The notes beneath the pieces are model-generated. The model searched no databases. It was given only the letters and a program-made list of their open reading frames with translations, and had not been told where the DNA came from. Below, piece after piece: positions 1 through 64,000 of a stretch of 64,000 nucleotides of DNA. Each line of letters opens with the position of its first letter. Positions within the stretch are counted from its first letter, which is position 1. Source of the DNA: a virus; IMG/VR virus record IMGVR_UViG_3300002835_000047, positions 1 to 64,000 of that record. The stretch is one strand, 5' to 3'. Both the position numbers and the translations under genes were made by a program.

Positions 1-337
1 TGGGTTCCACCCAAAACAAGCCTTTCAAAGGCTCGCCGGTTTCCTGATCAGTAATAGCCTTATTACTGAGGCGGAAGCCGGGAATGGGCATTCCAACTTT
101 AAGCTTGCTTTGCAATTGCTTAATAGTTGGATGACTGGCTTTCATAGTTTCGCCGGTCTGTGGATCGGTCAAACTAAGAATGCCAAATTGCAGGTTATCA
201 GTTTGGGCTCTTGCCCCAACTTGGAATCCTGCAATTTCAGCCTTGACGCTTGTCAATGGCTGATCAGAAACAATGATGACAGCACTTTGTGTGTCAGCAT
301 TGATTCTGAATTTACGGAAAAAAACTGTCTCTGACAT
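1..337 (-). CDS. Hypothetical protein, partial (runs off the window start); first gene of the oppositely transcribed arm
   Basis: Manual translation from ATG at 337-335 is stop-free to the window edge: MSETVFFRKFRINADTQSAVIIVSDQPLTSVKAEIAGFQVGARAQTDNLQFGILSLTDPQTGETMKASHPTIKQLQSKLKVGMPIPGFRLSNKAITDQETGEPLKGLFWVEP. On the minus strand the ATG has an A-rich leader. Absent from the ORF track, presumably because it has no stop in the window. Confidence 0.85.
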   Translation of the reverse strand, partial: MSETVFFRKFRINADTQSAVIIVSDQPLTSVKAEIAGFQVGARAQTDNLQFGILSLTDPQTGETMKASHPTIKQLQSKLKVGMPIPGFRLSNKAITDQETGEPLKGLFWVEP

Positions 338-364
338 GGTTTTTTTTTAAATGGTTTTACATAT

Positions 365-483
365 CCGGGGACACCCCCGGTCAAAATATAGCCGGGGAGC
401 GGTTCAATGGGACCCCCACACAATGCAATAAATAGGTGGGGGTGGTTTACGGGGGTATATATTTTCCCTATATGGATGGGGGG
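365..483. other. GC-rich hairpin/G-tract island at the strand-divergence point
   Basis: Inverted repeats CCGGGG-acac-CCCCGG (365-380) and ACCCCCAC/GTGGGGGT (412-419/436-443). G-runs at 367-370, 394-397, 438-442, 451-455 and 478-483 in an otherwise AT-rich genome. Confidence 0.75.
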
Positions 484-491
484 TAGTTAAA

Positions 492-527
492 TTTGGGACT
501 GAAAAAAAAAATTGGTATATTGTAGTA
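492..527 (+). promoter_or_regulatory. Putative promoter TTTG-N20-TATATTGTA
   Basis: TTTG at 492-495 and TATATTGTAGTA at 516-527. The same architecture recurs at 16741 and 18115. Confidence 0.5.
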
Positions 528-787
528 TGGATAAAGTTATTGAATTTGAAACAAAACTCAAGCAAGCTTATTATAGCACTTATAGGATCATTACTAATAA
601 GGTTAGCTTCACGGATCTATTAGATGAGGATGTCAGTAAGGGAGCTGTGACACTTTTGGTTCATGACCCGGATAAGGAAATAAGTGAGAGTACTATAAAG
701 GATGTGATTAAATACTATGAGGAATCCGAAGAATATGAGAGATGTGCTGAGTTATTGGATGTATTAAATAAAAAAATAAATATATAA
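527..787 (+). CDS. Hypothetical protein with a C-terminal UVR-like motif
   Basis: The track ORF 512..787 starts at TTG; the in-frame ATG at 527 (MDKVIEF) is more plausible. The C-terminal YYEESEEYERCAELLD resembles the UvrB/C (UVR) motif. Confidence 0.7.
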   Translation: MDKVIEFETKLKQAYYSTYRIITNKVSFTDLLDEDVSKGAVTLLVHDPDKEISESTIKDVIKYYEESEEYERCAELLDVLNKKINI

Positions 788-812
788 ACCTTTTTTATTT
801 AACTTTATTTGG

Positions 813-820
813 TATATTTG
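813..820 (+). promoter_or_regulatory. Bacteroidota-type -7 promoter box (TAnnTTTG)
   Basis: TATATTTG in the intergenic gap 22 nt upstream of the ATG at 843. Confidence 0.55.
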
Positions 821-842
821 CAATAGTTAAACCAAATAAAAA

Positions 843-1133
843 ATGCAAAACAATTCAGAACAAGAAGCTGGACCACAGCTTTCAAAGGAGGAAATTGCCC
901 AAAAGAGGGAAGAGATTACAGAATTTTACAGGTCCAATATTGGGCATTTGGAGGTTCAGGTAAAATACGAAAATTTGCTTGCTGAAATTGAGGAGGCTAG
1001 AGCAAGAAGGGCCAGAGCTCAAATGTTTATGGCTCAGCTTTTTGCTGAATCTAATCCGGAGACTGACTCCCCAAATGACACAGATGAAGAAATGCTTGAA
1101 GAAGCACCTCGTAGATCTTTAAAGAGAAACTAG
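843..1133 (+). CDS. Hypothetical helical/acidic protein
   Basis: 96-aa ORF with an A-rich leader, a coiled-coil-like core and an acidic tail. Confidence 0.8.
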   Translation: MQNNSEQEAGPQLSKEEIAQKREEITEFYRSNIGHLEVQVKYENLLAEIEEARARRARAQMFMAQLFAESNPETDSPNDTDEEMLEEAPRRSLKRN

Positions 1134-1134
1134 T

Positions 1135-2052
1135 ATGAGGATGCTAAAAAAGGGGGATACTGGTCAAGATGTAGTAAAGCTGCAGCAACTTTTGAATTTG
1201 AAGGCTGATGGGATTTTTGGTGAAAAGACTAGAGCTGCGGTAGTAAACTATCAGTTGTACCATGAGCTTTTTCCGGATGGTGTTGTTGGAAATGCAACCT
1301 GGACGCTTCTTTTGTCAAAGACCGGGTTTGCTGAGGCTATTGATAAGGACACAGATTTATCTGTTAGTTACAAGTCAAACAACTATGATCAGCTGATACA
1401 TCAGTATTATATGCCTAAGAATGAGTATGTTAGTGAAAATGTACCTAAGGAGTATGTTGTTCTTCACCATACAGCCGGTGATGACAATCCTTATAGTACT
1501 ATTGATATATGGGCTAAAGACACCCGTGGGCGTATAGGTACTGAGTTTGTGTTGGGTGGTCAAGATCATACTACAAGTGCAAGCAAATATGATGGCACAA
1601 TGGTTCAAGCTTTTCCGACTGGTAATAATGCTTGGCACATAGGTAACTCAGGATCAGGCTATATGAATCGGAGGGCTGTAGGTCTAGAAATTTGCTCAAT
1701 GGGGTATCTTGACGCTAAATTTAAAACCTACAGGAAGAGTACTGCTGCTCCTGAGCAGGTTATTACGTTAGACTCACCCTTTAGGGGATTTGTAAATTGG
1801 CACCGGTATTCAGATAACCAAATTGATGCTATATCTAAATGGTTAAGATTTATTGGTGAAAGAGACGGTGTTGATTTAAAAGTTGGTTTGTACCAGTGGA
1901 TTAAGAAAGACGGTCCCAAGAAAGCTTTTGAATTTCAGGAGGATGCTTATTATGGAAAAGTAAAAGGTTTATTATCTCACACTAATATTAGGCGTGATAA
2001 GATGGATGTTTATCCGGATCCAAGGCTGATAGATGTTATTATGAGTTTATAG
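1135..2052 (+). CDS. Endolysin: N-terminal peptidoglycan-binding domain plus N-acetylmuramoyl-L-alanine amidase (Amidase_2-like)
   Basis: PG-binding signature LKKGDTGQDVVKLQ...DGIFGEKT...DGVVGNATW. Amidase Zn-ligand motifs VVLHHTAG, AWHIG, GLEICS and LLSH...DKMD. Confidence 0.9.
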   Translation: MRMLKKGDTGQDVVKLQQLLNLKADGIFGEKTRAAVVNYQLYHELFPDGVVGNATWTLLLSKTGFAEAIDKDTDLSVSYKSNNYDQLIHQYYMPKNEYVSENVPKEYVVLHHTAGDDNPYSTIDIWAKDTRGRIGTEFVLGGQDHTTSASKYDGTMVQAFPTGNNAWHIGNSGSGYMNRRAVGLEICSMGYLDAKFKTYRKSTAAPEQVITLDSPFRGFVNWHRYSDNQIDAISKWLRFIGERDGVDLKVGLYQWIKKDGPKKAFEFQEDAYYGKVKGLLSHTNIRRDKMDVYPDPRLIDVIMSL

Positions 2053-2080
2053 TAAACCAGTAAGTGTAAACTAATATAAA

Positions 2081-2443
2081 ATGCCATTAGTAAATAAAGT
2101 AGATAAGAGAATTAGAACAACGAGTGAAAATGCTGTGAAATATCAGATTTTCACTCATTGCTTCTTTAATTCAATTCATATTACAGATTCTGAGTTAGAT
2201 TGTTTAACGCAACTTGCTTTAAATAAAGACATTGAGCTTACCAAGTTCTGCAGTATTGTGTTCAATATGAAAATCTTTAAGAGTGAACAATCTGTGCGTA
2301 ATGCTTTGGCTAAAGCGTACTCTAGGAATCTTATAGTTAAATCCGGTAAAAACAAAAAAATTATCAGACTTAATGATGATATACAAGTTCCTGAACCAGG
2401 AAACATACTTTTAGATTTTAAAATATTTGGTAGTGAATCCTAA
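2081..2443 (+). CDS. Hypothetical protein, possibly winged-helix DNA-binding
   Basis: 120 aa; the segment SEQSVRNALAKAYSRNLIVKSGKNKKIIRL resembles a wHTH recognition helix and wing. Confidence 0.65.
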   Translation: MPLVNKVDKRIRTTSENAVKYQIFTHCFFNSIHITDSELDCLTQLALNKDIELTKFCSIVFNMKIFKSEQSVRNALAKAYSRNLIVKSGKNKKIIRLNDDIQVPEPGNILLDFKIFGSES

Positions 2444-2807
2444 AAAGTACAAAGATTTTGAAGATGGCATTGCCGAAGAAGTTGGTGTACATCCTAAGGT
2501 TGTCTCTGATTTTATAGATTTTTTCTACACTGAAGTTAGAAAAAATTTAAGTAATTTAAATAGTACCAGGGTTTACATTGAGAGTCTTGGTACGTTTGTG
2601 ATTAGGAAAAAGAAATTGGAAAAGACTATTAAGAGAAATAAAGATATTTTAGGGAATCTTGCTAAGAACACGTACAATGGTTATGAAAAAAGCGTTGCTG
2701 TAAAAGAAAAGCTTGAAATGCTTGAAAAGATAAATGCTGAGTATGATGAGATTTTAAAAGACAAACAAAAGTTTAAGATTGATAAGTATTCAAAAACAAA
2801 AAGTTAA
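2433..2807 (+). CDS. HU/IHF-like DNA-binding protein
   Basis: Helix-helix-strand pattern IAEEVGVHPKVVSDFIDFFYTEVRKNL...VYIESLGTFVIR. GTG at 2433 is preferred over the TTG at 2427. Confidence 0.7.
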   Translation: MNPKKYKDFEDGIAEEVGVHPKVVSDFIDFFYTEVRKNLSNLNSTRVYIESLGTFVIRKKKLEKTIKRNKDILGNLAKNTYNGYEKSVAVKEKLEMLEKINAEYDEILKDKQKFKIDKYSKTKS

Positions 2808-2809
2808 AA

Positions 2810-3130
2810 ATGGATTTAAAGAAATTTTTAGGCGCTTTTGGAAATAGTTCTCAGATATTTGAGGGTATTAAGAACAATATCTTTAAAAAGGAACATATAG
2901 AAGCAGAGGCTGCATTACGGTGGTCTATATGTAAAAAATGCGACAGCCTGGATACAATTGGTGAAAAGTGTATTGCTTATGGTACGCAACCATGTTGTAA
3001 AGAGTGCGGTTGCAGTTTACAATTTAAAACTCGTGCTTTGTCATCTAGTTGCCCAAAGAACAAGTGGAAAGCAATTATGGATGAAGAAACAGAACAAAAA
3101 CTTAAAACAAATATTAATTATGAAGATTGA
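2810..3130 (+). CDS. Cys-rich putative zinc-binding protein
   Basis: CKKC...C...CCKECGC...SSSCPKNKW pattern. Confidence 0.75.
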   Translation: MDLKKFLGAFGNSSQIFEGIKNNIFKKEHIEAEAALRWSICKKCDSLDTIGEKCIAYGTQPCCKECGCSLQFKTRALSSSCPKNKWKAIMDEETEQKLKTNINYED

Positions 3131-3419
3131 ACTTTTTGAATCTGAGATTAACGCTATTGATAGTAATGAAGAATTGGGGGAGTATGTTAGATCTAAAATG
3201 CTATTTGTTAAGTCTATTGATAATGAAGAAGCATTTGAAATATTGCTTAGTGATTTAAATGATATTGATAATTCTGATGGTGAAGCTGGTTTGAATGATT
3301 CCGTTATACCGGAAGGTGAATATATCAATATGTTAGAAAATGTTTCTATTTCAGCATATCCACCTAATGAGTGGGTTTCTACTAATACTTCTATTTATAA
3401 TTTGGATATTAAGTTTTAA
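3120..3419 (+). CDS. Acidic hypothetical protein
   Basis: The in-frame ATG at 3120 (MKIELFESE) overlaps the upstream stop. The track's start at 2958 would overlap the previous gene for most of its length. Confidence 0.7.
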   Translation: MKIELFESEINAIDSNEELGEYVRSKMLFVKSIDNEEAFEILLSDLNDIDNSDGEAGLNDSVIPEGEYINMLENVSISAYPPNEWVSTNTSIYNLDIKF

Positions 3420-3421
3420 CT

Positions 3422-4231
3422 ATGGGTGTTTTATTTAATGAGGCCGGGCATGAATACAAAAGTATTAAAGATGACGGTATAGACTGGGTTAGTGTAACAT
3501 CTTTTATTGGTAAGTTTAAGCGTAAGTTTGATGCTAGAGCTACAGCAAAGAAGGTAGTGCAAAATAAAAAATCAAAATGGTATGGGATGAAGGAGTCCGA
3601 TGTTATTGCCATTTGGGATAATGAAACAGAACGAGCTATTACTTTAGGTAATTGGTATCACCGGCAAAGGGAATCTGATTTTTTTGAATTTGAAACTATA
3701 AGCAAAGATGGTGTTGAGCTTCCAATTGTAAAACCAATTATTGAAAATGGAGTTAAGATTTCATCAGATCAAAGATTATGTGAAGGGATTTATCCTGAGC
3801 ATTTAGTTTATTTGAAGTCTGCCGGAATTTGTGGCCAAGCAGATTTAATTGAGGTTATTGGCAATACGTTTAATATCACAGACTATAAAACAAATAAGGA
3901 GATTAAAGAGAAAAGTTTTACAAATTGGGAGGGTGTATCTGAAAAGATGGAAGCACCACTTTCACATTTAGATGACTGCAATCTTAATCATTATAACTTA
4001 CAATTGAGTATTTATGCGTATATTATAAAGAAGCATAATCCGAGATTAAGTGTTGGCAAACTCACATTACAGCATGTGAAATTTTCTCAAATTGGAAATG
4101 ACAAAAATGGTTATCCCATAATTGAGTATTCCAACGGGGAACCGGTTATTGAAGATATCGTATTTTATGAGCTTCCATATTTAAAGGATGAAGTTAGTAG
4201 TTTAATGCACTGGTTAAAAGATAGAAAATGA
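3422..4231 (+). CDS. PD-(D/E)XK nuclease (Cas4/exonuclease-like)
   Basis: E...GICGQADLIE...ITDYKTNK catalytic motif, plus HYNLQLSIYAY. Confidence 0.85.
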   Translation: MGVLFNEAGHEYKSIKDDGIDWVSVTSFIGKFKRKFDARATAKKVVQNKKSKWYGMKESDVIAIWDNETERAITLGNWYHRQRESDFFEFETISKDGVELPIVKPIIENGVKISSDQRLCEGIYPEHLVYLKSAGICGQADLIEVIGNTFNITDYKTNKEIKEKSFTNWEGVSEKMEAPLSHLDDCNLNHYNLQLSIYAYIIKKHNPRLSVGKLTLQHVKFSQIGNDKNGYPIIEYSNGEPVIEDIVFYELPYLKDEVSSLMHWLKDRK

Positions 4232-4746
4232 TAATAAGATTATTTGATGTTCAAAATGGTAAAGCAATTCCAACTGAACATTGCTATATACTGGATTCCT
4301 TAAAAGCCGTTATGGAAAGTTATCCGGAAACGTATATGTCTGTTTATCAGTATATATTTTATATGACCTGCCCTAATCCAGATATGAATCCTTTTTTTAA
4401 TGTGCCTGAAAGCGAAAAAGAAGAATTAATTATTGAAGCTGTATTATTGGAAGAATCTCCCGAAGATGAAGTAATTTTAAGGGCTATTGCAACATGTAAT
4501 AAACTTTATGAAACACCTACATACAGAGCTTATAGAGGTATTAAGTCTATGTTAGATAGATTGGCTAAATATATGGAAACAACAGCTATTGAACATGGTC
4601 GAGATGGCAATATTAATTCACTTATAAACGCTGCAGCAAAGTTTGAACAAATTAGAGCATCGTATAAAGGAACTCTAAATGATATGAAACAAGAACAAGA
4701 AAGTCATGTTCGTGGTGGTCAAGGTTTAGCTTATGATCAAATTTAA
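4228..4746 (+). CDS. Conserved crAss-like hypothetical protein (possible terminase small subunit)
   Basis: 172-aa helical protein with an ATGA overlap, lying upstream of TerL. The small-subunit role is inferred from synteny only. Confidence 0.6.
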   Translation: MIIRLFDVQNGKAIPTEHCYILDSLKAVMESYPETYMSVYQYIFYMTCPNPDMNPFFNVPESEKEELIIEAVLLEESPEDEVILRAIATCNKLYETPTYRAYRGIKSMLDRLAKYMETTAIEHGRDGNINSLINAAAKFEQIRASYKGTLNDMKQEQESHVRGGQGLAYDQI

Positions 4747-4749
4747 TTT

Positions 4750-5385
4750 ATGGCGTATTTAAATCATAATCTTCCATTGACACCTTGCTTTATCCGCAAT
4801 GAGTTTTTGTTTAACCATGAGCGTGGTTATGGTGAATATACTGTGGCAAACATACATACTGTTGCATCAATAGAAGGAATGGTACCTTTGTTTGAGGCGT
4901 TTTTAGAAAATGGAGTTAATTGGACTCGCCGGCCTATTCATGCTTTTTGCTGGAAAAAAGATGCAGAAGTTTTACCGCTCAGTGAACATGTTTACTGGGA
5001 TAGTTTTAGTCCGTACATTGATGTGCAAGTAAGAGCACGTTTGTATCCATTAAGTGCTGAATTGCGATCTATTAGTGGGGTTAAAAGATTGGGTGTCTAT
5101 ATGTTTACACTCGATTGGTCTCACGAAAACAAAACAATGTTGGACACAAATTTTTCTGAAACATATGAGCATAAATGTGGGCATGTGTTTAAAATGGATA
5201 ATGGCAACTATTTTATTTATCCCAATAACAGGATTGTTTGGATTGATAAAGCTTACACATTTAACAGAATTAATAATAACCCAGGTTATAAAATTGACAC
5301 GAATTTGTACACTGTTGATTCTAGTCGCGGTTATTCTACAGATAGTAGTTATATTACAGATTTTAATACAGAAACAAAACTATGA
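4750..5385 (+). CDS. Phage hypothetical protein (MAYLNxN family)
   Basis: 211-aa ORF. The N-terminus MAYLNHNLP...IRNEFL...LENGVNWTRRPIHAF and the PNNRIVW motif resemble a widespread family in aquatic phages (recognised from memory). Confidence 0.75.
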   Translation: MAYLNHNLPLTPCFIRNEFLFNHERGYGEYTVANIHTVASIEGMVPLFEAFLENGVNWTRRPIHAFCWKKDAEVLPLSEHVYWDSFSPYIDVQVRARLYPLSAELRSISGVKRLGVYMFTLDWSHENKTMLDTNFSETYEHKCGHVFKMDNGNYFIYPNNRIVWIDKAYTFNRINNNPGYKIDTNLYTVDSSRGYSTDSSYITDFNTETKL

Positions 5386-5744
5386 TTTTATTTAAAACTT
5401 CAATTAGAGAATCAAAAGGTAAAGGCTTAGGTTTGTTTACTGATGAGTTTATTCCAAAAGACTCATTGGTATATAAAGATAGTACTAGCAAAATTCATAA
5501 AAATGATATCCAAAAGCTAAGTGCCTTTTCAACTTTATATATTGAAACTTACACTTGGAATGTGGGTGATTATGTATATTATACTGTGGATGATACTATG
5601 TATATTAATCATGCCGACAATCCATCTGTTGACGGTGCCACTGGAAAGGCTCTACGAGATATTAATGTTGGAGAAGAAATTACAGAGCATTATTCTACAT
5701 TTGATCCTACTTATGATACATATAAACATTTATTAAAGCCTTAA
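5382..5744 (+). CDS. SET-domain protein (putative protein-lysine methyltransferase)
   Basis: All three SET signatures are present: GKGLGLF (GxG), YINHADNP (NHSxxPN-like) and ALRDINVGEEITEHY (xRDIxxGEELTxDY). Confidence 0.9.
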   Translation: MILFKTSIRESKGKGLGLFTDEFIPKDSLVYKDSTSKIHKNDIQKLSAFSTLYIETYTWNVGDYVYYTVDDTMYINHADNPSVDGATGKALRDINVGEEITEHYSTFDPTYDTYKHLLKP

Positions 5745-5746
5745 TT

Positions 5747-5899
5747 ATGAGTAAACATCCTAAATTAATTTTTTGTTATTGGGACGATTGCCATTTTATA
5801 AATGAAGGAAATAAGAAAAAATATAAAATAGTAAAAGATGAAAAACCAAAAGATAACCCCGATAGGGAAAAAGATCCTGATACTGGAAAAAAAACCTGA
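5747..5899 (+). CDS. Small hypothetical protein (50 aa), not in the ORF track
   Basis: ATG at 5747, 2 nt after the SET stop, to TGA at 5897-5899: MSKHPKLIFCYWDDCHFINEGNKKKYKIVKDEKPKDNPDREKDPDTGKKT. It fills the gap before groES and overlaps it by 62 nt. Confidence 0.5.
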   Translation: MSKHPKLIFCYWDDCHFINEGNKKKYKIVKDEKPKDNPDREKDPDTGKKT

Positions 5900-6125
5900 G
5901 CAATTTTTTCCAGGCACTAAGATTATTATTCCGGATAATGTCCGTGAAAAAACCTATCAAGGCCACGTAGTTGGCATTGGTAAAGAAATTTCTGACATTA
6001 ATGTTGGAGATTTAGTTCAGTATGTTGATTATGCTAATGCACAGGAAATGTACCATGATGGTGTAAAACATCTACTAATTTCTCACGCTGATATTCTAGC
6101 TGTAATTACAGATTTTAGTGATTAG
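5838..6125 (+). CDS. groES: Co-chaperonin GroES-like protein
   Basis: ITPIGKKILI...IIIPD...GHVVGIG...INVGDLVQY...LLISHADILAVI matches the Cpn10 pattern. Confidence 0.85.
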   Translation: MKNQKITPIGKKILILEKKPEQFFPGTKIIIPDNVREKTYQGHVVGIGKEISDINVGDLVQYVDYANAQEMYHDGVKHLLISHADILAVITDFSD

Positions 6126-8304
6126 AGTTATACCCACATACGAGAATAACACATGGACCGTCACAAAATTTGATACGGATCAGGAGTTTATTGATTTTAT
6201 ACTTTCTATATTTAAAGTTCCTGGTGAATATGCCTTTGATGAAACATCTTGGGCATTTAATGAACAATCTAAAAATTTTGAGAGTCAGGGTTTTTACTGT
6301 GCTGCTCCATTTAGATCTAAAGATTTTAATTATTACTGGGATGATCAAAAGGAAAAGTGTAGAAAAGGAGTAATTTTTAAAAACAATGGTAATTTTTGGT
6401 ACCTTACTAGGGATTATTATATGTGGCTTAACTTTCTTCCTATTTATGATAAGGAAGAAAAAAAGTATGGGTTTGCTAAAGTAAGGGACGCTCAATATCA
6501 TATGGCTTTGTATGAGCTATTAGCGGAACTAAATTACAAGCATGTAGCAATATTAAAAAAACGTCAGATTGCATCTTCTTACTTTCACATGGGTAAGATT
6601 ATAAACACATATTGGTTTGAAGAGGGTAGCGTTTGTAAGATTGGTGCAAGTTTGAAAGATTATATAAACGATAAAGGTTCATGGAAATTCTTAGACGAAT
6701 ACAAAGACTTTCTTAATGAACACACTGCTTGGTACAGACCAAGCAATCCCGAAAAGGTTTTATTATGGCAGCAGCAAATTGAAGTAAGGGTTGGTAATAG
6801 AAAAACAACAAAGGGTTTAAAATCTAAAATACAAGGCACTTCATTTGAGAAAAGTCCAACCACCGGTGTTGGTGGACCAACGACATATTTCTTTCATGAA
6901 GAAGCGGGTATTGCGCCAAAGATGATGGAAACCTATGAGTATTTAAGACCGGCAATGTCATCTGGCCAACTTACAACTGGTATGTTTATTGGTGCTGGTT
7001 CTGTGGGTGATTTGGAACAATGCAAGCCACTCAAAGACATGATATTAAATCCCACTAATAATGATATATATGCTGTTGAAACAGATTTAATTGATGGGGA
7101 TAATACTATTGGTTTAGCCGGTTTATTTATACCTGAACAATGGTCAATGCCTCCGTATATTGACGAATATGGTAATTCTTTAGTATCAGAGGCGCTAGAA
7201 AGTATTTATAATCAAAGGGCTAAATGGAAGCTAGAATTAAACCCAGAGCAATATCAACTTAGGATATCTCAGTCCCCAACTAATATTGCTGAAGCTTTTG
7301 CTTACAGAAAAGAATCTATATTTCCCCAAGGTATTATTACAAAGCATCTTAAGAAGATAGAAGAAAAAAATTATCCTTATGAGTGCATTGAATTAGAAAT
7401 GACTAGCAGTGGGCTTGAAGCAAAAAGAAGCAACAAGCTTCCTATATCACAGTTTCCTATAGATAAGCAATCTACGGATAAGTCTGGAGTATTGGTTGTT
7501 TGGGAAAGACCTGCTAAAAATTCCGGGTTTTTAAATTACTACGCATCTGTTGACCCTGTTTCAGAAGGTAAAACAACCACATCTGATTCTTTGTGTAGCA
7601 TTTATATTTATAAAACGGCTACAGAAGTTAGGCGTGAAACCCCGGATGGCTATGAATCTTTTATAGAAAAGGATAAAATTGTTGCTGCCTGGTGTGGCCG
7701 ATATGATGATATTAATAAAACACACGAGCAATTAGAAAAAATTATTGAATGGTATAATGCTTGGACTGTAGTGGAAAACAACATATCCCTTTTTATTCAG
7801 CACATGATATCGAAGAAAAAGCAAAAGTATCTTGTGCCAAAGCATCAAATTTTATTCCTAAAAGATTTGGCATCAAATACCACTGTTTATCAAGAGTATG
7901 GTTGGAAGAACACAGGTACTTTGTTTAAAAGTCACCTTATTTCTTACGCCATTGAGTTTTTAAGGGAAGAAATTGATAGCGAGCTTGATTCTGAGGGGAA
8001 CATTATTAGTACTACGTTTGGTATTGAAAGAATTCCGGATCCAATGCTATTAAAGGAGATGCTAGCTTATCAACCAGGTGTAAACGTTGACCGGCTAGTT
8101 TCTTTTTCAGCTTTAGTTGCTTTTGCTAAAATACAGCAGTCAAATAGGGGATTTACCAAAAGAAATGAAGAAGATAATACAAAGAACTTGGAAAATCAGA
8201 AAAATTTGTATAAATTAAAGTATAGTCCGTTTAAAAATTTGGAAAAGAGGGGATCCACAATTTCCAGTAAAGTTTCTAAATCGGCTTTTAAAAATTTTAA
8301 ATAA
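6118..8304 (+). CDS. terL: Terminase large subunit
   Basis: Walker A-like LKKRQIASSY, Walker B FFHEEAG and RNase H-like ASVDPV. Adjacent to the portal gene, with crAss-type size. Confidence 0.93.
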   Translation: MIRVIPTYENNTWTVTKFDTDQEFIDFILSIFKVPGEYAFDETSWAFNEQSKNFESQGFYCAAPFRSKDFNYYWDDQKEKCRKGVIFKNNGNFWYLTRDYYMWLNFLPIYDKEEKKYGFAKVRDAQYHMALYELLAELNYKHVAILKKRQIASSYFHMGKIINTYWFEEGSVCKIGASLKDYINDKGSWKFLDEYKDFLNEHTAWYRPSNPEKVLLWQQQIEVRVGNRKTTKGLKSKIQGTSFEKSPTTGVGGPTTYFFHEEAGIAPKMMETYEYLRPAMSSGQLTTGMFIGAGSVGDLEQCKPLKDMILNPTNNDIYAVETDLIDGDNTIGLAGLFIPEQWSMPPYIDEYGNSLVSEALESIYNQRAKWKLELNPEQYQLRISQSPTNIAEAFAYRKESIFPQGIITKHLKKIEEKNYPYECIELEMTSSGLEAKRSNKLPISQFPIDKQSTDKSGVLVVWERPAKNSGFLNYYASVDPVSEGKTTTSDSLCSIYIYKTATEVRRETPDGYESFIEKDKIVAAWCGRYDDINKTHEQLEKIIEWYNAWTVVENNISLFIQHMISKKKQKYLVPKHQILFLKDLASNTTVYQEYGWKNTGTLFKSHLISYAIEFLREEIDSELDSEGNIISTTFGIERIPDPMLLKEMLAYQPGVNVDRLVSFSALVAFAKIQQSNRGFTKRNEEDNTKNLENQKNLYKLKYSPFKNLEKRGSTISSKVSKSAFKNFK

Positions 8305-11048
8305 TGAAATTATATAACGCACTGGATTTAAAAAAAGGGGCTAAGGCAGAAGACTATCAAGCTACATCGAGTCTTACACAACCAGTTCAGTTTTTACCTC
8401 AAAATGAAAAAAATGATGATTGGGCTGCTTGGAACATAGACTGGCTTGAAATACAGGGTGTTGAGTTTTTGAGAATGAATTCAAGAAAACTACTTAAAAA
8501 CTATAAACTTGCTAGAGGAATTATAGATAAAACAGATTACATTGTTTCAGATGATAATGATTACAGTGATGTGCTTGATGTTTTGACAAAAGAAACTGAA
8601 TCTGCTTTGGAGCTTAAATTTTATCCTATTATTCCAAATGTGATTAATGTATTGTCCGGTGAATTTTCAAAAAGGTACAATGGCATTCAGTTTAGGGCTG
8701 TTGATGATACGTCTTATAATGAGATGTTAGAGCAAAAAAGAATGCTTATTGAGCAAAATTTATTGGCTGATGCACAGTCTAAGCTTATTGCTAATATGAT
8801 TGAAATGGGGATGGATCCTGAGAGCGAAGAGGCTAAACAAGCAATGTCCCCTGAAAATATTAAGTCTTTGCCTGAGATTGAAGATTTTTTTAAGAAGGAT
8901 TATAGGTCTTTAGTTGAAGAATGGGCATCTCACCAGTATAAAGTTGACGAAGAGAGATTTAAAATGCAAGAGCTAGAGGAAAGAGCCTTTAGGGATATGC
9001 TTATAGTAGATAGAGAGTTTTGGCATTTTAAAATGCTTGAAGATGATTATGATATTGAGTTGTGGAATCCGGTTTTAACTTTTTACCACAAATCTCCTGA
9101 TAATCGTTACATATCAGAGGGAAACTTTGTTGGTAAGATTGATTTAATAACTGCAGCTGATGTTGTTGATAAGTATGGTTATTTAATGACTGAGCAACAA
9201 TTAGTTTCTCTCCAAAATATTTATCCTGCAAAATCAGCTTTATATCAAGTTAATGGCTATCAAAATGATGGTAGTTATTATGATGCCACTAAATCTCATG
9301 AATGGAACACAAATTCACCGGGCCTTGACTATAGACGTTTTGTGAGTAATTGGACTAATGACCCAGCTGCCGGTGGAGATATTTTGAGCGCTATTTTAAA
9401 AGAGGGTGACGATATTTCAAATTGGGGTGAAAGATATTTGATGAGAGTGTGCACAGTTTATTGGAAGACACAACGAAAATTAGGTCATTTAACTAAAATA
9501 ACTGCGGAAGGAGAGGTTATTCAGGAAATTATAGATGAGAACTTTAAAGTCACTGAAAAGCCTATATATGACACGTCATTGTTTAAAAATAAAACAAAAG
9601 AGAATCTATTAGAGGGTGAGCATATTGACTGGATTTGGATTAATGAGGTTTGGGGTGGAGTTAAGATTGGGCCAAACCTACCTTCTTTTTGGAGATCTAA
9701 TATATCTAATAATGTTAGTCCTATTTACTTAGGTATAAATAGAAAAAAACCTGGTAGAATTCCTTTTCAGTTTAAAGGTAGTCATACTTTGTATGGGTGC
9801 AAGCTTCCTGTTGAAGGTCGTGTATTTTCGGATAGGAATACAAAATCAACATCTCTGGTTGATTTGATGAAAGCCTATCAAATTGGTTACAATATGGTAA
9901 ATAACCAAATTGCGGATATATTGGTTGATGAACTTGGTACTGTTATTATGTTTGACCAGAATGCTATTCCTAGGCATTCTATGGGAGAGGATTGGGGTAA
10001 GCATAACTATGCCAAAGCTTATGTGGCAATGAAAAATTTTCAGATGCTTCCTTTGGATACATCCATTACCAACACTGAAAACCCATTGGCATTTCAACAT
10101 TATCAAACTCTAGATCTTGAACAAACAAAAAGATTGATGTCAAGAATTCAACTTGCTAATTACTTTAAGCAGCAAGCTTTTGAGTCAATTGGTGTTAATG
10201 CTCAGAGACTTGGGGGTGCTATTGCCCAAGAAACAGCTACCGGTGTGACTCAAGCTTTGAATCAGTCATACGCGCAAACTGAAATTTACTTTAATCAACA
10301 CTCTGATTATCTGATGCCTAGAGTTCATCAAATGAGAACTGATTTGGCTCAGTTTTACCAGAGCTCAAATCCTAGCATTAGACTTAGTTATATTACAAGT
10401 GAAGCTGAAAAAGTTAATTTTAGTATTAATGGTACAACATTGTTACTTAGAGATTTTAATGTTTTTGCTACGACAAAGACTAACCATAGGTCAGTTTTGG
10501 ATCAACTAAAACAACTTGCAATTCAGAATAATACAGCCGGCGCTTCAATTTATGATCTTGGTAATATCATTAAATCTGAATCTATAGCTGAGATTACAAC
10601 CGCTCTTAAAACTTCTGAGGCAAAGCAAAATGAACTTAGAAATAAAGAGCTTGAGAATCAAAGGCAAATGCAAGAACAGCAGTTGCAAGCACGTGCAATG
10701 GAGAATCAAGAGAAAATAAATTTTGAAGCTTCTGAGAATGAAAAGAACAGGCAGAAAGATATTATAGTTGCTGAAATTCGTTCTGCAGCTTTTGGATCTG
10801 GTCAAGATGTTAACCAAAATATGGTTTCTGATTACAAAGATGCAATGGGTGAAATTCGTAAAACCACTGAATATCAGGAACAAATGAATTTTAAACGTGA
10901 GGAAAATGCCACTAAAACCGGTATTGAAAGGGAGAAGTTAAACGTTGAAAAAGAAAGATTAACTACCCAACGTGATGTTGCCCAAACTCAGCTTGAAATA
11001 GCTAGAGAAAATAAAAATAAGTATGATACAAAGCCAAATAAAAAATAA
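8304..11048 (+). CDS. Portal protein
   Basis: 914 aa, directly after TerL (TAATG overlap). Contains the crAss portal-type motifs FYPIIPNVINVLSGEF and SLVDLMKAYQIGYNMVNNQI, and a long C-terminal coiled coil. Confidence 0.9.
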   Translation: MKLYNALDLKKGAKAEDYQATSSLTQPVQFLPQNEKNDDWAAWNIDWLEIQGVEFLRMNSRKLLKNYKLARGIIDKTDYIVSDDNDYSDVLDVLTKETESALELKFYPIIPNVINVLSGEFSKRYNGIQFRAVDDTSYNEMLEQKRMLIEQNLLADAQSKLIANMIEMGMDPESEEAKQAMSPENIKSLPEIEDFFKKDYRSLVEEWASHQYKVDEERFKMQELEERAFRDMLIVDREFWHFKMLEDDYDIELWNPVLTFYHKSPDNRYISEGNFVGKIDLITAADVVDKYGYLMTEQQLVSLQNIYPAKSALYQVNGYQNDGSYYDATKSHEWNTNSPGLDYRRFVSNWTNDPAAGGDILSAILKEGDDISNWGERYLMRVCTVYWKTQRKLGHLTKITAEGEVIQEIIDENFKVTEKPIYDTSLFKNKTKENLLEGEHIDWIWINEVWGGVKIGPNLPSFWRSNISNNVSPIYLGINRKKPGRIPFQFKGSHTLYGCKLPVEGRVFSDRNTKSTSLVDLMKAYQIGYNMVNNQIADILVDELGTVIMFDQNAIPRHSMGEDWGKHNYAKAYVAMKNFQMLPLDTSITNTENPLAFQHYQTLDLEQTKRLMSRIQLANYFKQQAFESIGVNAQRLGGAIAQETATGVTQALNQSYAQTEIYFNQHSDYLMPRVHQMRTDLAQFYQSSNPSIRLSYITSEAEKVNFSINGTTLLLRDFNVFATTKTNHRSVLDQLKQLAIQNNTAGASIYDLGNIIKSESIAEITTALKTSEAKQNELRNKELENQRQMQEQQLQARAMENQEKINFEASENEKNRQKDIIVAEIRSAAFGSGQDVNQNMVSDYKDAMGEIRKTTEYQEQMNFKREENATKTGIEREKLNVEKERLTTQRDVAQTQLEIARENKNKYDTKPNKK

Positions 11049-11145
11049 TTAATGTTTAATGAAAAAAATATTTTTGTTATAGCTATATGATGTAAAATAT
11101 TTTTTTTGTAAAAAATTTTATAGGTTTAATTTGGAAATACTTTTT

Positions 11146-11156
11146 TATATTATATA
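11146..11156 (+). promoter_or_regulatory. Putative late promoter core TATATTATATA
   Basis: Same core as at 16764, 18138 and 26529; lies 24 nt upstream of the ATG at 11181. Confidence 0.5.
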
Positions 11157-11180
11157 CATAACCAACAAACCAAAAAATAT

Positions 11181-12443
11181 ATGAGTGCACAAGAAATACA
11201 AACTAAAGTTGAAGTTTTAGATCTAGACATAGATCAGCTTTTCGGTGGAACTGCTTCTGCTGAAAGCATTACTGTTCCTGATTCCGGAACCGGTTCAGAT
11301 AAAAAGTCTGTTAATATTTTTTCTAAAGCAAAACCCGCAGACTTTTCATTTACTGAACCAATTGATGATGGTAATAAAGAGATTACAGATGATAAATCTA
11401 ATGCTGCATCAAATACCGAATTAAATGATAAGTTAGATAAAAATGAAACTACTAACGTAGATGAGTTTGATTCTTTTACTAAAGATGATGATAAGACTGA
11501 GAATAGAGGTAGAAAGAAAATTGAAGGCATTGCAGATGTGTTTAGCAAACTAATTAAGGATGAAAAAATTGTTCCTTTTGATGATGATAAACCATTTTCT
11601 GAATACACGCTTAAAGATTGGGAAGAATTGATTGAAGCTAACTTAGAAGAAAAAGCTAATCAAACAAGACAAGAAACCCCAAAACAGTTTTTTGAGTCCT
11701 TGCCTGAGGAGTTGCAAATTGCAGCACGTTATGTAGCTAATGGCGGTACAGATCTTAAAAGTTTGTTTCAAACATTAGCCCATGTTGAAGAAACTAGGGA
11801 TCTTGATGTAAAAAATGAGAAGGACCAGGAAAAGATTATTAGAGATTATCTTCATTTCACAGGTTATGGTAGTGAGTCAGATATTGAAGAAGAAATTGAA
11901 GTTTGGAAAGATTTAGGAAAACTTGAAGCCCAAGCTAATAAGTTTAAGCCAAAGTTGGATAAGATGCGCGAAGAAGTTGTGGCTAAAAAGCTTGAAGAAC
12001 AGGAACTTAGGAGAAAACAACAAGAAACTGCATCACGCAGATATGCGCATAATGTTTATGAAACATTGAAGAATGGAGAGTTGGGTGAAATTAAACTAGA
12101 CAAAAAAACACAAAACATGCTTTTTTCTGGTTTAGTTGAACCAAATTATCCATCGGTTAGTGGAAGAAACACAAATTTATTGGGTCATCTTTTGGAAAAA
12201 TACCAATTTGTTGAGCCAAATTATTCTTTGATTTCAGAGGCGCTTTGGTTGCTATCTGACCCAGATGGGTACAAGTCTAAAATTATGGAAAAGGGATCGC
12301 AGAAGGCTGTTGAAGCAACTGTTAGAAAACTTAAAATAGAACAGGCCGCTAATAGCTCAAGTTCTACAGGAGTATATGATAATGAAGAATCAAATAACAA
12401 GAGAAAAATACAGAGACCGAATAACTTTTTTAAACGCTTTTAA
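11181..12443 (+). CDS. Putative capsid scaffolding protein (conserved crAss gene between portal and MCP)
   Basis: Acidic disordered N-terminus and helical C-terminus; synteny portal-X-MCP. Confidence 0.7.
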   Translation: MSAQEIQTKVEVLDLDIDQLFGGTASAESITVPDSGTGSDKKSVNIFSKAKPADFSFTEPIDDGNKEITDDKSNAASNTELNDKLDKNETTNVDEFDSFTKDDDKTENRGRKKIEGIADVFSKLIKDEKIVPFDDDKPFSEYTLKDWEELIEANLEEKANQTRQETPKQFFESLPEELQIAARYVANGGTDLKSLFQTLAHVEETRDLDVKNEKDQEKIIRDYLHFTGYGSESDIEEEIEVWKDLGKLEAQANKFKPKLDKMREEVVAKKLEEQELRRKQQETASRRYAHNVYETLKNGELGEIKLDKKTQNMLFSGLVEPNYPSVSGRNTNLLGHLLEKYQFVEPNYSLISEALWLLSDPDGYKSKIMEKGSQKAVEATVRKLKIEQAANSSSSTGVYDNEESNNKRKIQRPNNFFKRF

Positions 12444-12470
12444 CCTTTAACAATTAAACAAAAATAAATT

Positions 12471-14090
12471 ATGGCAACACCAGTTTTAAACAATGGAATC
12501 TTCCTGAGGGATACTAACTACAAGGCTAGTTCTCACGTTGATTCATATCACCTAACTCAAATGTTGGGTAGCGCAGAACCTATGGACATGGGTCCTGTTG
12601 ATTTGTGGGCAATGACTCAAAAAGTTGAAATGCCTTTGTACCAAATGGCTTCTTTCGGCGGTAAGAACACTATTCTAGTGGACAACGCTCGTGGAGAATA
12701 CAAATGGCAAACGCCTATTGCACAAGACCTTCCTTTTGTTGTTTTGGATCTTGATCCATCTAACACTACCAAAGGTATTGATGGCACCACTTTCACTATT
12801 AAACTTTCCAAAAGATCTTTTGGTCATGGTGATATTATCACTTATGATAAGTATAATGGTGTTGAATTGTACGTGACTGCTGCAGATATTATTTCTGCCG
12901 GTGACGGTTTTATTTACACTGTTCAATTGGTAAATAACAACAATTCTGCTGTTCTTGCAAATAAGTATCTTGCGCCTGGCACCAAGTTTTTCCGCAAAGG
13001 TTCTGCCCGCGGAGAATATGGAGAGCGTTTCTCTGATATGGAGACTGGTTCCGGATTCCGTGAGTTTTATAACTTTGTAGGAGGAGCTGAAGCTCACGTA
13101 CACTATTCAATTTCAAGCCGTGCAGATTTGATGATCAAAGGTGGTTTGAATGCAGATGGAACTGTACCAGTAACCGAAATCTGGAGAAATTTTAACCAAG
13201 ATCAAAACAATCCTTCCGTTTCTTCAATTGAAGAACTTGTTGCTGCTATGGGTAAATCCGGTGCAAGACAAGCTTTTGAAAGCGGTCAGTTGTCTAGGAC
13301 TTTTATCACTAATCTTGAAGCCGCCCACCTTAGCAAAATTGCTAATGACATTGAAACTTATTTGATGTGGGGTAAAGGTGGTAGGGTTAAGCAAGATGGT
13401 CCAGATGATCTTCGTCTTTCTGTTGGTTTGTGGAGTCAGCTTGACAATTCATTTAAGAGAGTTTACAACAAATCTTCTTTCTCTTTGGATATGTTCAAGT
13501 CTGAGCTTTATAATTTCTACCAAGGAAAAGTTGAGTTCAAAGGTCCAGATCCTCAGCGCAAGCTTGTTGTTCAAACCGGTATTGGTGGTATGCAAATGAT
13601 TAACAAAGCAATTGCCGATGAAGTATATGGTTCTGGTTTGGTTCAAAATGCATCTGATATCGGAGCTGTTAATGGCAAAGGTATGGATCTTGATTTTGGA
13701 TTTGCCTACACCAGCTTTACAATTCCATTTTTGGCAAATGTTAAGTTTGTTCTTAATCCAGCTTTTGATAATCTGCATACAAACGATGTAGAAAACCCAT
13801 TGATTGATGGTCGTCCTTTGAGTTCTTATAGTTTCATTATTTTTGATGTCACCGAAAATGGTAATGATAACATCTATCTTTTGAAACTTAGCTGGGACAA
13901 CCAATTGAAGTGGTTCTATCAAAACGGTACTATGGACTATATGGGTCGTACTCAAGGTTTTGCTTCTTCCGGAAACTTTAATGGTTACCGTGTGTACATG
14001 AGCCAGACCATGCCTGCTATTTGGGTTAAAGACCCAACCAAAGTTCTGAAAATTGTGATGCGGAATCCTGTTACGGGAGGTTCATTCTAA
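12471..14090 (+). CDS. Major capsid protein (crAss-type)
   Basis: 539 aa with high-expression codon usage (many C-ending codons). Motifs HVDSYHL, GEYKW and GLWSQL, and the C-terminal IVMRNPVTGGSF. Followed by a terminator. Confidence 0.92.
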   Translation: MATPVLNNGIFLRDTNYKASSHVDSYHLTQMLGSAEPMDMGPVDLWAMTQKVEMPLYQMASFGGKNTILVDNARGEYKWQTPIAQDLPFVVLDLDPSNTTKGIDGTTFTIKLSKRSFGHGDIITYDKYNGVELYVTAADIISAGDGFIYTVQLVNNNNSAVLANKYLAPGTKFFRKGSARGEYGERFSDMETGSGFREFYNFVGGAEAHVHYSISSRADLMIKGGLNADGTVPVTEIWRNFNQDQNNPSVSSIEELVAAMGKSGARQAFESGQLSRTFITNLEAAHLSKIANDIETYLMWGKGGRVKQDGPDDLRLSVGLWSQLDNSFKRVYNKSSFSLDMFKSELYNFYQGKVEFKGPDPQRKLVVQTGIGGMQMINKAIADEVYGSGLVQNASDIGAVNGKGMDLDFGFAYTSFTIPFLANVKFVLNPAFDNLHTNDVENPLIDGRPLSSYSFIIFDVTENGNDNIYLLKLSWDNQLKWFYQNGTMDYMGRTQGFASSGNFNGYRVYMSQTMPAIWVKDPTKVLKIVMRNPVTGGSF

Positions 14091-14109
14091 GATTTGTGAA
14101 TCAAAAAAA

Positions 14110-14142
14110 TGGGGAGGTCATAGAGCCTCCCCACTTTTTTTT
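14110..14142 (+). terminator. Rho-independent terminator after MCP
   Basis: TGGGGAGG-tcatagag-CCTCCCCA followed by a T-run. Confidence 0.85.
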
Positions 14143-14167
14143 TACTTAACAATTTAATTTAAATACT

Positions 14168-14425
14168 ATGTCAATTTATAAAAAAGGACCTTTTAAATAC
14201 ATTTGGGAATTCACAAATGTAACCGTAAATAAATTTAATGAAGCTGCTATTGCGGCTGGACTGTTCAAGCAACCTGAATTTGCTACGGAGGCTTTTGCTG
14301 ATGTACAAACTACTTTGGTTGCCAGATCTTACGCTGATAATGCTGCTGCAGTAACAGCAGGTTTGGCAGTTGGCCAACTTTATCTTAACACTACTACAAA
14401 AGCAATTACTGTAGTAACAGCATAA
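14168..14425 (+). CDS. Small hypothetical virion-associated protein
   Basis: 85 aa. The C-terminal YADNAAAVTAGLAVGQLY motif resembles those at the ends of phage structural or fibre proteins. Confidence 0.7.
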   Translation: MSIYKKGPFKYIWEFTNVTVNKFNEAAIAAGLFKQPEFATEAFADVQTTLVARSYADNAAAVTAGLAVGQLYLNTTTKAITVVTA

Positions 14426-14440
14426 AACTCAAAAAACTTT

Positions 14441-14456
14441 TGCCGGGAAACCGGCA
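14441..14456 (+). other. GNRA-tetraloop stem-loop
   Basis: TGCCGG-GAAA-CCGGCA, intergenic, with no downstream U-tract. Confidence 0.6.
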
Positions 14457-14523
14457 TTAGGAATAAAAATTGTAAATAATTATTTACTTTTGAGTTCTAA
14501 TTTAAAACCTAAACCAAATTAAT

Positions 14524-15540
14524 ATGAATGATTACACGATTGTAGAAAAGTACCAACAAAACAAAAACAAAACAATTGCAATTCGTCCTTATTTTGATTC
14601 AAGTAAGCAAAATATGGGCCTTGAAAATTATGGCATGGCTCTTTATGATGGTGTTTGGCACCAGGAATCATTGGCTTGCTTAGAACTTAACGGCGTAAAA
14701 AGATATGTGACAGGCTTAAATGAGTTTGCTCCAGAGATTAAAAGATTGCCGGCAGCTGAGAGAGAGGTTAAGATTAAAGAAATAAGAAAGACAGTTGCTC
14801 AATTGGAAGCTGAGCTTGCGGCAAATGTTATTGATCCGGAAGATAAAGATTTTTGGAACAAGGTCACTTTGCTTAAACCTGACAATGATAAATTTTGGTC
14901 TAAGATTTCATTGCGTTGTGGCAATGACCCCGTTTATTTAGATCCAGAAACAGATCCTTATGATCTCATTAAACTGTATGCTATAAATGCAGGTGGTTTT
15001 AGTATTGTTGCAAAATCACTGAAAGAAGCAAAAACTTCTTCAGATTCTCCTAAGTTTTACTTGGATCAGTTGCAAGAAACTGTAAATACAAGAACTGAAT
15101 TGAGCAAGATTAGGAATCGTGCAATTGCAGAGCTTCAAAAGCTTTATGATACCAATACAAATAAATTAATGTATGTAGCTAAGGTTGTTGATATTAATAG
15201 TACACAATACACGAAGTCTACACCGAATGATATTTTGTATGAAAATATGGATTTATTTATCAATGGTGAGGGTTCTGAATCAAATAAAATTAGAGCTGCT
15301 AAATTGTTTTTGGAAGCTTCTGATTCTTCAATGGAAACTCTAAAAATTAGAGCTTTAGTTAAGGATTCAATATTCTACAGATTTATTGTTCCAAAAGCAA
15401 ACGGTTGGATTGAAACTTTGGATGGTAATCAAAAGCTAGGTAAAAATCCAAGTGAAGTAGTTGAGTTTTTAAAAGATCCAATTAATGAAGAGATCCTTTC
15501 ATCTTTGTTGAACAAAATTGAAACATATTGGGTAATTTAA
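14524..15540 (+). CDS. Conserved crAss-like structural protein downstream of MCP
   Basis: 338 aa in the post-MCP block, with motifs RYVTGLNEFAP and LDPETDPYDLI. Confidence 0.7.
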   Translation: MNDYTIVEKYQQNKNKTIAIRPYFDSSKQNMGLENYGMALYDGVWHQESLACLELNGVKRYVTGLNEFAPEIKRLPAAEREVKIKEIRKTVAQLEAELAANVIDPEDKDFWNKVTLLKPDNDKFWSKISLRCGNDPVYLDPETDPYDLIKLYAINAGGFSIVAKSLKEAKTSSDSPKFYLDQLQETVNTRTELSKIRNRAIAELQKLYDTNTNKLMYVAKVVDINSTQYTKSTPNDILYENMDLFINGEGSESNKIRAAKLFLEASDSSMETLKIRALVKDSIFYRFIVPKANGWIETLDGNQKLGKNPSEVVEFLKDPINEEILSSLLNKIETYWVI

Positions 15541-15544
15541 TTAT

Positions 15545-16249
15545 ATGAATAATCAAATTCTACGGTTAAAGTTAAAACAAAGACTTAATAAACTTTCCAG
15601 TAATGACTATGATAATATAGAAAACTGGCAGATTATTGAAGCTTTTAATAAAGCTCAAGTAGAATGGGTTAGGCGGATGCTTCATGGAAATAATCTATAC
15701 AAAGAGGGGGATGAGTTTTCTAAAAGAAGAATTGATGATTTGCAAATTTTGCTGACCGAGTTTAAATTGGTTGGAACATCTAATGGCAAATACTTTGAAA
15801 CAAGTAACTTTCCTCCGGCTGATTATTTAGAATATAAGAGATTGAGCACTAATGCTTATAGTGAGTGCTGTCAAGATCCTAGGTCAATGACTGTGTATCT
15901 TGTTGAAGAAGCAAATATTAGTTTGTATTTAAGAGATCCATTGAAAAGACCTGATTTTGATTGGAGTGAGACTATTGCCACTTTGATTAATAATAAGGTT
16001 AGAATTTATGTGAGAGATTTTAATCTTTCAGATCCTGTTTTAACTTACTATAGGGAACCTGTAAAAATTCAGTTTAATGGTGTTTTAAATCCTTACACCG
16101 GTTTGATATCTTCTGCAGATGTTACATGTGAATTTAAAGATGATATTACAGAAGTTATTCTTGATGATACTGCAGCAATTATAGCAGGTGATATTGAGAA
16201 TTTTAGTCAAATGCAAAGAGAACAGCAATCAGCAGAAAGAAATAACTAA
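15545..16249 (+). CDS. Putative head-tail connector/ring protein (crAss conserved)
   Basis: 234 aa, RLNKLSSNDYDNIE...FNKAQVEW...YYREP; synteny in the crAss neck block. Confidence 0.7.
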   Translation: MNNQILRLKLKQRLNKLSSNDYDNIENWQIIEAFNKAQVEWVRRMLHGNNLYKEGDEFSKRRIDDLQILLTEFKLVGTSNGKYFETSNFPPADYLEYKRLSTNAYSECCQDPRSMTVYLVEEANISLYLRDPLKRPDFDWSETIATLINNKVRIYVRDFNLSDPVLTYYREPVKIQFNGVLNPYTGLISSADVTCEFKDDITEVILDDTAAIIAGDIENFSQMQREQQSAERNN

Positions 16250-16251
16250 AA

Positions 16252-16737
16252 ATGGAATATAAAAGACCACTAAAATCAAAGTTAAAGTCTAGTTCAGAAG
16301 AGACTAATCAAACTGCTTTGAAAAGAACAAAACCAGCAAGATCTGCTGAAATGCAAAAGGTTGATACTATGACCGGTGCTTTAGTTTTGGAACTTATGAA
16401 TGCTGCAACTAGTTTTCATAAACTGCATTTGAAAGTTACAGGGCCGGGTTCTTATGCGGCTCACAAAGCATTAAATGAAATTTATGATGCTTTGCCTGGG
16501 TTAGCGGATTCTATTGCTGAAGGATATCAAGGTGCATGCGAAATAATTTTGGATTGCAAAGCTGAACCATTAGTTTATCTTGAAAATGTGGATGATGCAA
16601 TTGAATACTTGAGACAACTTAAAACGCAGATTTCTGATTTACAAGCTGTGATGCATCATAGTGAAATTACAAATTTATTGGATACTGTTAAAGATGCTCT
16701 TAATAGCGCAAAATACAAATTAATTTTTTTAGCTTAA
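16252..16737 (+). CDS. Ferritin/Dps-like four-helix protein
   Basis: FHKLHLKVTGPGSYAAHKALNEIYDAL...DSIAEGYQG matches the Dps-like H-x-x-H...H-x-x-L-x-E-x-Y...D-x-x-A-E pattern, and the C-terminal KYKLIFLA fits the family. Basic N-terminal extension. Confidence 0.8.
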   Translation: MEYKRPLKSKLKSSSEETNQTALKRTKPARSAEMQKVDTMTGALVLELMNAATSFHKLHLKVTGPGSYAAHKALNEIYDALPGLADSIAEGYQGACEIILDCKAEPLVYLENVDDAIEYLRQLKTQISDLQAVMHHSEITNLLDTVKDALNSAKYKLIFLA

Positions 16738-16740
16738 ATG

Positions 16741-16774
16741 TTTGAAAATTAAAAAAAATAGTTTATATTATATA
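16741..16774 (+). promoter_or_regulatory. Putative promoter TTTG-N19-TATATTATATA
   Basis: TTTG at 16741-16744 and core at 16764-16774, followed by the small hairpin TGTGCA-cgg-TGCACA (16775-16789). Confidence 0.55.
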
Positions 16775-16823
16775 TGTGCACGGTGCACAAAATATTTGTT
16801 TGTAAAATTTAAATTAAAAAAAA

Positions 16824-18068
16824 ATGTCGTACTTTAATCACTCTTTTTCCAAAGCATTTGTTGTAAATAGCTTTGCGGCTTCCGGTGTAAAAACATCAGC
16901 TTTTACTCCTGGACAGTTTGAACTTGTAAATGGAAATACTTGGGCATCTATTGCAGCTGCTGCAGCTGGAACTATTCCCACTGGTATTTTGTTTTATCTT
17001 GTTCAAGGTAGTTTTCATACTGACGATAACATCGGTAATAACCCTGGTCATGGCGGGTACAAAGAATCCGTTAAGTCTAAGGGTATTAATCCAAGATATG
17101 TCAGCAGATTGTGGTCTTCTGAGTGTGTAACAGCTACTGCAGCAACCACAAAAATTGAAGTTGGACCAACTTGTGCCCCATGTGGAACAAATTTGTTTTT
17201 GCGTTTGGATGTCAAAGGCGCTCCAGCATTGAGATTTTTGAATCATAATGCTTATGCAATTGGTGATAGTTCCGGAAGTTCTGCTGTAAATGTTGTACCT
17301 GGTAATTGCTGTGCAATTGACCAAGAGTATCTTGATCCAGCTGTTGCTTTGGCAAAAGCTGCTGCAATGTTGCTTGAAGATCCTATTATCAAGCCTTTTG
17401 TAATTGAAAAGACCGGCGGTGGAATGACTGTGAAAGTTGGTAACGCAGCTGCTGTTACTTACACTATTCAACAAGTTTTGGGTTTGGCTTCTTCTGGAAA
17501 CTACACTCCATCTACTAATCCAGTTACTGATAACATCGTTGCTTCTGTTACTTTTCAAGGTGCTTATGTTGACACTAAGTTTGGTAATTGTTCTTTTGAC
17601 ACTCGCGACTATTATGGTAAAGAGCCTGTTCAGTTGATTGGTTCAATCTTGAATGAAACCGGTGATCCATGTAATACTTGTGGTGTTGTGACAACTGTTC
17701 CTGGAACAATGCAACAAACTTCTGGTGAAACTGTTTTGAGGGATGTATTGCTAACCGAGGCTTACATGCAATCTCCTTATAATCAAGGCAATCCTGATTC
17801 TGCACGTATCCGTCAGATTGAAGGTTCTGATGATATTGTTACTGCAATTGATCGTGATGCTTTGTACAAAGTGTATTATATTCAGCATAGCATTCCAAGG
17901 TTGAACAATCCTTCTAGCACTTTTGATAATGATCAATATGTGTACAAGATTTATGTGAAGTGTAGTGCAAGTGCAACAATTACTGCAATGGATACATTGA
18001 TGGGTAAAATTGCAACTGTTTGTACTTCGTCTGGTAATCCAATTACCTTTGAGACAAACATAGATTAA
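16824..18068 (+). CDS. Abundant virion structural protein (possible auxiliary capsid protein)
   Basis: 414 aa, rich in Ala/Thr/Gly, with its own promoter and terminator and MCP-like codon usage. Confidence 0.7.
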   Translation: MSYFNHSFSKAFVVNSFAASGVKTSAFTPGQFELVNGNTWASIAAAAAGTIPTGILFYLVQGSFHTDDNIGNNPGHGGYKESVKSKGINPRYVSRLWSSECVTATAATTKIEVGPTCAPCGTNLFLRLDVKGAPALRFLNHNAYAIGDSSGSSAVNVVPGNCCAIDQEYLDPAVALAKAAAMLLEDPIIKPFVIEKTGGGMTVKVGNAAAVTYTIQQVLGLASSGNYTPSTNPVTDNIVASVTFQGAYVDTKFGNCSFDTRDYYGKEPVQLIGSILNETGDPCNTCGVVTTVPGTMQQTSGETVLRDVLLTEAYMQSPYNQGNPDSARIRQIEGSDDIVTAIDRDALYKVYYIQHSIPRLNNPSSTFDNDQYVYKIYVKCSASATITAMDTLMGKIATVCTSSGNPITFETNID

Positions 18069-18083
18069 TAAATTGCAAAATTG

Positions 18084-18117
18084 AAAAAAAGGTGAGTTAA
18101 TTCTCACCTTTTTTTTT
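18084..18117 (+). terminator. Rho-independent terminator (possibly bidirectional)
   Basis: AAAAAAAGGTGAG-ttaatt-CTCACCTTTTTTT. Confidence 0.85.
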
Positions 18118-18150
18118 GATTTATGTTTTTTTTTAGTTATATTATAAGTA
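18115..18150 (+). promoter_or_regulatory. Putative promoter TTTG-N19-TATATTATAAGTA
   Basis: TTTG at 18115-18118 and core at 18138-18150, immediately after the terminator. Confidence 0.55.
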
Positions 18151-18164
18151 TAACAAACTGTTAA

Positions 18165-18719
18165 ATGTCTAGTAAACACATATTAAGCTTAGAAGTTCCT
18201 ACAGTGGCAAACTGTGAGATTTTATCTATAAGGGATACTAGTCAATATTCTACTTTATTGCCTATAGATTGTCCGGAGCTTTTAATCACTGTTCCTGGGT
18301 TTAATTCTTCAATTATAGTTCAGACTACTCCAAAGTTTTTTGTAAACTTAAATGCTTGTGATTTAGCTTTACAAACCTCAGGGTGTAATGAACAAAGAGC
18401 CCCATTGTCAGATGGTGTTTATATTATAAGATATAGTCTTTCTCCAAAGGACAAAGTTTCTGTTGAGTACAATCATTTGAGAGTTACAAGCATTTTAAAT
18501 GCATACTACAAGACTCTTTGTTGCCTTGATCTAAATAATTGTGAACCATTTTCGGAAAAAGCTGATTTGATTAAGGAATTGCAATACATTAAAACTATAA
18601 TAGATGGTGCGGTTGCTAATGTTGAATACTGCAGTAGTCCATCAAAGGGCATGGATATGTATAATTATGCTCTTAACCGATTAGATAAAATTATTTGTAA
18701 AAGTTGTGGATGTAATTAA
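18165..18719 (+). CDS. Cys-rich hypothetical structural protein
   Basis: 184 aa with LSDGVYIIRYS and several Cys (LCCLDLNNC; C-terminal CKSCGCN). Confidence 0.75.
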   Translation: MSSKHILSLEVPTVANCEILSIRDTSQYSTLLPIDCPELLITVPGFNSSIIVQTTPKFFVNLNACDLALQTSGCNEQRAPLSDGVYIIRYSLSPKDKVSVEYNHLRVTSILNAYYKTLCCLDLNNCEPFSEKADLIKELQYIKTIIDGAVANVEYCSSPSKGMDMYNYALNRLDKIICKSCGCN

Positions 18720-18721
18720 TT

Positions 18722-18841
18722 ATGAATTGTAAACATTGCGATAAAGGTTTTAGTTGCGGTTGTCAAAAGACAACGGCTCAAGATGGGAGTCTTGTTCACA
18801 AGACTTGTTTGTCTGATTATGAAAAAAGCAAAAAGAAGTAA
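18722..18841 (+). CDS. Small Cys/His-rich protein (39 aa), not in the ORF track
   Basis: MNCKHCDKGFSCGCQKTTAQDGSLVHKTCLSDYEKSKKK; it fills the gap between the flanking genes almost exactly (2 nt and 7 nt spacers). Confidence 0.75.
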   Translation: MNCKHCDKGFSCGCQKTTAQDGSLVHKTCLSDYEKSKKK

Positions 18842-18848
18842 AATTTAA

Positions 18849-19388
18849 ATGACTATAAATACAATACAAACAGAGAAAAATTTTGGAGAAGCTGTTTACA
18901 GGAGCTTCAAAGAGAAGAAGTATGGAATTGCTTCATGCTGTTATATTGATTTAGAAAAATTAAAAATTAAAAAAGAACTTTGTGATTGGCAGAATATTTC
19001 GCCTTGTGAATCAAGTTGTGGTGCTGGAGTTTCCACGGTTGTAAATGTGGGCCTTGTTGGAACAAGTGTTATCAATAGTTCTTGTGATTCAGACCAAAGC
19101 TGCCCTCAAGTTACAGCATGTCCCGATAATAATGTTTTAACTAGTATTTTAAATCAATTAAACGTTATACAAGATGAAATACAAAATATAAAGCCTGATT
19201 CCTATGTTTTTGTGCAACCTACACCGGCATCTATTTGGATAATAGAACATGATTTGAATAAATATCCAAACGTGTCAATTGAAGATTCAACTGGAGATGA
19301 CGTTATGGGTCAAATATCTTATATAAATTTAAACAAAGTTCAACTAACATTTATAGTTCCTATTTCGGGAACTGCTTATCTGTCTTAA
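18849..19388 (+). CDS. Cys-rich hypothetical structural protein
   Basis: 179 aa. The C-terminal WIIEHDLNKYPNVSIEDSTG...VQLTF...GTAYLS domain is typical of phage fibre-associated proteins. Confidence 0.75.
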   Translation: MTINTIQTEKNFGEAVYRSFKEKKYGIASCCYIDLEKLKIKKELCDWQNISPCESSCGAGVSTVVNVGLVGTSVINSSCDSDQSCPQVTACPDNNVLTSILNQLNVIQDEIQNIKPDSYVFVQPTPASIWIIEHDLNKYPNVSIEDSTGDDVMGQISYINLNKVQLTFIVPISGTAYLS

Positions 19389-19407
19389 TTTTTTAAATTA
19401 AAAAACT

Positions 19408-21702
19408 ATGTCACTAAAAATTTTATCGCATATTACATCATTTAATATTGATATGCAAAAGAATCAACTGCAAAATGCAGTTGTTCATCCTTTAGCTTCC
19501 GCTCCATCGAGTCCAGTTGCTGGTCAAATTTACTATAATAATAGCTCTAACGATCTGTTTTTTTGGAATGGTACCGCATGGGTTAGTTCTGCGGGTGTTA
19601 CAAGTGTTACAGCAGGTAATGGTATTACTGTAACTGGAACCAACACGGTTACAGTTACTAATGCTACTGTAGGATTTACATCAACAACAAAAAGCGGTAC
19701 TGCAGTAACTCTTACCAGCGCGTCAACAACTACACAACGGTTTACTGGTACTGGTAATCAAACCATTGTTTTACCAGATAATACTACGTTATATATAGGT
19801 TGGTCTGTTCTCCTTATGCATGCAGCTACCTCAGGGACATTAGCAATACAGTATAATGGCGGTACTGGTTATGCTAATTTAAGTGCCAATCAGATTGCTC
19901 GTTTTATTTGCACTTCTACTACGGCTGCACAAACTGAGTCCTGGCAGATCTTTTATGAAGGTAGTGATAATGCTACGGGCATTGGATCTCTTGTTTATTC
20001 CGATGGTCCTACATTTGTAGGTCCGATCCTTGGTACACCTGCTTCTGCTACTTTAACAAATGCTACAGGTTTACCTATTGTTGCTGGAACAACTGGTACT
20101 TTAACTGTAGCTCGTGGTGGTACGGGTGTAACTACTTTTACATCAAATGGTATTTTATTTGGCAACGCTGGCAATAATTTGCAAGTAACTGCAGCTGGCA
20201 CACAACATCAGGTTTTGTTAGCAGGTTCTGGTGGAACACCTGCGTTTGGCGCACTTAACCTTTCTCAAGGGGCCGCAGTAACAGGCACTTTACCCATAGG
20301 CAACGGTGGTACTGGAAGTACTACAGGTTCTATTACGGGTAGTGGCGCTCTTACATTTACAGCTGGTGGAGCTGATAATAACGTTACCCTTGTTCCAACC
20401 GGAACTGGTAGCGTTAATGTTTCCAGCAAGAAAATTACAAATCTTGCGGAACCTACAGCAGCTTCAGATGCTGCTACTAAAGGGTATGTTGATGGTATGG
20501 CCCAAGGTCTTGATCTTAAGGCTTCTGTTTTTTGTGCTTCTACAGCTAATATAGCGGGTGTTTATAACAATGGTACGTCTGGAGTTGGCGCTACGCTTAC
20601 TCCCGCATTGCAGGCGGCACTTAGTCTTGATGGTGTTAATGCTAACACAGTTGGTGTACGCGTATTAATTAAAGATCAAACTACACAAGCCCAGAATGGT
20701 ATTTACGTAGTTACTCAAGTTGGTGGTGTAGGGCAGTCTCCAATTCTTACACGCGCTGATGACTTTAACCAACCTGCTGAAATACCAGGTGCTTTTACTT
20801 TTGTTGAACAGGGTACTACACAAGCTGATAGAGGGTATGTTTGTACAACAGATATCGGTGGTTTAGTTATAGGAACTACAAACATTACATTTACTCAGTT
20901 TAGTTCGGCTGGTTCATACACAGCATCTACTGGTATTACACTTAATGGTAATGATTTTCAGCTTGCCACCGGCAATGTTTTGTCTTTGTTTAATATTAGT
21001 ACTGATGGTTTTATTGCCCGCAATGGATCGGGTACTGTAGTTGCACGTACTCTTACAGGAACAGCCAATCAGATTAGTATTTCCAATACTACTGGCGGTG
21101 GTAATCCTGTGTTTAGTTTGCCGCAGGATATACATAGTGGAGCTTCGCCAACATTTGCGGGTCTTACTATTAATGGTACCGTGACTATACGTGCTGCTGC
21201 TACTGCTACTGCGGCTACTCAGATTCCAATTTTTACAGCTGATCCTTCTTCCACTGCTAGAACATTAGTAACAAGAACTCCGGCTGAACTTAGGAGTGAT
21301 ATAGGCGCAATGCCTGAACCAGCCGGTAATGGTATTGTTGTTAGAACTGGGTCTCAGACATCAGTGAATAGAACTATTACGGGCACTGGTGGCGCTATTA
21401 CCAGTAGTCCTGCCGGAGCTGGTGGCGGTATTATTGTAACTAATGGTGATGGTGTAAGTAATAATCCAACTATTAGTCTTAAATCTTATTCTGTTGCTGG
21501 TCCAAGCTCTGCGACTAATAGTTGGACCATTGATCATCAATTAAATAGTGAGGCTCTTATTGTCACGCTTAGAGAAGTTGGTGCTAACGGGGAGATGGTG
21601 TTAGCAGACACTATTTTTCTTGATAGTAATAGGATTACATTTAGTTTTGTGAATAGTCAAACTGCTAATACACTTAGAGTTAGTGTTCTCAGGGTTGATT
21701 AA
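19408..21702 (+). CDS. Tail fibre-like protein
   Basis: 764 aa, rich in Gly/Thr/Ala, with ITNLAEPTAASDAATKGYVD and RVLIKDQTTQAQNGIYVV fibre motifs. Confidence 0.8.
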   Translation: MSLKILSHITSFNIDMQKNQLQNAVVHPLASAPSSPVAGQIYYNNSSNDLFFWNGTAWVSSAGVTSVTAGNGITVTGTNTVTVTNATVGFTSTTKSGTAVTLTSASTTTQRFTGTGNQTIVLPDNTTLYIGWSVLLMHAATSGTLAIQYNGGTGYANLSANQIARFICTSTTAAQTESWQIFYEGSDNATGIGSLVYSDGPTFVGPILGTPASATLTNATGLPIVAGTTGTLTVARGGTGVTTFTSNGILFGNAGNNLQVTAAGTQHQVLLAGSGGTPAFGALNLSQGAAVTGTLPIGNGGTGSTTGSITGSGALTFTAGGADNNVTLVPTGTGSVNVSSKKITNLAEPTAASDAATKGYVDGMAQGLDLKASVFCASTANIAGVYNNGTSGVGATLTPALQAALSLDGVNANTVGVRVLIKDQTTQAQNGIYVVTQVGGVGQSPILTRADDFNQPAEIPGAFTFVEQGTTQADRGYVCTTDIGGLVIGTTNITFTQFSSAGSYTASTGITLNGNDFQLATGNVLSLFNISTDGFIARNGSGTVVARTLTGTANQISISNTTGGGNPVFSLPQDIHSGASPTFAGLTINGTVTIRAAATATAATQIPIFTADPSSTARTLVTRTPAELRSDIGAMPEPAGNGIVVRTGSQTSVNRTITGTGGAITSSPAGAGGGIIVTNGDGVSNNPTISLKSYSVAGPSSATNSWTIDHQLNSEALIVTLREVGANGEMVLADTIFLDSNRITFSFVNSQTANTLRVSVLRVD

Positions 21703-21723
21703 ACTTTTAATAGCAATTTATAG

Positions 21724-21755
21724 AACAGGTGCTTTTTTTAAGGCACCTGTTTTAT
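21724..21755 (+). terminator. Rho-independent terminator
   Basis: AACAGGTGC...GCACCTGTT followed by Ts. Confidence 0.75.
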
Positions 21756-21760
21756 ATTTG
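21753..21760 (+). promoter_or_regulatory. Bacteroidota-type -7 box TATATTTG
   Basis: TAnnTTTG 14 nt upstream of the ATG at 21775, directly after the terminator. Confidence 0.55.
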
Positions 21761-21774
21761 TAATAAATACTAGT

Positions 21775-24700
21775 ATGCCACTTAGAATACTTTCGTCTGT
21801 CCAAACTAGCGGGATATTAATTGCTCCGGAATCTACAACAAGTAATGCGGCTATTAGGATACCCCATGGTGTTGCTCCAACTTCACCTACGAATGGTGAT
21901 ATTTGGACAACTAGTGCTGGATTGCATGTAAGGATTTCTGGAGCTACTATTAATTTAGGTAGTGGTACAGTAACATCGGTTGCGCTTTCACTTCCCGCAA
22001 TGTTTACCGTAACTAATTCACCGGTAACAACTTCTGGTACACTTACAGCAACACTTGCTTCTCAGACAGCCAACACGTTTTTGGCAGCTCCCAGCGGTTC
22101 TAGCGGTGTGCCAAGTTTTAGAACAATCGTTGGTGCTGATATTCCTATTACTTACACAGCATCTCTCAGAGCAAATGTTAACATTTCTGGTGGTGGTACA
22201 ATTACAGTAAACGCAACAGGTTCTGTTTTGTGGAGTCAGCGTTTTATTATTATTTCTAATGGTAATGGATCAAATTTTGGAACTTCTGGTTTTTTTGACA
22301 TTACTTGTCCAACAACAGGAACAATTATAGGTGTTGGTGGCGCAGCAAATACAACCGCAACTGCGGCAGGTATTCCTCTAGGGAACTATGAAGCAATTTA
22401 TTACATACTGCCAATTGGTGCTGCTTCTGCAAGTGTTCCTGCTAATTTTAGAGTTGTAAGTTATACTTCTGCTATTGACATTCCCCATGATTGGGTGTTA
22501 GTATGTTTACGTAATGGTGATAATGGAACATTTTATTTTACAGCAGGTTACACACTTCCTTTAAGTGGATCAATTATAACAAGTAGTCATAATGCTCTCC
22601 GTGCTAGCTTTGCAGATCAACTTTTTACTGCACGCACTATTGGCGGTGTAAGTTTTGATGGTAGCGCAAATATTAACCTGCCAGGTGTAAACACTGCAGG
22701 TACTCAAAACACGACAGGTTCTGCCGCAACACTTACAACTGCAAGAACACTTACTATTGGAAGCACTGGTAAAACTTTTAATGGTTCTGCAAACGTAGCA
22801 TGGACTACTACAGAAATAGGTGCTGAATTTCAAGCTCCTGCCGGTATCCCAAGAAGTAATCTTGGTCAGCCTACTGTCAGAGAAATGGCATTATTTGATT
22901 CTGAATATGATAACAAAACAGATCGTTTTAACGTAAATAACATATGGGTAGAAACATCTACAGATAATATTACTTGGACAGATACTGTAGCTACAGATCA
23001 AAACAAACGTAGACTTGTTGGTGGTGACCAAACAGATTCAAGTATTGTAATACCTTACGGCACACCTTACTTTAGAATACGTTTAAGAGCAGTTAACTAT
23101 GTATTTCTTAATGCCTTGTATATGTACTGGTCTAGTCAGGGGCATAATTCGCAAGTACAGATTTTTAGGAAGCATGATAGCGGTTCTTGGCAATCTTTTA
23201 CTAATTCTACTGTATTAGTTAATTCTTGGCCAGGTCATCTTTTTTTACCATTTCCTGGTGATGGAATAGCTTGGCATCCAGCAGGAACATTAGGAACTCA
23301 CTATAATGAAGTTTATGTTTTGTTTATTCCTACATGGAATGTTGCTTATCCAAGCAACAACATTGCGCTTCTTAGAATGCAGTGGTGGGGTGGTTATCCA
23401 GCTGGAAGAAGAAACCTTTATACTACAACAGAGTTTGGTGCGGCATTGTTTCCTAATACTGTTTCAGCAACTACTTTAACATCAACTGTTGCTACAGGTA
23501 CAGCACCATTGACTATAACTTCCACTACTGAAGTAGCTAATCTAAATGCTGCATTGCTCAATGGAGTTGCTTCAGCAACTACTAATACAAATAACACCAT
23601 TGTAAGACGTGATGGTTCTGGTAATTTTAGTGCTGGTACAATTACTGCAACTAATTATGCAGATGCTACAGGTGCATATAATGTAAACTTAGGTTCTGGA
23701 GGTAGTGAAGGCCGTGGTTTAGTAGCCGGATATTCAGGTGGTAGTTATAGCGGTATAGGATATAATGTAAGGCACACTGTAACTGGTGCTACATATATAG
23801 CACCTAATGCAGATACGTCATCTTATTTACTTTTTAACGCAAGTGGGTTTACATTCTTTGGTGCTACATCGGGTCTTGCAGGACGAACTCTTAGTTACAA
23901 ATCACTTGCAACTCTTAATTTTTCTGGTGAATTTGCCCCTGTAGGAACCATTATTGCTCCTACAGCTGCAAACAGTTTAGCCTCGATCAGACTTCCTCAT
24001 GGAACCGCACCAACTTCACCTACAAACGGTGATATGTGGACTACTACTGCAGGACTGTTTGTAAGAATTAATGGCGCTACTGTTGGACCACTGGGTAGCG
24101 GAGGTGGTGGGGGTGGAACTGTTACTAGCATTACAGCAGGTACAGGACTTACCGGAGGTACAATCACAACTTCCGGTACAATTGCTATTGACCAAGGAGC
24201 ACAGATTATTTCTACTAAGGCAAATAACGCAATCACAGGAGGTGGTCAGATTTATCTTAATGGTGCTACTGGTAATAGAATAGACTTTAACACTAACGGT
24301 GTTGCTGCTCCTGCGTTTACTACAAGAAGTGTCGGTACCAAAATTGTATTATATCCTTCGCTAACTGGTTCAGCAATGGACTATGCGTTGGGTATAAATA
24401 CATCAACATTTTGGTTAAGTGTTCCGGGTAATGTTTCAAGTGACATATTTAGTTTTTATGGTGGAACTACAGAAGTATTAAGATTAACTGGTGACGGAAG
24501 ACTTAGAACACTTGCAGGAACAGCGTTGTTACCTGCTATTTCACCAGGTCTTAGTGGCTTTGACCTAGACACGGGTATTTTTTTTCCAGCAGCAGATACC
24601 ATTGCATTTTCAGAAGGTGGTGTAGAGGTAATGAGAATTGACAGCAGTGCTAGGGTAGGTATAGGTACAACATCTCCATCGGCTCGTCTGCAAGTAAAAG

Positions 24701-25191
24701 GTAGTGGAGCAACATCCGGAACAACAGCCCTGAGAGTAGAAAACTCTTCAGGTACTGGGGCGCTTGAAATTATGGATGATGGTCAACTCAGAGTAGGTGC
24801 TGGTACAGCTTCTTTACCTTCTATTTCTGCAGGTTTAAATAGCAGTGATACTAACACAGGTATTTACTTTCCTGCCACAGATGCTATTGCACTTGCAACC
24901 GGCGGTACAAGAAGAATGCGCGCAGATACTAACGGAGTAGGTTTTCATGTTGATCCTGCACACTGGATACATTTATCAACAGATCCAGGAAGTAGTAAAT
25001 ATCTTAATATTGATTCTACACAAAGTAGTAACTCACCACTTGAATACACTTCAAGTGGGGGTAATACTATAAATAAAGTAATTGGAATTACTCAAGATAG
25101 TAATGTATTAGGTACACCTGATTATTGGATGGAAATTAAACTTGATGGAGTTATTGTTTTAGTTCCTTGCTATACACCGTATGTTCCGTAA
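21775..25191 (+). CDS. Tail fibre/receptor-binding protein with internal repeats
   Basis: 1138 aa, rich in Gly/Thr/Ser, with duplicated PHGxAPTSPTNGDxWTT and TGIxFPAxDxIA modules and RVGIGTTSP. Confidence 0.8.
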   Translation: MPLRILSSVQTSGILIAPESTTSNAAIRIPHGVAPTSPTNGDIWTTSAGLHVRISGATINLGSGTVTSVALSLPAMFTVTNSPVTTSGTLTATLASQTANTFLAAPSGSSGVPSFRTIVGADIPITYTASLRANVNISGGGTITVNATGSVLWSQRFIIISNGNGSNFGTSGFFDITCPTTGTIIGVGGAANTTATAAGIPLGNYEAIYYILPIGAASASVPANFRVVSYTSAIDIPHDWVLVCLRNGDNGTFYFTAGYTLPLSGSIITSSHNALRASFADQLFTARTIGGVSFDGSANINLPGVNTAGTQNTTGSAATLTTARTLTIGSTGKTFNGSANVAWTTTEIGAEFQAPAGIPRSNLGQPTVREMALFDSEYDNKTDRFNVNNIWVETSTDNITWTDTVATDQNKRRLVGGDQTDSSIVIPYGTPYFRIRLRAVNYVFLNALYMYWSSQGHNSQVQIFRKHDSGSWQSFTNSTVLVNSWPGHLFLPFPGDGIAWHPAGTLGTHYNEVYVLFIPTWNVAYPSNNIALLRMQWWGGYPAGRRNLYTTTEFGAALFPNTVSATTLTSTVATGTAPLTITSTTEVANLNAALLNGVASATTNTNNTIVRRDGSGNFSAGTITATNYADATGAYNVNLGSGGSEGRGLVAGYSGGSYSGIGYNVRHTVTGATYIAPNADTSSYLLFNASGFTFFGATSGLAGRTLSYKSLATLNFSGEFAPVGTIIAPTAANSLASIRLPHGTAPTSPTNGDMWTTTAGLFVRINGATVGPLGSGGGGGGTVTSITAGTGLTGGTITTSGTIAIDQGAQIISTKANNAITGGGQIYLNGATGNRIDFNTNGVAAPAFTTRSVGTKIVLYPSLTGSAMDYALGINTSTFWLSVPGNVSSDIFSFYGGTTEVLRLTGDGRLRTLAGTALLPAISPGLSGFDLDTGIFFPAADTIAFSEGGVEVMRIDSSARVGIGTTSPSARLQVKGSGATSGTTALRVENSSGTGALEIMDDGQLRVGAGTASLPSISAGLNSSDTNTGIYFPATDAIALATGGTRRMRADTNGVGFHVDPAHWIHLSTDPGSSKYLNIDSTQSSNSPLEYTSSGGNTINKVIGITQDSNVLGTPDYWMEIKLDGVIVLVPCYTPYVP

Positions 25192-25292
25192 CTTTAGTGG
25201 GTGATCGTTGAATTGTCTTTACCAAATTAATATTTTTATTGTAATTAAATCTTTTGAAATACTTAAAACTTATAAATCTTAAATTTAAAATT

Positions 25293-25652
25293 ATGGCCAT
25301 TCAAGCAACATCACCTATTGTTTACAACTATGGGACTTATCAAAATCCTTATTTTCGTTTGGTACCACGTCTTGCAGCAGACGGAATTACAATTCCTGTA
25401 GACTGTTTTATGTACCCTTCTAAAGAAGCGTACTTAGAAGGTACATATCATCTTGCCTGCATTCCAGTTTATATTTCTGTTTCAGACGAAACAACCAATA
25501 CTGCTGAAGGTATAGTTAATAAATATCTTTTGTATGTTTCAGAACAGGTTGTGATTAAACTTCAAGAACTATATCCGGAATCTAGTTTTGAGATTGTTGA
25601 AATTCCAGAGGAAAAACTTGCAACCAAAAAATCTAAAAGTCAAAGTAAATAG
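25293..25652 (+). CDS. Hypothetical protein
   Basis: ATG at 25293 (MAIQATSP) has an A/T-rich leader and is preferred over the track start at 25254. Confidence 0.7.
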   Translation: MAIQATSPIVYNYGTYQNPYFRLVPRLAADGITIPVDCFMYPSKEAYLEGTYHLACIPVYISVSDETTNTAEGIVNKYLLYVSEQVVIKLQELYPESSFEIVEIPEEKLATKKSKSQSK

Positions 25653-25683
25653 TTGTATAAAGTGCAGATGATAACTATCTTTG
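25653..25683 (+). promoter_or_regulatory. Bacteroidota-type promoter TTG-N20-TATCTTTG
   Basis: TTG at 25653-25655 and TAnnTTTG at 25676-25683. Confidence 0.55.
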
Positions 25684-25705
25684 TGTAGTTTAAACATACA
25701 TATTT

Positions 25706-26152
25706 ATGATTAGCACAAAAAAAACCAAACTTAATGTTTTACAGTTACGAGATCTGCATTTAGAACTTAATGGTGATACCGCCTTAGCTACTAAGGGACT
25801 GCTTCAAGAAAAGATTCCTTTTGTACTTAAGTTTCATATGTCATCTGTGGCAAAAATTGCTTTGGAAGTTTATAGCACAACAGAAGATATGCGGGTTGAA
25901 CTTATTAAGCAATATGGTGTAGTAAGTGATACCGGATATGTTAATATAGAACAAACGCTTATTGAAATAGATGAAACCACTGGGCTTGAAAAACAAGTTG
26001 AAAATCCCAATTATATTAAATTTATTAAAGAGTGGAGTGATATAGTACAGGTTGAAAAAGAAATTGAGCATTACCCATTTAGCATTGAAGAATTTAAAGA
26101 TCTTGAAACAGATTTTAACTATAGAACAGTATTTTTAATTATTTCACCTTAA
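25706..26152 (+). CDS. Hypothetical protein (fibre-locus associated)
   Basis: 148-aa ORF. Confidence 0.75.
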   Translation: MISTKKTKLNVLQLRDLHLELNGDTALATKGLLQEKIPFVLKFHMSSVAKIALEVYSTTEDMRVELIKQYGVVSDTGYVNIEQTLIEIDETTGLEKQVENPNYIKFIKEWSDIVQVEKEIEHYPFSIEEFKDLETDFNYRTVFLIISP

Positions 26153-26163
26153 ACCACAAAACC

Positions 26164-26460
26164 ATGGCTAAAAAACCAAACCTAAAATCAGCTGAAACTG
26201 TTTATTTTGAAGATGTTGAAGCTAAAAAGCTTACTCCAGAAGAACTAGAGGAACTTAAAAGTACCAGCACTGTTTATCAGAATCACCTTGTTACTTTTGC
26301 TACTATTGAGTTAAGCAAGCAAGAAGCAATTTCTAGATTGACTGAAGTAAAAAGTCTTTATGAAATTTTAGTTGCCAGACTCCAAGAAAAATATGGAGAA
26401 GTAAATGTTTCTTTGGAGGATGGAACAATTACTGCAAAAAATCCTGCAACTAACATTTAG
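26164..26460 (+). CDS. Hypothetical coiled-coil protein
   Basis: 98 aa, helical, ending LQEKYGEVNVSLEDGTI. Confidence 0.75.
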   Translation: MAKKPNLKSAETVYFEDVEAKKLTPEELEELKSTSTVYQNHLVTFATIELSKQEAISRLTEVKSLYEILVARLQEKYGEVNVSLEDGTITAKNPATNI

Positions 26461-26489
26461 TTTTAAAACAATCATTTTTTAATTTTATT

Positions 26490-26520
26490 TTACCGCCCAA
26501 AATACTTGTTTGGGCGGTAA
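26490..26520. terminator. Strong stem-loop, probable terminator or RNA-processing site
   Basis: Perfect 12-bp stem TTACCGCCCAAA-atacttg-TTTGGGCGGTAA with only a weak downstream U-tract. Confidence 0.6.
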
Positions 26521-26528
26521 ACATTTTG

Positions 26529-26540
26529 TATATTATAGTA
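26529..26540 (+). promoter_or_regulatory. Putative late promoter core TATATTATAGTA
   Basis: Matches the recurring core; TTG lies 20 nt upstream (26506-26508). Confidence 0.5.
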
Positions 26541-26571
26541 TATACAACCTGTTCAATAAAATTAAGAATTT

Positions 26572-28098
26572 ATGATACCTGTAAATCAGAGTCAAGGGCC
26601 CTGCACTCCAATTTCATCAAATTGTGTAATTTGGCAGGGCCCGGACATTCCGTGCATTAACTTATGCACCGGAGATACTGTAAGTGACGTTATTGCTAAA
26701 TTAGCCACAGAGCTTTGTGAAATTATTGATGCGTCTTGTCAGTGTAATCCCGATCTATCTGGTTTAACTTTAGATTGTTTACCTTCAAATACACCACTCA
26801 CTTTAAATGGTGTTTTGCAAGCAATTATCACTTATCTATGTGACATTACACCTCCCACACCAATAGCGTGTATAACAGTTCCAACTTGTTTACAAAATCC
26901 TCAACCTAACCCATCATGCATTCCTATTAGGGATTTTGCTGTTCTATTAGGTACAAAAGTTTGTGATATACTTACAAGTATAGCCACAATACAAACAGCT
27001 CTTACAGCTCTTACAGCTCGAGTTGCTATTTTAGAAGCATGTGTGCTTCCTTGTGGAGAATCTGTTACCCCAGAGCAATCTGTAATGTCAAATTGCTTGT
27101 TTCCTTCAACTTTAGTTCCTGTATCAGAACTACTCTTAGCGCTTGAATATGATTTTTGTAATTTCAAAAATTCTGTAGGGACTATTTCTTTAATAAATTC
27201 TGCTATATCCGCACAATGTATATTTGGAAATACAAGTCGTTTGAGTGGACTTGGAACATATTCTTCAGTTCCAGGATGGGTATCTTCTCCTTCAAGTTTG
27301 GCAGAATCAAACATTAATCAATGGCTTGTTCTTTGTGATTTATATGCTGCTTTGTTAAGTGTGAAAGAAAATTGCTGCGGTACTGGATGTTCAAATGTTA
27401 ATTTTGAAGTATCGTACCAACCTACTGGGGCAAATCCTGGGCCAACAAATTTAGTTCTTAACTTTAGTGCTTCTACTATTCCAGTTGGTTACACTGATTG
27501 TAATGGCCATACTGTAGTTACACTTACTGACTATTATGGTACATCAATAACTCAAAACATTAATATTTCTAGTTTGGTTGCTACTTCAAATACAGCAAAT
27601 ATTTCTTTAGCTGGATTGAACACTAATCAATCTATTACACTTTCTATTCCATTTTGTATGTCAGATGGATCTAGCACATGTTCTGAAACAAGAAATATAA
27701 TTATACCTATTAATTTGACATGCCCAACTAAAACTGTTACATCGGCAAATAATTTAATTAACATTCAGATTACCAACACTTTGGGTACATCCGCTATTTA
27801 TACGCTTGTAGCTATTGACACAACTACTGGATTACCTATCGGAAGTGTTACTTTGACTAATCAATCTTCATCAATTACTTACGCATTTAGTGGTGGTATA
27901 GTGGGTAGAACCTACAATGTAATTACTACACTTACGTATGGCCCATCAACTATAACTTGTCCTATAAATTCAGTTATTTTAAGTGGCACTACATCTTACA
28001 ATTGTGTTAGTGGGAATTGTGTTTTAGTTCAAGGATCTGGAGGTCAATATACAACTTTAAGTGCCTGTCAAGCTGCTTGTCAAGAGCTTCAACCTTAA
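26572..28098 (+). CDS. Cys-rich virion protein
   Basis: 508 aa with many Cys, beta-rich C-terminal domains and a terminal CVSGNC...YTTLSACQAAC motif. Confidence 0.75.
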   Translation: MIPVNQSQGPCTPISSNCVIWQGPDIPCINLCTGDTVSDVIAKLATELCEIIDASCQCNPDLSGLTLDCLPSNTPLTLNGVLQAIITYLCDITPPTPIACITVPTCLQNPQPNPSCIPIRDFAVLLGTKVCDILTSIATIQTALTALTARVAILEACVLPCGESVTPEQSVMSNCLFPSTLVPVSELLLALEYDFCNFKNSVGTISLINSAISAQCIFGNTSRLSGLGTYSSVPGWVSSPSSLAESNINQWLVLCDLYAALLSVKENCCGTGCSNVNFEVSYQPTGANPGPTNLVLNFSASTIPVGYTDCNGHTVVTLTDYYGTSITQNINISSLVATSNTANISLAGLNTNQSITLSIPFCMSDGSSTCSETRNIIIPINLTCPTKTVTSANNLINIQITNTLGTSAIYTLVAIDTTTGLPIGSVTLTNQSSSITYAFSGGIVGRTYNVITTLTYGPSTITCPINSVILSGTTSYNCVSGNCVLVQGSGGQYTTLSACQAACQELQP

Positions 28099-28109
28099 AC
28101 TAAAAATAT

Positions 28110-28673
28110 ATGGCTTGTAATTGTAGTAAATGTAATCCTTCCGGATCTTGTGGATGCAGCGATACAGCTTTGCACACACCCTGCTTTTATACTGAGTGCA
28201 CTGTTGGTAATGAAAGATGCAGTGAAATTAGTTGTGCTGAATGTGTAAGTTATTGTGGTACCGGATTTAGAATTGTAAGTGGAAATAATATTTTTCAGGT
28301 TAACCCTGGGGATAGATATGACATGATTCTTCAGAAACTATCTTTAATGATAGTTAATGGTTTTGGTGCTTGTAATGCTGATAATTTGCATCATGCACCT
28401 TACAATTTGTATGCTAAAAATATAACAAATACAGCTGCAGCTATTTTGTGGAATAATGAATCCTCACTTTCAACCGGTATTAGCATTTATTATAATACTT
28501 TGACAGGTACTGGTCCATGGATTTTGGCAAATAGTATTCCAGTTGCCCCTGCGGTTTTAAAATATGAGTTGAAGAATCTTACACCAAATACAAATTACAA
28601 GATTAAACTCGTATCTCTTTACCAGAATAGTCCTTGTGATAGTGTTGAAATTTTAATTAAAACTTTAGTTTAA
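28110..28673 (+). CDS. Cys-rich protein with a C-terminal fibronectin type III-like domain
   Basis: N-terminal CNCSKC...CGC. The C-terminal NITNTAAAILW...LKNLTPNTNYKIKLVS matches the FN3 L-x-P-x-T-x-Y pattern. Confidence 0.75.
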   Translation: MACNCSKCNPSGSCGCSDTALHTPCFYTECTVGNERCSEISCAECVSYCGTGFRIVSGNNIFQVNPGDRYDMILQKLSLMIVNGFGACNADNLHHAPYNLYAKNITNTAAAILWNNESSLSTGISIYYNTLTGTGPWILANSIPVAPAVLKYELKNLTPNTNYKIKLVSLYQNSPCDSVEILIKTLV

Positions 28674-28679
28674 GATATA

Positions 28680-28754
28680 CAACGTTTGATAGTTTGTTGG
28701 TTTTCTATCTATATGTTGGGGGAGGTCCTGTTTAAACACAGGGCCTCTTTTTTT
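28680..28754 (+). ncRNA. Candidate 3'UTR-derived small RNA (loop-presenting hairpin plus terminator)
   Basis: GATAG/CTATC stem (28688-28692/28705-28709) closing the loop TTTGTTGGTTTT, outer CAAC/GTTG pairing, then the terminator hairpin. Confidence 0.3.
28722..28754 (+). terminator. Rho-independent terminator
   Basis: GAGGTCCTG-tttaaaca-CAGGGCCTC followed by a T-run. Confidence 0.85.
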
Positions 28755-28795
28755 AAAAACTATTTTATATTTACATTTAACTTTAAACCGAATTT

Positions 28796-29974
28796 ATGAA
28801 CAATTTAGAAAAAAGAGTGGCACGATCCTTTAAATGGAAGAAAAATCCAGCTTATTGTGCTAATCAATTGGGGATTTCGGAAGATGAATACATAAAGATT
28901 GCCAAAAGAATAAAACAAGTTGGTGATAGTAAGGACCTTTTAAATCATTATAATTTAGACAAAGGTGAGGCAAAAATAGAAGCTATTGTTAATTATGAAC
29001 CAAAGTCTGCAGATGAAATTATAAAGATTTTAAAAATTGATACCAATGAATGGAAGCTTTCGTCTTATTGGAATAAACAAATGGAGAAGGGCTGGCGTGT
29101 ATCGGCATTAATTACAAAAGTCAAAGAAAAAGATGAGCATAAACTTTTTAAAAATCTATTAGATAACTGGCAACCTAAAAAGAATTATATCAGTCCAATT
29201 AAAAGATCACCTACAACAAAACCTGTTGTTTGTGGTATTTTATCCTTACAAGATATACATTTTGGTAAAGCCGGGAATAACACAATTGATATAGATTTTG
29301 AATCAGCAATCCAGGATCTTATAGAAAGAGCCTCTATGTCTCACCACATAGAGGTTTTGTATTTTGTAATAGGTGGTGATTTAATTAATATGGACACATT
29401 TGGAGGATCAACAACATCGGGTACTCCATTGGATAATTCTATGACAGCTACAGATGCTTATGTTCAAGCTTTTGACTGTATGCATTGGGCCGTTGTTAAT
29501 TTATCTAACTACTGTGATAAACTCCAAGTGGTTTATTTGCCTGGTAATCACGATAGGCTTTCATCATTTCATTTGGCACATGCTTTGTCCAAATCAATAC
29601 ATAGTGAGAATATTGAGTGGGATGTTGAATACGCTGAAAGAAAAGCCTATGCATGGGGTGAAAATTTCAATGCTTTTGAGCATGGTGATGTTAGATCAAA
29701 AAGTACACCTCTAGTGTATGCTACAGAATTTCCTTATTTGTGGGGCCACACTAAATTTAGAACTTTGTTTACCGGTCATTATCATCAAAACAGAAAAGTT
29801 GAGTATTTAACTTCATCTGAAGAAGTGGGGTTTGTTCATAAGACGCTGCCCAGTTTATGCAAAATTGATTACTTTCATTATCATAATAAGTTTATTGGAA
29901 ATAGACGATCTGCTGTTCTTGAACTGCAATCTTTTTCAAAAGGGACTATTTGTGAACTAGTTTATTCTATATAA
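28796..29974 (+). CDS. Calcineurin-like metallophosphoesterase (Mre11/SbcD-like fold)
   Basis: Motifs QDIHFG, GGDLIN, PGNHD, FEHGD and TGHYH. Confidence 0.88.
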   Translation: MNNLEKRVARSFKWKKNPAYCANQLGISEDEYIKIAKRIKQVGDSKDLLNHYNLDKGEAKIEAIVNYEPKSADEIIKILKIDTNEWKLSSYWNKQMEKGWRVSALITKVKEKDEHKLFKNLLDNWQPKKNYISPIKRSPTTKPVVCGILSLQDIHFGKAGNNTIDIDFESAIQDLIERASMSHHIEVLYFVIGGDLINMDTFGGSTTSGTPLDNSMTATDAYVQAFDCMHWAVVNLSNYCDKLQVVYLPGNHDRLSSFHLAHALSKSIHSENIEWDVEYAERKAYAWGENFNAFEHGDVRSKSTPLVYATEFPYLWGHTKFRTLFTGHYHQNRKVEYLTSSEEVGFVHKTLPSLCKIDYFHYHNKFIGNRRSAVLELQSFSKGTICELVYSI

Positions 29975-30024
29975 ATATTTTTTTAAATCACTTATTTTTT
30001 GTAAATTATAAATGATACTGTACT

Positions 30025-30564
30025 ATGACTGAGTTTAAAGCCCCCGACTTAAATGCCCCTAGATATAGAGATAAAAAGCTTGGAATTCTAAATGCAAAAA
30101 CAATAAACGAATTTAAGCTTAAGCATCCTATGTACAAAAATATAGAGAATAGTAAACTGAAGAGTATAATTAAGATATTTAACAGAAAAATGTGGGAGGG
30201 CGTTATTAAGTACAGAGATGGGGTTGAGTTACCTGAATCATTGGGTTTTTTATTTATAGGTACATGTAGTCCAAGCAAATCTGTAAACACTAACTATGCT
30301 TTGTCAAAGCAATATGGCAAAGTAATTCAAAACAAAAATTGGGATACAGATGGCAATTTAGGTAAAATCTTTTATACGAATTGGTCAACCAAATATAAAT
30401 TTAAAAATAGAGAATTATGGAAATTTGAAGCAGTTAGGGATTTTAAAAGAGCTTTTTCAAAAGAATATCCAATCAATTGGACTAAGTATATTTTTATGAA
30501 AAACAAGTATAGGGTGGCTCATTTGTACTCTCCTAAAATGTTAAAGTCTTTTGGTGGAGTTTAA
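30025..30564 (+). CDS. IHF/HU-like DNA-binding protein (crAss tail-block conserved)
   Basis: KLKSIIKIFNRKMWEGVIKYRDGVELPESLGFLFIG; lies at the start of the crAss tail block. Confidence 0.7.
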   Translation: MTEFKAPDLNAPRYRDKKLGILNAKTINEFKLKHPMYKNIENSKLKSIIKIFNRKMWEGVIKYRDGVELPESLGFLFIGTCSPSKSVNTNYALSKQYGKVIQNKNWDTDGNLGKIFYTNWSTKYKFKNRELWKFEAVRDFKRAFSKEYPINWTKYIFMKNKYRVAHLYSPKMLKSFGGV

Positions 30565-30576
30565 AATTAATAAATT

Positions 30577-31245
30577 ATGGCAATTATAGCAGAAGTAATA
30601 TCTAGAATTAGAGGACAGGCAAAAGCATATAACCAAGATGCGTTTGTTACAGATAGATATATATATAGTCTTGTTCAAAAGTTTTCTCAAGTTTTAATGC
30701 GCCGGCAAGATAGCGCAAACAAACTAATGAAATTTAATTCAATATGGAAGTCTCTTCCGTATGTTGAACTAATAGAGGTTGATCGGATTGAGGCCCAATG
30801 TTCAGGTCTTAAAAGTGACTGTACATTTATGAGGACAAAGGAAGAACTTCCTACTATGATTGAGGGTTTTTGGGGACCACTTATTAGGAGTGTTTCTTCA
30901 ATTGATGGTTCACAAGTGTTGCAACCAATTCAACCTAGTATATACTTATCAATGGAAGGTACAACGTCATTTAGGTATAATAAGACAAAGTATTTTTGGT
31001 TTATTGATCACCATTTATATTTTCCAAATTTAGAATGGAATGCTGTAAAAATTGAAGCTGTTTTTGATTCTGATATATCTAATTGGCAGTGTGATAATAA
31101 GTGCGTTCCTCATTATGATCAAGACATTAATATTCCAGAATTTTTATTGGCTGAGGTTGAAGCTCAAGTTTTGAATATTATGACAAATACAATAAAGATT
31201 CCTTCTGATAATGCTGATAATAAAATTAATATACACAGATCATGA
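30577..31245 (+). CDS. Putative tail ring/tubular protein
   Basis: 222 aa with KYFWFIDHHLYFPN; synteny upstream of the muzzle gene. Confidence 0.7.
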   Translation: MAIIAEVISRIRGQAKAYNQDAFVTDRYIYSLVQKFSQVLMRRQDSANKLMKFNSIWKSLPYVELIEVDRIEAQCSGLKSDCTFMRTKEELPTMIEGFWGPLIRSVSSIDGSQVLQPIQPSIYLSMEGTTSFRYNKTKYFWFIDHHLYFPNLEWNAVKIEAVFDSDISNWQCDNKCVPHYDQDINIPEFLLAEVEAQVLNIMTNTIKIPSDNADNKINIHRS

Positions 31246-32129
31246 GTATTTCACATAAATATAAAACATTTGATCAGTTATACAATGATGTAATTGTAGA
31301 CTTTGCAACTTACAATATTGAAGGTTTTATTGATCCGGCGCAATTAATTAAAGTTGCAGCAAGAGTAAACTATGATCTTGGCCTTAGGATTAATAGAACT
31401 AAAGAAGTTGTTTTAGATATAGAACATGGTAAATCAAGATTGCCTTATGATTTTGCTTATTTGAACTATACGTTCAGATGTGGTACTTATACTATAGCTG
31501 ATAGGCTTCCATCTGGCACACATGTTCAAACATTTAATGATGTTCCGTATGTTCCTTCACCTGGTACATCTGGACCTTGTAATGATCCAACTTGCACTGA
31601 TGTTTGCGTCATTAAAACTTGTCAAGATAAAAATGAATATCAGTTAGTTCAGAAACTTAAAGCTCCTGACAGTTATAGAGTATTTACAAGTTTTACGCCA
31701 CTTAGAATAAAAACTGTAAATAAATACACATGTGATTGCCCTAATGTTAATGAACAAGCACATGATATTGCTGAAATAAAAGACGGTTTTATTTTAACTA
31801 CTTTTGAAACAGGAAAAGTTTATTTAAATTATCAAAGTAGTATGGAAGATTACGATGGTAATCTTTTAGTTTTAGATCATCCATATTGCAATGAATATTA
31901 TGAATATGCTTTAAAGCAAAGAATAGTTGAAAATATGATTTTTGCAGGTGAGAATGTAACTAATCAACTTACACTCATTGACCAGAGACTTAGGGCTTCT
32001 AGAAATAATGCACTTAGTTTTGTTAACACACCTAATTTTAAAGAACTACAAGAAGTTTGGATGTTGAATAGAAAAGCTCAATATCACAAATATTATAATA
32101 TGTTTAGGAGTTATCCTGTAAGAAACTAA
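31242..32129 (+). CDS. Putative tail ring/tubular protein
   Basis: 295 aa with TGKVYLNY...GNLLVLDHPYCNEYYEYALKQRI; ATGA overlap; synteny. Confidence 0.7.
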   Translation: MSISHKYKTFDQLYNDVIVDFATYNIEGFIDPAQLIKVAARVNYDLGLRINRTKEVVLDIEHGKSRLPYDFAYLNYTFRCGTYTIADRLPSGTHVQTFNDVPYVPSPGTSGPCNDPTCTDVCVIKTCQDKNEYQLVQKLKAPDSYRVFTSFTPLRIKTVNKYTCDCPNVNEQAHDIAEIKDGFILTTFETGKVYLNYQSSMEDYDGNLLVLDHPYCNEYYEYALKQRIVENMIFAGENVTNQLTLIDQRLRASRNNALSFVNTPNFKELQEVWMLNRKAQYHKYYNMFRSYPVRN

Positions 32130-32132
32130 GAA

Positions 32133-35100
32133 ATGGCAAAACAACAGTCTACAAATTCATCCGGTGCTTATACTAACGCCTTTACAAAAGGCATGCTTAA
32201 GGATATAAGCGGATCTTTTGAACCAAATAGTAATTGGTCGCATGCTAGAAATGTAATTTTAAATTCTATTGATGGCGACTTTGGAACTATAGGTAATGAA
32301 CCTGCAACTTTAGCTTGTGGTGTAGTTCCCTATACTATTATTGGTTTTATTCACAAAAGAGCTGACCAGTGGTATGTTTTTTCAACTGATGACATTTCTT
32401 CAGAAATTGGTTTTTATGATGAGAGTACTTGTGCTTATACTACTATTGTAAATGCACCGTGTTTAAACTTTAACCGGAAGTATTTAATAACAGGAGCTGC
32501 AAAAGAAAATTTTGATTGCACTTGGCAAATTTATTTTGATGATTCCAATAATCCATCTAGAACACTAAATGTTGATAATATTCCTTGGGTTAAAAGAGAT
32601 GTTTCAATACCCGGGGATACTTGTAAGATTTATGAAGATACTACAGTTTTAGATTGTGAAAAATTAAGACTGGCTCCTTTACTAAACACTCCATGTTTAA
32701 CGCTAACTAAAGCAACTGATGGAGGACTACTTAGAAATGGTATGTACCAAGCGTTTATTGCGTACATGGATAATGATGTTGTTGTTACAGATTATATTGG
32801 AATTTCAAACATTCAGAGTTTATTTGATCATAATTCAAATTCTGGTTCTTTAAGTATTGAGTTAAAAAATTTAGATCAAAATTTTGATAATTACCAACTT
32901 GTAATTTTGTCAAACAATCAGCAACAGTTTGTAGCAAAAAAAGTTGGGAAATACAGTACTCAGCAATCTAAGGTTACAATTGACTTTATTGACCCAGCTT
33001 TAGAGTCTGTTCCTTTATCTTCACTTTTTATTAGAAAGCCTGCATATGAAAAGTCAGATGCAATGTATGTTGTAAATGACTATTTAATACGGAAAGGTCC
33101 TACAGAACAATTTGATTTTAATTATCAACCTTTAGCAAATAAAATTAAAGCTAACTGGGTTGTTGCTGAATATCCTGCTGATTATTATTACAATAGCGGT
33201 AATAAAACTTCATTTATGCGTGATGAAGTATATTCATTTTTTATAAGATGGATTTACAATACCGGTGAAAAAAGTAAGTCTTATCATATTCCAGGTAGGT
33301 ATCCAAAAGTAAATGGTACAAATCAGTATAATGAAGTTATTAATGAAACAGCTCAGGTTAGTTCTATAAATTCTATTAAGGGACCAAACTATAACTTTGA
33401 AATTTACGACACATCTACAGTTCTAACAGTTGCTGCAACTAACTTACCTGATGGTGGAAGAATTATTGGTTCTGGTGAAATGGGCTATTGGCAATCAACT
33501 GAAAGATACCCATCCACAAATCCTGAGATCTGGAATTCCACATATGTTAGTTCATCAGGTGTAAACATTGGTGGTACAACAAATACACAATTTGATTTGT
33601 GCGGTAAACCAATTAGGCATCACAAAATGCCCACGGAAGAAAGAAGTCCGGTTTTAAGATTATATGATGACACCACTGATTCAATAAGAATTTTGGGAGT
33701 TAAGTTTTCAGATATTGAACGTCCTAAATTTAATGATGGTACATATATTCCTAATATTATAGGTTATGAAATTTTAAGAGGTTCTAGAGAAGGGGCTAAA
33801 TCTATTTTAGCAAAGGGTGTATTTAGAAACATGCGCAAGTACACTATTCCTAATAGTACCGGTAATCTACAAGGTCTTTATCCAAACTATCCATATAATG
33901 ATTTAAGATCTGATATTTACTTTCATGATGGAACTAATGGGCAAGCTCCTGCGAAAAGAACAGACGGTTGTGATTCTTTAACTGATTCAATTAATAATTA
34001 CCAACCATTAAAGGGTTTTACAAAAAATGTTTTTACATTTCATTCTCCGGAATTAATGTTTAAAGATCTTTACTTAAATGCAAGTGAAGCTCGTTTATAT
34101 GGTGATCTAAGTGGTATAGCGCAAGGTACTTTTGTTAAGTCTGAAAAACACCCTCAGTTTAAATTGTTGAGGAACGTTGCTGCAGTTCTTGCTGGAATTT
34201 TAGGTATTGGTTATGCAGTTAATGCAATTAATGGATTTAGAAAGACAAAAATAAATTATGGGTATGCTGATAGTAGTGCTGAAGGTTTTACTTTTTCTGG
34301 TCCTGCTGGTAGCACTCCTGGTGTAAATTATTTACCCAATAAAGGAGCTCAAGCTGCAGCAATAGCCACTCAAGCAAACACTTATTTGTTAGGGTTAGTC
34401 GCAGATGATGGCCCGGCTCTTACTATTGCTCTCCCGTTGCTTGGCGGGAACAATGGTAGAAGTCTGCTTAATGCAACTCAGGCTGGTATTCAAGCTCAAA
34501 TAGGAACTATTCCAATGATGGTTGGTGGCAGCATGGATAAAGAATTTGAGATAAAGGATGAAGCTGGTGGCATACCTAATTCACTTCAACTTGCCCTTGG
34601 TTGGATAACAAGTAGACAAAAAATTGCAGAGGGTGCTCAGAAAATAATTGATGTTCTTTACAATTTTGTTAAGCCATCTGACTTTGCCTATAAATATAAT
34701 TCACATGCTGATATTTTTAAGTTTCAACCAACTAGTAATGGTGAGAGATATCGGGATGAAATTCTTGATCAAAATTATATAGGTTCTTCATTTCAACTTT
34801 TTGATGGTATGTATAAGATTAATAACTTGTATAGGCCAAAAACGGTTGCTATATCTATCAAAAATGAATTCAATACTCCCCTTATTACAGACAGATCCAG
34901 GTTTGTTATAGGTGGTGAAGAAAACAACGGTAGGGTTACAGAAACTGATTTTTATTTAAAAGCGCCTGAAGTAAATAGAGTATCTGATGTTTCAATGAGA
35001 TACGGCGCTTTAAAATTTAATTTCCAAAATCAATATGGTCAATTAGAAGGAATTAAACAATCCGTTATGCGTGGTTGTATTTATTTGACTAATACATCAT

Positions 35101-37577
35101 CAGATAAATTTTCAACTGACGAAATATTTGCCGGTGACACTTATGTTGGACGCTACACTGAAAAAGTTATCATGCCTATTTTTTCAGATTTCTTATTTGG
35201 TCAACCTGATGAATATACATATGATTATCTAAAACGTGTTAACATACCTTATCCTAGATTTTGGATAAATTCTCAAAAGTTTGACACCATGAACTTAGCA
35301 AATGAAATTGCTACGTTAGGTCTTGCTAATTCACAGAATGTTACTTTACCGAATGATCTTTTTTATTTAGATAGAGGTAGTAATAGTTGTGGCGGATTAA
35401 TAAACTTTTTTTTGAACGGAGATCCTAATCCGGCTTTTGCAATGAGGTATGCATATATGTACACTCATTGTAATGGAATTTTAGATTTTTTTGTTGAATC
35501 TGAAATTAATCTAGCTCAAAGAGATTGGGAAGAAATACCTTCTGGTAGGCATTATGATTCATATAGTTATAATGATGTTGATGATTTATTTGATGCATCT
35601 ATTATAAAAAAGGATAATGTTTTCAAGTATGATTATTCTTTAAGTGCTAGCAGATTCATAACTAATTTAACATCTTTTGGAGAAATACAATCTAGAGATT
35701 ATAATCCTGAAGTTGCTGAAAAGTGTTTTAGTTATTATCCTAGCCGTTTGATATATTCATTGCAAGCTCAAAATGAAATTAAGAAGGATTTTTGGCGAGT
35801 TTTTTTACCAAATAATTATAAAGACTTTAGCCAAATAACTACAATAAAACCAATTAATCAAACCGGCGCTATTATATTCTTTCCGTATAAGTCACCCCAG
35901 TTGTTTCAAGGTGTTGATGCATTACAAACAGATTTAGGTGTAAAACTTGTAATTGGTGATGGAGGTTTATTTTCACAACCTTTGCAAAATATAACCAATT
36001 CGGATTTGTCAAATGAATACGGTTCTTGTGAAAATGCAAGATCTGTTGTTAATACACCTTATGGTTTATTTTACATTTCACAGGAACAAGGTAAGATATT
36101 CATGTATCAAAATTCTTTAGTTGACATTTCAAACTATGGAATGATTACTTGGCTTTCTAAATACTTACCTTCAATTCTTAAGAGTCAATTCCCTGAAATT
36201 GAAGACACAGTATTATATGATAATCCAGTAATTGGGATTGGTTGTCAGTCTGTATATGATATCAATTATGATATTGTTTATTTCTCTAAGAAAGACTATA
36301 GTGTAAAACCTGAGTTTAGAGAAAATATGACGTTTAATCCATTGACTAATTTATTTAGTTACACATATGAATCTGGTATATCATTGAGTGTTTCAGTGGG
36401 TGATCCTCAGTTTTTTGATGATGTTTCTTGGACTATTTCTTTTAGTCCTAAATCTAAAGCCTGGGTTTCTTTTCATGATTGGTTTCCTGAGTTATCAATT
36501 CCAAGTACTAATCATTTTTTAACCACAAAAACAACTACATTAAAACAACCATATTGCCCACCAGGTTACACATATAATATTTCTACAAACAGTTGTGAAA
36601 AGATTATTAATCAATCTTCTCCAGCTATAGTTTCTGTTCAAGAATTACCAGCAACTATAGTTGGAAATAATTGCAGTTGCCCAACTGGTTACACGATAGT
36701 TTATCCTAATACAAGTTCAACTCCTATTAGATATACTATGCCAAATGGTTTATGTTCATCTTTAGAAGGTAAAAAACCAATTTGCAGAAAAGTCACTTGC
36801 AATTGTCCACCATCTCCTGTTTCTTGGGCAACAACTACTACTACCGGTGAGTGTGATAATCTATATTTAACTGGCCCTAATGGAGATCCAAATTATGTAA
36901 ATAGTAATCCTTTAATATGTAATTACTTTACTTTAGATAGTGTTGTTCCAAGTTTAACAGGTGGTACTATTTGGAGGCATAATTATCGTTGTGATCTTTA
37001 TTCTAATTACTATAATGTAAACTATCCTTGGGAAATTGAGTTTACAGAAACTACAGGGCAAACGGTTACAACATTAAGAAATGTTGAATATCAATTAGAA
37101 TCCTATGTATATAAAGGTGACTTGCACAATGGATGCGGTGATGACAGGTGGCATGATTTAGATTTTAATTTTGATGAAGCAATTATTTATAATACAGAGC
37201 AAGTTTCTGGTTTGTTAAAACTAGAACTTAATGCTAAAGAAAATCCTTATTTAAATTTAAACTATCCTTTAATTGGACCAAATGATATAAAAATACTTTA
37301 CACTAAAGAAGAGCAGAAGTATAGATTTAATCAATTTTGGGACATAACTAAGGATCGTGGTGAATTTACAAATGCTGAGGAGCCAATCTTTATTACAAAA
37401 TTAAATGGTTATATTAAAGAATTAAATGCCGTTAATTTAGATTATCAAAAGTCTGCAGATCAAAGAAAGAAATTTAGACATTACTACAATAAAATATTTT
37501 TAAGAAAAAATGTTTCGGGTAATAGAAAAATGCTATTGAAGGTATTTAATACTAAATTTTTAAATTCGCCTAGGTAA
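32133..37577 (+). CDS. Tail stabilisation/muzzle protein (P22 gp10-like, crAss-type)
   Basis: 1814 aa with the N-terminal FTKGMLKD...WSHARN and beta-propeller-like repeats, plus motifs GDGGLF, WTISFS..WVSFHDW and RKKFRHY. Confidence 0.8.
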   Translation: MAKQQSTNSSGAYTNAFTKGMLKDISGSFEPNSNWSHARNVILNSIDGDFGTIGNEPATLACGVVPYTIIGFIHKRADQWYVFSTDDISSEIGFYDESTCAYTTIVNAPCLNFNRKYLITGAAKENFDCTWQIYFDDSNNPSRTLNVDNIPWVKRDVSIPGDTCKIYEDTTVLDCEKLRLAPLLNTPCLTLTKATDGGLLRNGMYQAFIAYMDNDVVVTDYIGISNIQSLFDHNSNSGSLSIELKNLDQNFDNYQLVILSNNQQQFVAKKVGKYSTQQSKVTIDFIDPALESVPLSSLFIRKPAYEKSDAMYVVNDYLIRKGPTEQFDFNYQPLANKIKANWVVAEYPADYYYNSGNKTSFMRDEVYSFFIRWIYNTGEKSKSYHIPGRYPKVNGTNQYNEVINETAQVSSINSIKGPNYNFEIYDTSTVLTVAATNLPDGGRIIGSGEMGYWQSTERYPSTNPEIWNSTYVSSSGVNIGGTTNTQFDLCGKPIRHHKMPTEERSPVLRLYDDTTDSIRILGVKFSDIERPKFNDGTYIPNIIGYEILRGSREGAKSILAKGVFRNMRKYTIPNSTGNLQGLYPNYPYNDLRSDIYFHDGTNGQAPAKRTDGCDSLTDSINNYQPLKGFTKNVFTFHSPELMFKDLYLNASEARLYGDLSGIAQGTFVKSEKHPQFKLLRNVAAVLAGILGIGYAVNAINGFRKTKINYGYADSSAEGFTFSGPAGSTPGVNYLPNKGAQAAAIATQANTYLLGLVADDGPALTIALPLLGGNNGRSLLNATQAGIQAQIGTIPMMVGGSMDKEFEIKDEAGGIPNSLQLALGWITSRQKIAEGAQKIIDVLYNFVKPSDFAYKYNSHADIFKFQPTSNGERYRDEILDQNYIGSSFQLFDGMYKINNLYRPKTVAISIKNEFNTPLITDRSRFVIGGEENNGRVTETDFYLKAPEVNRVSDVSMRYGALKFNFQNQYGQLEGIKQSVMRGCIYLTNTSSDKFSTDEIFAGDTYVGRYTEKVIMPIFSDFLFGQPDEYTYDYLKRVNIPYPRFWINSQKFDTMNLANEIATLGLANSQNVTLPNDLFYLDRGSNSCGGLINFFLNGDPNPAFAMRYAYMYTHCNGILDFFVESEINLAQRDWEEIPSGRHYDSYSYNDVDDLFDASIIKKDNVFKYDYSLSASRFITNLTSFGEIQSRDYNPEVAEKCFSYYPSRLIYSLQAQNEIKKDFWRVFLPNNYKDFSQITTIKPINQTGAIIFFPYKSPQLFQGVDALQTDLGVKLVIGDGGLFSQPLQNITNSDLSNEYGSCENARSVVNTPYGLFYISQEQGKIFMYQNSLVDISNYGMITWLSKYLPSILKSQFPEIEDTVLYDNPVIGIGCQSVYDINYDIVYFSKKDYSVKPEFRENMTFNPLTNLFSYTYESGISLSVSVGDPQFFDDVSWTISFSPKSKAWVSFHDWFPELSIPSTNHFLTTKTTTLKQPYCPPGYTYNISTNSCEKIINQSSPAIVSVQELPATIVGNNCSCPTGYTIVYPNTSSTPIRYTMPNGLCSSLEGKKPICRKVTCNCPPSPVSWATTTTTGECDNLYLTGPNGDPNYVNSNPLICNYFTLDSVVPSLTGGTIWRHNYRCDLYSNYYNVNYPWEIEFTETTGQTVTTLRNVEYQLESYVYKGDLHNGCGDDRWHDLDFNFDEAIIYNTEQVSGLLKLELNAKENPYLNLNYPLIGPNDIKILYTKEEQKYRFNQFWDITKDRGEFTNAEEPIFITKLNGYIKELNAVNLDYQKSADQRKKFRHYYNKIFLRKNVSGNRKMLLKVFNTKFLNSPR

Positions 37578-39856
37578 TGAAAAAAAATTCACTTTTAAAT
37601 TTTTTATCTGATACTGGGTATAAACGTAATAGCCCGGATGTTAACCGGCCATTAAATGTTATCCCTTCTGGTAGAATTACAATGCAAGATGTTGACTTTC
37701 CTGTGAGGGGTGTTGATAACTTGGGTAATGAAATGTTTATGATGCCTGGGGGAGAGTATTTCTTTCCAGGCGATTATGTTGTAGAAACACCTATGATGCA
37801 ACGTGGAGGATTAACATTTCAACAGTATTACACACCTGCTGCTGAATCTACAGGTGCAAACTATACACCAACAATGACTGTGCAAGCTGCTGAAAGACTT
37901 AAAGCAATACGTGATGCTCAGGAGTTGGCTAGAAGAAAACAGGCAATACAAGCTAGTCAAGCAGCAGCTTCAAGATCTTTTAGAGAACGTTTGACACCAG
38001 AAAACTTAGCTCAAGAAACTGGTGCTACCGGTGATAAACTCAGATTCTTTCCAAATGACCCTGATAGTTTTATTGATGACTATCTAAACCCCTTAAAAAT
38101 GGTGGGAGATATGGCATCTGGTTTAGGGAGAATCCCGCTTAATGTAAAGCAAGGTAACTATGGTGCCGCAGCACTAGATGTTGCAATCCCTTTAACAATA
38201 GGAGCATTAGCAGGACTTGGCACAAAGAGTGCTGGACAGTTTGTAAACAACCTGGCAAATCCTCTGGCAGGTACTGGTCAGTTTTTGACAACAAAAACTC
38301 CTTTAAGAAATGTTTACAACTTAATTCCTGAAGGAACTTTTCCTGGATACTCAAAGTTGAGAAATGCTGATAAATCATACAGAGTTGCGGGCATGGATGC
38401 TTACGATGACTTTGTTGAAAGTGGAATACTTAGGTCTAATACACCTGATATGCCTGTAGGTGCCAGTTTAGAAGAAAGAATGATGGGGGCTCGTCCTACA
38501 GGGTTTCCTTCTTTTCAAAAAGGGTTTGCAGATTTAAGATATTTGCCAGATAATGGAGGTGTTGTTTTTGAAACAGGCTTGCCCACCTTTAAAAGAGGTG
38601 AAATAAACCCCGTTACCGGACAACGTATAAGAGGCAGACACTACGCACACAGGGTCATTGACCCAAACACAGGTGCTACTATGTCAAATATACCTGGAGA
38701 AAACATTTCTGTATATGAAAGTTTCCCACATTGGTTAAGAGGTTATAAAGAAATTCCTAAACCTGCATCTAGTGAAAGTGTTGGAAATATATTTTTTAAA
38801 AAAAAACCGCTTCCTGATTGGGTCATTAAACAAATGAGATATTTAAGTTTACCTGAATTAAACAATCCACAAGCTTCTGAAGTTTTAGAAAATTTTAGAA
38901 TAAGAATTGGTACACCAGAAGGAAAAAAAAGATTAAAAGAATTGGGGATTACAGATACTAAAGTTTTTGATAATTTAAAAATAATTGCAAATAAAGAAAC
39001 ATTAGGCGAATATTGGCTTAATAGAATTGCATTACATCCAGAATTACCTGAAGTTAGAAATGTTACTAGACATGAGATAGAACATGGTGTACAGGATGCT
39101 GTGCAGCAAGCAAGAATGAATAAGTTTAATCGTGATCATTATGATTATTTTAAATATTTGTTTAGTCCCAAAAAAGCAGCTGCAGCACACGCTAAAGCTT
39201 TAAAACCTACTTCAGATATAGACGATATATTAAGTGGTTTAGAGTTAAGAAAAACACCCCAAAAAGTTGATTGGAATACAGTTAAATCAGTAAGAGAAAC
39301 ACCAGAACCACATAGATTATTTGAATATATGTCTGACAAAAAAGGTGCAACAAACTATTTTGATTCAGGATCACAAGGAAAAGAAAAATCCGCTTTTCTT
39401 GCGGAAGTTCAACAATATATGATGGATCAAGGAACTATTCCAAAAACTTCATACATAGATATTACTCCAGAAATGGTTAGGAATACTTTTATAGATTCTA
39501 GGTTTGACACAGAAGGTGTGGGTAAAATTTTAAGACTGTTTAATATAATGAAACCCACACAAAATAATTATAAATTAATTTCTAAAGGATTAAATAAAAT
39601 GTTGAGTATAGCACCATATGCTGTACCAGCGGCAATGAGCGTAAAAGCATTACAAGAAACACCTCAATATCAAAAAGGTGGTCAGCAGGTTGGAACAGAT
39701 ATATTGGATAAATATAAAAGCTATATTATGGGTGATTATAAACCAGAAGAAGAAAAAGATTTGAAAAATACTTATGATAAATTAAATAGACACTATTATA
39801 AAAAGGCAAAAGAAACCGGTAAATCTGTGCCAAATTATATTATGTCTTTATTGTAG
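37577..39856 (+). CDS. Modular putative virion cargo protein (ART-like and HExxH modules)
   Basis: Conserved-looking N-terminus (VRGVDNLG...MMPGGEYFFPGDYVVETPM), QxGG motifs and HEIEH at 39071-39085; first gene after the muzzle. Confidence 0.7.
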   Translation: MKKNSLLNFLSDTGYKRNSPDVNRPLNVIPSGRITMQDVDFPVRGVDNLGNEMFMMPGGEYFFPGDYVVETPMMQRGGLTFQQYYTPAAESTGANYTPTMTVQAAERLKAIRDAQELARRKQAIQASQAAASRSFRERLTPENLAQETGATGDKLRFFPNDPDSFIDDYLNPLKMVGDMASGLGRIPLNVKQGNYGAAALDVAIPLTIGALAGLGTKSAGQFVNNLANPLAGTGQFLTTKTPLRNVYNLIPEGTFPGYSKLRNADKSYRVAGMDAYDDFVESGILRSNTPDMPVGASLEERMMGARPTGFPSFQKGFADLRYLPDNGGVVFETGLPTFKRGEINPVTGQRIRGRHYAHRVIDPNTGATMSNIPGENISVYESFPHWLRGYKEIPKPASSESVGNIFFKKKPLPDWVIKQMRYLSLPELNNPQASEVLENFRIRIGTPEGKKRLKELGITDTKVFDNLKIIANKETLGEYWLNRIALHPELPEVRNVTRHEIEHGVQDAVQQARMNKFNRDHYDYFKYLFSPKKAAAAHAKALKPTSDIDDILSGLELRKTPQKVDWNTVKSVRETPEPHRLFEYMSDKKGATNYFDSGSQGKEKSAFLAEVQQYMMDQGTIPKTSYIDITPEMVRNTFIDSRFDTEGVGKILRLFNIMKPTQNNYKLISKGLNKMLSIAPYAVPAAMSVKALQETPQYQKGGQQVGTDILDKYKSYIMGDYKPEEEKDLKNTYDKLNRHYYKKAKETGKSVPNYIMSLL

Positions 39857-39907
39857 ATAATGCTGACTCAAACCTTATTAATATTATAAATTACACGTAT
39901 TTGTTTG

Positions 39908-39917
39908 TATATTAGTA
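39908..39917 (+). promoter_or_regulatory. Possible promoter core TATATTAGTA
   Basis: Resembles the recurring core, but has no TTTG at the expected spacing. Confidence 0.3.
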
Positions 39918-39946
39918 TTAACCGCTCTTTTAAATAAAGTATAAAT

Positions 39947-42379
39947 ATGATTGTTGATCCTTTTAGTTATTATAATAATTTGTATTCTCAGAGTGGTACT
40001 TTGAAAAAAAAATACCAGGAAGGTGGTTCTAATGGGTATGAATCTGAAGATTCTTTAAAAAGTCAGGTGTCAGAAATGATTGAATCTGGTGAATCACCAA
40101 AAACTGTTGCTGCATATCTTTCTCAAATTGGTTTAAGCGAATCAGAGATTAAGGATATGTTTTCTGAATACGGCTATTCAGATAGTGACTTAGAAGAGCT
40201 TTTTAATTCAGAGGAAGAAACTGATGATTTAGAAGAAAGTGATGAGTCAGAAGAAACTAAAGAAGATGAATCAGATTCTGATTATTCAGAAGATTCTTCC
40301 GGTTCTGATGTTTCGTTTGGTTTATTTGGTAATGATCTTCCTGAAGCTCAGTATGGTAATGGAGCAAATCCATTGACCATAGATCAATTTATGAATTTTG
40401 TTAATGGTCAAGATGGGTATGTGCAAAATCCAATTGCGGATTATTTACCAATGGATTTAGCATCAAAAAGTAATATTGCAGGTGCGGCGTTTGCTTTAGC
40501 TAATAGTGCTGCAGGTTTATTTAGCGGAAAAACAGATCCAGCAACCGGTTTAAAGCAAGGTTTTTTTAGAGATTTAAAAGTCAAAAGAGAAAGACAAAAG
40601 GAAATTGCACCTTATTATTATGATTATAAAGTGAATATAAACGCGGGTGATACAAATCAATATGCCGCAGATATTAATGATTTATATAGTGCTGCTAAAA
40701 ACAAAGGTCCGCTTAGAACCAAAGATGAATATATTGCAGATGAATTGCAATATTCAAGAATAGCCCCTGGTGCTAAGCCAGATACATATAATTTTATGTA
40801 TCGTAATAGACCAATAAATGAGAATCTATACAATGATGCACAAAGAAAAAAACTAAACCAATTTATAGAAAATAGCATTCCAGCATCAGAACCACTTATT
40901 AATGTACCTGAATACAGTTTACCTAAAGCTCAAATTGGAGGTTTGGGCGCACCACTAGGACTTAATTGGTCACCTAGGTTTGTAAGATCTAGTGAATCAA
41001 ATTCAAATGATGAGTTTGAAGATTCTGTAGAAAAAAGAATTTATATAGAGGACCCTAGAAAAATAAATGCTACAACTGGTAAAAAAATAAATCCCAATAA
41101 AGATTTGTTTAGTGGTGAATATGATCTAACTGTTATTAATGATCTTTTAAAGAGATCAAAGTTAGACGGTCTTAGTAGAGAAGATGCTTATAATTTATTA
41201 GCAATGGGATTGCAAGAAACAAATCTTGGTAAAACAGATTCTAACATTGGACATGTACGTCAAGGTACTAAAGAAGAAACTGATTATATTGCTGGTTTTG
41301 CAAAAGCTTACCGGGATAAAATGCAATATGCGGATAGATTGAAGATTAAAGATCCAGCGCTTAGGCTACAGGTTTATAATGGTTTAGGTATGGTTTATCC
41401 GGATACAGAAAAGAAATACCATACTTTTGAAATGAAAAATGTGTATGGTGTACCTGTACCTAAATCTGGTATAAACATGCGTAAAAATCCTTTATATGGA
41501 AAAAGAATTATTGATCTAAGGGATAATGTTTTGATGAAGAACAAAGAATTAAAAAGTATTGTAGATCAATATTACAGTCCTAAAATGCAAACAGGTGGTC
41601 AACCTGTTACATTTGATGAATGGGTTAATAGTGCCCCAAATGCCATGGAGCGCATGTTTAGAAAAAACGATCAAGTGGGTTATAATAATTATGTAAATGA
41701 TTTAACTAAAACTTTGAATACACCTGAAGTTGATACAAATCAAACCAGCTTTGTGCAAAACTTAGGACCTTTTCCTGAGGAGCTTATGGTTGATACAGCG
41801 CCTAATGCTAAAATGCTTACGCCTATAGATGTAAAGGATAAAGCTATTAATCCTAGTTTTATGCCTAGTCTTCCGTTTAAACCAGTTCCAAAACCTGAAC
41901 AAGAAATGCTTCCGATGCCTTCTTCAAAGCCTGTAGGAGAGTTTAAACCAAGCCCACTTTTACCCGTGGATAGCCCTAAAGTAAAAATAACAAATAAAGC
42001 TGAGGGTGATTTTAATAGATTTATGGATAGTCGTTTTATGCAGGGTTATGGCAATTTAAGTAATTTTGCTGTTAATGCCGCTGACTTTGCAAATGAAATC
42101 TTTAAAGATAAAAAAAGAAAGAATGCGGAAGGACGGTTATATGATATGACAATGGCAGATAACTATTACAGTTACAATGCTAATCCCATGAATAAAAAAG
42201 GAACTTGGGATGTTAATACAGGTTTACAGGAGCAAAATAATTATACAAACTATCAAATGTTTCAAGAGGGTGGAATGTATAAAGGAAGTAATACTAATCA
42301 ATATGCTGAGATTTTAGATTTAGATTCTGACTCAATAGCTGAATTGATTTCATTGGGGGCTAACATTGAAATACTATAA
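39947..42379 (+). CDS. Modular putative virion cargo protein with a lytic transglycosylase-like domain
   Basis: Five QxG(G) motifs, an acidic tract, and LAMGLQETNLG...LQVYNGLG...YGKRI of the lysozyme-like fold. Confidence 0.7.
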   Translation: MIVDPFSYYNNLYSQSGTLKKKYQEGGSNGYESEDSLKSQVSEMIESGESPKTVAAYLSQIGLSESEIKDMFSEYGYSDSDLEELFNSEEETDDLEESDESEETKEDESDSDYSEDSSGSDVSFGLFGNDLPEAQYGNGANPLTIDQFMNFVNGQDGYVQNPIADYLPMDLASKSNIAGAAFALANSAAGLFSGKTDPATGLKQGFFRDLKVKRERQKEIAPYYYDYKVNINAGDTNQYAADINDLYSAAKNKGPLRTKDEYIADELQYSRIAPGAKPDTYNFMYRNRPINENLYNDAQRKKLNQFIENSIPASEPLINVPEYSLPKAQIGGLGAPLGLNWSPRFVRSSESNSNDEFEDSVEKRIYIEDPRKINATTGKKINPNKDLFSGEYDLTVINDLLKRSKLDGLSREDAYNLLAMGLQETNLGKTDSNIGHVRQGTKEETDYIAGFAKAYRDKMQYADRLKIKDPALRLQVYNGLGMVYPDTEKKYHTFEMKNVYGVPVPKSGINMRKNPLYGKRIIDLRDNVLMKNKELKSIVDQYYSPKMQTGGQPVTFDEWVNSAPNAMERMFRKNDQVGYNNYVNDLTKTLNTPEVDTNQTSFVQNLGPFPEELMVDTAPNAKMLTPIDVKDKAINPSFMPSLPFKPVPKPEQEMLPMPSSKPVGEFKPSPLLPVDSPKVKITNKAEGDFNRFMDSRFMQGYGNLSNFAVNAADFANEIFKDKKRKNAEGRLYDMTMADNYYSYNANPMNKKGTWDVNTGLQEQNNYTNYQMFQEGGMYKGSNTNQYAEILDLDSDSIAELISLGANIEIL

Positions 42380-42381
42380 AC

Positions 42382-44697
42382 ATGGCAAAAGTAAAAATTT
42401 TAAATTTACCTGAGGGGATTACAATTAAAAATGGTAAAGTTCTGAAAATGCGTGATGGCGGTAATATAACCGGCGATCAATCTAATTATGGTTTAGTTAC
42501 ATACCCTAAATTTCCAGGAAGTATTAATAATGAAGCGTTTAATATCAGGCATAGCTTAAACGCAGTACCTAGAAATCAAGCAAATTTGGAAGCTGAAGGT
42601 GGTGAAACTGTTCTGACAGATTTGGATAATGACGGCTTGTTTGGTCTTTATGATATTAAAGGACCAAGACATTCATCTGGTGGTGTTCCTTTAAATCTTC
42701 CAGAACAATCATTTATATTTTCAGATACCCAAAGTATGAAACTAGGCGGTAGTGATTTAAAACAATTTGATATCAATAGTAGAAAAAAGATTACACCAGC
42801 TCAGGTTTCCAAACGTTATGATCTAAATAAATACTATGGAAAAATTAAAGATGAGTTTGCAGATGAAATACAAGTTAGAAGTGCCGAACTAATGATGGAT
42901 AAAAATAAAAAAACTTTATCTAAATTGGCTTTTGTTCAAGAGGCAAAAAAGAATTTTTCAGATGGTGTTCCTGTTATTTCTCATCCATACCTTATATCAC
43001 AAGGTATTGATCCAATTGAATTTACAGCAAGAGTAGAGGAAATATCTAATGCTAAAGCTTTAGGTAAAGCTGTTAGTGGTATGTCTGAACAGCAGTTGGT
43101 TAATCTAATGATGTTGCAAAACATGATTGCTGAGTCTAATAATCAAAGTACTTTTCAGGAACCGGCTCAAGTTGGCTTTGATGAAAGTTTTGTTCAACAG
43201 CCAATGGCAAGATATGGATTTGAATTTACTCCTGGTTTAGATTTATATCAAAAGAAAGGTGAAGTTAAAAATAAAGCATTTGATCAAAATGCATTAGACT
43301 ATCTTAAAAGTTTAGGTATAAATTTTGATCTTGCAGGCACAAACTTAGAATTTGAAAATATACAGTCTGAATCTAAAAATAAAAAAGGTAGGTTTGGTTC
43401 TGCTTCTGAAAATGAGGAAAAATTTAAAAGTGCTTGGGCAGGTATTTATCCTGATCTAGATGCACTTATTAAATCTTTAGATACTTACACACCTGGTAAG
43501 AATGAATCATATAAAAACCCTGAAGTTGTGAAATTTCAAAAATGGTTTGATGAAGTTTATGTTCCTAAGGAGGTTGATAGAATTAACACGTCTGTAAAAA
43601 ATTCTGGGAGACCTGAGCTTACTGATGAAGAAAAAAATAAACTTAGAACTGATTTGTCATCTAGAATAGGATTCAATCCTAATGCAAAAGGTAAAGATTA
43701 TGATGGTAAGTTTGGAACGTTTAGTTCTGCAGTTAGACCTTTTAATTATAAAATAGAGCCTTTAACTCAAAGAGAAGCAGTTACTCAATCTACAAATACT
43801 CCTCAAAAGGTAAAAACAATTACACCTGCAAATCCAGCTTTGCCTGGAAATAGGCCAAGTCCTCAATGGTGGTTGCAAGATTTACTTCAGATGAATAGTA
43901 TTGCCGGAAGAAACAGAGATATGTTTTTCCCGTTTCAACCTAATGTCCCAGATGTTGATTTGGGATATGTTTTAGAAGATCCTACAAGAGCCATTGCTGC
44001 TATCAATGAGAATGTTGGTCAGATTGGTGAGGCTTATGGCGCTTTTGCTGGTCCTCAATCTTTATCAGCAAGAATGTCCCAAACTCAAGGTAAAGCTGCT
44101 GAATTAATTGCAAATGAGATTGGTAGAGTTAACCAAAGAAACACGTCTGTTATTAATCAAGGTTTGGCTAGAAAAGCCCAATTTGATTTGTATGCTGGTA
44201 GAGAAAGAAGAGATAGACTTACAAAGGAGTATGATGATACACAGACTGTATTACAAAAATACATGGATGAAAAGAACTTTGACCGAGAACAGTATAATAT
44301 GGCTTTGTCAAATGCTATTACTAACAGAGCTAATACATACAACTTAAATTCCCTTCAAGATTATTTTCAAATTGATCCTACTAGCGGAGGTGTTATTGGT
44401 CAATTTAGTTCTAAAGCTTTTGAACCGGTTCCGCCTTCAGACATGAGTGATCAAATGATTCAGTCTTACGTGAATCTTGCTAAAGATTTAAAAGCTGGAG
44501 GTATTGAACCAACAGCAGATTTAGTAAATAGTATAATGGGTATTAAACAACAGACATTACCACAAGAAACTTATGCTCAAAGAGCATTTAGGAGTATGCC
44601 TCAAGGTTATGGTTTTGACTACAGACAATCTCAAACTTACCCAAGTCCGTATGCAACTCCGTTTAATCCAGGTTCAACTTTACCTGAAGGATACTAA
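42382..44697 (+). CDS. Putative virion cargo/ejection protein
   Basis: NLEAEGGETV...GPRHSSGGVP...FIFSD motif, recalled from crAss-like cargo proteins; synteny upstream of the vRNAP. Confidence 0.7.
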   Translation: MAKVKILNLPEGITIKNGKVLKMRDGGNITGDQSNYGLVTYPKFPGSINNEAFNIRHSLNAVPRNQANLEAEGGETVLTDLDNDGLFGLYDIKGPRHSSGGVPLNLPEQSFIFSDTQSMKLGGSDLKQFDINSRKKITPAQVSKRYDLNKYYGKIKDEFADEIQVRSAELMMDKNKKTLSKLAFVQEAKKNFSDGVPVISHPYLISQGIDPIEFTARVEEISNAKALGKAVSGMSEQQLVNLMMLQNMIAESNNQSTFQEPAQVGFDESFVQQPMARYGFEFTPGLDLYQKKGEVKNKAFDQNALDYLKSLGINFDLAGTNLEFENIQSESKNKKGRFGSASENEEKFKSAWAGIYPDLDALIKSLDTYTPGKNESYKNPEVVKFQKWFDEVYVPKEVDRINTSVKNSGRPELTDEEKNKLRTDLSSRIGFNPNAKGKDYDGKFGTFSSAVRPFNYKIEPLTQREAVTQSTNTPQKVKTITPANPALPGNRPSPQWWLQDLLQMNSIAGRNRDMFFPFQPNVPDVDLGYVLEDPTRAIAAINENVGQIGEAYGAFAGPQSLSARMSQTQGKAAELIANEIGRVNQRNTSVINQGLARKAQFDLYAGRERRDRLTKEYDDTQTVLQKYMDEKNFDREQYNMALSNAITNRANTYNLNSLQDYFQIDPTSGGVIGQFSSKAFEPVPPSDMSDQMIQSYVNLAKDLKAGGIEPTADLVNSIMGIKQQTLPQETYAQRAFRSMPQGYGFDYRQSQTYPSPYATPFNPGSTLPEGY

Positions 44698-44769
44698 ATG
44701 TAATTGATAAACTTAAAAAGTTTATTGATTTAATTTTTAAAACTAAAAAAATTTTTGTAATTTAGAGAT

Positions 44770-47700
44770 ATGGCAACTTATACACAGGGAAACCAACCTT
44801 ATTTACCCAATTGGCAGCCTTTTACACCGGACTATAAATTTTTGTCTGATGTTTTAGATACAAAAACTAACAGGTATAATACAAATTATAAAGAGTTAAA
44901 TGATTTGTATGGTAAGGTTGTTTATTCAGAATTGAGTCGTCAAGACACTAATGAAATGAGAGATCAATTTACAAACACTTTAGGTAAACAACTAGAGCTA
45001 GTTTCAGGTATGGATCTCTCTGTTGCTCAGAACGTTGACTATGCTAAAAAGTTGTTTAAGCCTTTCTATGATGAAAAGATTATTGTAAAAGATATGCTCT
45101 ATACAAAAAAGTATAGAGATGATATGCAATATGCAAATCAGCTTCAACAATCACCAGATCAGCAAATGAGAGAACTATACTGGACAACCGGTGTAGAAGC
45201 TTTGAATTATCAAATGCAAGATTTTAAAAATGCTTCTGCAGACGAAGCTTTGGGAATGTCACTTCCTCAGTATGTTGCAGATGCCGATCTAGAACAAAAA
45301 GCATTAGATTATTTAAAAAAGCAAGGTTTTGATGTGACAATGGATAGTATATCTCCGGATGGTGCTTTTATTGTAAAAGATAGAAATGGTAATTTAATTA
45401 CGGAACAAGCATATAGGATGGCTAGTAGAGCGCTTTTAGATGATCCCATTGTACAACAAGCTTATTATACAGATGCCTATGTAAAGTCAAGAAAGTTTGC
45501 AGACTCAGGTATTCAGACCGGTAATTTTAAATCAGTGAGTGAAGGTCAAAATGCTTGGGCTAGTGAAGTCATTAATGTTTATGAAAAAAATCTAGCCATT
45601 AGATCATTAAATGAAAAAGCAGATTTGAGTAAACTTCAGGATATAAATGTCAATTGGGAAAATTACATTAAAAATTATGGTATTATTCCTGGTTCAACCG
45701 AAGAGCAAGAATTAAATGTTGTACAAGATGAATTAACGTCAAAGTTAATGGCTTACCAGCAAACGCAAAGTATTTTGCAAAATGCTGGTACTATGGATAC
45801 TAAAACTACAAAAGGACTTTTAAATAAAGCTTATAGTTTGATAATGGGTTATAATATGCAGGATGATCTTTCCGCAGGTGTTGTAGCTTTTTCAAATATT
45901 AACAAAAGTAGAGAACTTAAAGTAAACGACTATTATAAGCAAAAGCTTGATCACCAACATGATTTTGCAAAAATTCAACAGCAGCATACAAATGCTATGA
46001 CGGAAGAAGCGCAAAAGCAGAGGAATAGAATTGATTTAGAAAAATTAAAAGGTACAATTGGTGGATCTGACTTTATAAATAGTATATTAGGTGGAGGCAT
46101 GGATGCTTCAGGTGCTGTATATAATGAAATGGGTACTGAATCTTCTGCTATAGATACTGAAACAGGTTTGGCAATTGACCCTAAAAAATATGATTATGTT
46201 AATGGTCAACAAAATAAGATCCTTAATTATCATCAGGATGCACTTAATGAAAACATCCAATTTGGATTAGAAGCTTTAGAAAAGTTTTATCCATCAAAAA
46301 ATGGTAATAATCAATATTCACTTAACTTTGAAAATACAGGAATTACTACTACCAAAGTGGGATCTTTACCAGAATTAAGGCAGTATCTACAAGATCCTCG
46401 CAATAAAACTATTGCTGAAGGATTTATATATAAAATGCATGCTTTAATGAAAGATCCGGATTTGGCAGTTAAGACAAATCCAAATTTTGTTAAAGAAAAC
46501 AGTGGCGCTAATTATCAAGAATTACAAACTAGATTTGATGTCTCTATGGGTCGTTTGACTGCTGTAGATAATATACAAACCCAATTTATGGGTACAGTAA
46601 GTGATAATTTTGATAAAGCAATTCAAACAGATTTAACATCTGAAACTAAATCTGTGCGTGAAGATATAGCTGCCGGTGCACTTAAAATTATTCAGCCGTC
46701 TCAAAATGGAACATCCAGAATAATCTCAGAGCAAGAATTTATTGCTGACTTTATTCAGAAGGCAAAATCTAAAGGTCCACAAAATAATAAATATTATTAT
46801 TACGCTTCACCTGCAGCTTATACTAGAGCTTCTATAGGAACACTTCCTCCAGGGGGAGTAAGTGCGCAGGACTTAGCTATGAGTTCTAGTAGAAGACCTA
46901 AGACGGATGGTTTTATATTTAATGAAAATTTAGCTGTGGCAAATGCAGTTAAGTCTTACAAAAGACAAAAGGATATTATGAATGCTACCCTTAGTGGTGT
47001 ACTTAATACCGAAGCTGAAAAAGGTGGCAAAGGAAGGATCTTTCAAAGTTTTGACGCTGGCTCATTTATGAGAGGTGTACCAAAAGATCAAATGACTGCT
47101 GCTGATGCTCTTAAAAATCCGTCCTATCCTTCGTTCTTTGATCCAACAACAATTGGTAAAGATCCATTGTCTCAAAGGAATTTTGCTTTTTTGGTTGGAC
47201 AGGTTAAGAAAACACCGTCTCAAGATTTAACGTTCTATGCTGGTGATATTGGTAAAGATGATGTTAGAACTGAATCAAGTAACGCTAAGGCTAAGCAAGT
47301 ATTTGATCAATGGTTGTTAAGTGTTTCTTCTTTTTCAAATGCTAAAGCAAGTAAGACAAATATACCAAAAGCTAATATTACATATAATCCTGTATATGGT
47401 GCAAATGATGCGGATAATTTGGGAAAAACTAAAGCGGCATATGTGATAACTTTTGATACAGATTGGTTACAGTCTTTGCAAGGAAGCACTAATAAACCTG
47501 GTTTAATTGGCGCAATTGAACTTGAATCATTTAAAACAATAACTATATCTTTTCCTCAGGATAAAGACGTTAGTGACAGAAGTTTTAAAGATTTTAATTT
47601 TTCTAATGTGATTTATGATGTAGAGTATTCACCTGAAAAGCAATATGTAAAAAATATTGATTCCGGAGGTAGAGTAAGAGTTTATAAAAACGCAAAAGAT

Positions 47701-47913
47701 GAATTGATTTTGGAGACTCAACCCACCATATATAATATTAAAACGGGGAATATGGAGCCATTGCAAGTTCAAACATTTCCTATAGGGCAAATTGCAAGTG
47801 GAAGTCCTATTGAACAAATTGATTTTATAGTGCAACAAAAAATCAATCAGCTTAATATTATAGCTCAAAATAATAACAAAAATCAGTTGGCAAATAAAAA
47901 ATCAAAACAATAA
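44770..47913 (+). CDS. Putative virion cargo/ejection protein
   Basis: 1047 aa, helical, N-terminus QPFTPDYKFL; directly upstream of the vRNAP polyprotein. Confidence 0.7.
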   Translation: MATYTQGNQPYLPNWQPFTPDYKFLSDVLDTKTNRYNTNYKELNDLYGKVVYSELSRQDTNEMRDQFTNTLGKQLELVSGMDLSVAQNVDYAKKLFKPFYDEKIIVKDMLYTKKYRDDMQYANQLQQSPDQQMRELYWTTGVEALNYQMQDFKNASADEALGMSLPQYVADADLEQKALDYLKKQGFDVTMDSISPDGAFIVKDRNGNLITEQAYRMASRALLDDPIVQQAYYTDAYVKSRKFADSGIQTGNFKSVSEGQNAWASEVINVYEKNLAIRSLNEKADLSKLQDINVNWENYIKNYGIIPGSTEEQELNVVQDELTSKLMAYQQTQSILQNAGTMDTKTTKGLLNKAYSLIMGYNMQDDLSAGVVAFSNINKSRELKVNDYYKQKLDHQHDFAKIQQQHTNAMTEEAQKQRNRIDLEKLKGTIGGSDFINSILGGGMDASGAVYNEMGTESSAIDTETGLAIDPKKYDYVNGQQNKILNYHQDALNENIQFGLEALEKFYPSKNGNNQYSLNFENTGITTTKVGSLPELRQYLQDPRNKTIAEGFIYKMHALMKDPDLAVKTNPNFVKENSGANYQELQTRFDVSMGRLTAVDNIQTQFMGTVSDNFDKAIQTDLTSETKSVREDIAAGALKIIQPSQNGTSRIISEQEFIADFIQKAKSKGPQNNKYYYYASPAAYTRASIGTLPPGGVSAQDLAMSSSRRPKTDGFIFNENLAVANAVKSYKRQKDIMNATLSGVLNTEAEKGGKGRIFQSFDAGSFMRGVPKDQMTAADALKNPSYPSFFDPTTIGKDPLSQRNFAFLVGQVKKTPSQDLTFYAGDIGKDDVRTESSNAKAKQVFDQWLLSVSSFSNAKASKTNIPKANITYNPVYGANDADNLGKTKAAYVITFDTDWLQSLQGSTNKPGLIGAIELESFKTITISFPQDKDVSDRSFKDFNFSNVIYDVEYSPEKQYVKNIDSGGRVRVYKNAKDELILETQPTIYNIKTGNMEPLQVQTFPIGQIASGSPIEQIDFIVQQKINQLNIIAQNNNKNQLANKKSKQ

Positions 47914-47924
47914 CTTATTTAAGT

Positions 47925-50900
47925 ATGCTAAATGCTAATACAAACGAAAGACTAATGTCGGAAGGTGGTTTGCCACAAACAAATCCTCAAATTCCAGATA
48001 GTAGTAAATTTGAGTTTCAATCTGTATATGATTTTTTTTCACCACCAGATACTCCGGAATTTAATCAAATTATGGATCCTGAGTATGAAAATATGCTTAG
48101 GCAACATGCACAACAAATTAATTCCTATGCTCCTGCTGCTATTGGTAATTTAAATACACCAACACCAACATTATCTTCAGAAACGTATAACCCCACAAAG
48201 CAAAGAACCGGATACAATTTATCTACTCCGGATGGTATACATGCGTTACTAAATGATTTTTCAGGAGTAATTAAGAGTGACAAACCGGTTATAGCAAATC
48301 CAATTGCAGCTGGTATTAGAGAAAGTAATTTTGATAGATACTATAAACATCCTAAATTTTCAAAGTTAGGCTGGCATCCTTACGCTGACAATGAATCTTT
48401 TTACAATGCTAATTCTTCTTGGTGGGATGATTTTGGAAGAATGAGTACTCAGTTCGGTAATCTTGCTAGCACAGGGTTTGTTTCATCATATCGTTCTATT
48501 GGTGATTTGTTTGATTCAGATTCATATTTTTCAGGTACTGATATGGAATCAGCATCAGAATTTTCTGATGCAATGCGAATTGGGAATAGTACACGAGGTG
48601 GTGTTGCTGGTTTTGCCAATAATTTAGCACTTCAGTTTGGATATACCGCTGGTATAATTGGGTCTATTGCGGTTGAAGAACTTGCCCTTAGTGCTGGGGC
48701 AGCACTTCAAGGATATATGAATCCTTTAGCAGATGCTGCTCTTGCAGGTAGAACTGCGTTGAATATGGGTAGATTAGGTAGAAGTATAGCACAATCTTTT
48801 GATGTTACAAGGTTTGCCGGTGCTACAAGAAATATGTATAATACATTAAGGTCTGTAGACGCGGCAAAAGATTTCTATTCTTTTGCTAAAACTGGTGGTA
48901 GAATTGCAGGTCAAATTTTTGCACCAGAAACTTACAGGGCAATAAAGACCTTAAACAGTACTGCAAATGGAGCGCAAAATCTTACAAACATGGCCAAAGT
49001 TTCAAAAACTTTTGGTGGTTTTTATAGGGATTTGAGATCTTTGAACTTAGCGCTTTCTGAATCAAAGATGGAAGGTGGTATGGTTTATGCTCAGCAGTTG
49101 GCAAATAATTATGATTATTATTCTGAAAAAAACAACGGTACCCCAGTCACTGAAGAGCAAATGGGTTTGATCACAGAAAATGCATCTAGAGCTGCATACT
49201 GGACTACACTTCAAAATGCGCCAACAATATTCTTTTCAAATCAATTGCTTTTAGGAAACGCTTTTGGAGCATACAATAAATCATTAAGTAGAATACTAAA
49301 TGATAATGTTAGTGGTTTGGCCGGTAGAGTCATAAGAGCAAAGGGTATCACTGAAGCTGGTAAAGCTGTGACTCGTCCATTTATAGATGCAGGTACAGGT
49401 TTAAAGGGTCTTTATAATACAGTTAAAGCTGCTGGAGTAAGGGGTAGTGTACAAATGGGTGCGCATGCTTCACTTAGATATTTTGCTGCTAATTTATCTG
49501 AAGGTATCCAAGAATTAACCCAAGAGGCAATTGCTCATGGTACAAAAGATTACCATCTTGAAATACTTAAAGATCCTGCATCTGGTGGAAAAGATTTATT
49601 GTCTGCAACAATTGCTTCAGCGGTTGGTTCTCAATTTAATTCCCAGGGATTTGAAACTTTCATGTCCGGATTTTTAATGGGTGGTCTTGCACAAGGACCA
49701 CAAAAATTACTTTTTCAAGGATTACCTAGTTTGTATCAACGTACTTTTGAAAAAGAAAAGTTTGAGGAATACAAAAAAAATAAAGAAACTTATATTAATA
49801 ACTTAGTTAATTCTTTAAATGATGCTTACGAGATCACAGCAAATGATCCAATGAGCTCAATTTTTGATACAAACAAAGTCAATCTTGTTTCTCAAAAACA
49901 AGCAAGTGATAATATACTGCAATCAATATTTGATGATTCAGAATTTGATTTTGTAGATGCTAAAGATTTTTCAAAATTTCAGTCTATTTACACAGTTCTT
50001 TCTAGTGGTAAAGCATCTGACTTTAAAGCTCAGTTCAGAGATTATTTAAAGATGACCAATGAGGAATTGGCTCAAATTTTTCCGGCTAGCAAAAAAGATA
50101 TAAAATCAGGAAAGCTTGCATCTAGAATGCAAGATATGATCAATAAAATTGATCAGCTTGAAGATTCATTTAATGAAAATAAAAATAAATTTCAGAATCC
50201 GTTTAATTCATCTATTTACAGAAAAGGTACTAGAGAGTATAATGAGGAAAGAATAAAAGAAATGTCTTTTGAGCATGCTAGATATCTTTACATGTTTACT
50301 GAAGATGGTTTTAAAAGAGCTTTGGAAAGATCTAAACTACTTTATGATGACTTAGCATCTGATCCAATTGTTGGAAAAATGGCAGCTAGTGATATTACAG
50401 TTTTGTTAGATCAAAACTCACTGGCTAAAGAAATTAAAATGCTCCTCAGTGAAATTTCTGTTTTAGATCCAAAGGAGAACAAAGAAATTATTGAAGCAAA
50501 AACAAATAAACTTAAAGGTCTTGATGCCGTGTTTAATGTTTTATATGCTAAAGAAAACTTAAATGCTAAAGGTAATTTTGATAAACGTAAAATAAATAAG
50601 TTACGCAAAGCTTTTGAAACTTATGTTCAATTGCTAGCAAAATCAAATGGTACTTTTGCGGATCAAAATAAAATAAAAGAAGCGCTTAAAAAAATTATAG
50701 ACTATAAAGATCTTTCAGAAAGAGCAAATGCTTATAACAAATCTATTGAGTACATGAATAACCCAGATAGATTTGATGAAATCAGATTAAGGGCTTACGA
50801 ATTTTATAAAAGTATTTTTAGAAATAGAGCACAGGTTTTTAAAGAGTCACTTAAAAATTATATTTCTAAATCTGAAATAAACCAATTTTTGAATGAGCTT

Positions 50901-53900
50901 GATAAACTAAATGTAATCCCTGATCCGGAAGAAGTTAAAATCTTTATGCAAAATGGAGACATTAATGTTCTTCAAAATTTTTATTCTGAATCAGGATTGG
51001 TTGGAAAAAATACTGACCCAGATATTTACGATCAAATTCAAGGATTAATAAATATTTATAAAAGTTCAGTAGAACCTACAGTCACTGAAAAACCAGAAGA
51101 TGAAGCAACTGCAAAATCAAATGTTGAAGAAAATATAGATGCACTATTAGAAAGTGCTAAAATTGATGATGCTCCAGAAAAAGCTGAAACATCCGTATAT
51201 GGAACTGAACCAAACATAAATCCTTTCATTAAAAAATTACTAGAGGCTAAATATAGATTATATGTTGGCCGCCAAATTAGTTTGGGTAAGAGTCCTGTAT
51301 CTCAAATTAATTGGCTTAAAGGCAAAGAAGCAGAAAGTTATTTGAATGCATATAAAGCTTTAAAAAAGGTATGGTATAATGATCTTAAAAATTCAGGGCA
51401 ACAAAGCTTAATTGAAACTAATGGTAATTTTGATATAGGTTTTGAAGAATGGTTGAAGAGCAAACAGGATGATCCTATCATTGATAAAGTATTTGATATA
51501 GTTGACTTAACTATTCACGATTTTATTAAAATTCCAACTCCTAATTCAAGTTTTGTTTCTAATACTTCTGACAAAGTTGTTGATGATACATTTGATAACG
51601 TAGTGATTATTGAAAATAAAACTTTGATTGATGATCCTGATACAGGACTTTCTACACAAACTTCAATTTTTACAGTTAGAACTAAAGCGGGTCAATTAAT
51701 TGAAGATGCATATACAAAAGCAGCCGGTGTTTCATCTGGAGCAGCTTTTAGTAATATTAGTAAAGCGCGTGAGGCAGCTAAAAAACTAGATCCTTTATTG
51801 GTTGAAAATACACCTTTTAAATTTGGGGATAAAGAAGTATTTTATGGTTCTTCTGTATATGATAAAAATGGAGATGGTTATGTAGTAATTGGTACGGCTC
51901 CTGAAGTTCAAAGAGGCGGTAAATTATTTTTACTTCCTTTTGATAAAATAAAGAATGCTTCTACTAAGCAAGAGAGAAATAGGTTAGCTAAGAAAGTTAC
52001 TGAAGATGAGTTTACAAACGATTATGTTTTAGATGAATTTAATTTTTCCAGGCTTTCTGAAAATACTTCTAAACTTTTAGTTGACGAGGCAGTTGGTGTT
52101 TATAGTTTTAGAAATGCAAATGAAACTGAAGAGCAAGCAAATCTTAGATTGCAAACTATTTTAGAAAATTTAACGCCGGAGGAAAAAAAGTTTCTTTTAG
52201 TTATTAAAAGAAATCCCAAAGAAGGAGTTAGAGGTAAATATAAAATAGGAACGAAGGATGAAAATCCTTATATCAATAAAGTAGCTGAGCCATTTTCTGT
52301 AGGTCTTACTTTTGCAGATCCGAACACAAGATCAAGAATAAATAATATACTTTCACAAAATGGAATAGAATTAAGTTCAGATCCAAATGGTGTATTTGGT
52401 TTTGTAAGAACTGGGTCCGTTCAATTTGTAAATAAAAAGAATGAGGTTATAAATCCAGTAAATCTTCCTAAGGAAATTATTGATGACACGTTTAAAATTT
52501 ATGAGTCTCAGGAACCAAATGCTGTAACTAATATCAGAAATAATTTTGCAATTCAACAAGCTTTTGTTGATCAGATTGCTGATAAGATGGAAGGTGTAGA
52601 TAGTATAATTATTCCTGCCAATGAGTTACCAGAATTTAGTTTTAATATTGGTTCTTCAGTTTATGTAAAAAATAAATCTGAGCGGAGTATATACGATCTT
52701 AAATACAATACTGTAGATGGGGTCCGCGTATTAATGATTAATGATAAACTTAAAGATGGAACTATATTAAGTCGCATATTAACGGATATTGATGACATTG
52801 ATGAGAGCAATGCTTTTGTAAATAAACTTGAATCTGATTTAAAAGCCCAGCCTGGTTTATTTGAAGTTTTACAAAAAAGTCAGAGATATGTTCTTTTGAT
52901 TAAATCACCTAATGGTTTATTTACCGGTGCTCCTTTAAAAACTAATAGACTTTCTGATGATCAAATTTTTGAATTAGGTCGTGAACTTATTAAAGAAGGT
53001 ATTAGAACAATTAATGAAAACTTAGTTGGTGAAGGATCTGTAGAAACAAAGAAAATTAAAGACCCAAACTTTAATATTGAATTTAATAGAGCTTTTAATA
53101 AAAAGTTTTACATTACAACTAACATTGAAGGTTATACTGTTGAAATTAATGTTAATTCAGATGGTACATTTAGAGCGGAGCTGTACGATAAAAACGCAAA
53201 AAAAGTTATTGGTACTTCATATATAAATGAAGGCAGGCAAGGAACTCTTGATTATCAAGATGTTGAAAATCCAGATATTATTGAACGTCTTTTAGATAAC
53301 CTTCAGAAAAAGGGTATTGATAAAGCTACTCAGGATTACAAAGAAGATAAGAAGAAAGATCCATCTTTAGAAATTCCTGAATGGACTAAACTAGAAATTT
53401 CAAAATCTAATGTAAGAGATAGTTTTCAAGAAGATGCAACTGTTGATACAGTTATTAATAATACTGTAACAAATCTTGATGTTAATGTAAGAACTAATTA
53501 TAAGCTTAGACTAAATGCAGGTTCAAATACCATTCAAGAAGTTTTATTATTTGCCGCAACGCCGGCTGCTATTCAGCAAGAAAATAAAGTAGTTGTTGAG
53601 GAAACACCTGTAGCTCCTGTTTCTGAAATAGAAGCTAAGAAAGCTGATATAGAAAGAAGAAGAAAAATATCATTAACTAAAATAACAGCAGAACAAGCTA
53701 AAAATATATCAGGTATACAAGATCTTGAAGGTTATTATGAAATTAATGGTTTTTGGGAAGGAGTTTATATAACAGATAAATTTGAAGGAAGGTCCACTCC
53801 TTATAAATCTGCTATTACAGCAAATTCTGAGAAAGAACTTTTAGATAATATCAATGCTAAATATGATGCAGAACTAGTTGCTTTAGAAGGAGTTAAACCT

Positions 53901-56900
53901 GCACCAATTGCTGTAACTACTCAAGAAGTTACAGCACCTCTTAAAAGAGAGTTGCAACAGAATCAAGTAAGAATAAAAGAGATTGAAGCTGAGATTGATA
54001 ATGCTGAATCCGATATGGTTAAAGCAAGTCAATTAATGGAAGATAATGCTGAAAGGCAAAAGTTAATTGCGCGGAACAGAGAAATTCAAAGAAAGCTGCT
54101 TGCTAACAAAATTGTAAGTAAAACACTTAGTGAACAAGAAGTTGCTGACATTGATGAGTTTGTAATTTGGGCAAATAATAATTTGCCAAACTTTATTACT
54201 GTTGAAGATATTTCTAATCTTAGAGATAACCTGGTTACTAACGGTGTACGTGTTGGGGCTTTTGTTTTATCAATGAATCAAATTGCAGGTGGAATGACCG
54301 TAAAAGGTACACTCTACACCGGCGCTAAATCTCCGTATAAATACCATGAAGCATTTCACGGTGTATTTAGATCTTTACTTTCTAATACACAACAAGATAA
54401 ACTATACAAGATTGCTGAGGCAGAATTAAAAGCAAAGCTTGGTAATAAGTTTGAAGAAGAACTATCTAAGTTTAGAAACTCTGCTGATTCATATAAGGCA
54501 ATGAGTAGAAAAGCTCTTGAAAAAGAGTTTTATGAAGAATACATGGCGGATGAATTTGATAAGTTTAAAATGGATCCTAGATCTACAAAAGCTAATCCGG
54601 CAATTAAAAACTTCTTTACTAGACTTATTGAATGGATTAAATCTTTGTTTAGTTCTTATTCACCTAATGAGCTTCAAGAATTATTCAAAAATATTGATTC
54701 AGGTAAATTTAAATCAGCATCGCCAATCAATAACAGATTTACTGATAGTCTAGCTAATGGTATCACTCTTGCTAATAAAATTATCCCTGTGGAGATGATT
54801 GAAAGTGAGACAGGTGCATTTGGATATAGGACTTTAGATAATGACTTTGCAAGAAGTCTGATATCTTCTATTTCTGCAAGAGTTATTATGCTTGAGCAAG
54901 AAAATAAAAATGCTAACTTTAATCTAAAGGAGGCGGTTAATGATTCTTTCAATAGATTTAGGGCTCTCTATAGTACTAAGCGAGAAGCCTATAAAACTAT
55001 GGAACTTACACCTGAACAAAAAAGTAATCTTAGAGATATTGAAAAAGCTTTTTCTGATTTTTCTGATTTTATTAAGGAGGGTGTTTATGATCAATTAAAA
55101 TATTATGATATTAAAACAAGAAACGTTGAAGATGATTTAGAAGATTTAGAAGAACAAGTAGGAGATAGACTTAGAACTACTGATCAGTATGACAAAGATG
55201 TAACTAGTATTGGTGGATTTTCTTCTCTTTCTTCATTCTTGAGAAAATACATTGGAACAACGTCTATTTCGGAAATGGACCAGTTTGGTAATGAATATTT
55301 GATTGATCAAGAAAAAGATATAAATGGAAATGTTATAGAAGGAACCGGTGAAAAGCTTTTAATTACTGTAGATTTTGCTACAGCTTATAATGGCTTTTTG
55401 AAAGCAGTTAAGAATATAAATGATCCCATTAAGATTTTACAACGTCTTTATTTTTTTGGTATTAATAATCCTCAAACTCAAGCTGTAGTAAACAAATTAT
55501 TTCTTGATTTAGGAATTAAATGGGAAGGTCAACTTGAAAATGATCAACTTCCTCAGTATTCTAGTACTATAATTGAAAAATTTAGAAATGGCCAGGAAGT
55601 AACGCCAGAAGAATTAAAAGAAGGTATTAATAGACCTTTACTGTTTCAAGCTGTACTAAAAGGTTTTGAAAATGCACGTGTTGATTACTTGTTTATACAT
55701 AGAAGTCCAGGCGATAAAGTAACCACATATACAGCAGCAAATAGAGATGATGCCAATACCCAAGTTGATAGATGGGGGCAAGCTTATATTCAAAAGTTTA
55801 AACGTTTAAAAACAAGTAAAGACGCTAGAGATAAAATTGTTAAAGAATTACAAACACTTGGGTCTTACTTGCAGTTTGTTGGAAAAGATGAGAAAGTAAG
55901 CAAAAAGCTTAAAAGCAGGGAAGATGATATACTTTTGAAAGATGCTATTAACTTTTCAAAAGTTATTGAAGAATATTTAGGTATTAGTTTAAGTCCAAAG
56001 TTTATTGAGTTTAGTATTGCAAAAAATCTTGAAGAGTTAACACCTTATCAGAAAGCATTACTAAATGCAAATTCTAATGCAAAAGTTTTAGAACAAACTG
56101 ATGTTGTAGAAATTACGAAGGCTATCGCCAGTAATCAAAATTTATTTACTATAGACGAAGGTGTAAAGATTAGACTTAAAGTAATTGCATTATCTAATGC
56201 GGAATTTGATGAAAATGTTGGGGCTTCTGTATTCAAGAATCCAAATGGTGATTTAGTTTATGCTCACCAATTACCATCATTTCATTTAAAGAAAGTAAAC
56301 TCACTTAATGATATTACAGATAATGGAGCGAAAATTGAAAAGTTAAAAAATTCTGATGACTATCTCAAAGATAACTTTCTTTTAAATAGTGAAGCATTTA
56401 AACAGCTTTCAGCTGAAGGTAAATTAAGAGTTCTAAGAATATCCGGATCAAAGATTGGTAATATTGATTTTGATGAAGATGGTTTGATGTCAGAAACTTC
56501 AGGTAGAACTCCTTCATCTGGTACAACTTATGGTGATTCAACACCAAGAGAATTTATTCTTAATTTGATTAATTCTTATAATTATGATGTTGACTCTTCA
56601 AAAGGTAAATTAAAAAATAAAATTTCTTGGGCAGCTGAAGATAAAACAATTAACGTTGCAGCTATTGCCCCTGTTCTTTTACGTGTACTAGAATCTTCAA
56701 ACACGGGAGATATGATGGCTTTACCTGTATTTAAAGCTGTAGAAAAAAATTCAAAGGGAGAAACTGTTTTAACGGACCAAGCACTTGATGCTATATTAAA
56801 CAATATTGCTGCTGAATTTACAAGAATACAAAAAGAGTCTAATCCGGAAACTGCAACTCAAGAATTATATGTTGGATATAATGCGCTTGCAATTGAAAGT

Positions 56901-59900
56901 ACAGAAACAGGAACTGAAGAAATTATTCCTATTAATGTAAATAGCCCAAGTATTAATAAAGCTAGAGCTTTTAACTTTCATAAAACAGGTGTTCTTTTAA
57001 GTCCATTAGGCCAGAAAAAAGAAAGCCGCCAAGGGATTGTAACAATTCAAACTTCTGATATCAAATTGGAAAGAATTGAAAAAGGAAAGCAAACATCTCT
57101 TATATATGATCAAAAAGCCGCAGAACAATTTATTGGTTTTACATCTACCGGTGTTGTTAGAGATGCTATTGTAAAAACTAAAGATGGAGACAAGAATATT
57201 CAAAAGAAAATTATTGGTAGAGGTTTAATAAGAGTAACGCCTGAAAATAGAGAAAGAATATTTGAAGATTTTAAGGGCTCTATTTCACTTATTCAAAATG
57301 ATCAGTTTAAATATGAAGTACGTATTGGCAATAAAAAGTTTTACGTAGAATCAATCAATGAGCAGAAGTTCTTACAAGGTAAGAAACCTATGTATATGTA
57401 TGATTTGATGGAAGTTGGGGAAGCTGGTTTAATGGATCAAGTCACAGCTCTTATTGGTGGATTTGAAGCTGAAGGTTACTTAGATAAACTAACTGAAGCA
57501 GCGCGTTCTCAGGAGTTTGCAGGATTAACTTTTATGGAAGCTATTCAAAAGCTTGGTATAAAGGAATCAGAGTTGAAAGGATTTTTGCAAAATAGAATGA
57601 ACCAAGAATTTGCAGAGTTTAATATTACACTGGACGAACTTGTTGGTGCAGAAGGTGGATTAGGAAACTTCTTGACAAATGGCATTCAGTCAGGATCTGG
57701 TACAATAACCACAGAATCTAGAGAAGCCGGTCGTTTATTAAATATTATTCCTGAAGACAAAGCATATAATCTAAAGCAAATCTTTTTTAATGACTATATA
57801 AATACTACGGCCATTAACCAAATTTTATTAGGTGATAGTGCTTATAGTTTGAAGGACGCGGTTGATGAAATTAAAAGAGCAAAAGCACAGTCAGCATCTT
57901 ACTATAGTGCAGCAAGTACAGTAGCTGCACCTGAATATGGTATTTACAAACCATTACAAGAAATTTCTTTGTTTGAGTTAACGGAACCTATTGTCAATTC
58001 AACTCATAATATCAGTAAAATTAAAAATGCAGATGCTCAATTGTGGATGACAACTAAAGCTTTCCGTAATTTTCAATACGGTTTTGGTAAACTTACTCCA
58101 GCCCAAGCAGCTTTGTTTGATAAAATTGAAAATGGTGATGATGTTAGTGCTGATGATATTTTTGGTACAGAGGAATCTACCGGATATGCTAAGAGGCAAG
58201 AAATGCTTAATTCTCAAAAGCTTGTCTATGCGGATGGTAAAACATTCGTTAAGATGTCAGCATTCCCATTATTACCACAGTTTACTTCAATAAAAGACTC
58301 TGAAGGTAACTATACTATTCCTAAACCTAATAAAGTAGCTTTACATAATTTAAGAGTTAAGCTTGAGGCATTTGAAAAAGAAAATGATACAGTTTCGGTA
58401 GCTGCCCCAAGATCTGCATTAAAAATGATGCAAAAGAATGTGTCTAACATTCACAGTGTTACTGGAACAACAAATCCATTAAGTCAAGATCAATCTGTTA
58501 CACTTAATGCTAATTACTTAGGTTTACAGGTTATTAATCCATCTAATAAAACTGTTATAACGGATCCTACCCAGGTTAAAACGTTGGTTACTTCTGAACA
58601 GAATGATTCTACAGAAGTGATAGTCAATGGTAAGAAAATAACACTAGGTGAAGTGAGAGCTGCTTATCATAAAGCAACTAGAGATAGAGGTAACTTAAAC
58701 TATATCAACAAAAGAAATTTGATATTCTCTTTTGATCTAGAGTATGCAATAGATGAACTTCATAAGAGTATTAAAGAAAATGCTATTACTGCAGATCTTT
58801 ATACTTACTTGAGATACGCAGAAGCTAGTCTTGCATCTACAGGTTCATCAAGTCATTTGATGGAATTATTTTCACTAGATGAATCCGGAAATCAAAAGTA
58901 TAATCTTAATAACCCTCTCACTTATGATAAGTTCTTGAATTTATTCATGAGCTATTTCAGCAAAAGTGTGTTTAATGAGAAGTTACCTGGTGCAACAATA
59001 TCATTGGTTTCTGATTATGGCGTAAGAGTTTACAGAAGAGTTCTTTCTGTAGATGAAAATGGAATGCCTGATAAATATGAGATTATTACTGAAGCTCAAT
59101 ATGAGGCTATGGCTAATAAACCTGGTATTGCATTTAATATTGATGAAGGTTCTTATCCAGGTAATGATGAAAATCTTGCAGGTCTTAATGATGCAGTGAA
59201 AAAATCTAAGGGTGCCGGTGTTGTTATTATTGACCGTTTGAGACATAACATGAAAGAGTATGACTCAAACGGAAAAGAAACTGGACAAAGGTATGGCGAA
59301 ATGATATTACCACCTCACCATAAAGAAGTGATGGAACAGTTACAACTTCAAGGTAAATCTATTCCGGATGTTGTAGGTAAAATGTTTGCTGTACGTATTC
59401 CTTCACAAGATAACCATTCAACTTATAACGTTAAGTGGATAGACTTTATGCCTGCTATTTATGGTTCTTCTGGTGTGTTTGCAAGAGAACTTATTGAGAT
59501 ATCAGGAGCTGACTTTGACATTGATAAACTCTATACGCAATTTAAAGAGTTTTACTTAGAAAACAATAAGTTCAAAGAATATGGAAAAGCTACAACTGAT
59601 GATGCTAAATACATTGAGTATATAAATTATGTAAATAAAAAAGTAAAAGATTCAGATTCCATATATAGTGAAGCATTATATAAATACAATGGTCGGGGTG
59701 TAGGTAAAGCTATAAGTATTACCTATGAAGATTTACTTTCTGCAAAGAGTAGAGGCTTTACTGAAAATTCTATAAATGCTTTATTGGTATTAGGTATGCC
59801 TGTTACCTTAGCGGATTACAAAAAATATAAGGAAAAGTTCAGACATGAACCATATGCCGCAGCAATTAATAATGATATTTTAGATTATAAGTTTGCACTT

Positions 59901-64000: not shown

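Follow-up and report, generated by a model that had tools for sequence, protein, structure and literature searches.

In several phages, proteins destined for the particle and for injection are marked by a short shared peptide placed behind a short N-terminal leader. The T4 internal proteins (IPI-III and Alt) carry a capsid targeting sequence that is subject to LxE cleavage by the gp21 prohead protease, and phiKZ-like phages use S/A/G-x-E processing. Another class of sites is built around Gly-Gly: adenain, ASFV pS273R, Ulp/SENP, and the C39 leader peptidases as a rule have it at P2-P1. The adenovirus protease site is (M/I/L)XGG↓X, similar sites are those of ASFV pS273R and SUMO/Ulp1 (the C-terminal end of SUMO is QTGG or QIGG), and Gly-Gly sites of this kind serve in the processing of virion core polyproteins. 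The polyvalent proteins of phages and conjugative elements combine several unrelated enzymatic domains per polypeptide, including ART and zincin metallopeptidase domains, in highly variable architectures and are predicted to be delivered to the host along with the DNA (Iyer, Burroughs, Anand, de Souza and Aravind, 2017, PMC5512222). The authors predict processing by zincins but give no motif for the junctions; "linker", "glycine", and "crAss" are absent from the text. In the crassvirus crAss001, a Bacteroides phage, proteins encoded in the slot behind the muzzle gene are packed into the virion, namely the cargo proteins C1 and C2 (gp45 and gp46; Pfam PF25725, crAss_CARG1), and short cargo segments, contributed by gp45, dock to the portal, ring, and muzzle proteins (Bayfield et al., 2023, PMC10172136).

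The DNA analyzed here, referred to as the window, comprises 64,000 nt of the record IMGVR_UViG_3300002835_000047, an uncultured crAss-like phage. The synteny anchor is a plus-strand gene for a muzzle protein of 1814 aa (32133-37577; PF25731 crAss_MUZ, E 1.6e-25). It is followed on the same strand by three cargo-slot genes, P0001 (759 aa, 37577-39856), P0002 (810 aa, 39947-42379), and P0003 (771 aa, 42382-44697), a fourth gene in the cargo slot (1047 aa, 44770-47913), and a giant gene for 5112 aa (47925-63263), which contains DUF7831 and occupies the slot of the virion RNA polymerase-associated proteins. The gene 3' of the giant gene (63267-68918) matches crAss001 gp49. The same order of muzzle gene, cargo slot, giant gene, and gp49 homologue is found in L002, L004, and L005. 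As for C1 and C2 of crAss001, the location is directly behind the muzzle gene and ahead of the RNA polymerase-associated giants, and the proteins are likewise large and partly disordered. In addition, P0014, P0056, and P0062, which share modules with P0001 and P0002, carry the CARG1 domain, whereas P0001, P0002, and P0003 have no CARG1 match in Pfam. Synteny, together with the proteomics of Cellulophaga phage phi4:1 described below, indicates that P0001 to P0003 are probably modular virion cargo ("polyvalent") proteins that are packed into the particle and injected. They differ from the crAss001 proteins in having enzyme cassettes (ART-like, zincin, and lysozyme-like) that are exchanged between close relatives and in a peptide tag, which is not found in gp45-gp50. 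Relative to the polyvalent proteins described in PMC5512222, too, what is new is the conserved Gly-Gly tag where modules join.

The tag consists of a hydrophobic residue, Gln or Lys, any residue, and Gly-Gly, with the core P-x-[Y/M/F/A/K]-[Q/K]-x-G-G-x-[L/I/V]. In its strict form, [MYFA]-Q-x-G-G, it occurs at six sites, all within two adjacent genes (residues 74 and 698 of P0001; residues 23, 328, 547, and 772 of P0002), with no further match in the other approximately 19,000 residues of the window; neither the muzzle protein nor the fourth cargo-slot protein contains a copy. Per-protein shuffling predicts 0.11 strict sites, and none of the 20,000 shuffles reached six; the motif is specific to the genes of the cargo slot. 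The same specificity was seen at four other loci, with 27 tags in 13,266 cargo residues versus two in 16,272 residues of the neighboring proteins (p = 8e-8). In two sets of homologues, Q.GG was observed 211 times (38 expected) and 261 times (49 expected), the latter compared to only 22 occurrences of the reversed GG.Q. Relative to Gly-Gly, positions -4, -3, -1, +5, and +8 are constrained and Gly-Gly recurs at +10/+11, and there is no depletion of Pro in the position immediately behind Gly-Gly (4.7% vs 6.0%). The tag resembles the sites of adenovirus, ASFV, and SUMO in the succession of a hydrophobic residue, x(1-2), and Gly-Gly, and AQIGG and MQTGG end as SUMO/Smt3 does. However, the hydrophobic residue lies one position off, either Gln or Lys can stand in the same place, and the residues behind Gly-Gly are constrained and tolerate Pro. 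Unlike the T4 and phiKZ tags, it is also found internally and C-terminally, often in tandem.

All ten sites listed in the first-pass annotation translate as written and at the coordinates given there, and the placement of the motif at domain boundaries agrees with the structural and homology data. P0001 was characterized by an AlphaFold model (mean pLDDT 78), VIA-align, and 173 homologues with shuffled architectures. A small beta domain A (residues 23-75) is followed by a tag, a helical region, an ART-like fold (264-398; Z 4.7-4.8), a zincin fold (411-680; Z 5-6.2, matching anthrax lethal factor, M13, and PPEP peptidases), a second tag, and a C-terminal helical tail (708-750). The fold positions confirm that the ART-like and HExxH modules, the latter with the zinc-binding motif HEIEH (39071-39085, plus strand), lie between the two tags. 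Both tags lack a defined structure in the model and reside in low-pLDDT linkers between confident domains. MQRGG (37796-37810, plus; residues 74-78) stands at the end of domain A and the start of the disordered linker 76-99; 39 BLAST HSP ends lie within residues 70-89, and the HSPs of six homologues begin at residue 74. YQKGG (39668-39682, plus; residues 698-702), within the disordered linker 680-707, forms the left edge of the conserved tail module, for which the HSPs of seven homologues begin at residues 676-698, mostly 695-698.

In P0002, a leader of 22 aa precedes YQEGG (40013-40027, plus; residues 23-27; FQQGG or MQxGG in homologues), a helical/acidic region, the degenerate tag LPEAQYGNG (40346-40363, plus; residues 134-139), and a conserved N-module. 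Homologues of 57% identity keep the degenerate copy as LPEA[QKR]YGNG, and P0142 has EQFGG in its place. AQIGG (40928-40942, plus; residues 328-332), of the LPKAQxG(G) subtype and with a large indel immediately upstream in homologues, and MQTGG (41585-41599, plus; residues 547-551) enclose a lysozyme/SLT-like module (41009-41584, plus; residues 355-546), the end of which MQTGG abuts; the transglycosylase-like module had thus been placed correctly. A Pro-rich region, a conserved module, FQEGG (42260-42274, plus; residues 772-776), and an invariant C-terminal peptide complete the protein. The SLT assignment is a lead (Atlas score 0.91), and a Pfam search with the module gave no match. The module occurs anywhere along proteins of 226-2423 aa (179 matches of the whole-P0002 search, E<=1e-30). 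P0140-type orthologues lack it. In 47 of 135 diverse proteins [QK]xGG lies at most 10 residues from its end.

P0003 contains degenerate or K-type tags only. MRDGG (42448-42462, plus; residues 23-27) corresponds to MQKGG in the same column of the L005 orthologue, and MKLGG (42736-42750, plus; residues 119-123), which the first reading had overlooked, is kept in L005. Of the further degenerate copies proposed originally, AQYG and MRDGG are thus backed by homologues. MARYG (43204-43218, plus) is doubtful, being weakly conserved (MGKYG in L005), and YQKKG (43246-43260, plus) is probably not a copy because it is unconserved in L005. PEVQRGG, the sole Q-x-G-G of the giant protein, is likewise unconserved (AEVEKGK in L005) and was dismissed as a probable chance occurrence.

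The exchange of modules can be followed directly in L001, a 99%-identical relative. Blastn aligned positions 30322-38319 (98.7%) and 39666-47309 (99.4%) of the window with L001 and gave no match for the intervening stretch. This swappable cassette (38320-39665, plus strand), which encodes the ART-like and zincin modules of P0001, is replaced in L001 by an unrelated 1.7-kb cassette with an ART-PolyVal domain (PF18760 match in P0023). The right edge of the swap is 2 nt 5' of the YQKGG codons, and the left breakpoint is not at a tag. L001 lacks the zincin module and retains all tags. In more than 100 homologues the breakpoints of homology coincide with tags. Duplicated tags border insertions, and indels cluster beside the tags. 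The suggestion that domains swap at the motif in relatives is therefore supported, and "polymorphic cargo" is a fair description. Only the tag itself seems to be undescribed in print; the proposal of an undescribed system went too far in that crassvirus cargo proteins (PMC10172136) and modular polyvalent proteins with predicted processing by zincins (PMC5512222) had already been published.

The homologues encode ART-PolyVal, SET, SLT, Phage_lysozyme2, M15, LysM-YkuD, GNAT, and DUF5872 domains. A conserved tag-plus-WLDKY terminus is located at most 12 residues from the C-terminus in 69 of 279 homologues, and single-module homologues often keep a terminal tag. In phi4:1, two virion proteins verified by mass spectrometry together contain nine tag copies; one of them, gp040, has seven and matches module A and the tag of P0001. 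Neither of the two crassviruses for which structural or biochemical work exists, crAss001 and phi14:2, has the tag.

We tentatively favor the view that the tag is an uncut docking or hinge element of modular polyvalent cargo proteins. It would punctuate the modules and termini of the three post-muzzle proteins as a hinge made flexible by Gly-Gly and anchored by hydrophobic residues on either arm, and several copies would dock the cargo chain non-covalently to repeated sites inside the particle, for which the portal, ring, or muzzle proteins or the capsid interior are candidates. Docking would serve loading and an ordered, module-by-module ejection, and cassettes could be inserted, deleted, or exchanged in frame because each brings its own tag. 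That the tag escapes cutting we infer from the constraint on both sides of Gly-Gly, the undepleted Pro, the retention of terminal tags, the dispensable zincin cassette, and the failure to find a prohead protease or C48 peptidase. For the proposed docking, the bound cargo segments of crAss001 are a precedent by analogy only, because crAss001 and phi14:2 lack the tag. Proteolysis, the role suggested previously along with packaging, is a possibility of somewhat lower probability: the genes would encode true polyproteins, cut at Gly-Gly or directly beside it by a phage or host protease or by cargo-borne zincin modules. Cutting would take place either while the particle matures or once the cargo has been injected, and would free leaders and single effector modules. 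The beads-on-a-string layout, with tags at module boundaries and behind N-terminal leaders of 22-75 residues, and the leaders of 10-14 residues ending in Gly-Gly in some single-module homologues suit this equally well, and Gly-Gly at P2-P1 is the rule for the proteases named above. Small basic ORFs with three to four tags in 86-99 residues would, on cleavage, give rise to short basic peptides. P0001 has a zincin fold, the giant protein a second HExxH (residue 2141), and zincin processing is predicted for polyvalent proteins (PMC5512222). However, no maturation protease and no C48 (PF02902) or clan CE peptidase was detected, neither a prohead protease nor any other peptidase family was found among the head and tail genes, and the portal-to-capsid ORF resembles a scaffold protein; this is compatible with a novel or host protease. 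The HExxH module close to the tags can itself be replaced, as in L001, where it is swapped out and every tag is retained. The constraint extends to +8 with Pro tolerated behind Gly-Gly, and compared with adenain or C39 sites the hydrophobic residue is one position farther from Gly-Gly. Conservation includes the GGWLDKY ends at the extreme C-terminus, which would be lost on cutting, and in crAss001 one cargo chain appears to run uncut across portal and tail (PMC10172136).

It is rather unlikely that the tag has neither a binding nor a cleavage partner and is a favored inter-domain linker, whose Gly-Gly turn would keep folding units apart and help the chain thread through the tail, and which is kept mainly since a shared junction permits in-frame cassette recombination. 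The location in disordered linkers, the nearby indels, the breakpoint 2 nt from a tag, and the duplicated tags around insertions agree with such a linker. Yet tag codons vary within the genome, so that DNA homology between tags amounts to a few bases at most, and the left breakpoint of the L001 swap does not fall on a tag. The oriented pattern is atypical of ordinary linkers, hydrophobic, Pro, and Gln/Lys residues are kept at specific positions across otherwise unrelated proteins, and tags persist at extreme termini, where linkers are unneeded. A chance or compositional effect of Gly/Gln-rich proteins may explain YQKKG, MARYG, and the copy in the giant protein, which are weakly conserved or unconserved; as an explanation of the recurrence as such it is refuted by the shuffles and the conserved positions in orthologue alignments, and it is at odds with the five-fold, oriented enrichment in two independent homologue sets. 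A Pfam search with P0003 gave no match; its residues 70-150 show a weak likeness to the portal-binding domain of crAss cargo-1 (BLASTP against the CARG1 region of P0014, E 0.84).

Six copies of the strict tag ([MYFA]-Q-x-G-G) are present in the window, at residues 74 and 698 of P0001 and at residues 23, 328, 547, and 772 of P0002, two of the three putative cargo proteins encoded after the muzzle gene, with none elsewhere in the window ORFs (20,680 residues in total). Per-protein shuffling gave an expectation of 0.11 strict copies, and none of 20,000 shuffles reached six, so that the enrichment in cargo proteins proposed in the first-pass annotation is borne out. The ten peptides listed there all lie where it had placed them, and among the weaker ones, alignment of orthologues upheld AQYG(NG), which is conserved (with EQFGG in one homologue), and MRDGG, which corresponds to MQKGG in the orthologue from the related metagenomic viral locus L005; MARYG is loosely conserved and YQKKG is not conserved. 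An overlooked K-type copy, MKLGG, is found at residue 119 of P0003, the third of these proteins. The codons differ from tag to tag within the window, indicating that conservation is at the protein level; a DNA-level recombination signal was rejected on this ground.

The three genes are located in the late region of the window, which constitutes the first 64 kb of a 117,886-bp viral record and has a G+C content of about 33%. The gene order is large terminase, portal, an acidic helical scaffold-like protein, and major capsid protein, followed by the muzzle gene and four large genes. The crAss muzzle protein (32133-37577, 1814 residues; PF25731, E 1.6e-25) is followed by P0001 (37577-39856), P0002 (39947-42379), P0003 (42382-44697), and a fourth large gene of 1047 residues. 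A single ORF (47925-63263) encodes a giant protein of 5112 aa with DUF7831 near its C-terminus and HEAFH at residue 2141, and a homologue of gp49 of Bacteroides phage crAss001 is encoded next after it, just past the window end. P0001-P0003 occupy the slot of cargo genes, with the muzzle gene on one side and the genes of the RNA polymerase-associated giants on the other, and the same order of ring proteins, muzzle, several cargo genes, and giant is found in three related loci (L002, L004, and L005). The giant ORF occupies the slot where crAss001 encodes separate RNA polymerase-associated proteins; direct phmmer comparison with crAss001 gp47 and gp50 gave no match, and the versions in relatives range from 4222 to 5148 aa. 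A tag look-alike in the giant, PEVQRGG, was considered as a cut marker and rejected; it is not conserved and therefore probably due to chance.

No Pfam family, including crAss_CARG1 (PF25725), was detected in P0001-P0003, in their sub-regions, or in the small tag-rich ORFs described below. CARG1 is present in homologues that share modules with the window cargo proteins, and residues 39-144 of P0003 align weakly with the CARG1 region of one homologue, P0014 (E 0.84). Within residues 1-140 of P0003 (42382-42800), G-P-R-H-S-S-G-G-V-P-L resembles, below significance, the F-N-E-G-G-S-H-E of the cargo-1 portal-binding domain, a motif seen in P0014 and at residue 444 of the crAss001 cargo protein gp45. 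Searches of 50,697 phage records with P0002 (tblastn) and with positions 37000-45000 (megablast) retrieved no match, nor did sequence searches of PDB chains with P0001 and P0003.

The domain boundaries of homologues coincide with the motif, as the first-pass annotation had predicted: the BLAST breakpoints of P0001 cluster at residues 70-89 and about 690-719, that is, at its two tags. The four modules of this protein (A-D) are found elsewhere in any order or combination, and the Pfam domains vary among homologues. Duplicated tags bracket insertions, as in the homologue P0028, where a 60-residue insert has a copy of M-QRGG on either side, and module C and the tail module D each retain their own tag copy when other modules intervene. 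A case of exchange resolved to the base is a viral contig of about 99% identity, L001, in which the DNA is 98.7-99.4% identical on both sides, and positions 38320-39665 of the window, encoding the ART-like and zincin folds, are replaced by an unrelated 1.7-kb cassette with ART-PolyVal. Homology restarts at 39666, two bases ahead of the codons for YQKGG; no tag marks the left breakpoint. P0002 orthologues of the L005 type are devoid of the lysozyme-like module.

The tag is also abundant beyond this genome. Among 120 P0001 homologues, Q.GG was observed 211 times versus 38 expected, and among 145 cluster representatives found with P0002, 261 times versus 49 expected, compared with 22 occurrences of the reverse GG.Q; in the same 145 representatives, K.GG occurs 238 times versus 62 for GG.K. 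Across four independent loci, including that of the Cellulophaga phage phi4:1, an isolate, the cargo-slot genes carry 27 tags in 13,266 residues, versus 2 in 16,272 residues of ring, muzzle, and giant genes (Fisher p = 8e-8). In phi4:1, gp040 with seven tags and gp041 with two adjoin the muzzle-like protein, have module A and tags in common with the window proteins, and are MS/MS-verified virion proteins according to the GenBank notes. Essentially no tags are present in gp45-gp50 of crAss001 and g065-g071 of the crassvirus phi14:2, and therefore the tag is a feature of a single clade and not of crassviruses at large.

A logo built on 574 dereplicated instances shows constraint from −4 to +8. 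Upstream of Gly-Gly there are L/I/Y at −4, Pro at −3 (3.3-fold enriched), and Y/M/F/K at −1 (1 bit), then Q or K, any residue, and G-G; downstream, +5 is occupied by L/I/V (0.5 bit) and +8 by Tyr, and a second Gly-Gly is frequent 8 residues on. Two subtypes recur, ...YGG-x-LPKAQ-x-G(G) and [KQ]-x-GG-WLDKY, the latter at the extreme C-terminus, where it terminates 69 of 279 proteins. Cargo proteins of L002 (10001-10120) and L004 (9893-10010) begin with a 36-residue, zinc ribbon-like leader with four cysteines (CTCGW...CHECG), immediately followed by the tag MKNGGWLD. A protein start exactly at this tag was considered and rejected: in L004 the start is a gene-call artefact, because the leader lies upstream and was missed owing to its overlap with the upstream gene, and in L005 it is ambiguous.

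In the AlphaFold model of P0001 (70 sequences, mean pLDDT 78), confident domains span residues 23-75 (small beta), 100-250 (helical), 264-398, 411-680, and 708-750, and both tags fall in the low-confidence linkers, 76-99 and 680-707. Comparison of the model with known structures by VIA-align gave modest but consistent scores, suggesting an ADP-ribosyltransferase fold for residues 264-398 (Z 4.7-4.8) and a zincin metallopeptidase fold for residues 411-680, which contain HEIEH (anthrax lethal factor, Z 6.2; M13 and Pro-Pro endopeptidases, Z 5-5.6). Foldseek retrieved no PDB match to the model at E <= 0.001. The P0002 model (4 sequences, pLDDT 33) was unusable. Its lysozyme/SLT-like module, for which the SLT label is only a lead, sits between AQIGG and MQTGG and is widespread: the whole-P0002 search returned 179 matches at E <= 1e-30, and among the matches listed nearly all are to this module. 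The proteins that carry it range from 226 to 2423 residues and have it at any position; in 47 of 135 of them, [QK]xGG lies at most 10 residues from the end of the module. Two further HExxH ORFs lie outside the window on the minus strand of the full record, at 68953-69336 (127 aa, no Pfam match) and 91689-92864 (391 aa).

Taking the points for and against cutting together, we tentatively place first, at somewhat below even probability, the possibility that the tag is a docking or hinge element and that the cargo chain would stay uncut. Cleavage at the tag appears rather unlikely, and a passive linker or recombination joint is ranked third, as improbable. The layout of the proteins is polyprotein-like and short leaders terminate in Gly-Gly, as expected under cleavage, and adenain, ASFV pS273R, and Ulp/SUMO proteases act at Gly-Gly sites. 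Zincins have also been predicted to process polyvalent proteins (Iyer et al., PMC5512222). However, neither Peptidase_C48 (PF02902) nor a relative of the crAss001 'aspartyl protease' gp66 was found in the genome, no protease family was detected among 20 head and tail ORFs searched, and the product of the ORF that separates portal from capsid is scaffold-like. The zincin beside the tags is dispensable, given that the near-identical phage L001 lacks the zincin cassette and retains every tag. Moreover, constraint flanks Gly-Gly on both sides and Pro is tolerated immediately after it (4.7% versus a background of 6.0%), so that the 574 tags do not show the pattern, admittedly a soft guide, of constraint confined to subsites and avoidance of Pro at P1'. 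The residues after C-terminal tags are conserved as well. A precedent for docked cargo is crAss001, in which short cargo segments are docked to the portal, ring, and muzzle proteins and one chain spans portal and tail (PMC10172136).

It is doubtful that an unrecognized viral or host protease specific for Gly-Gly cuts the tag. In that case, the injected effectors of this tailed-phage clade would be matured or deployed from true polyproteins, comparable to the core proteins of adenovirus and ASFV, and each small basic ORF rich in tags would encode a precursor of short peptides associated with DNA. Cross-linking of Gln to Lys between Q-type and K-type tags by a transglutaminase-type reaction was set aside as unsupported and hard to square with tail ejection.

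The window proteins can be assigned to two classes already described, the cargo proteins of crassviruses and the polyvalent proteins, and by analogy with phi4:1 gp040 and gp041 they are probably present in the particle. Polyvalent proteins combine at least two unrelated enzymatic domains per chain and vary extensively in architecture (Iyer et al., 2017); likewise, P0001 has an ART-like and a zincin fold (both with modest scores), modules A-D are reshuffled among homologues, and one cassette has been exchanged between the window and the 99%-identical L001. Hence, of the undescribed polymorphic cargo system suggested initially, the polymorphic cargo is not new. The tag itself appears to be: the publications searched, on the motif forms QxGG and GGWLD and on Crassvirales cargo proteolysis, contain no description of a junction tag.

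Few phages are as abundant as the crassviruses, and a cargo-specific, portable peptide at every cassette boundary offers a handle on how they choose, pack, and eject a megadalton cargo load. The tag is amenable to mutation, reporter fusion, searches of cryo-EM maps, and searches for peptide termini in virion proteomes, for which Cellulophaga baltica with phage phi4:1 or phi17:2 provides cultivable carriers. It also allows injected effector cassettes (ART, zincin, cell-wall hydrolases, SET, GNAT) to be recognized by a simple sequence criterion in metagenomic phage genomes, and the sites of cassette exchange to be mapped.

Outside the window, two small, very basic ORFs of the full record (G000), at 73486-73785 (99 aa) and 74309-74569 (86 aa), (given also as L007 10487-10783 and 11310-11567), carry tag-like x-G-G units, 3-4 per ORF (YKQMGG, KMQMGG, KKQIGG; YKVGG, AQVGG, LKTGG). 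The former belongs to a family present on nine viral contigs, in which Lys-rich M-x-Y-GG repeats come after a conserved core, PSDNKGLGKLPxxVRNKMGY; in some contigs, this core ends proteins of 330-470 aa. The acidic, helix-rich 420-aa ORF that separates the portal gene from the major capsid gene (11181-12443) looks coiled-coil, has no family match, and, judging from position and composition, is probably the scaffolding protein; gp065, at the equivalent position in phi4:1, carries no MS/MS structural-protein annotation. Positions 1135-2052 encode an ordinary endolysin with PG_binding_1 and Amidase_2 domains.
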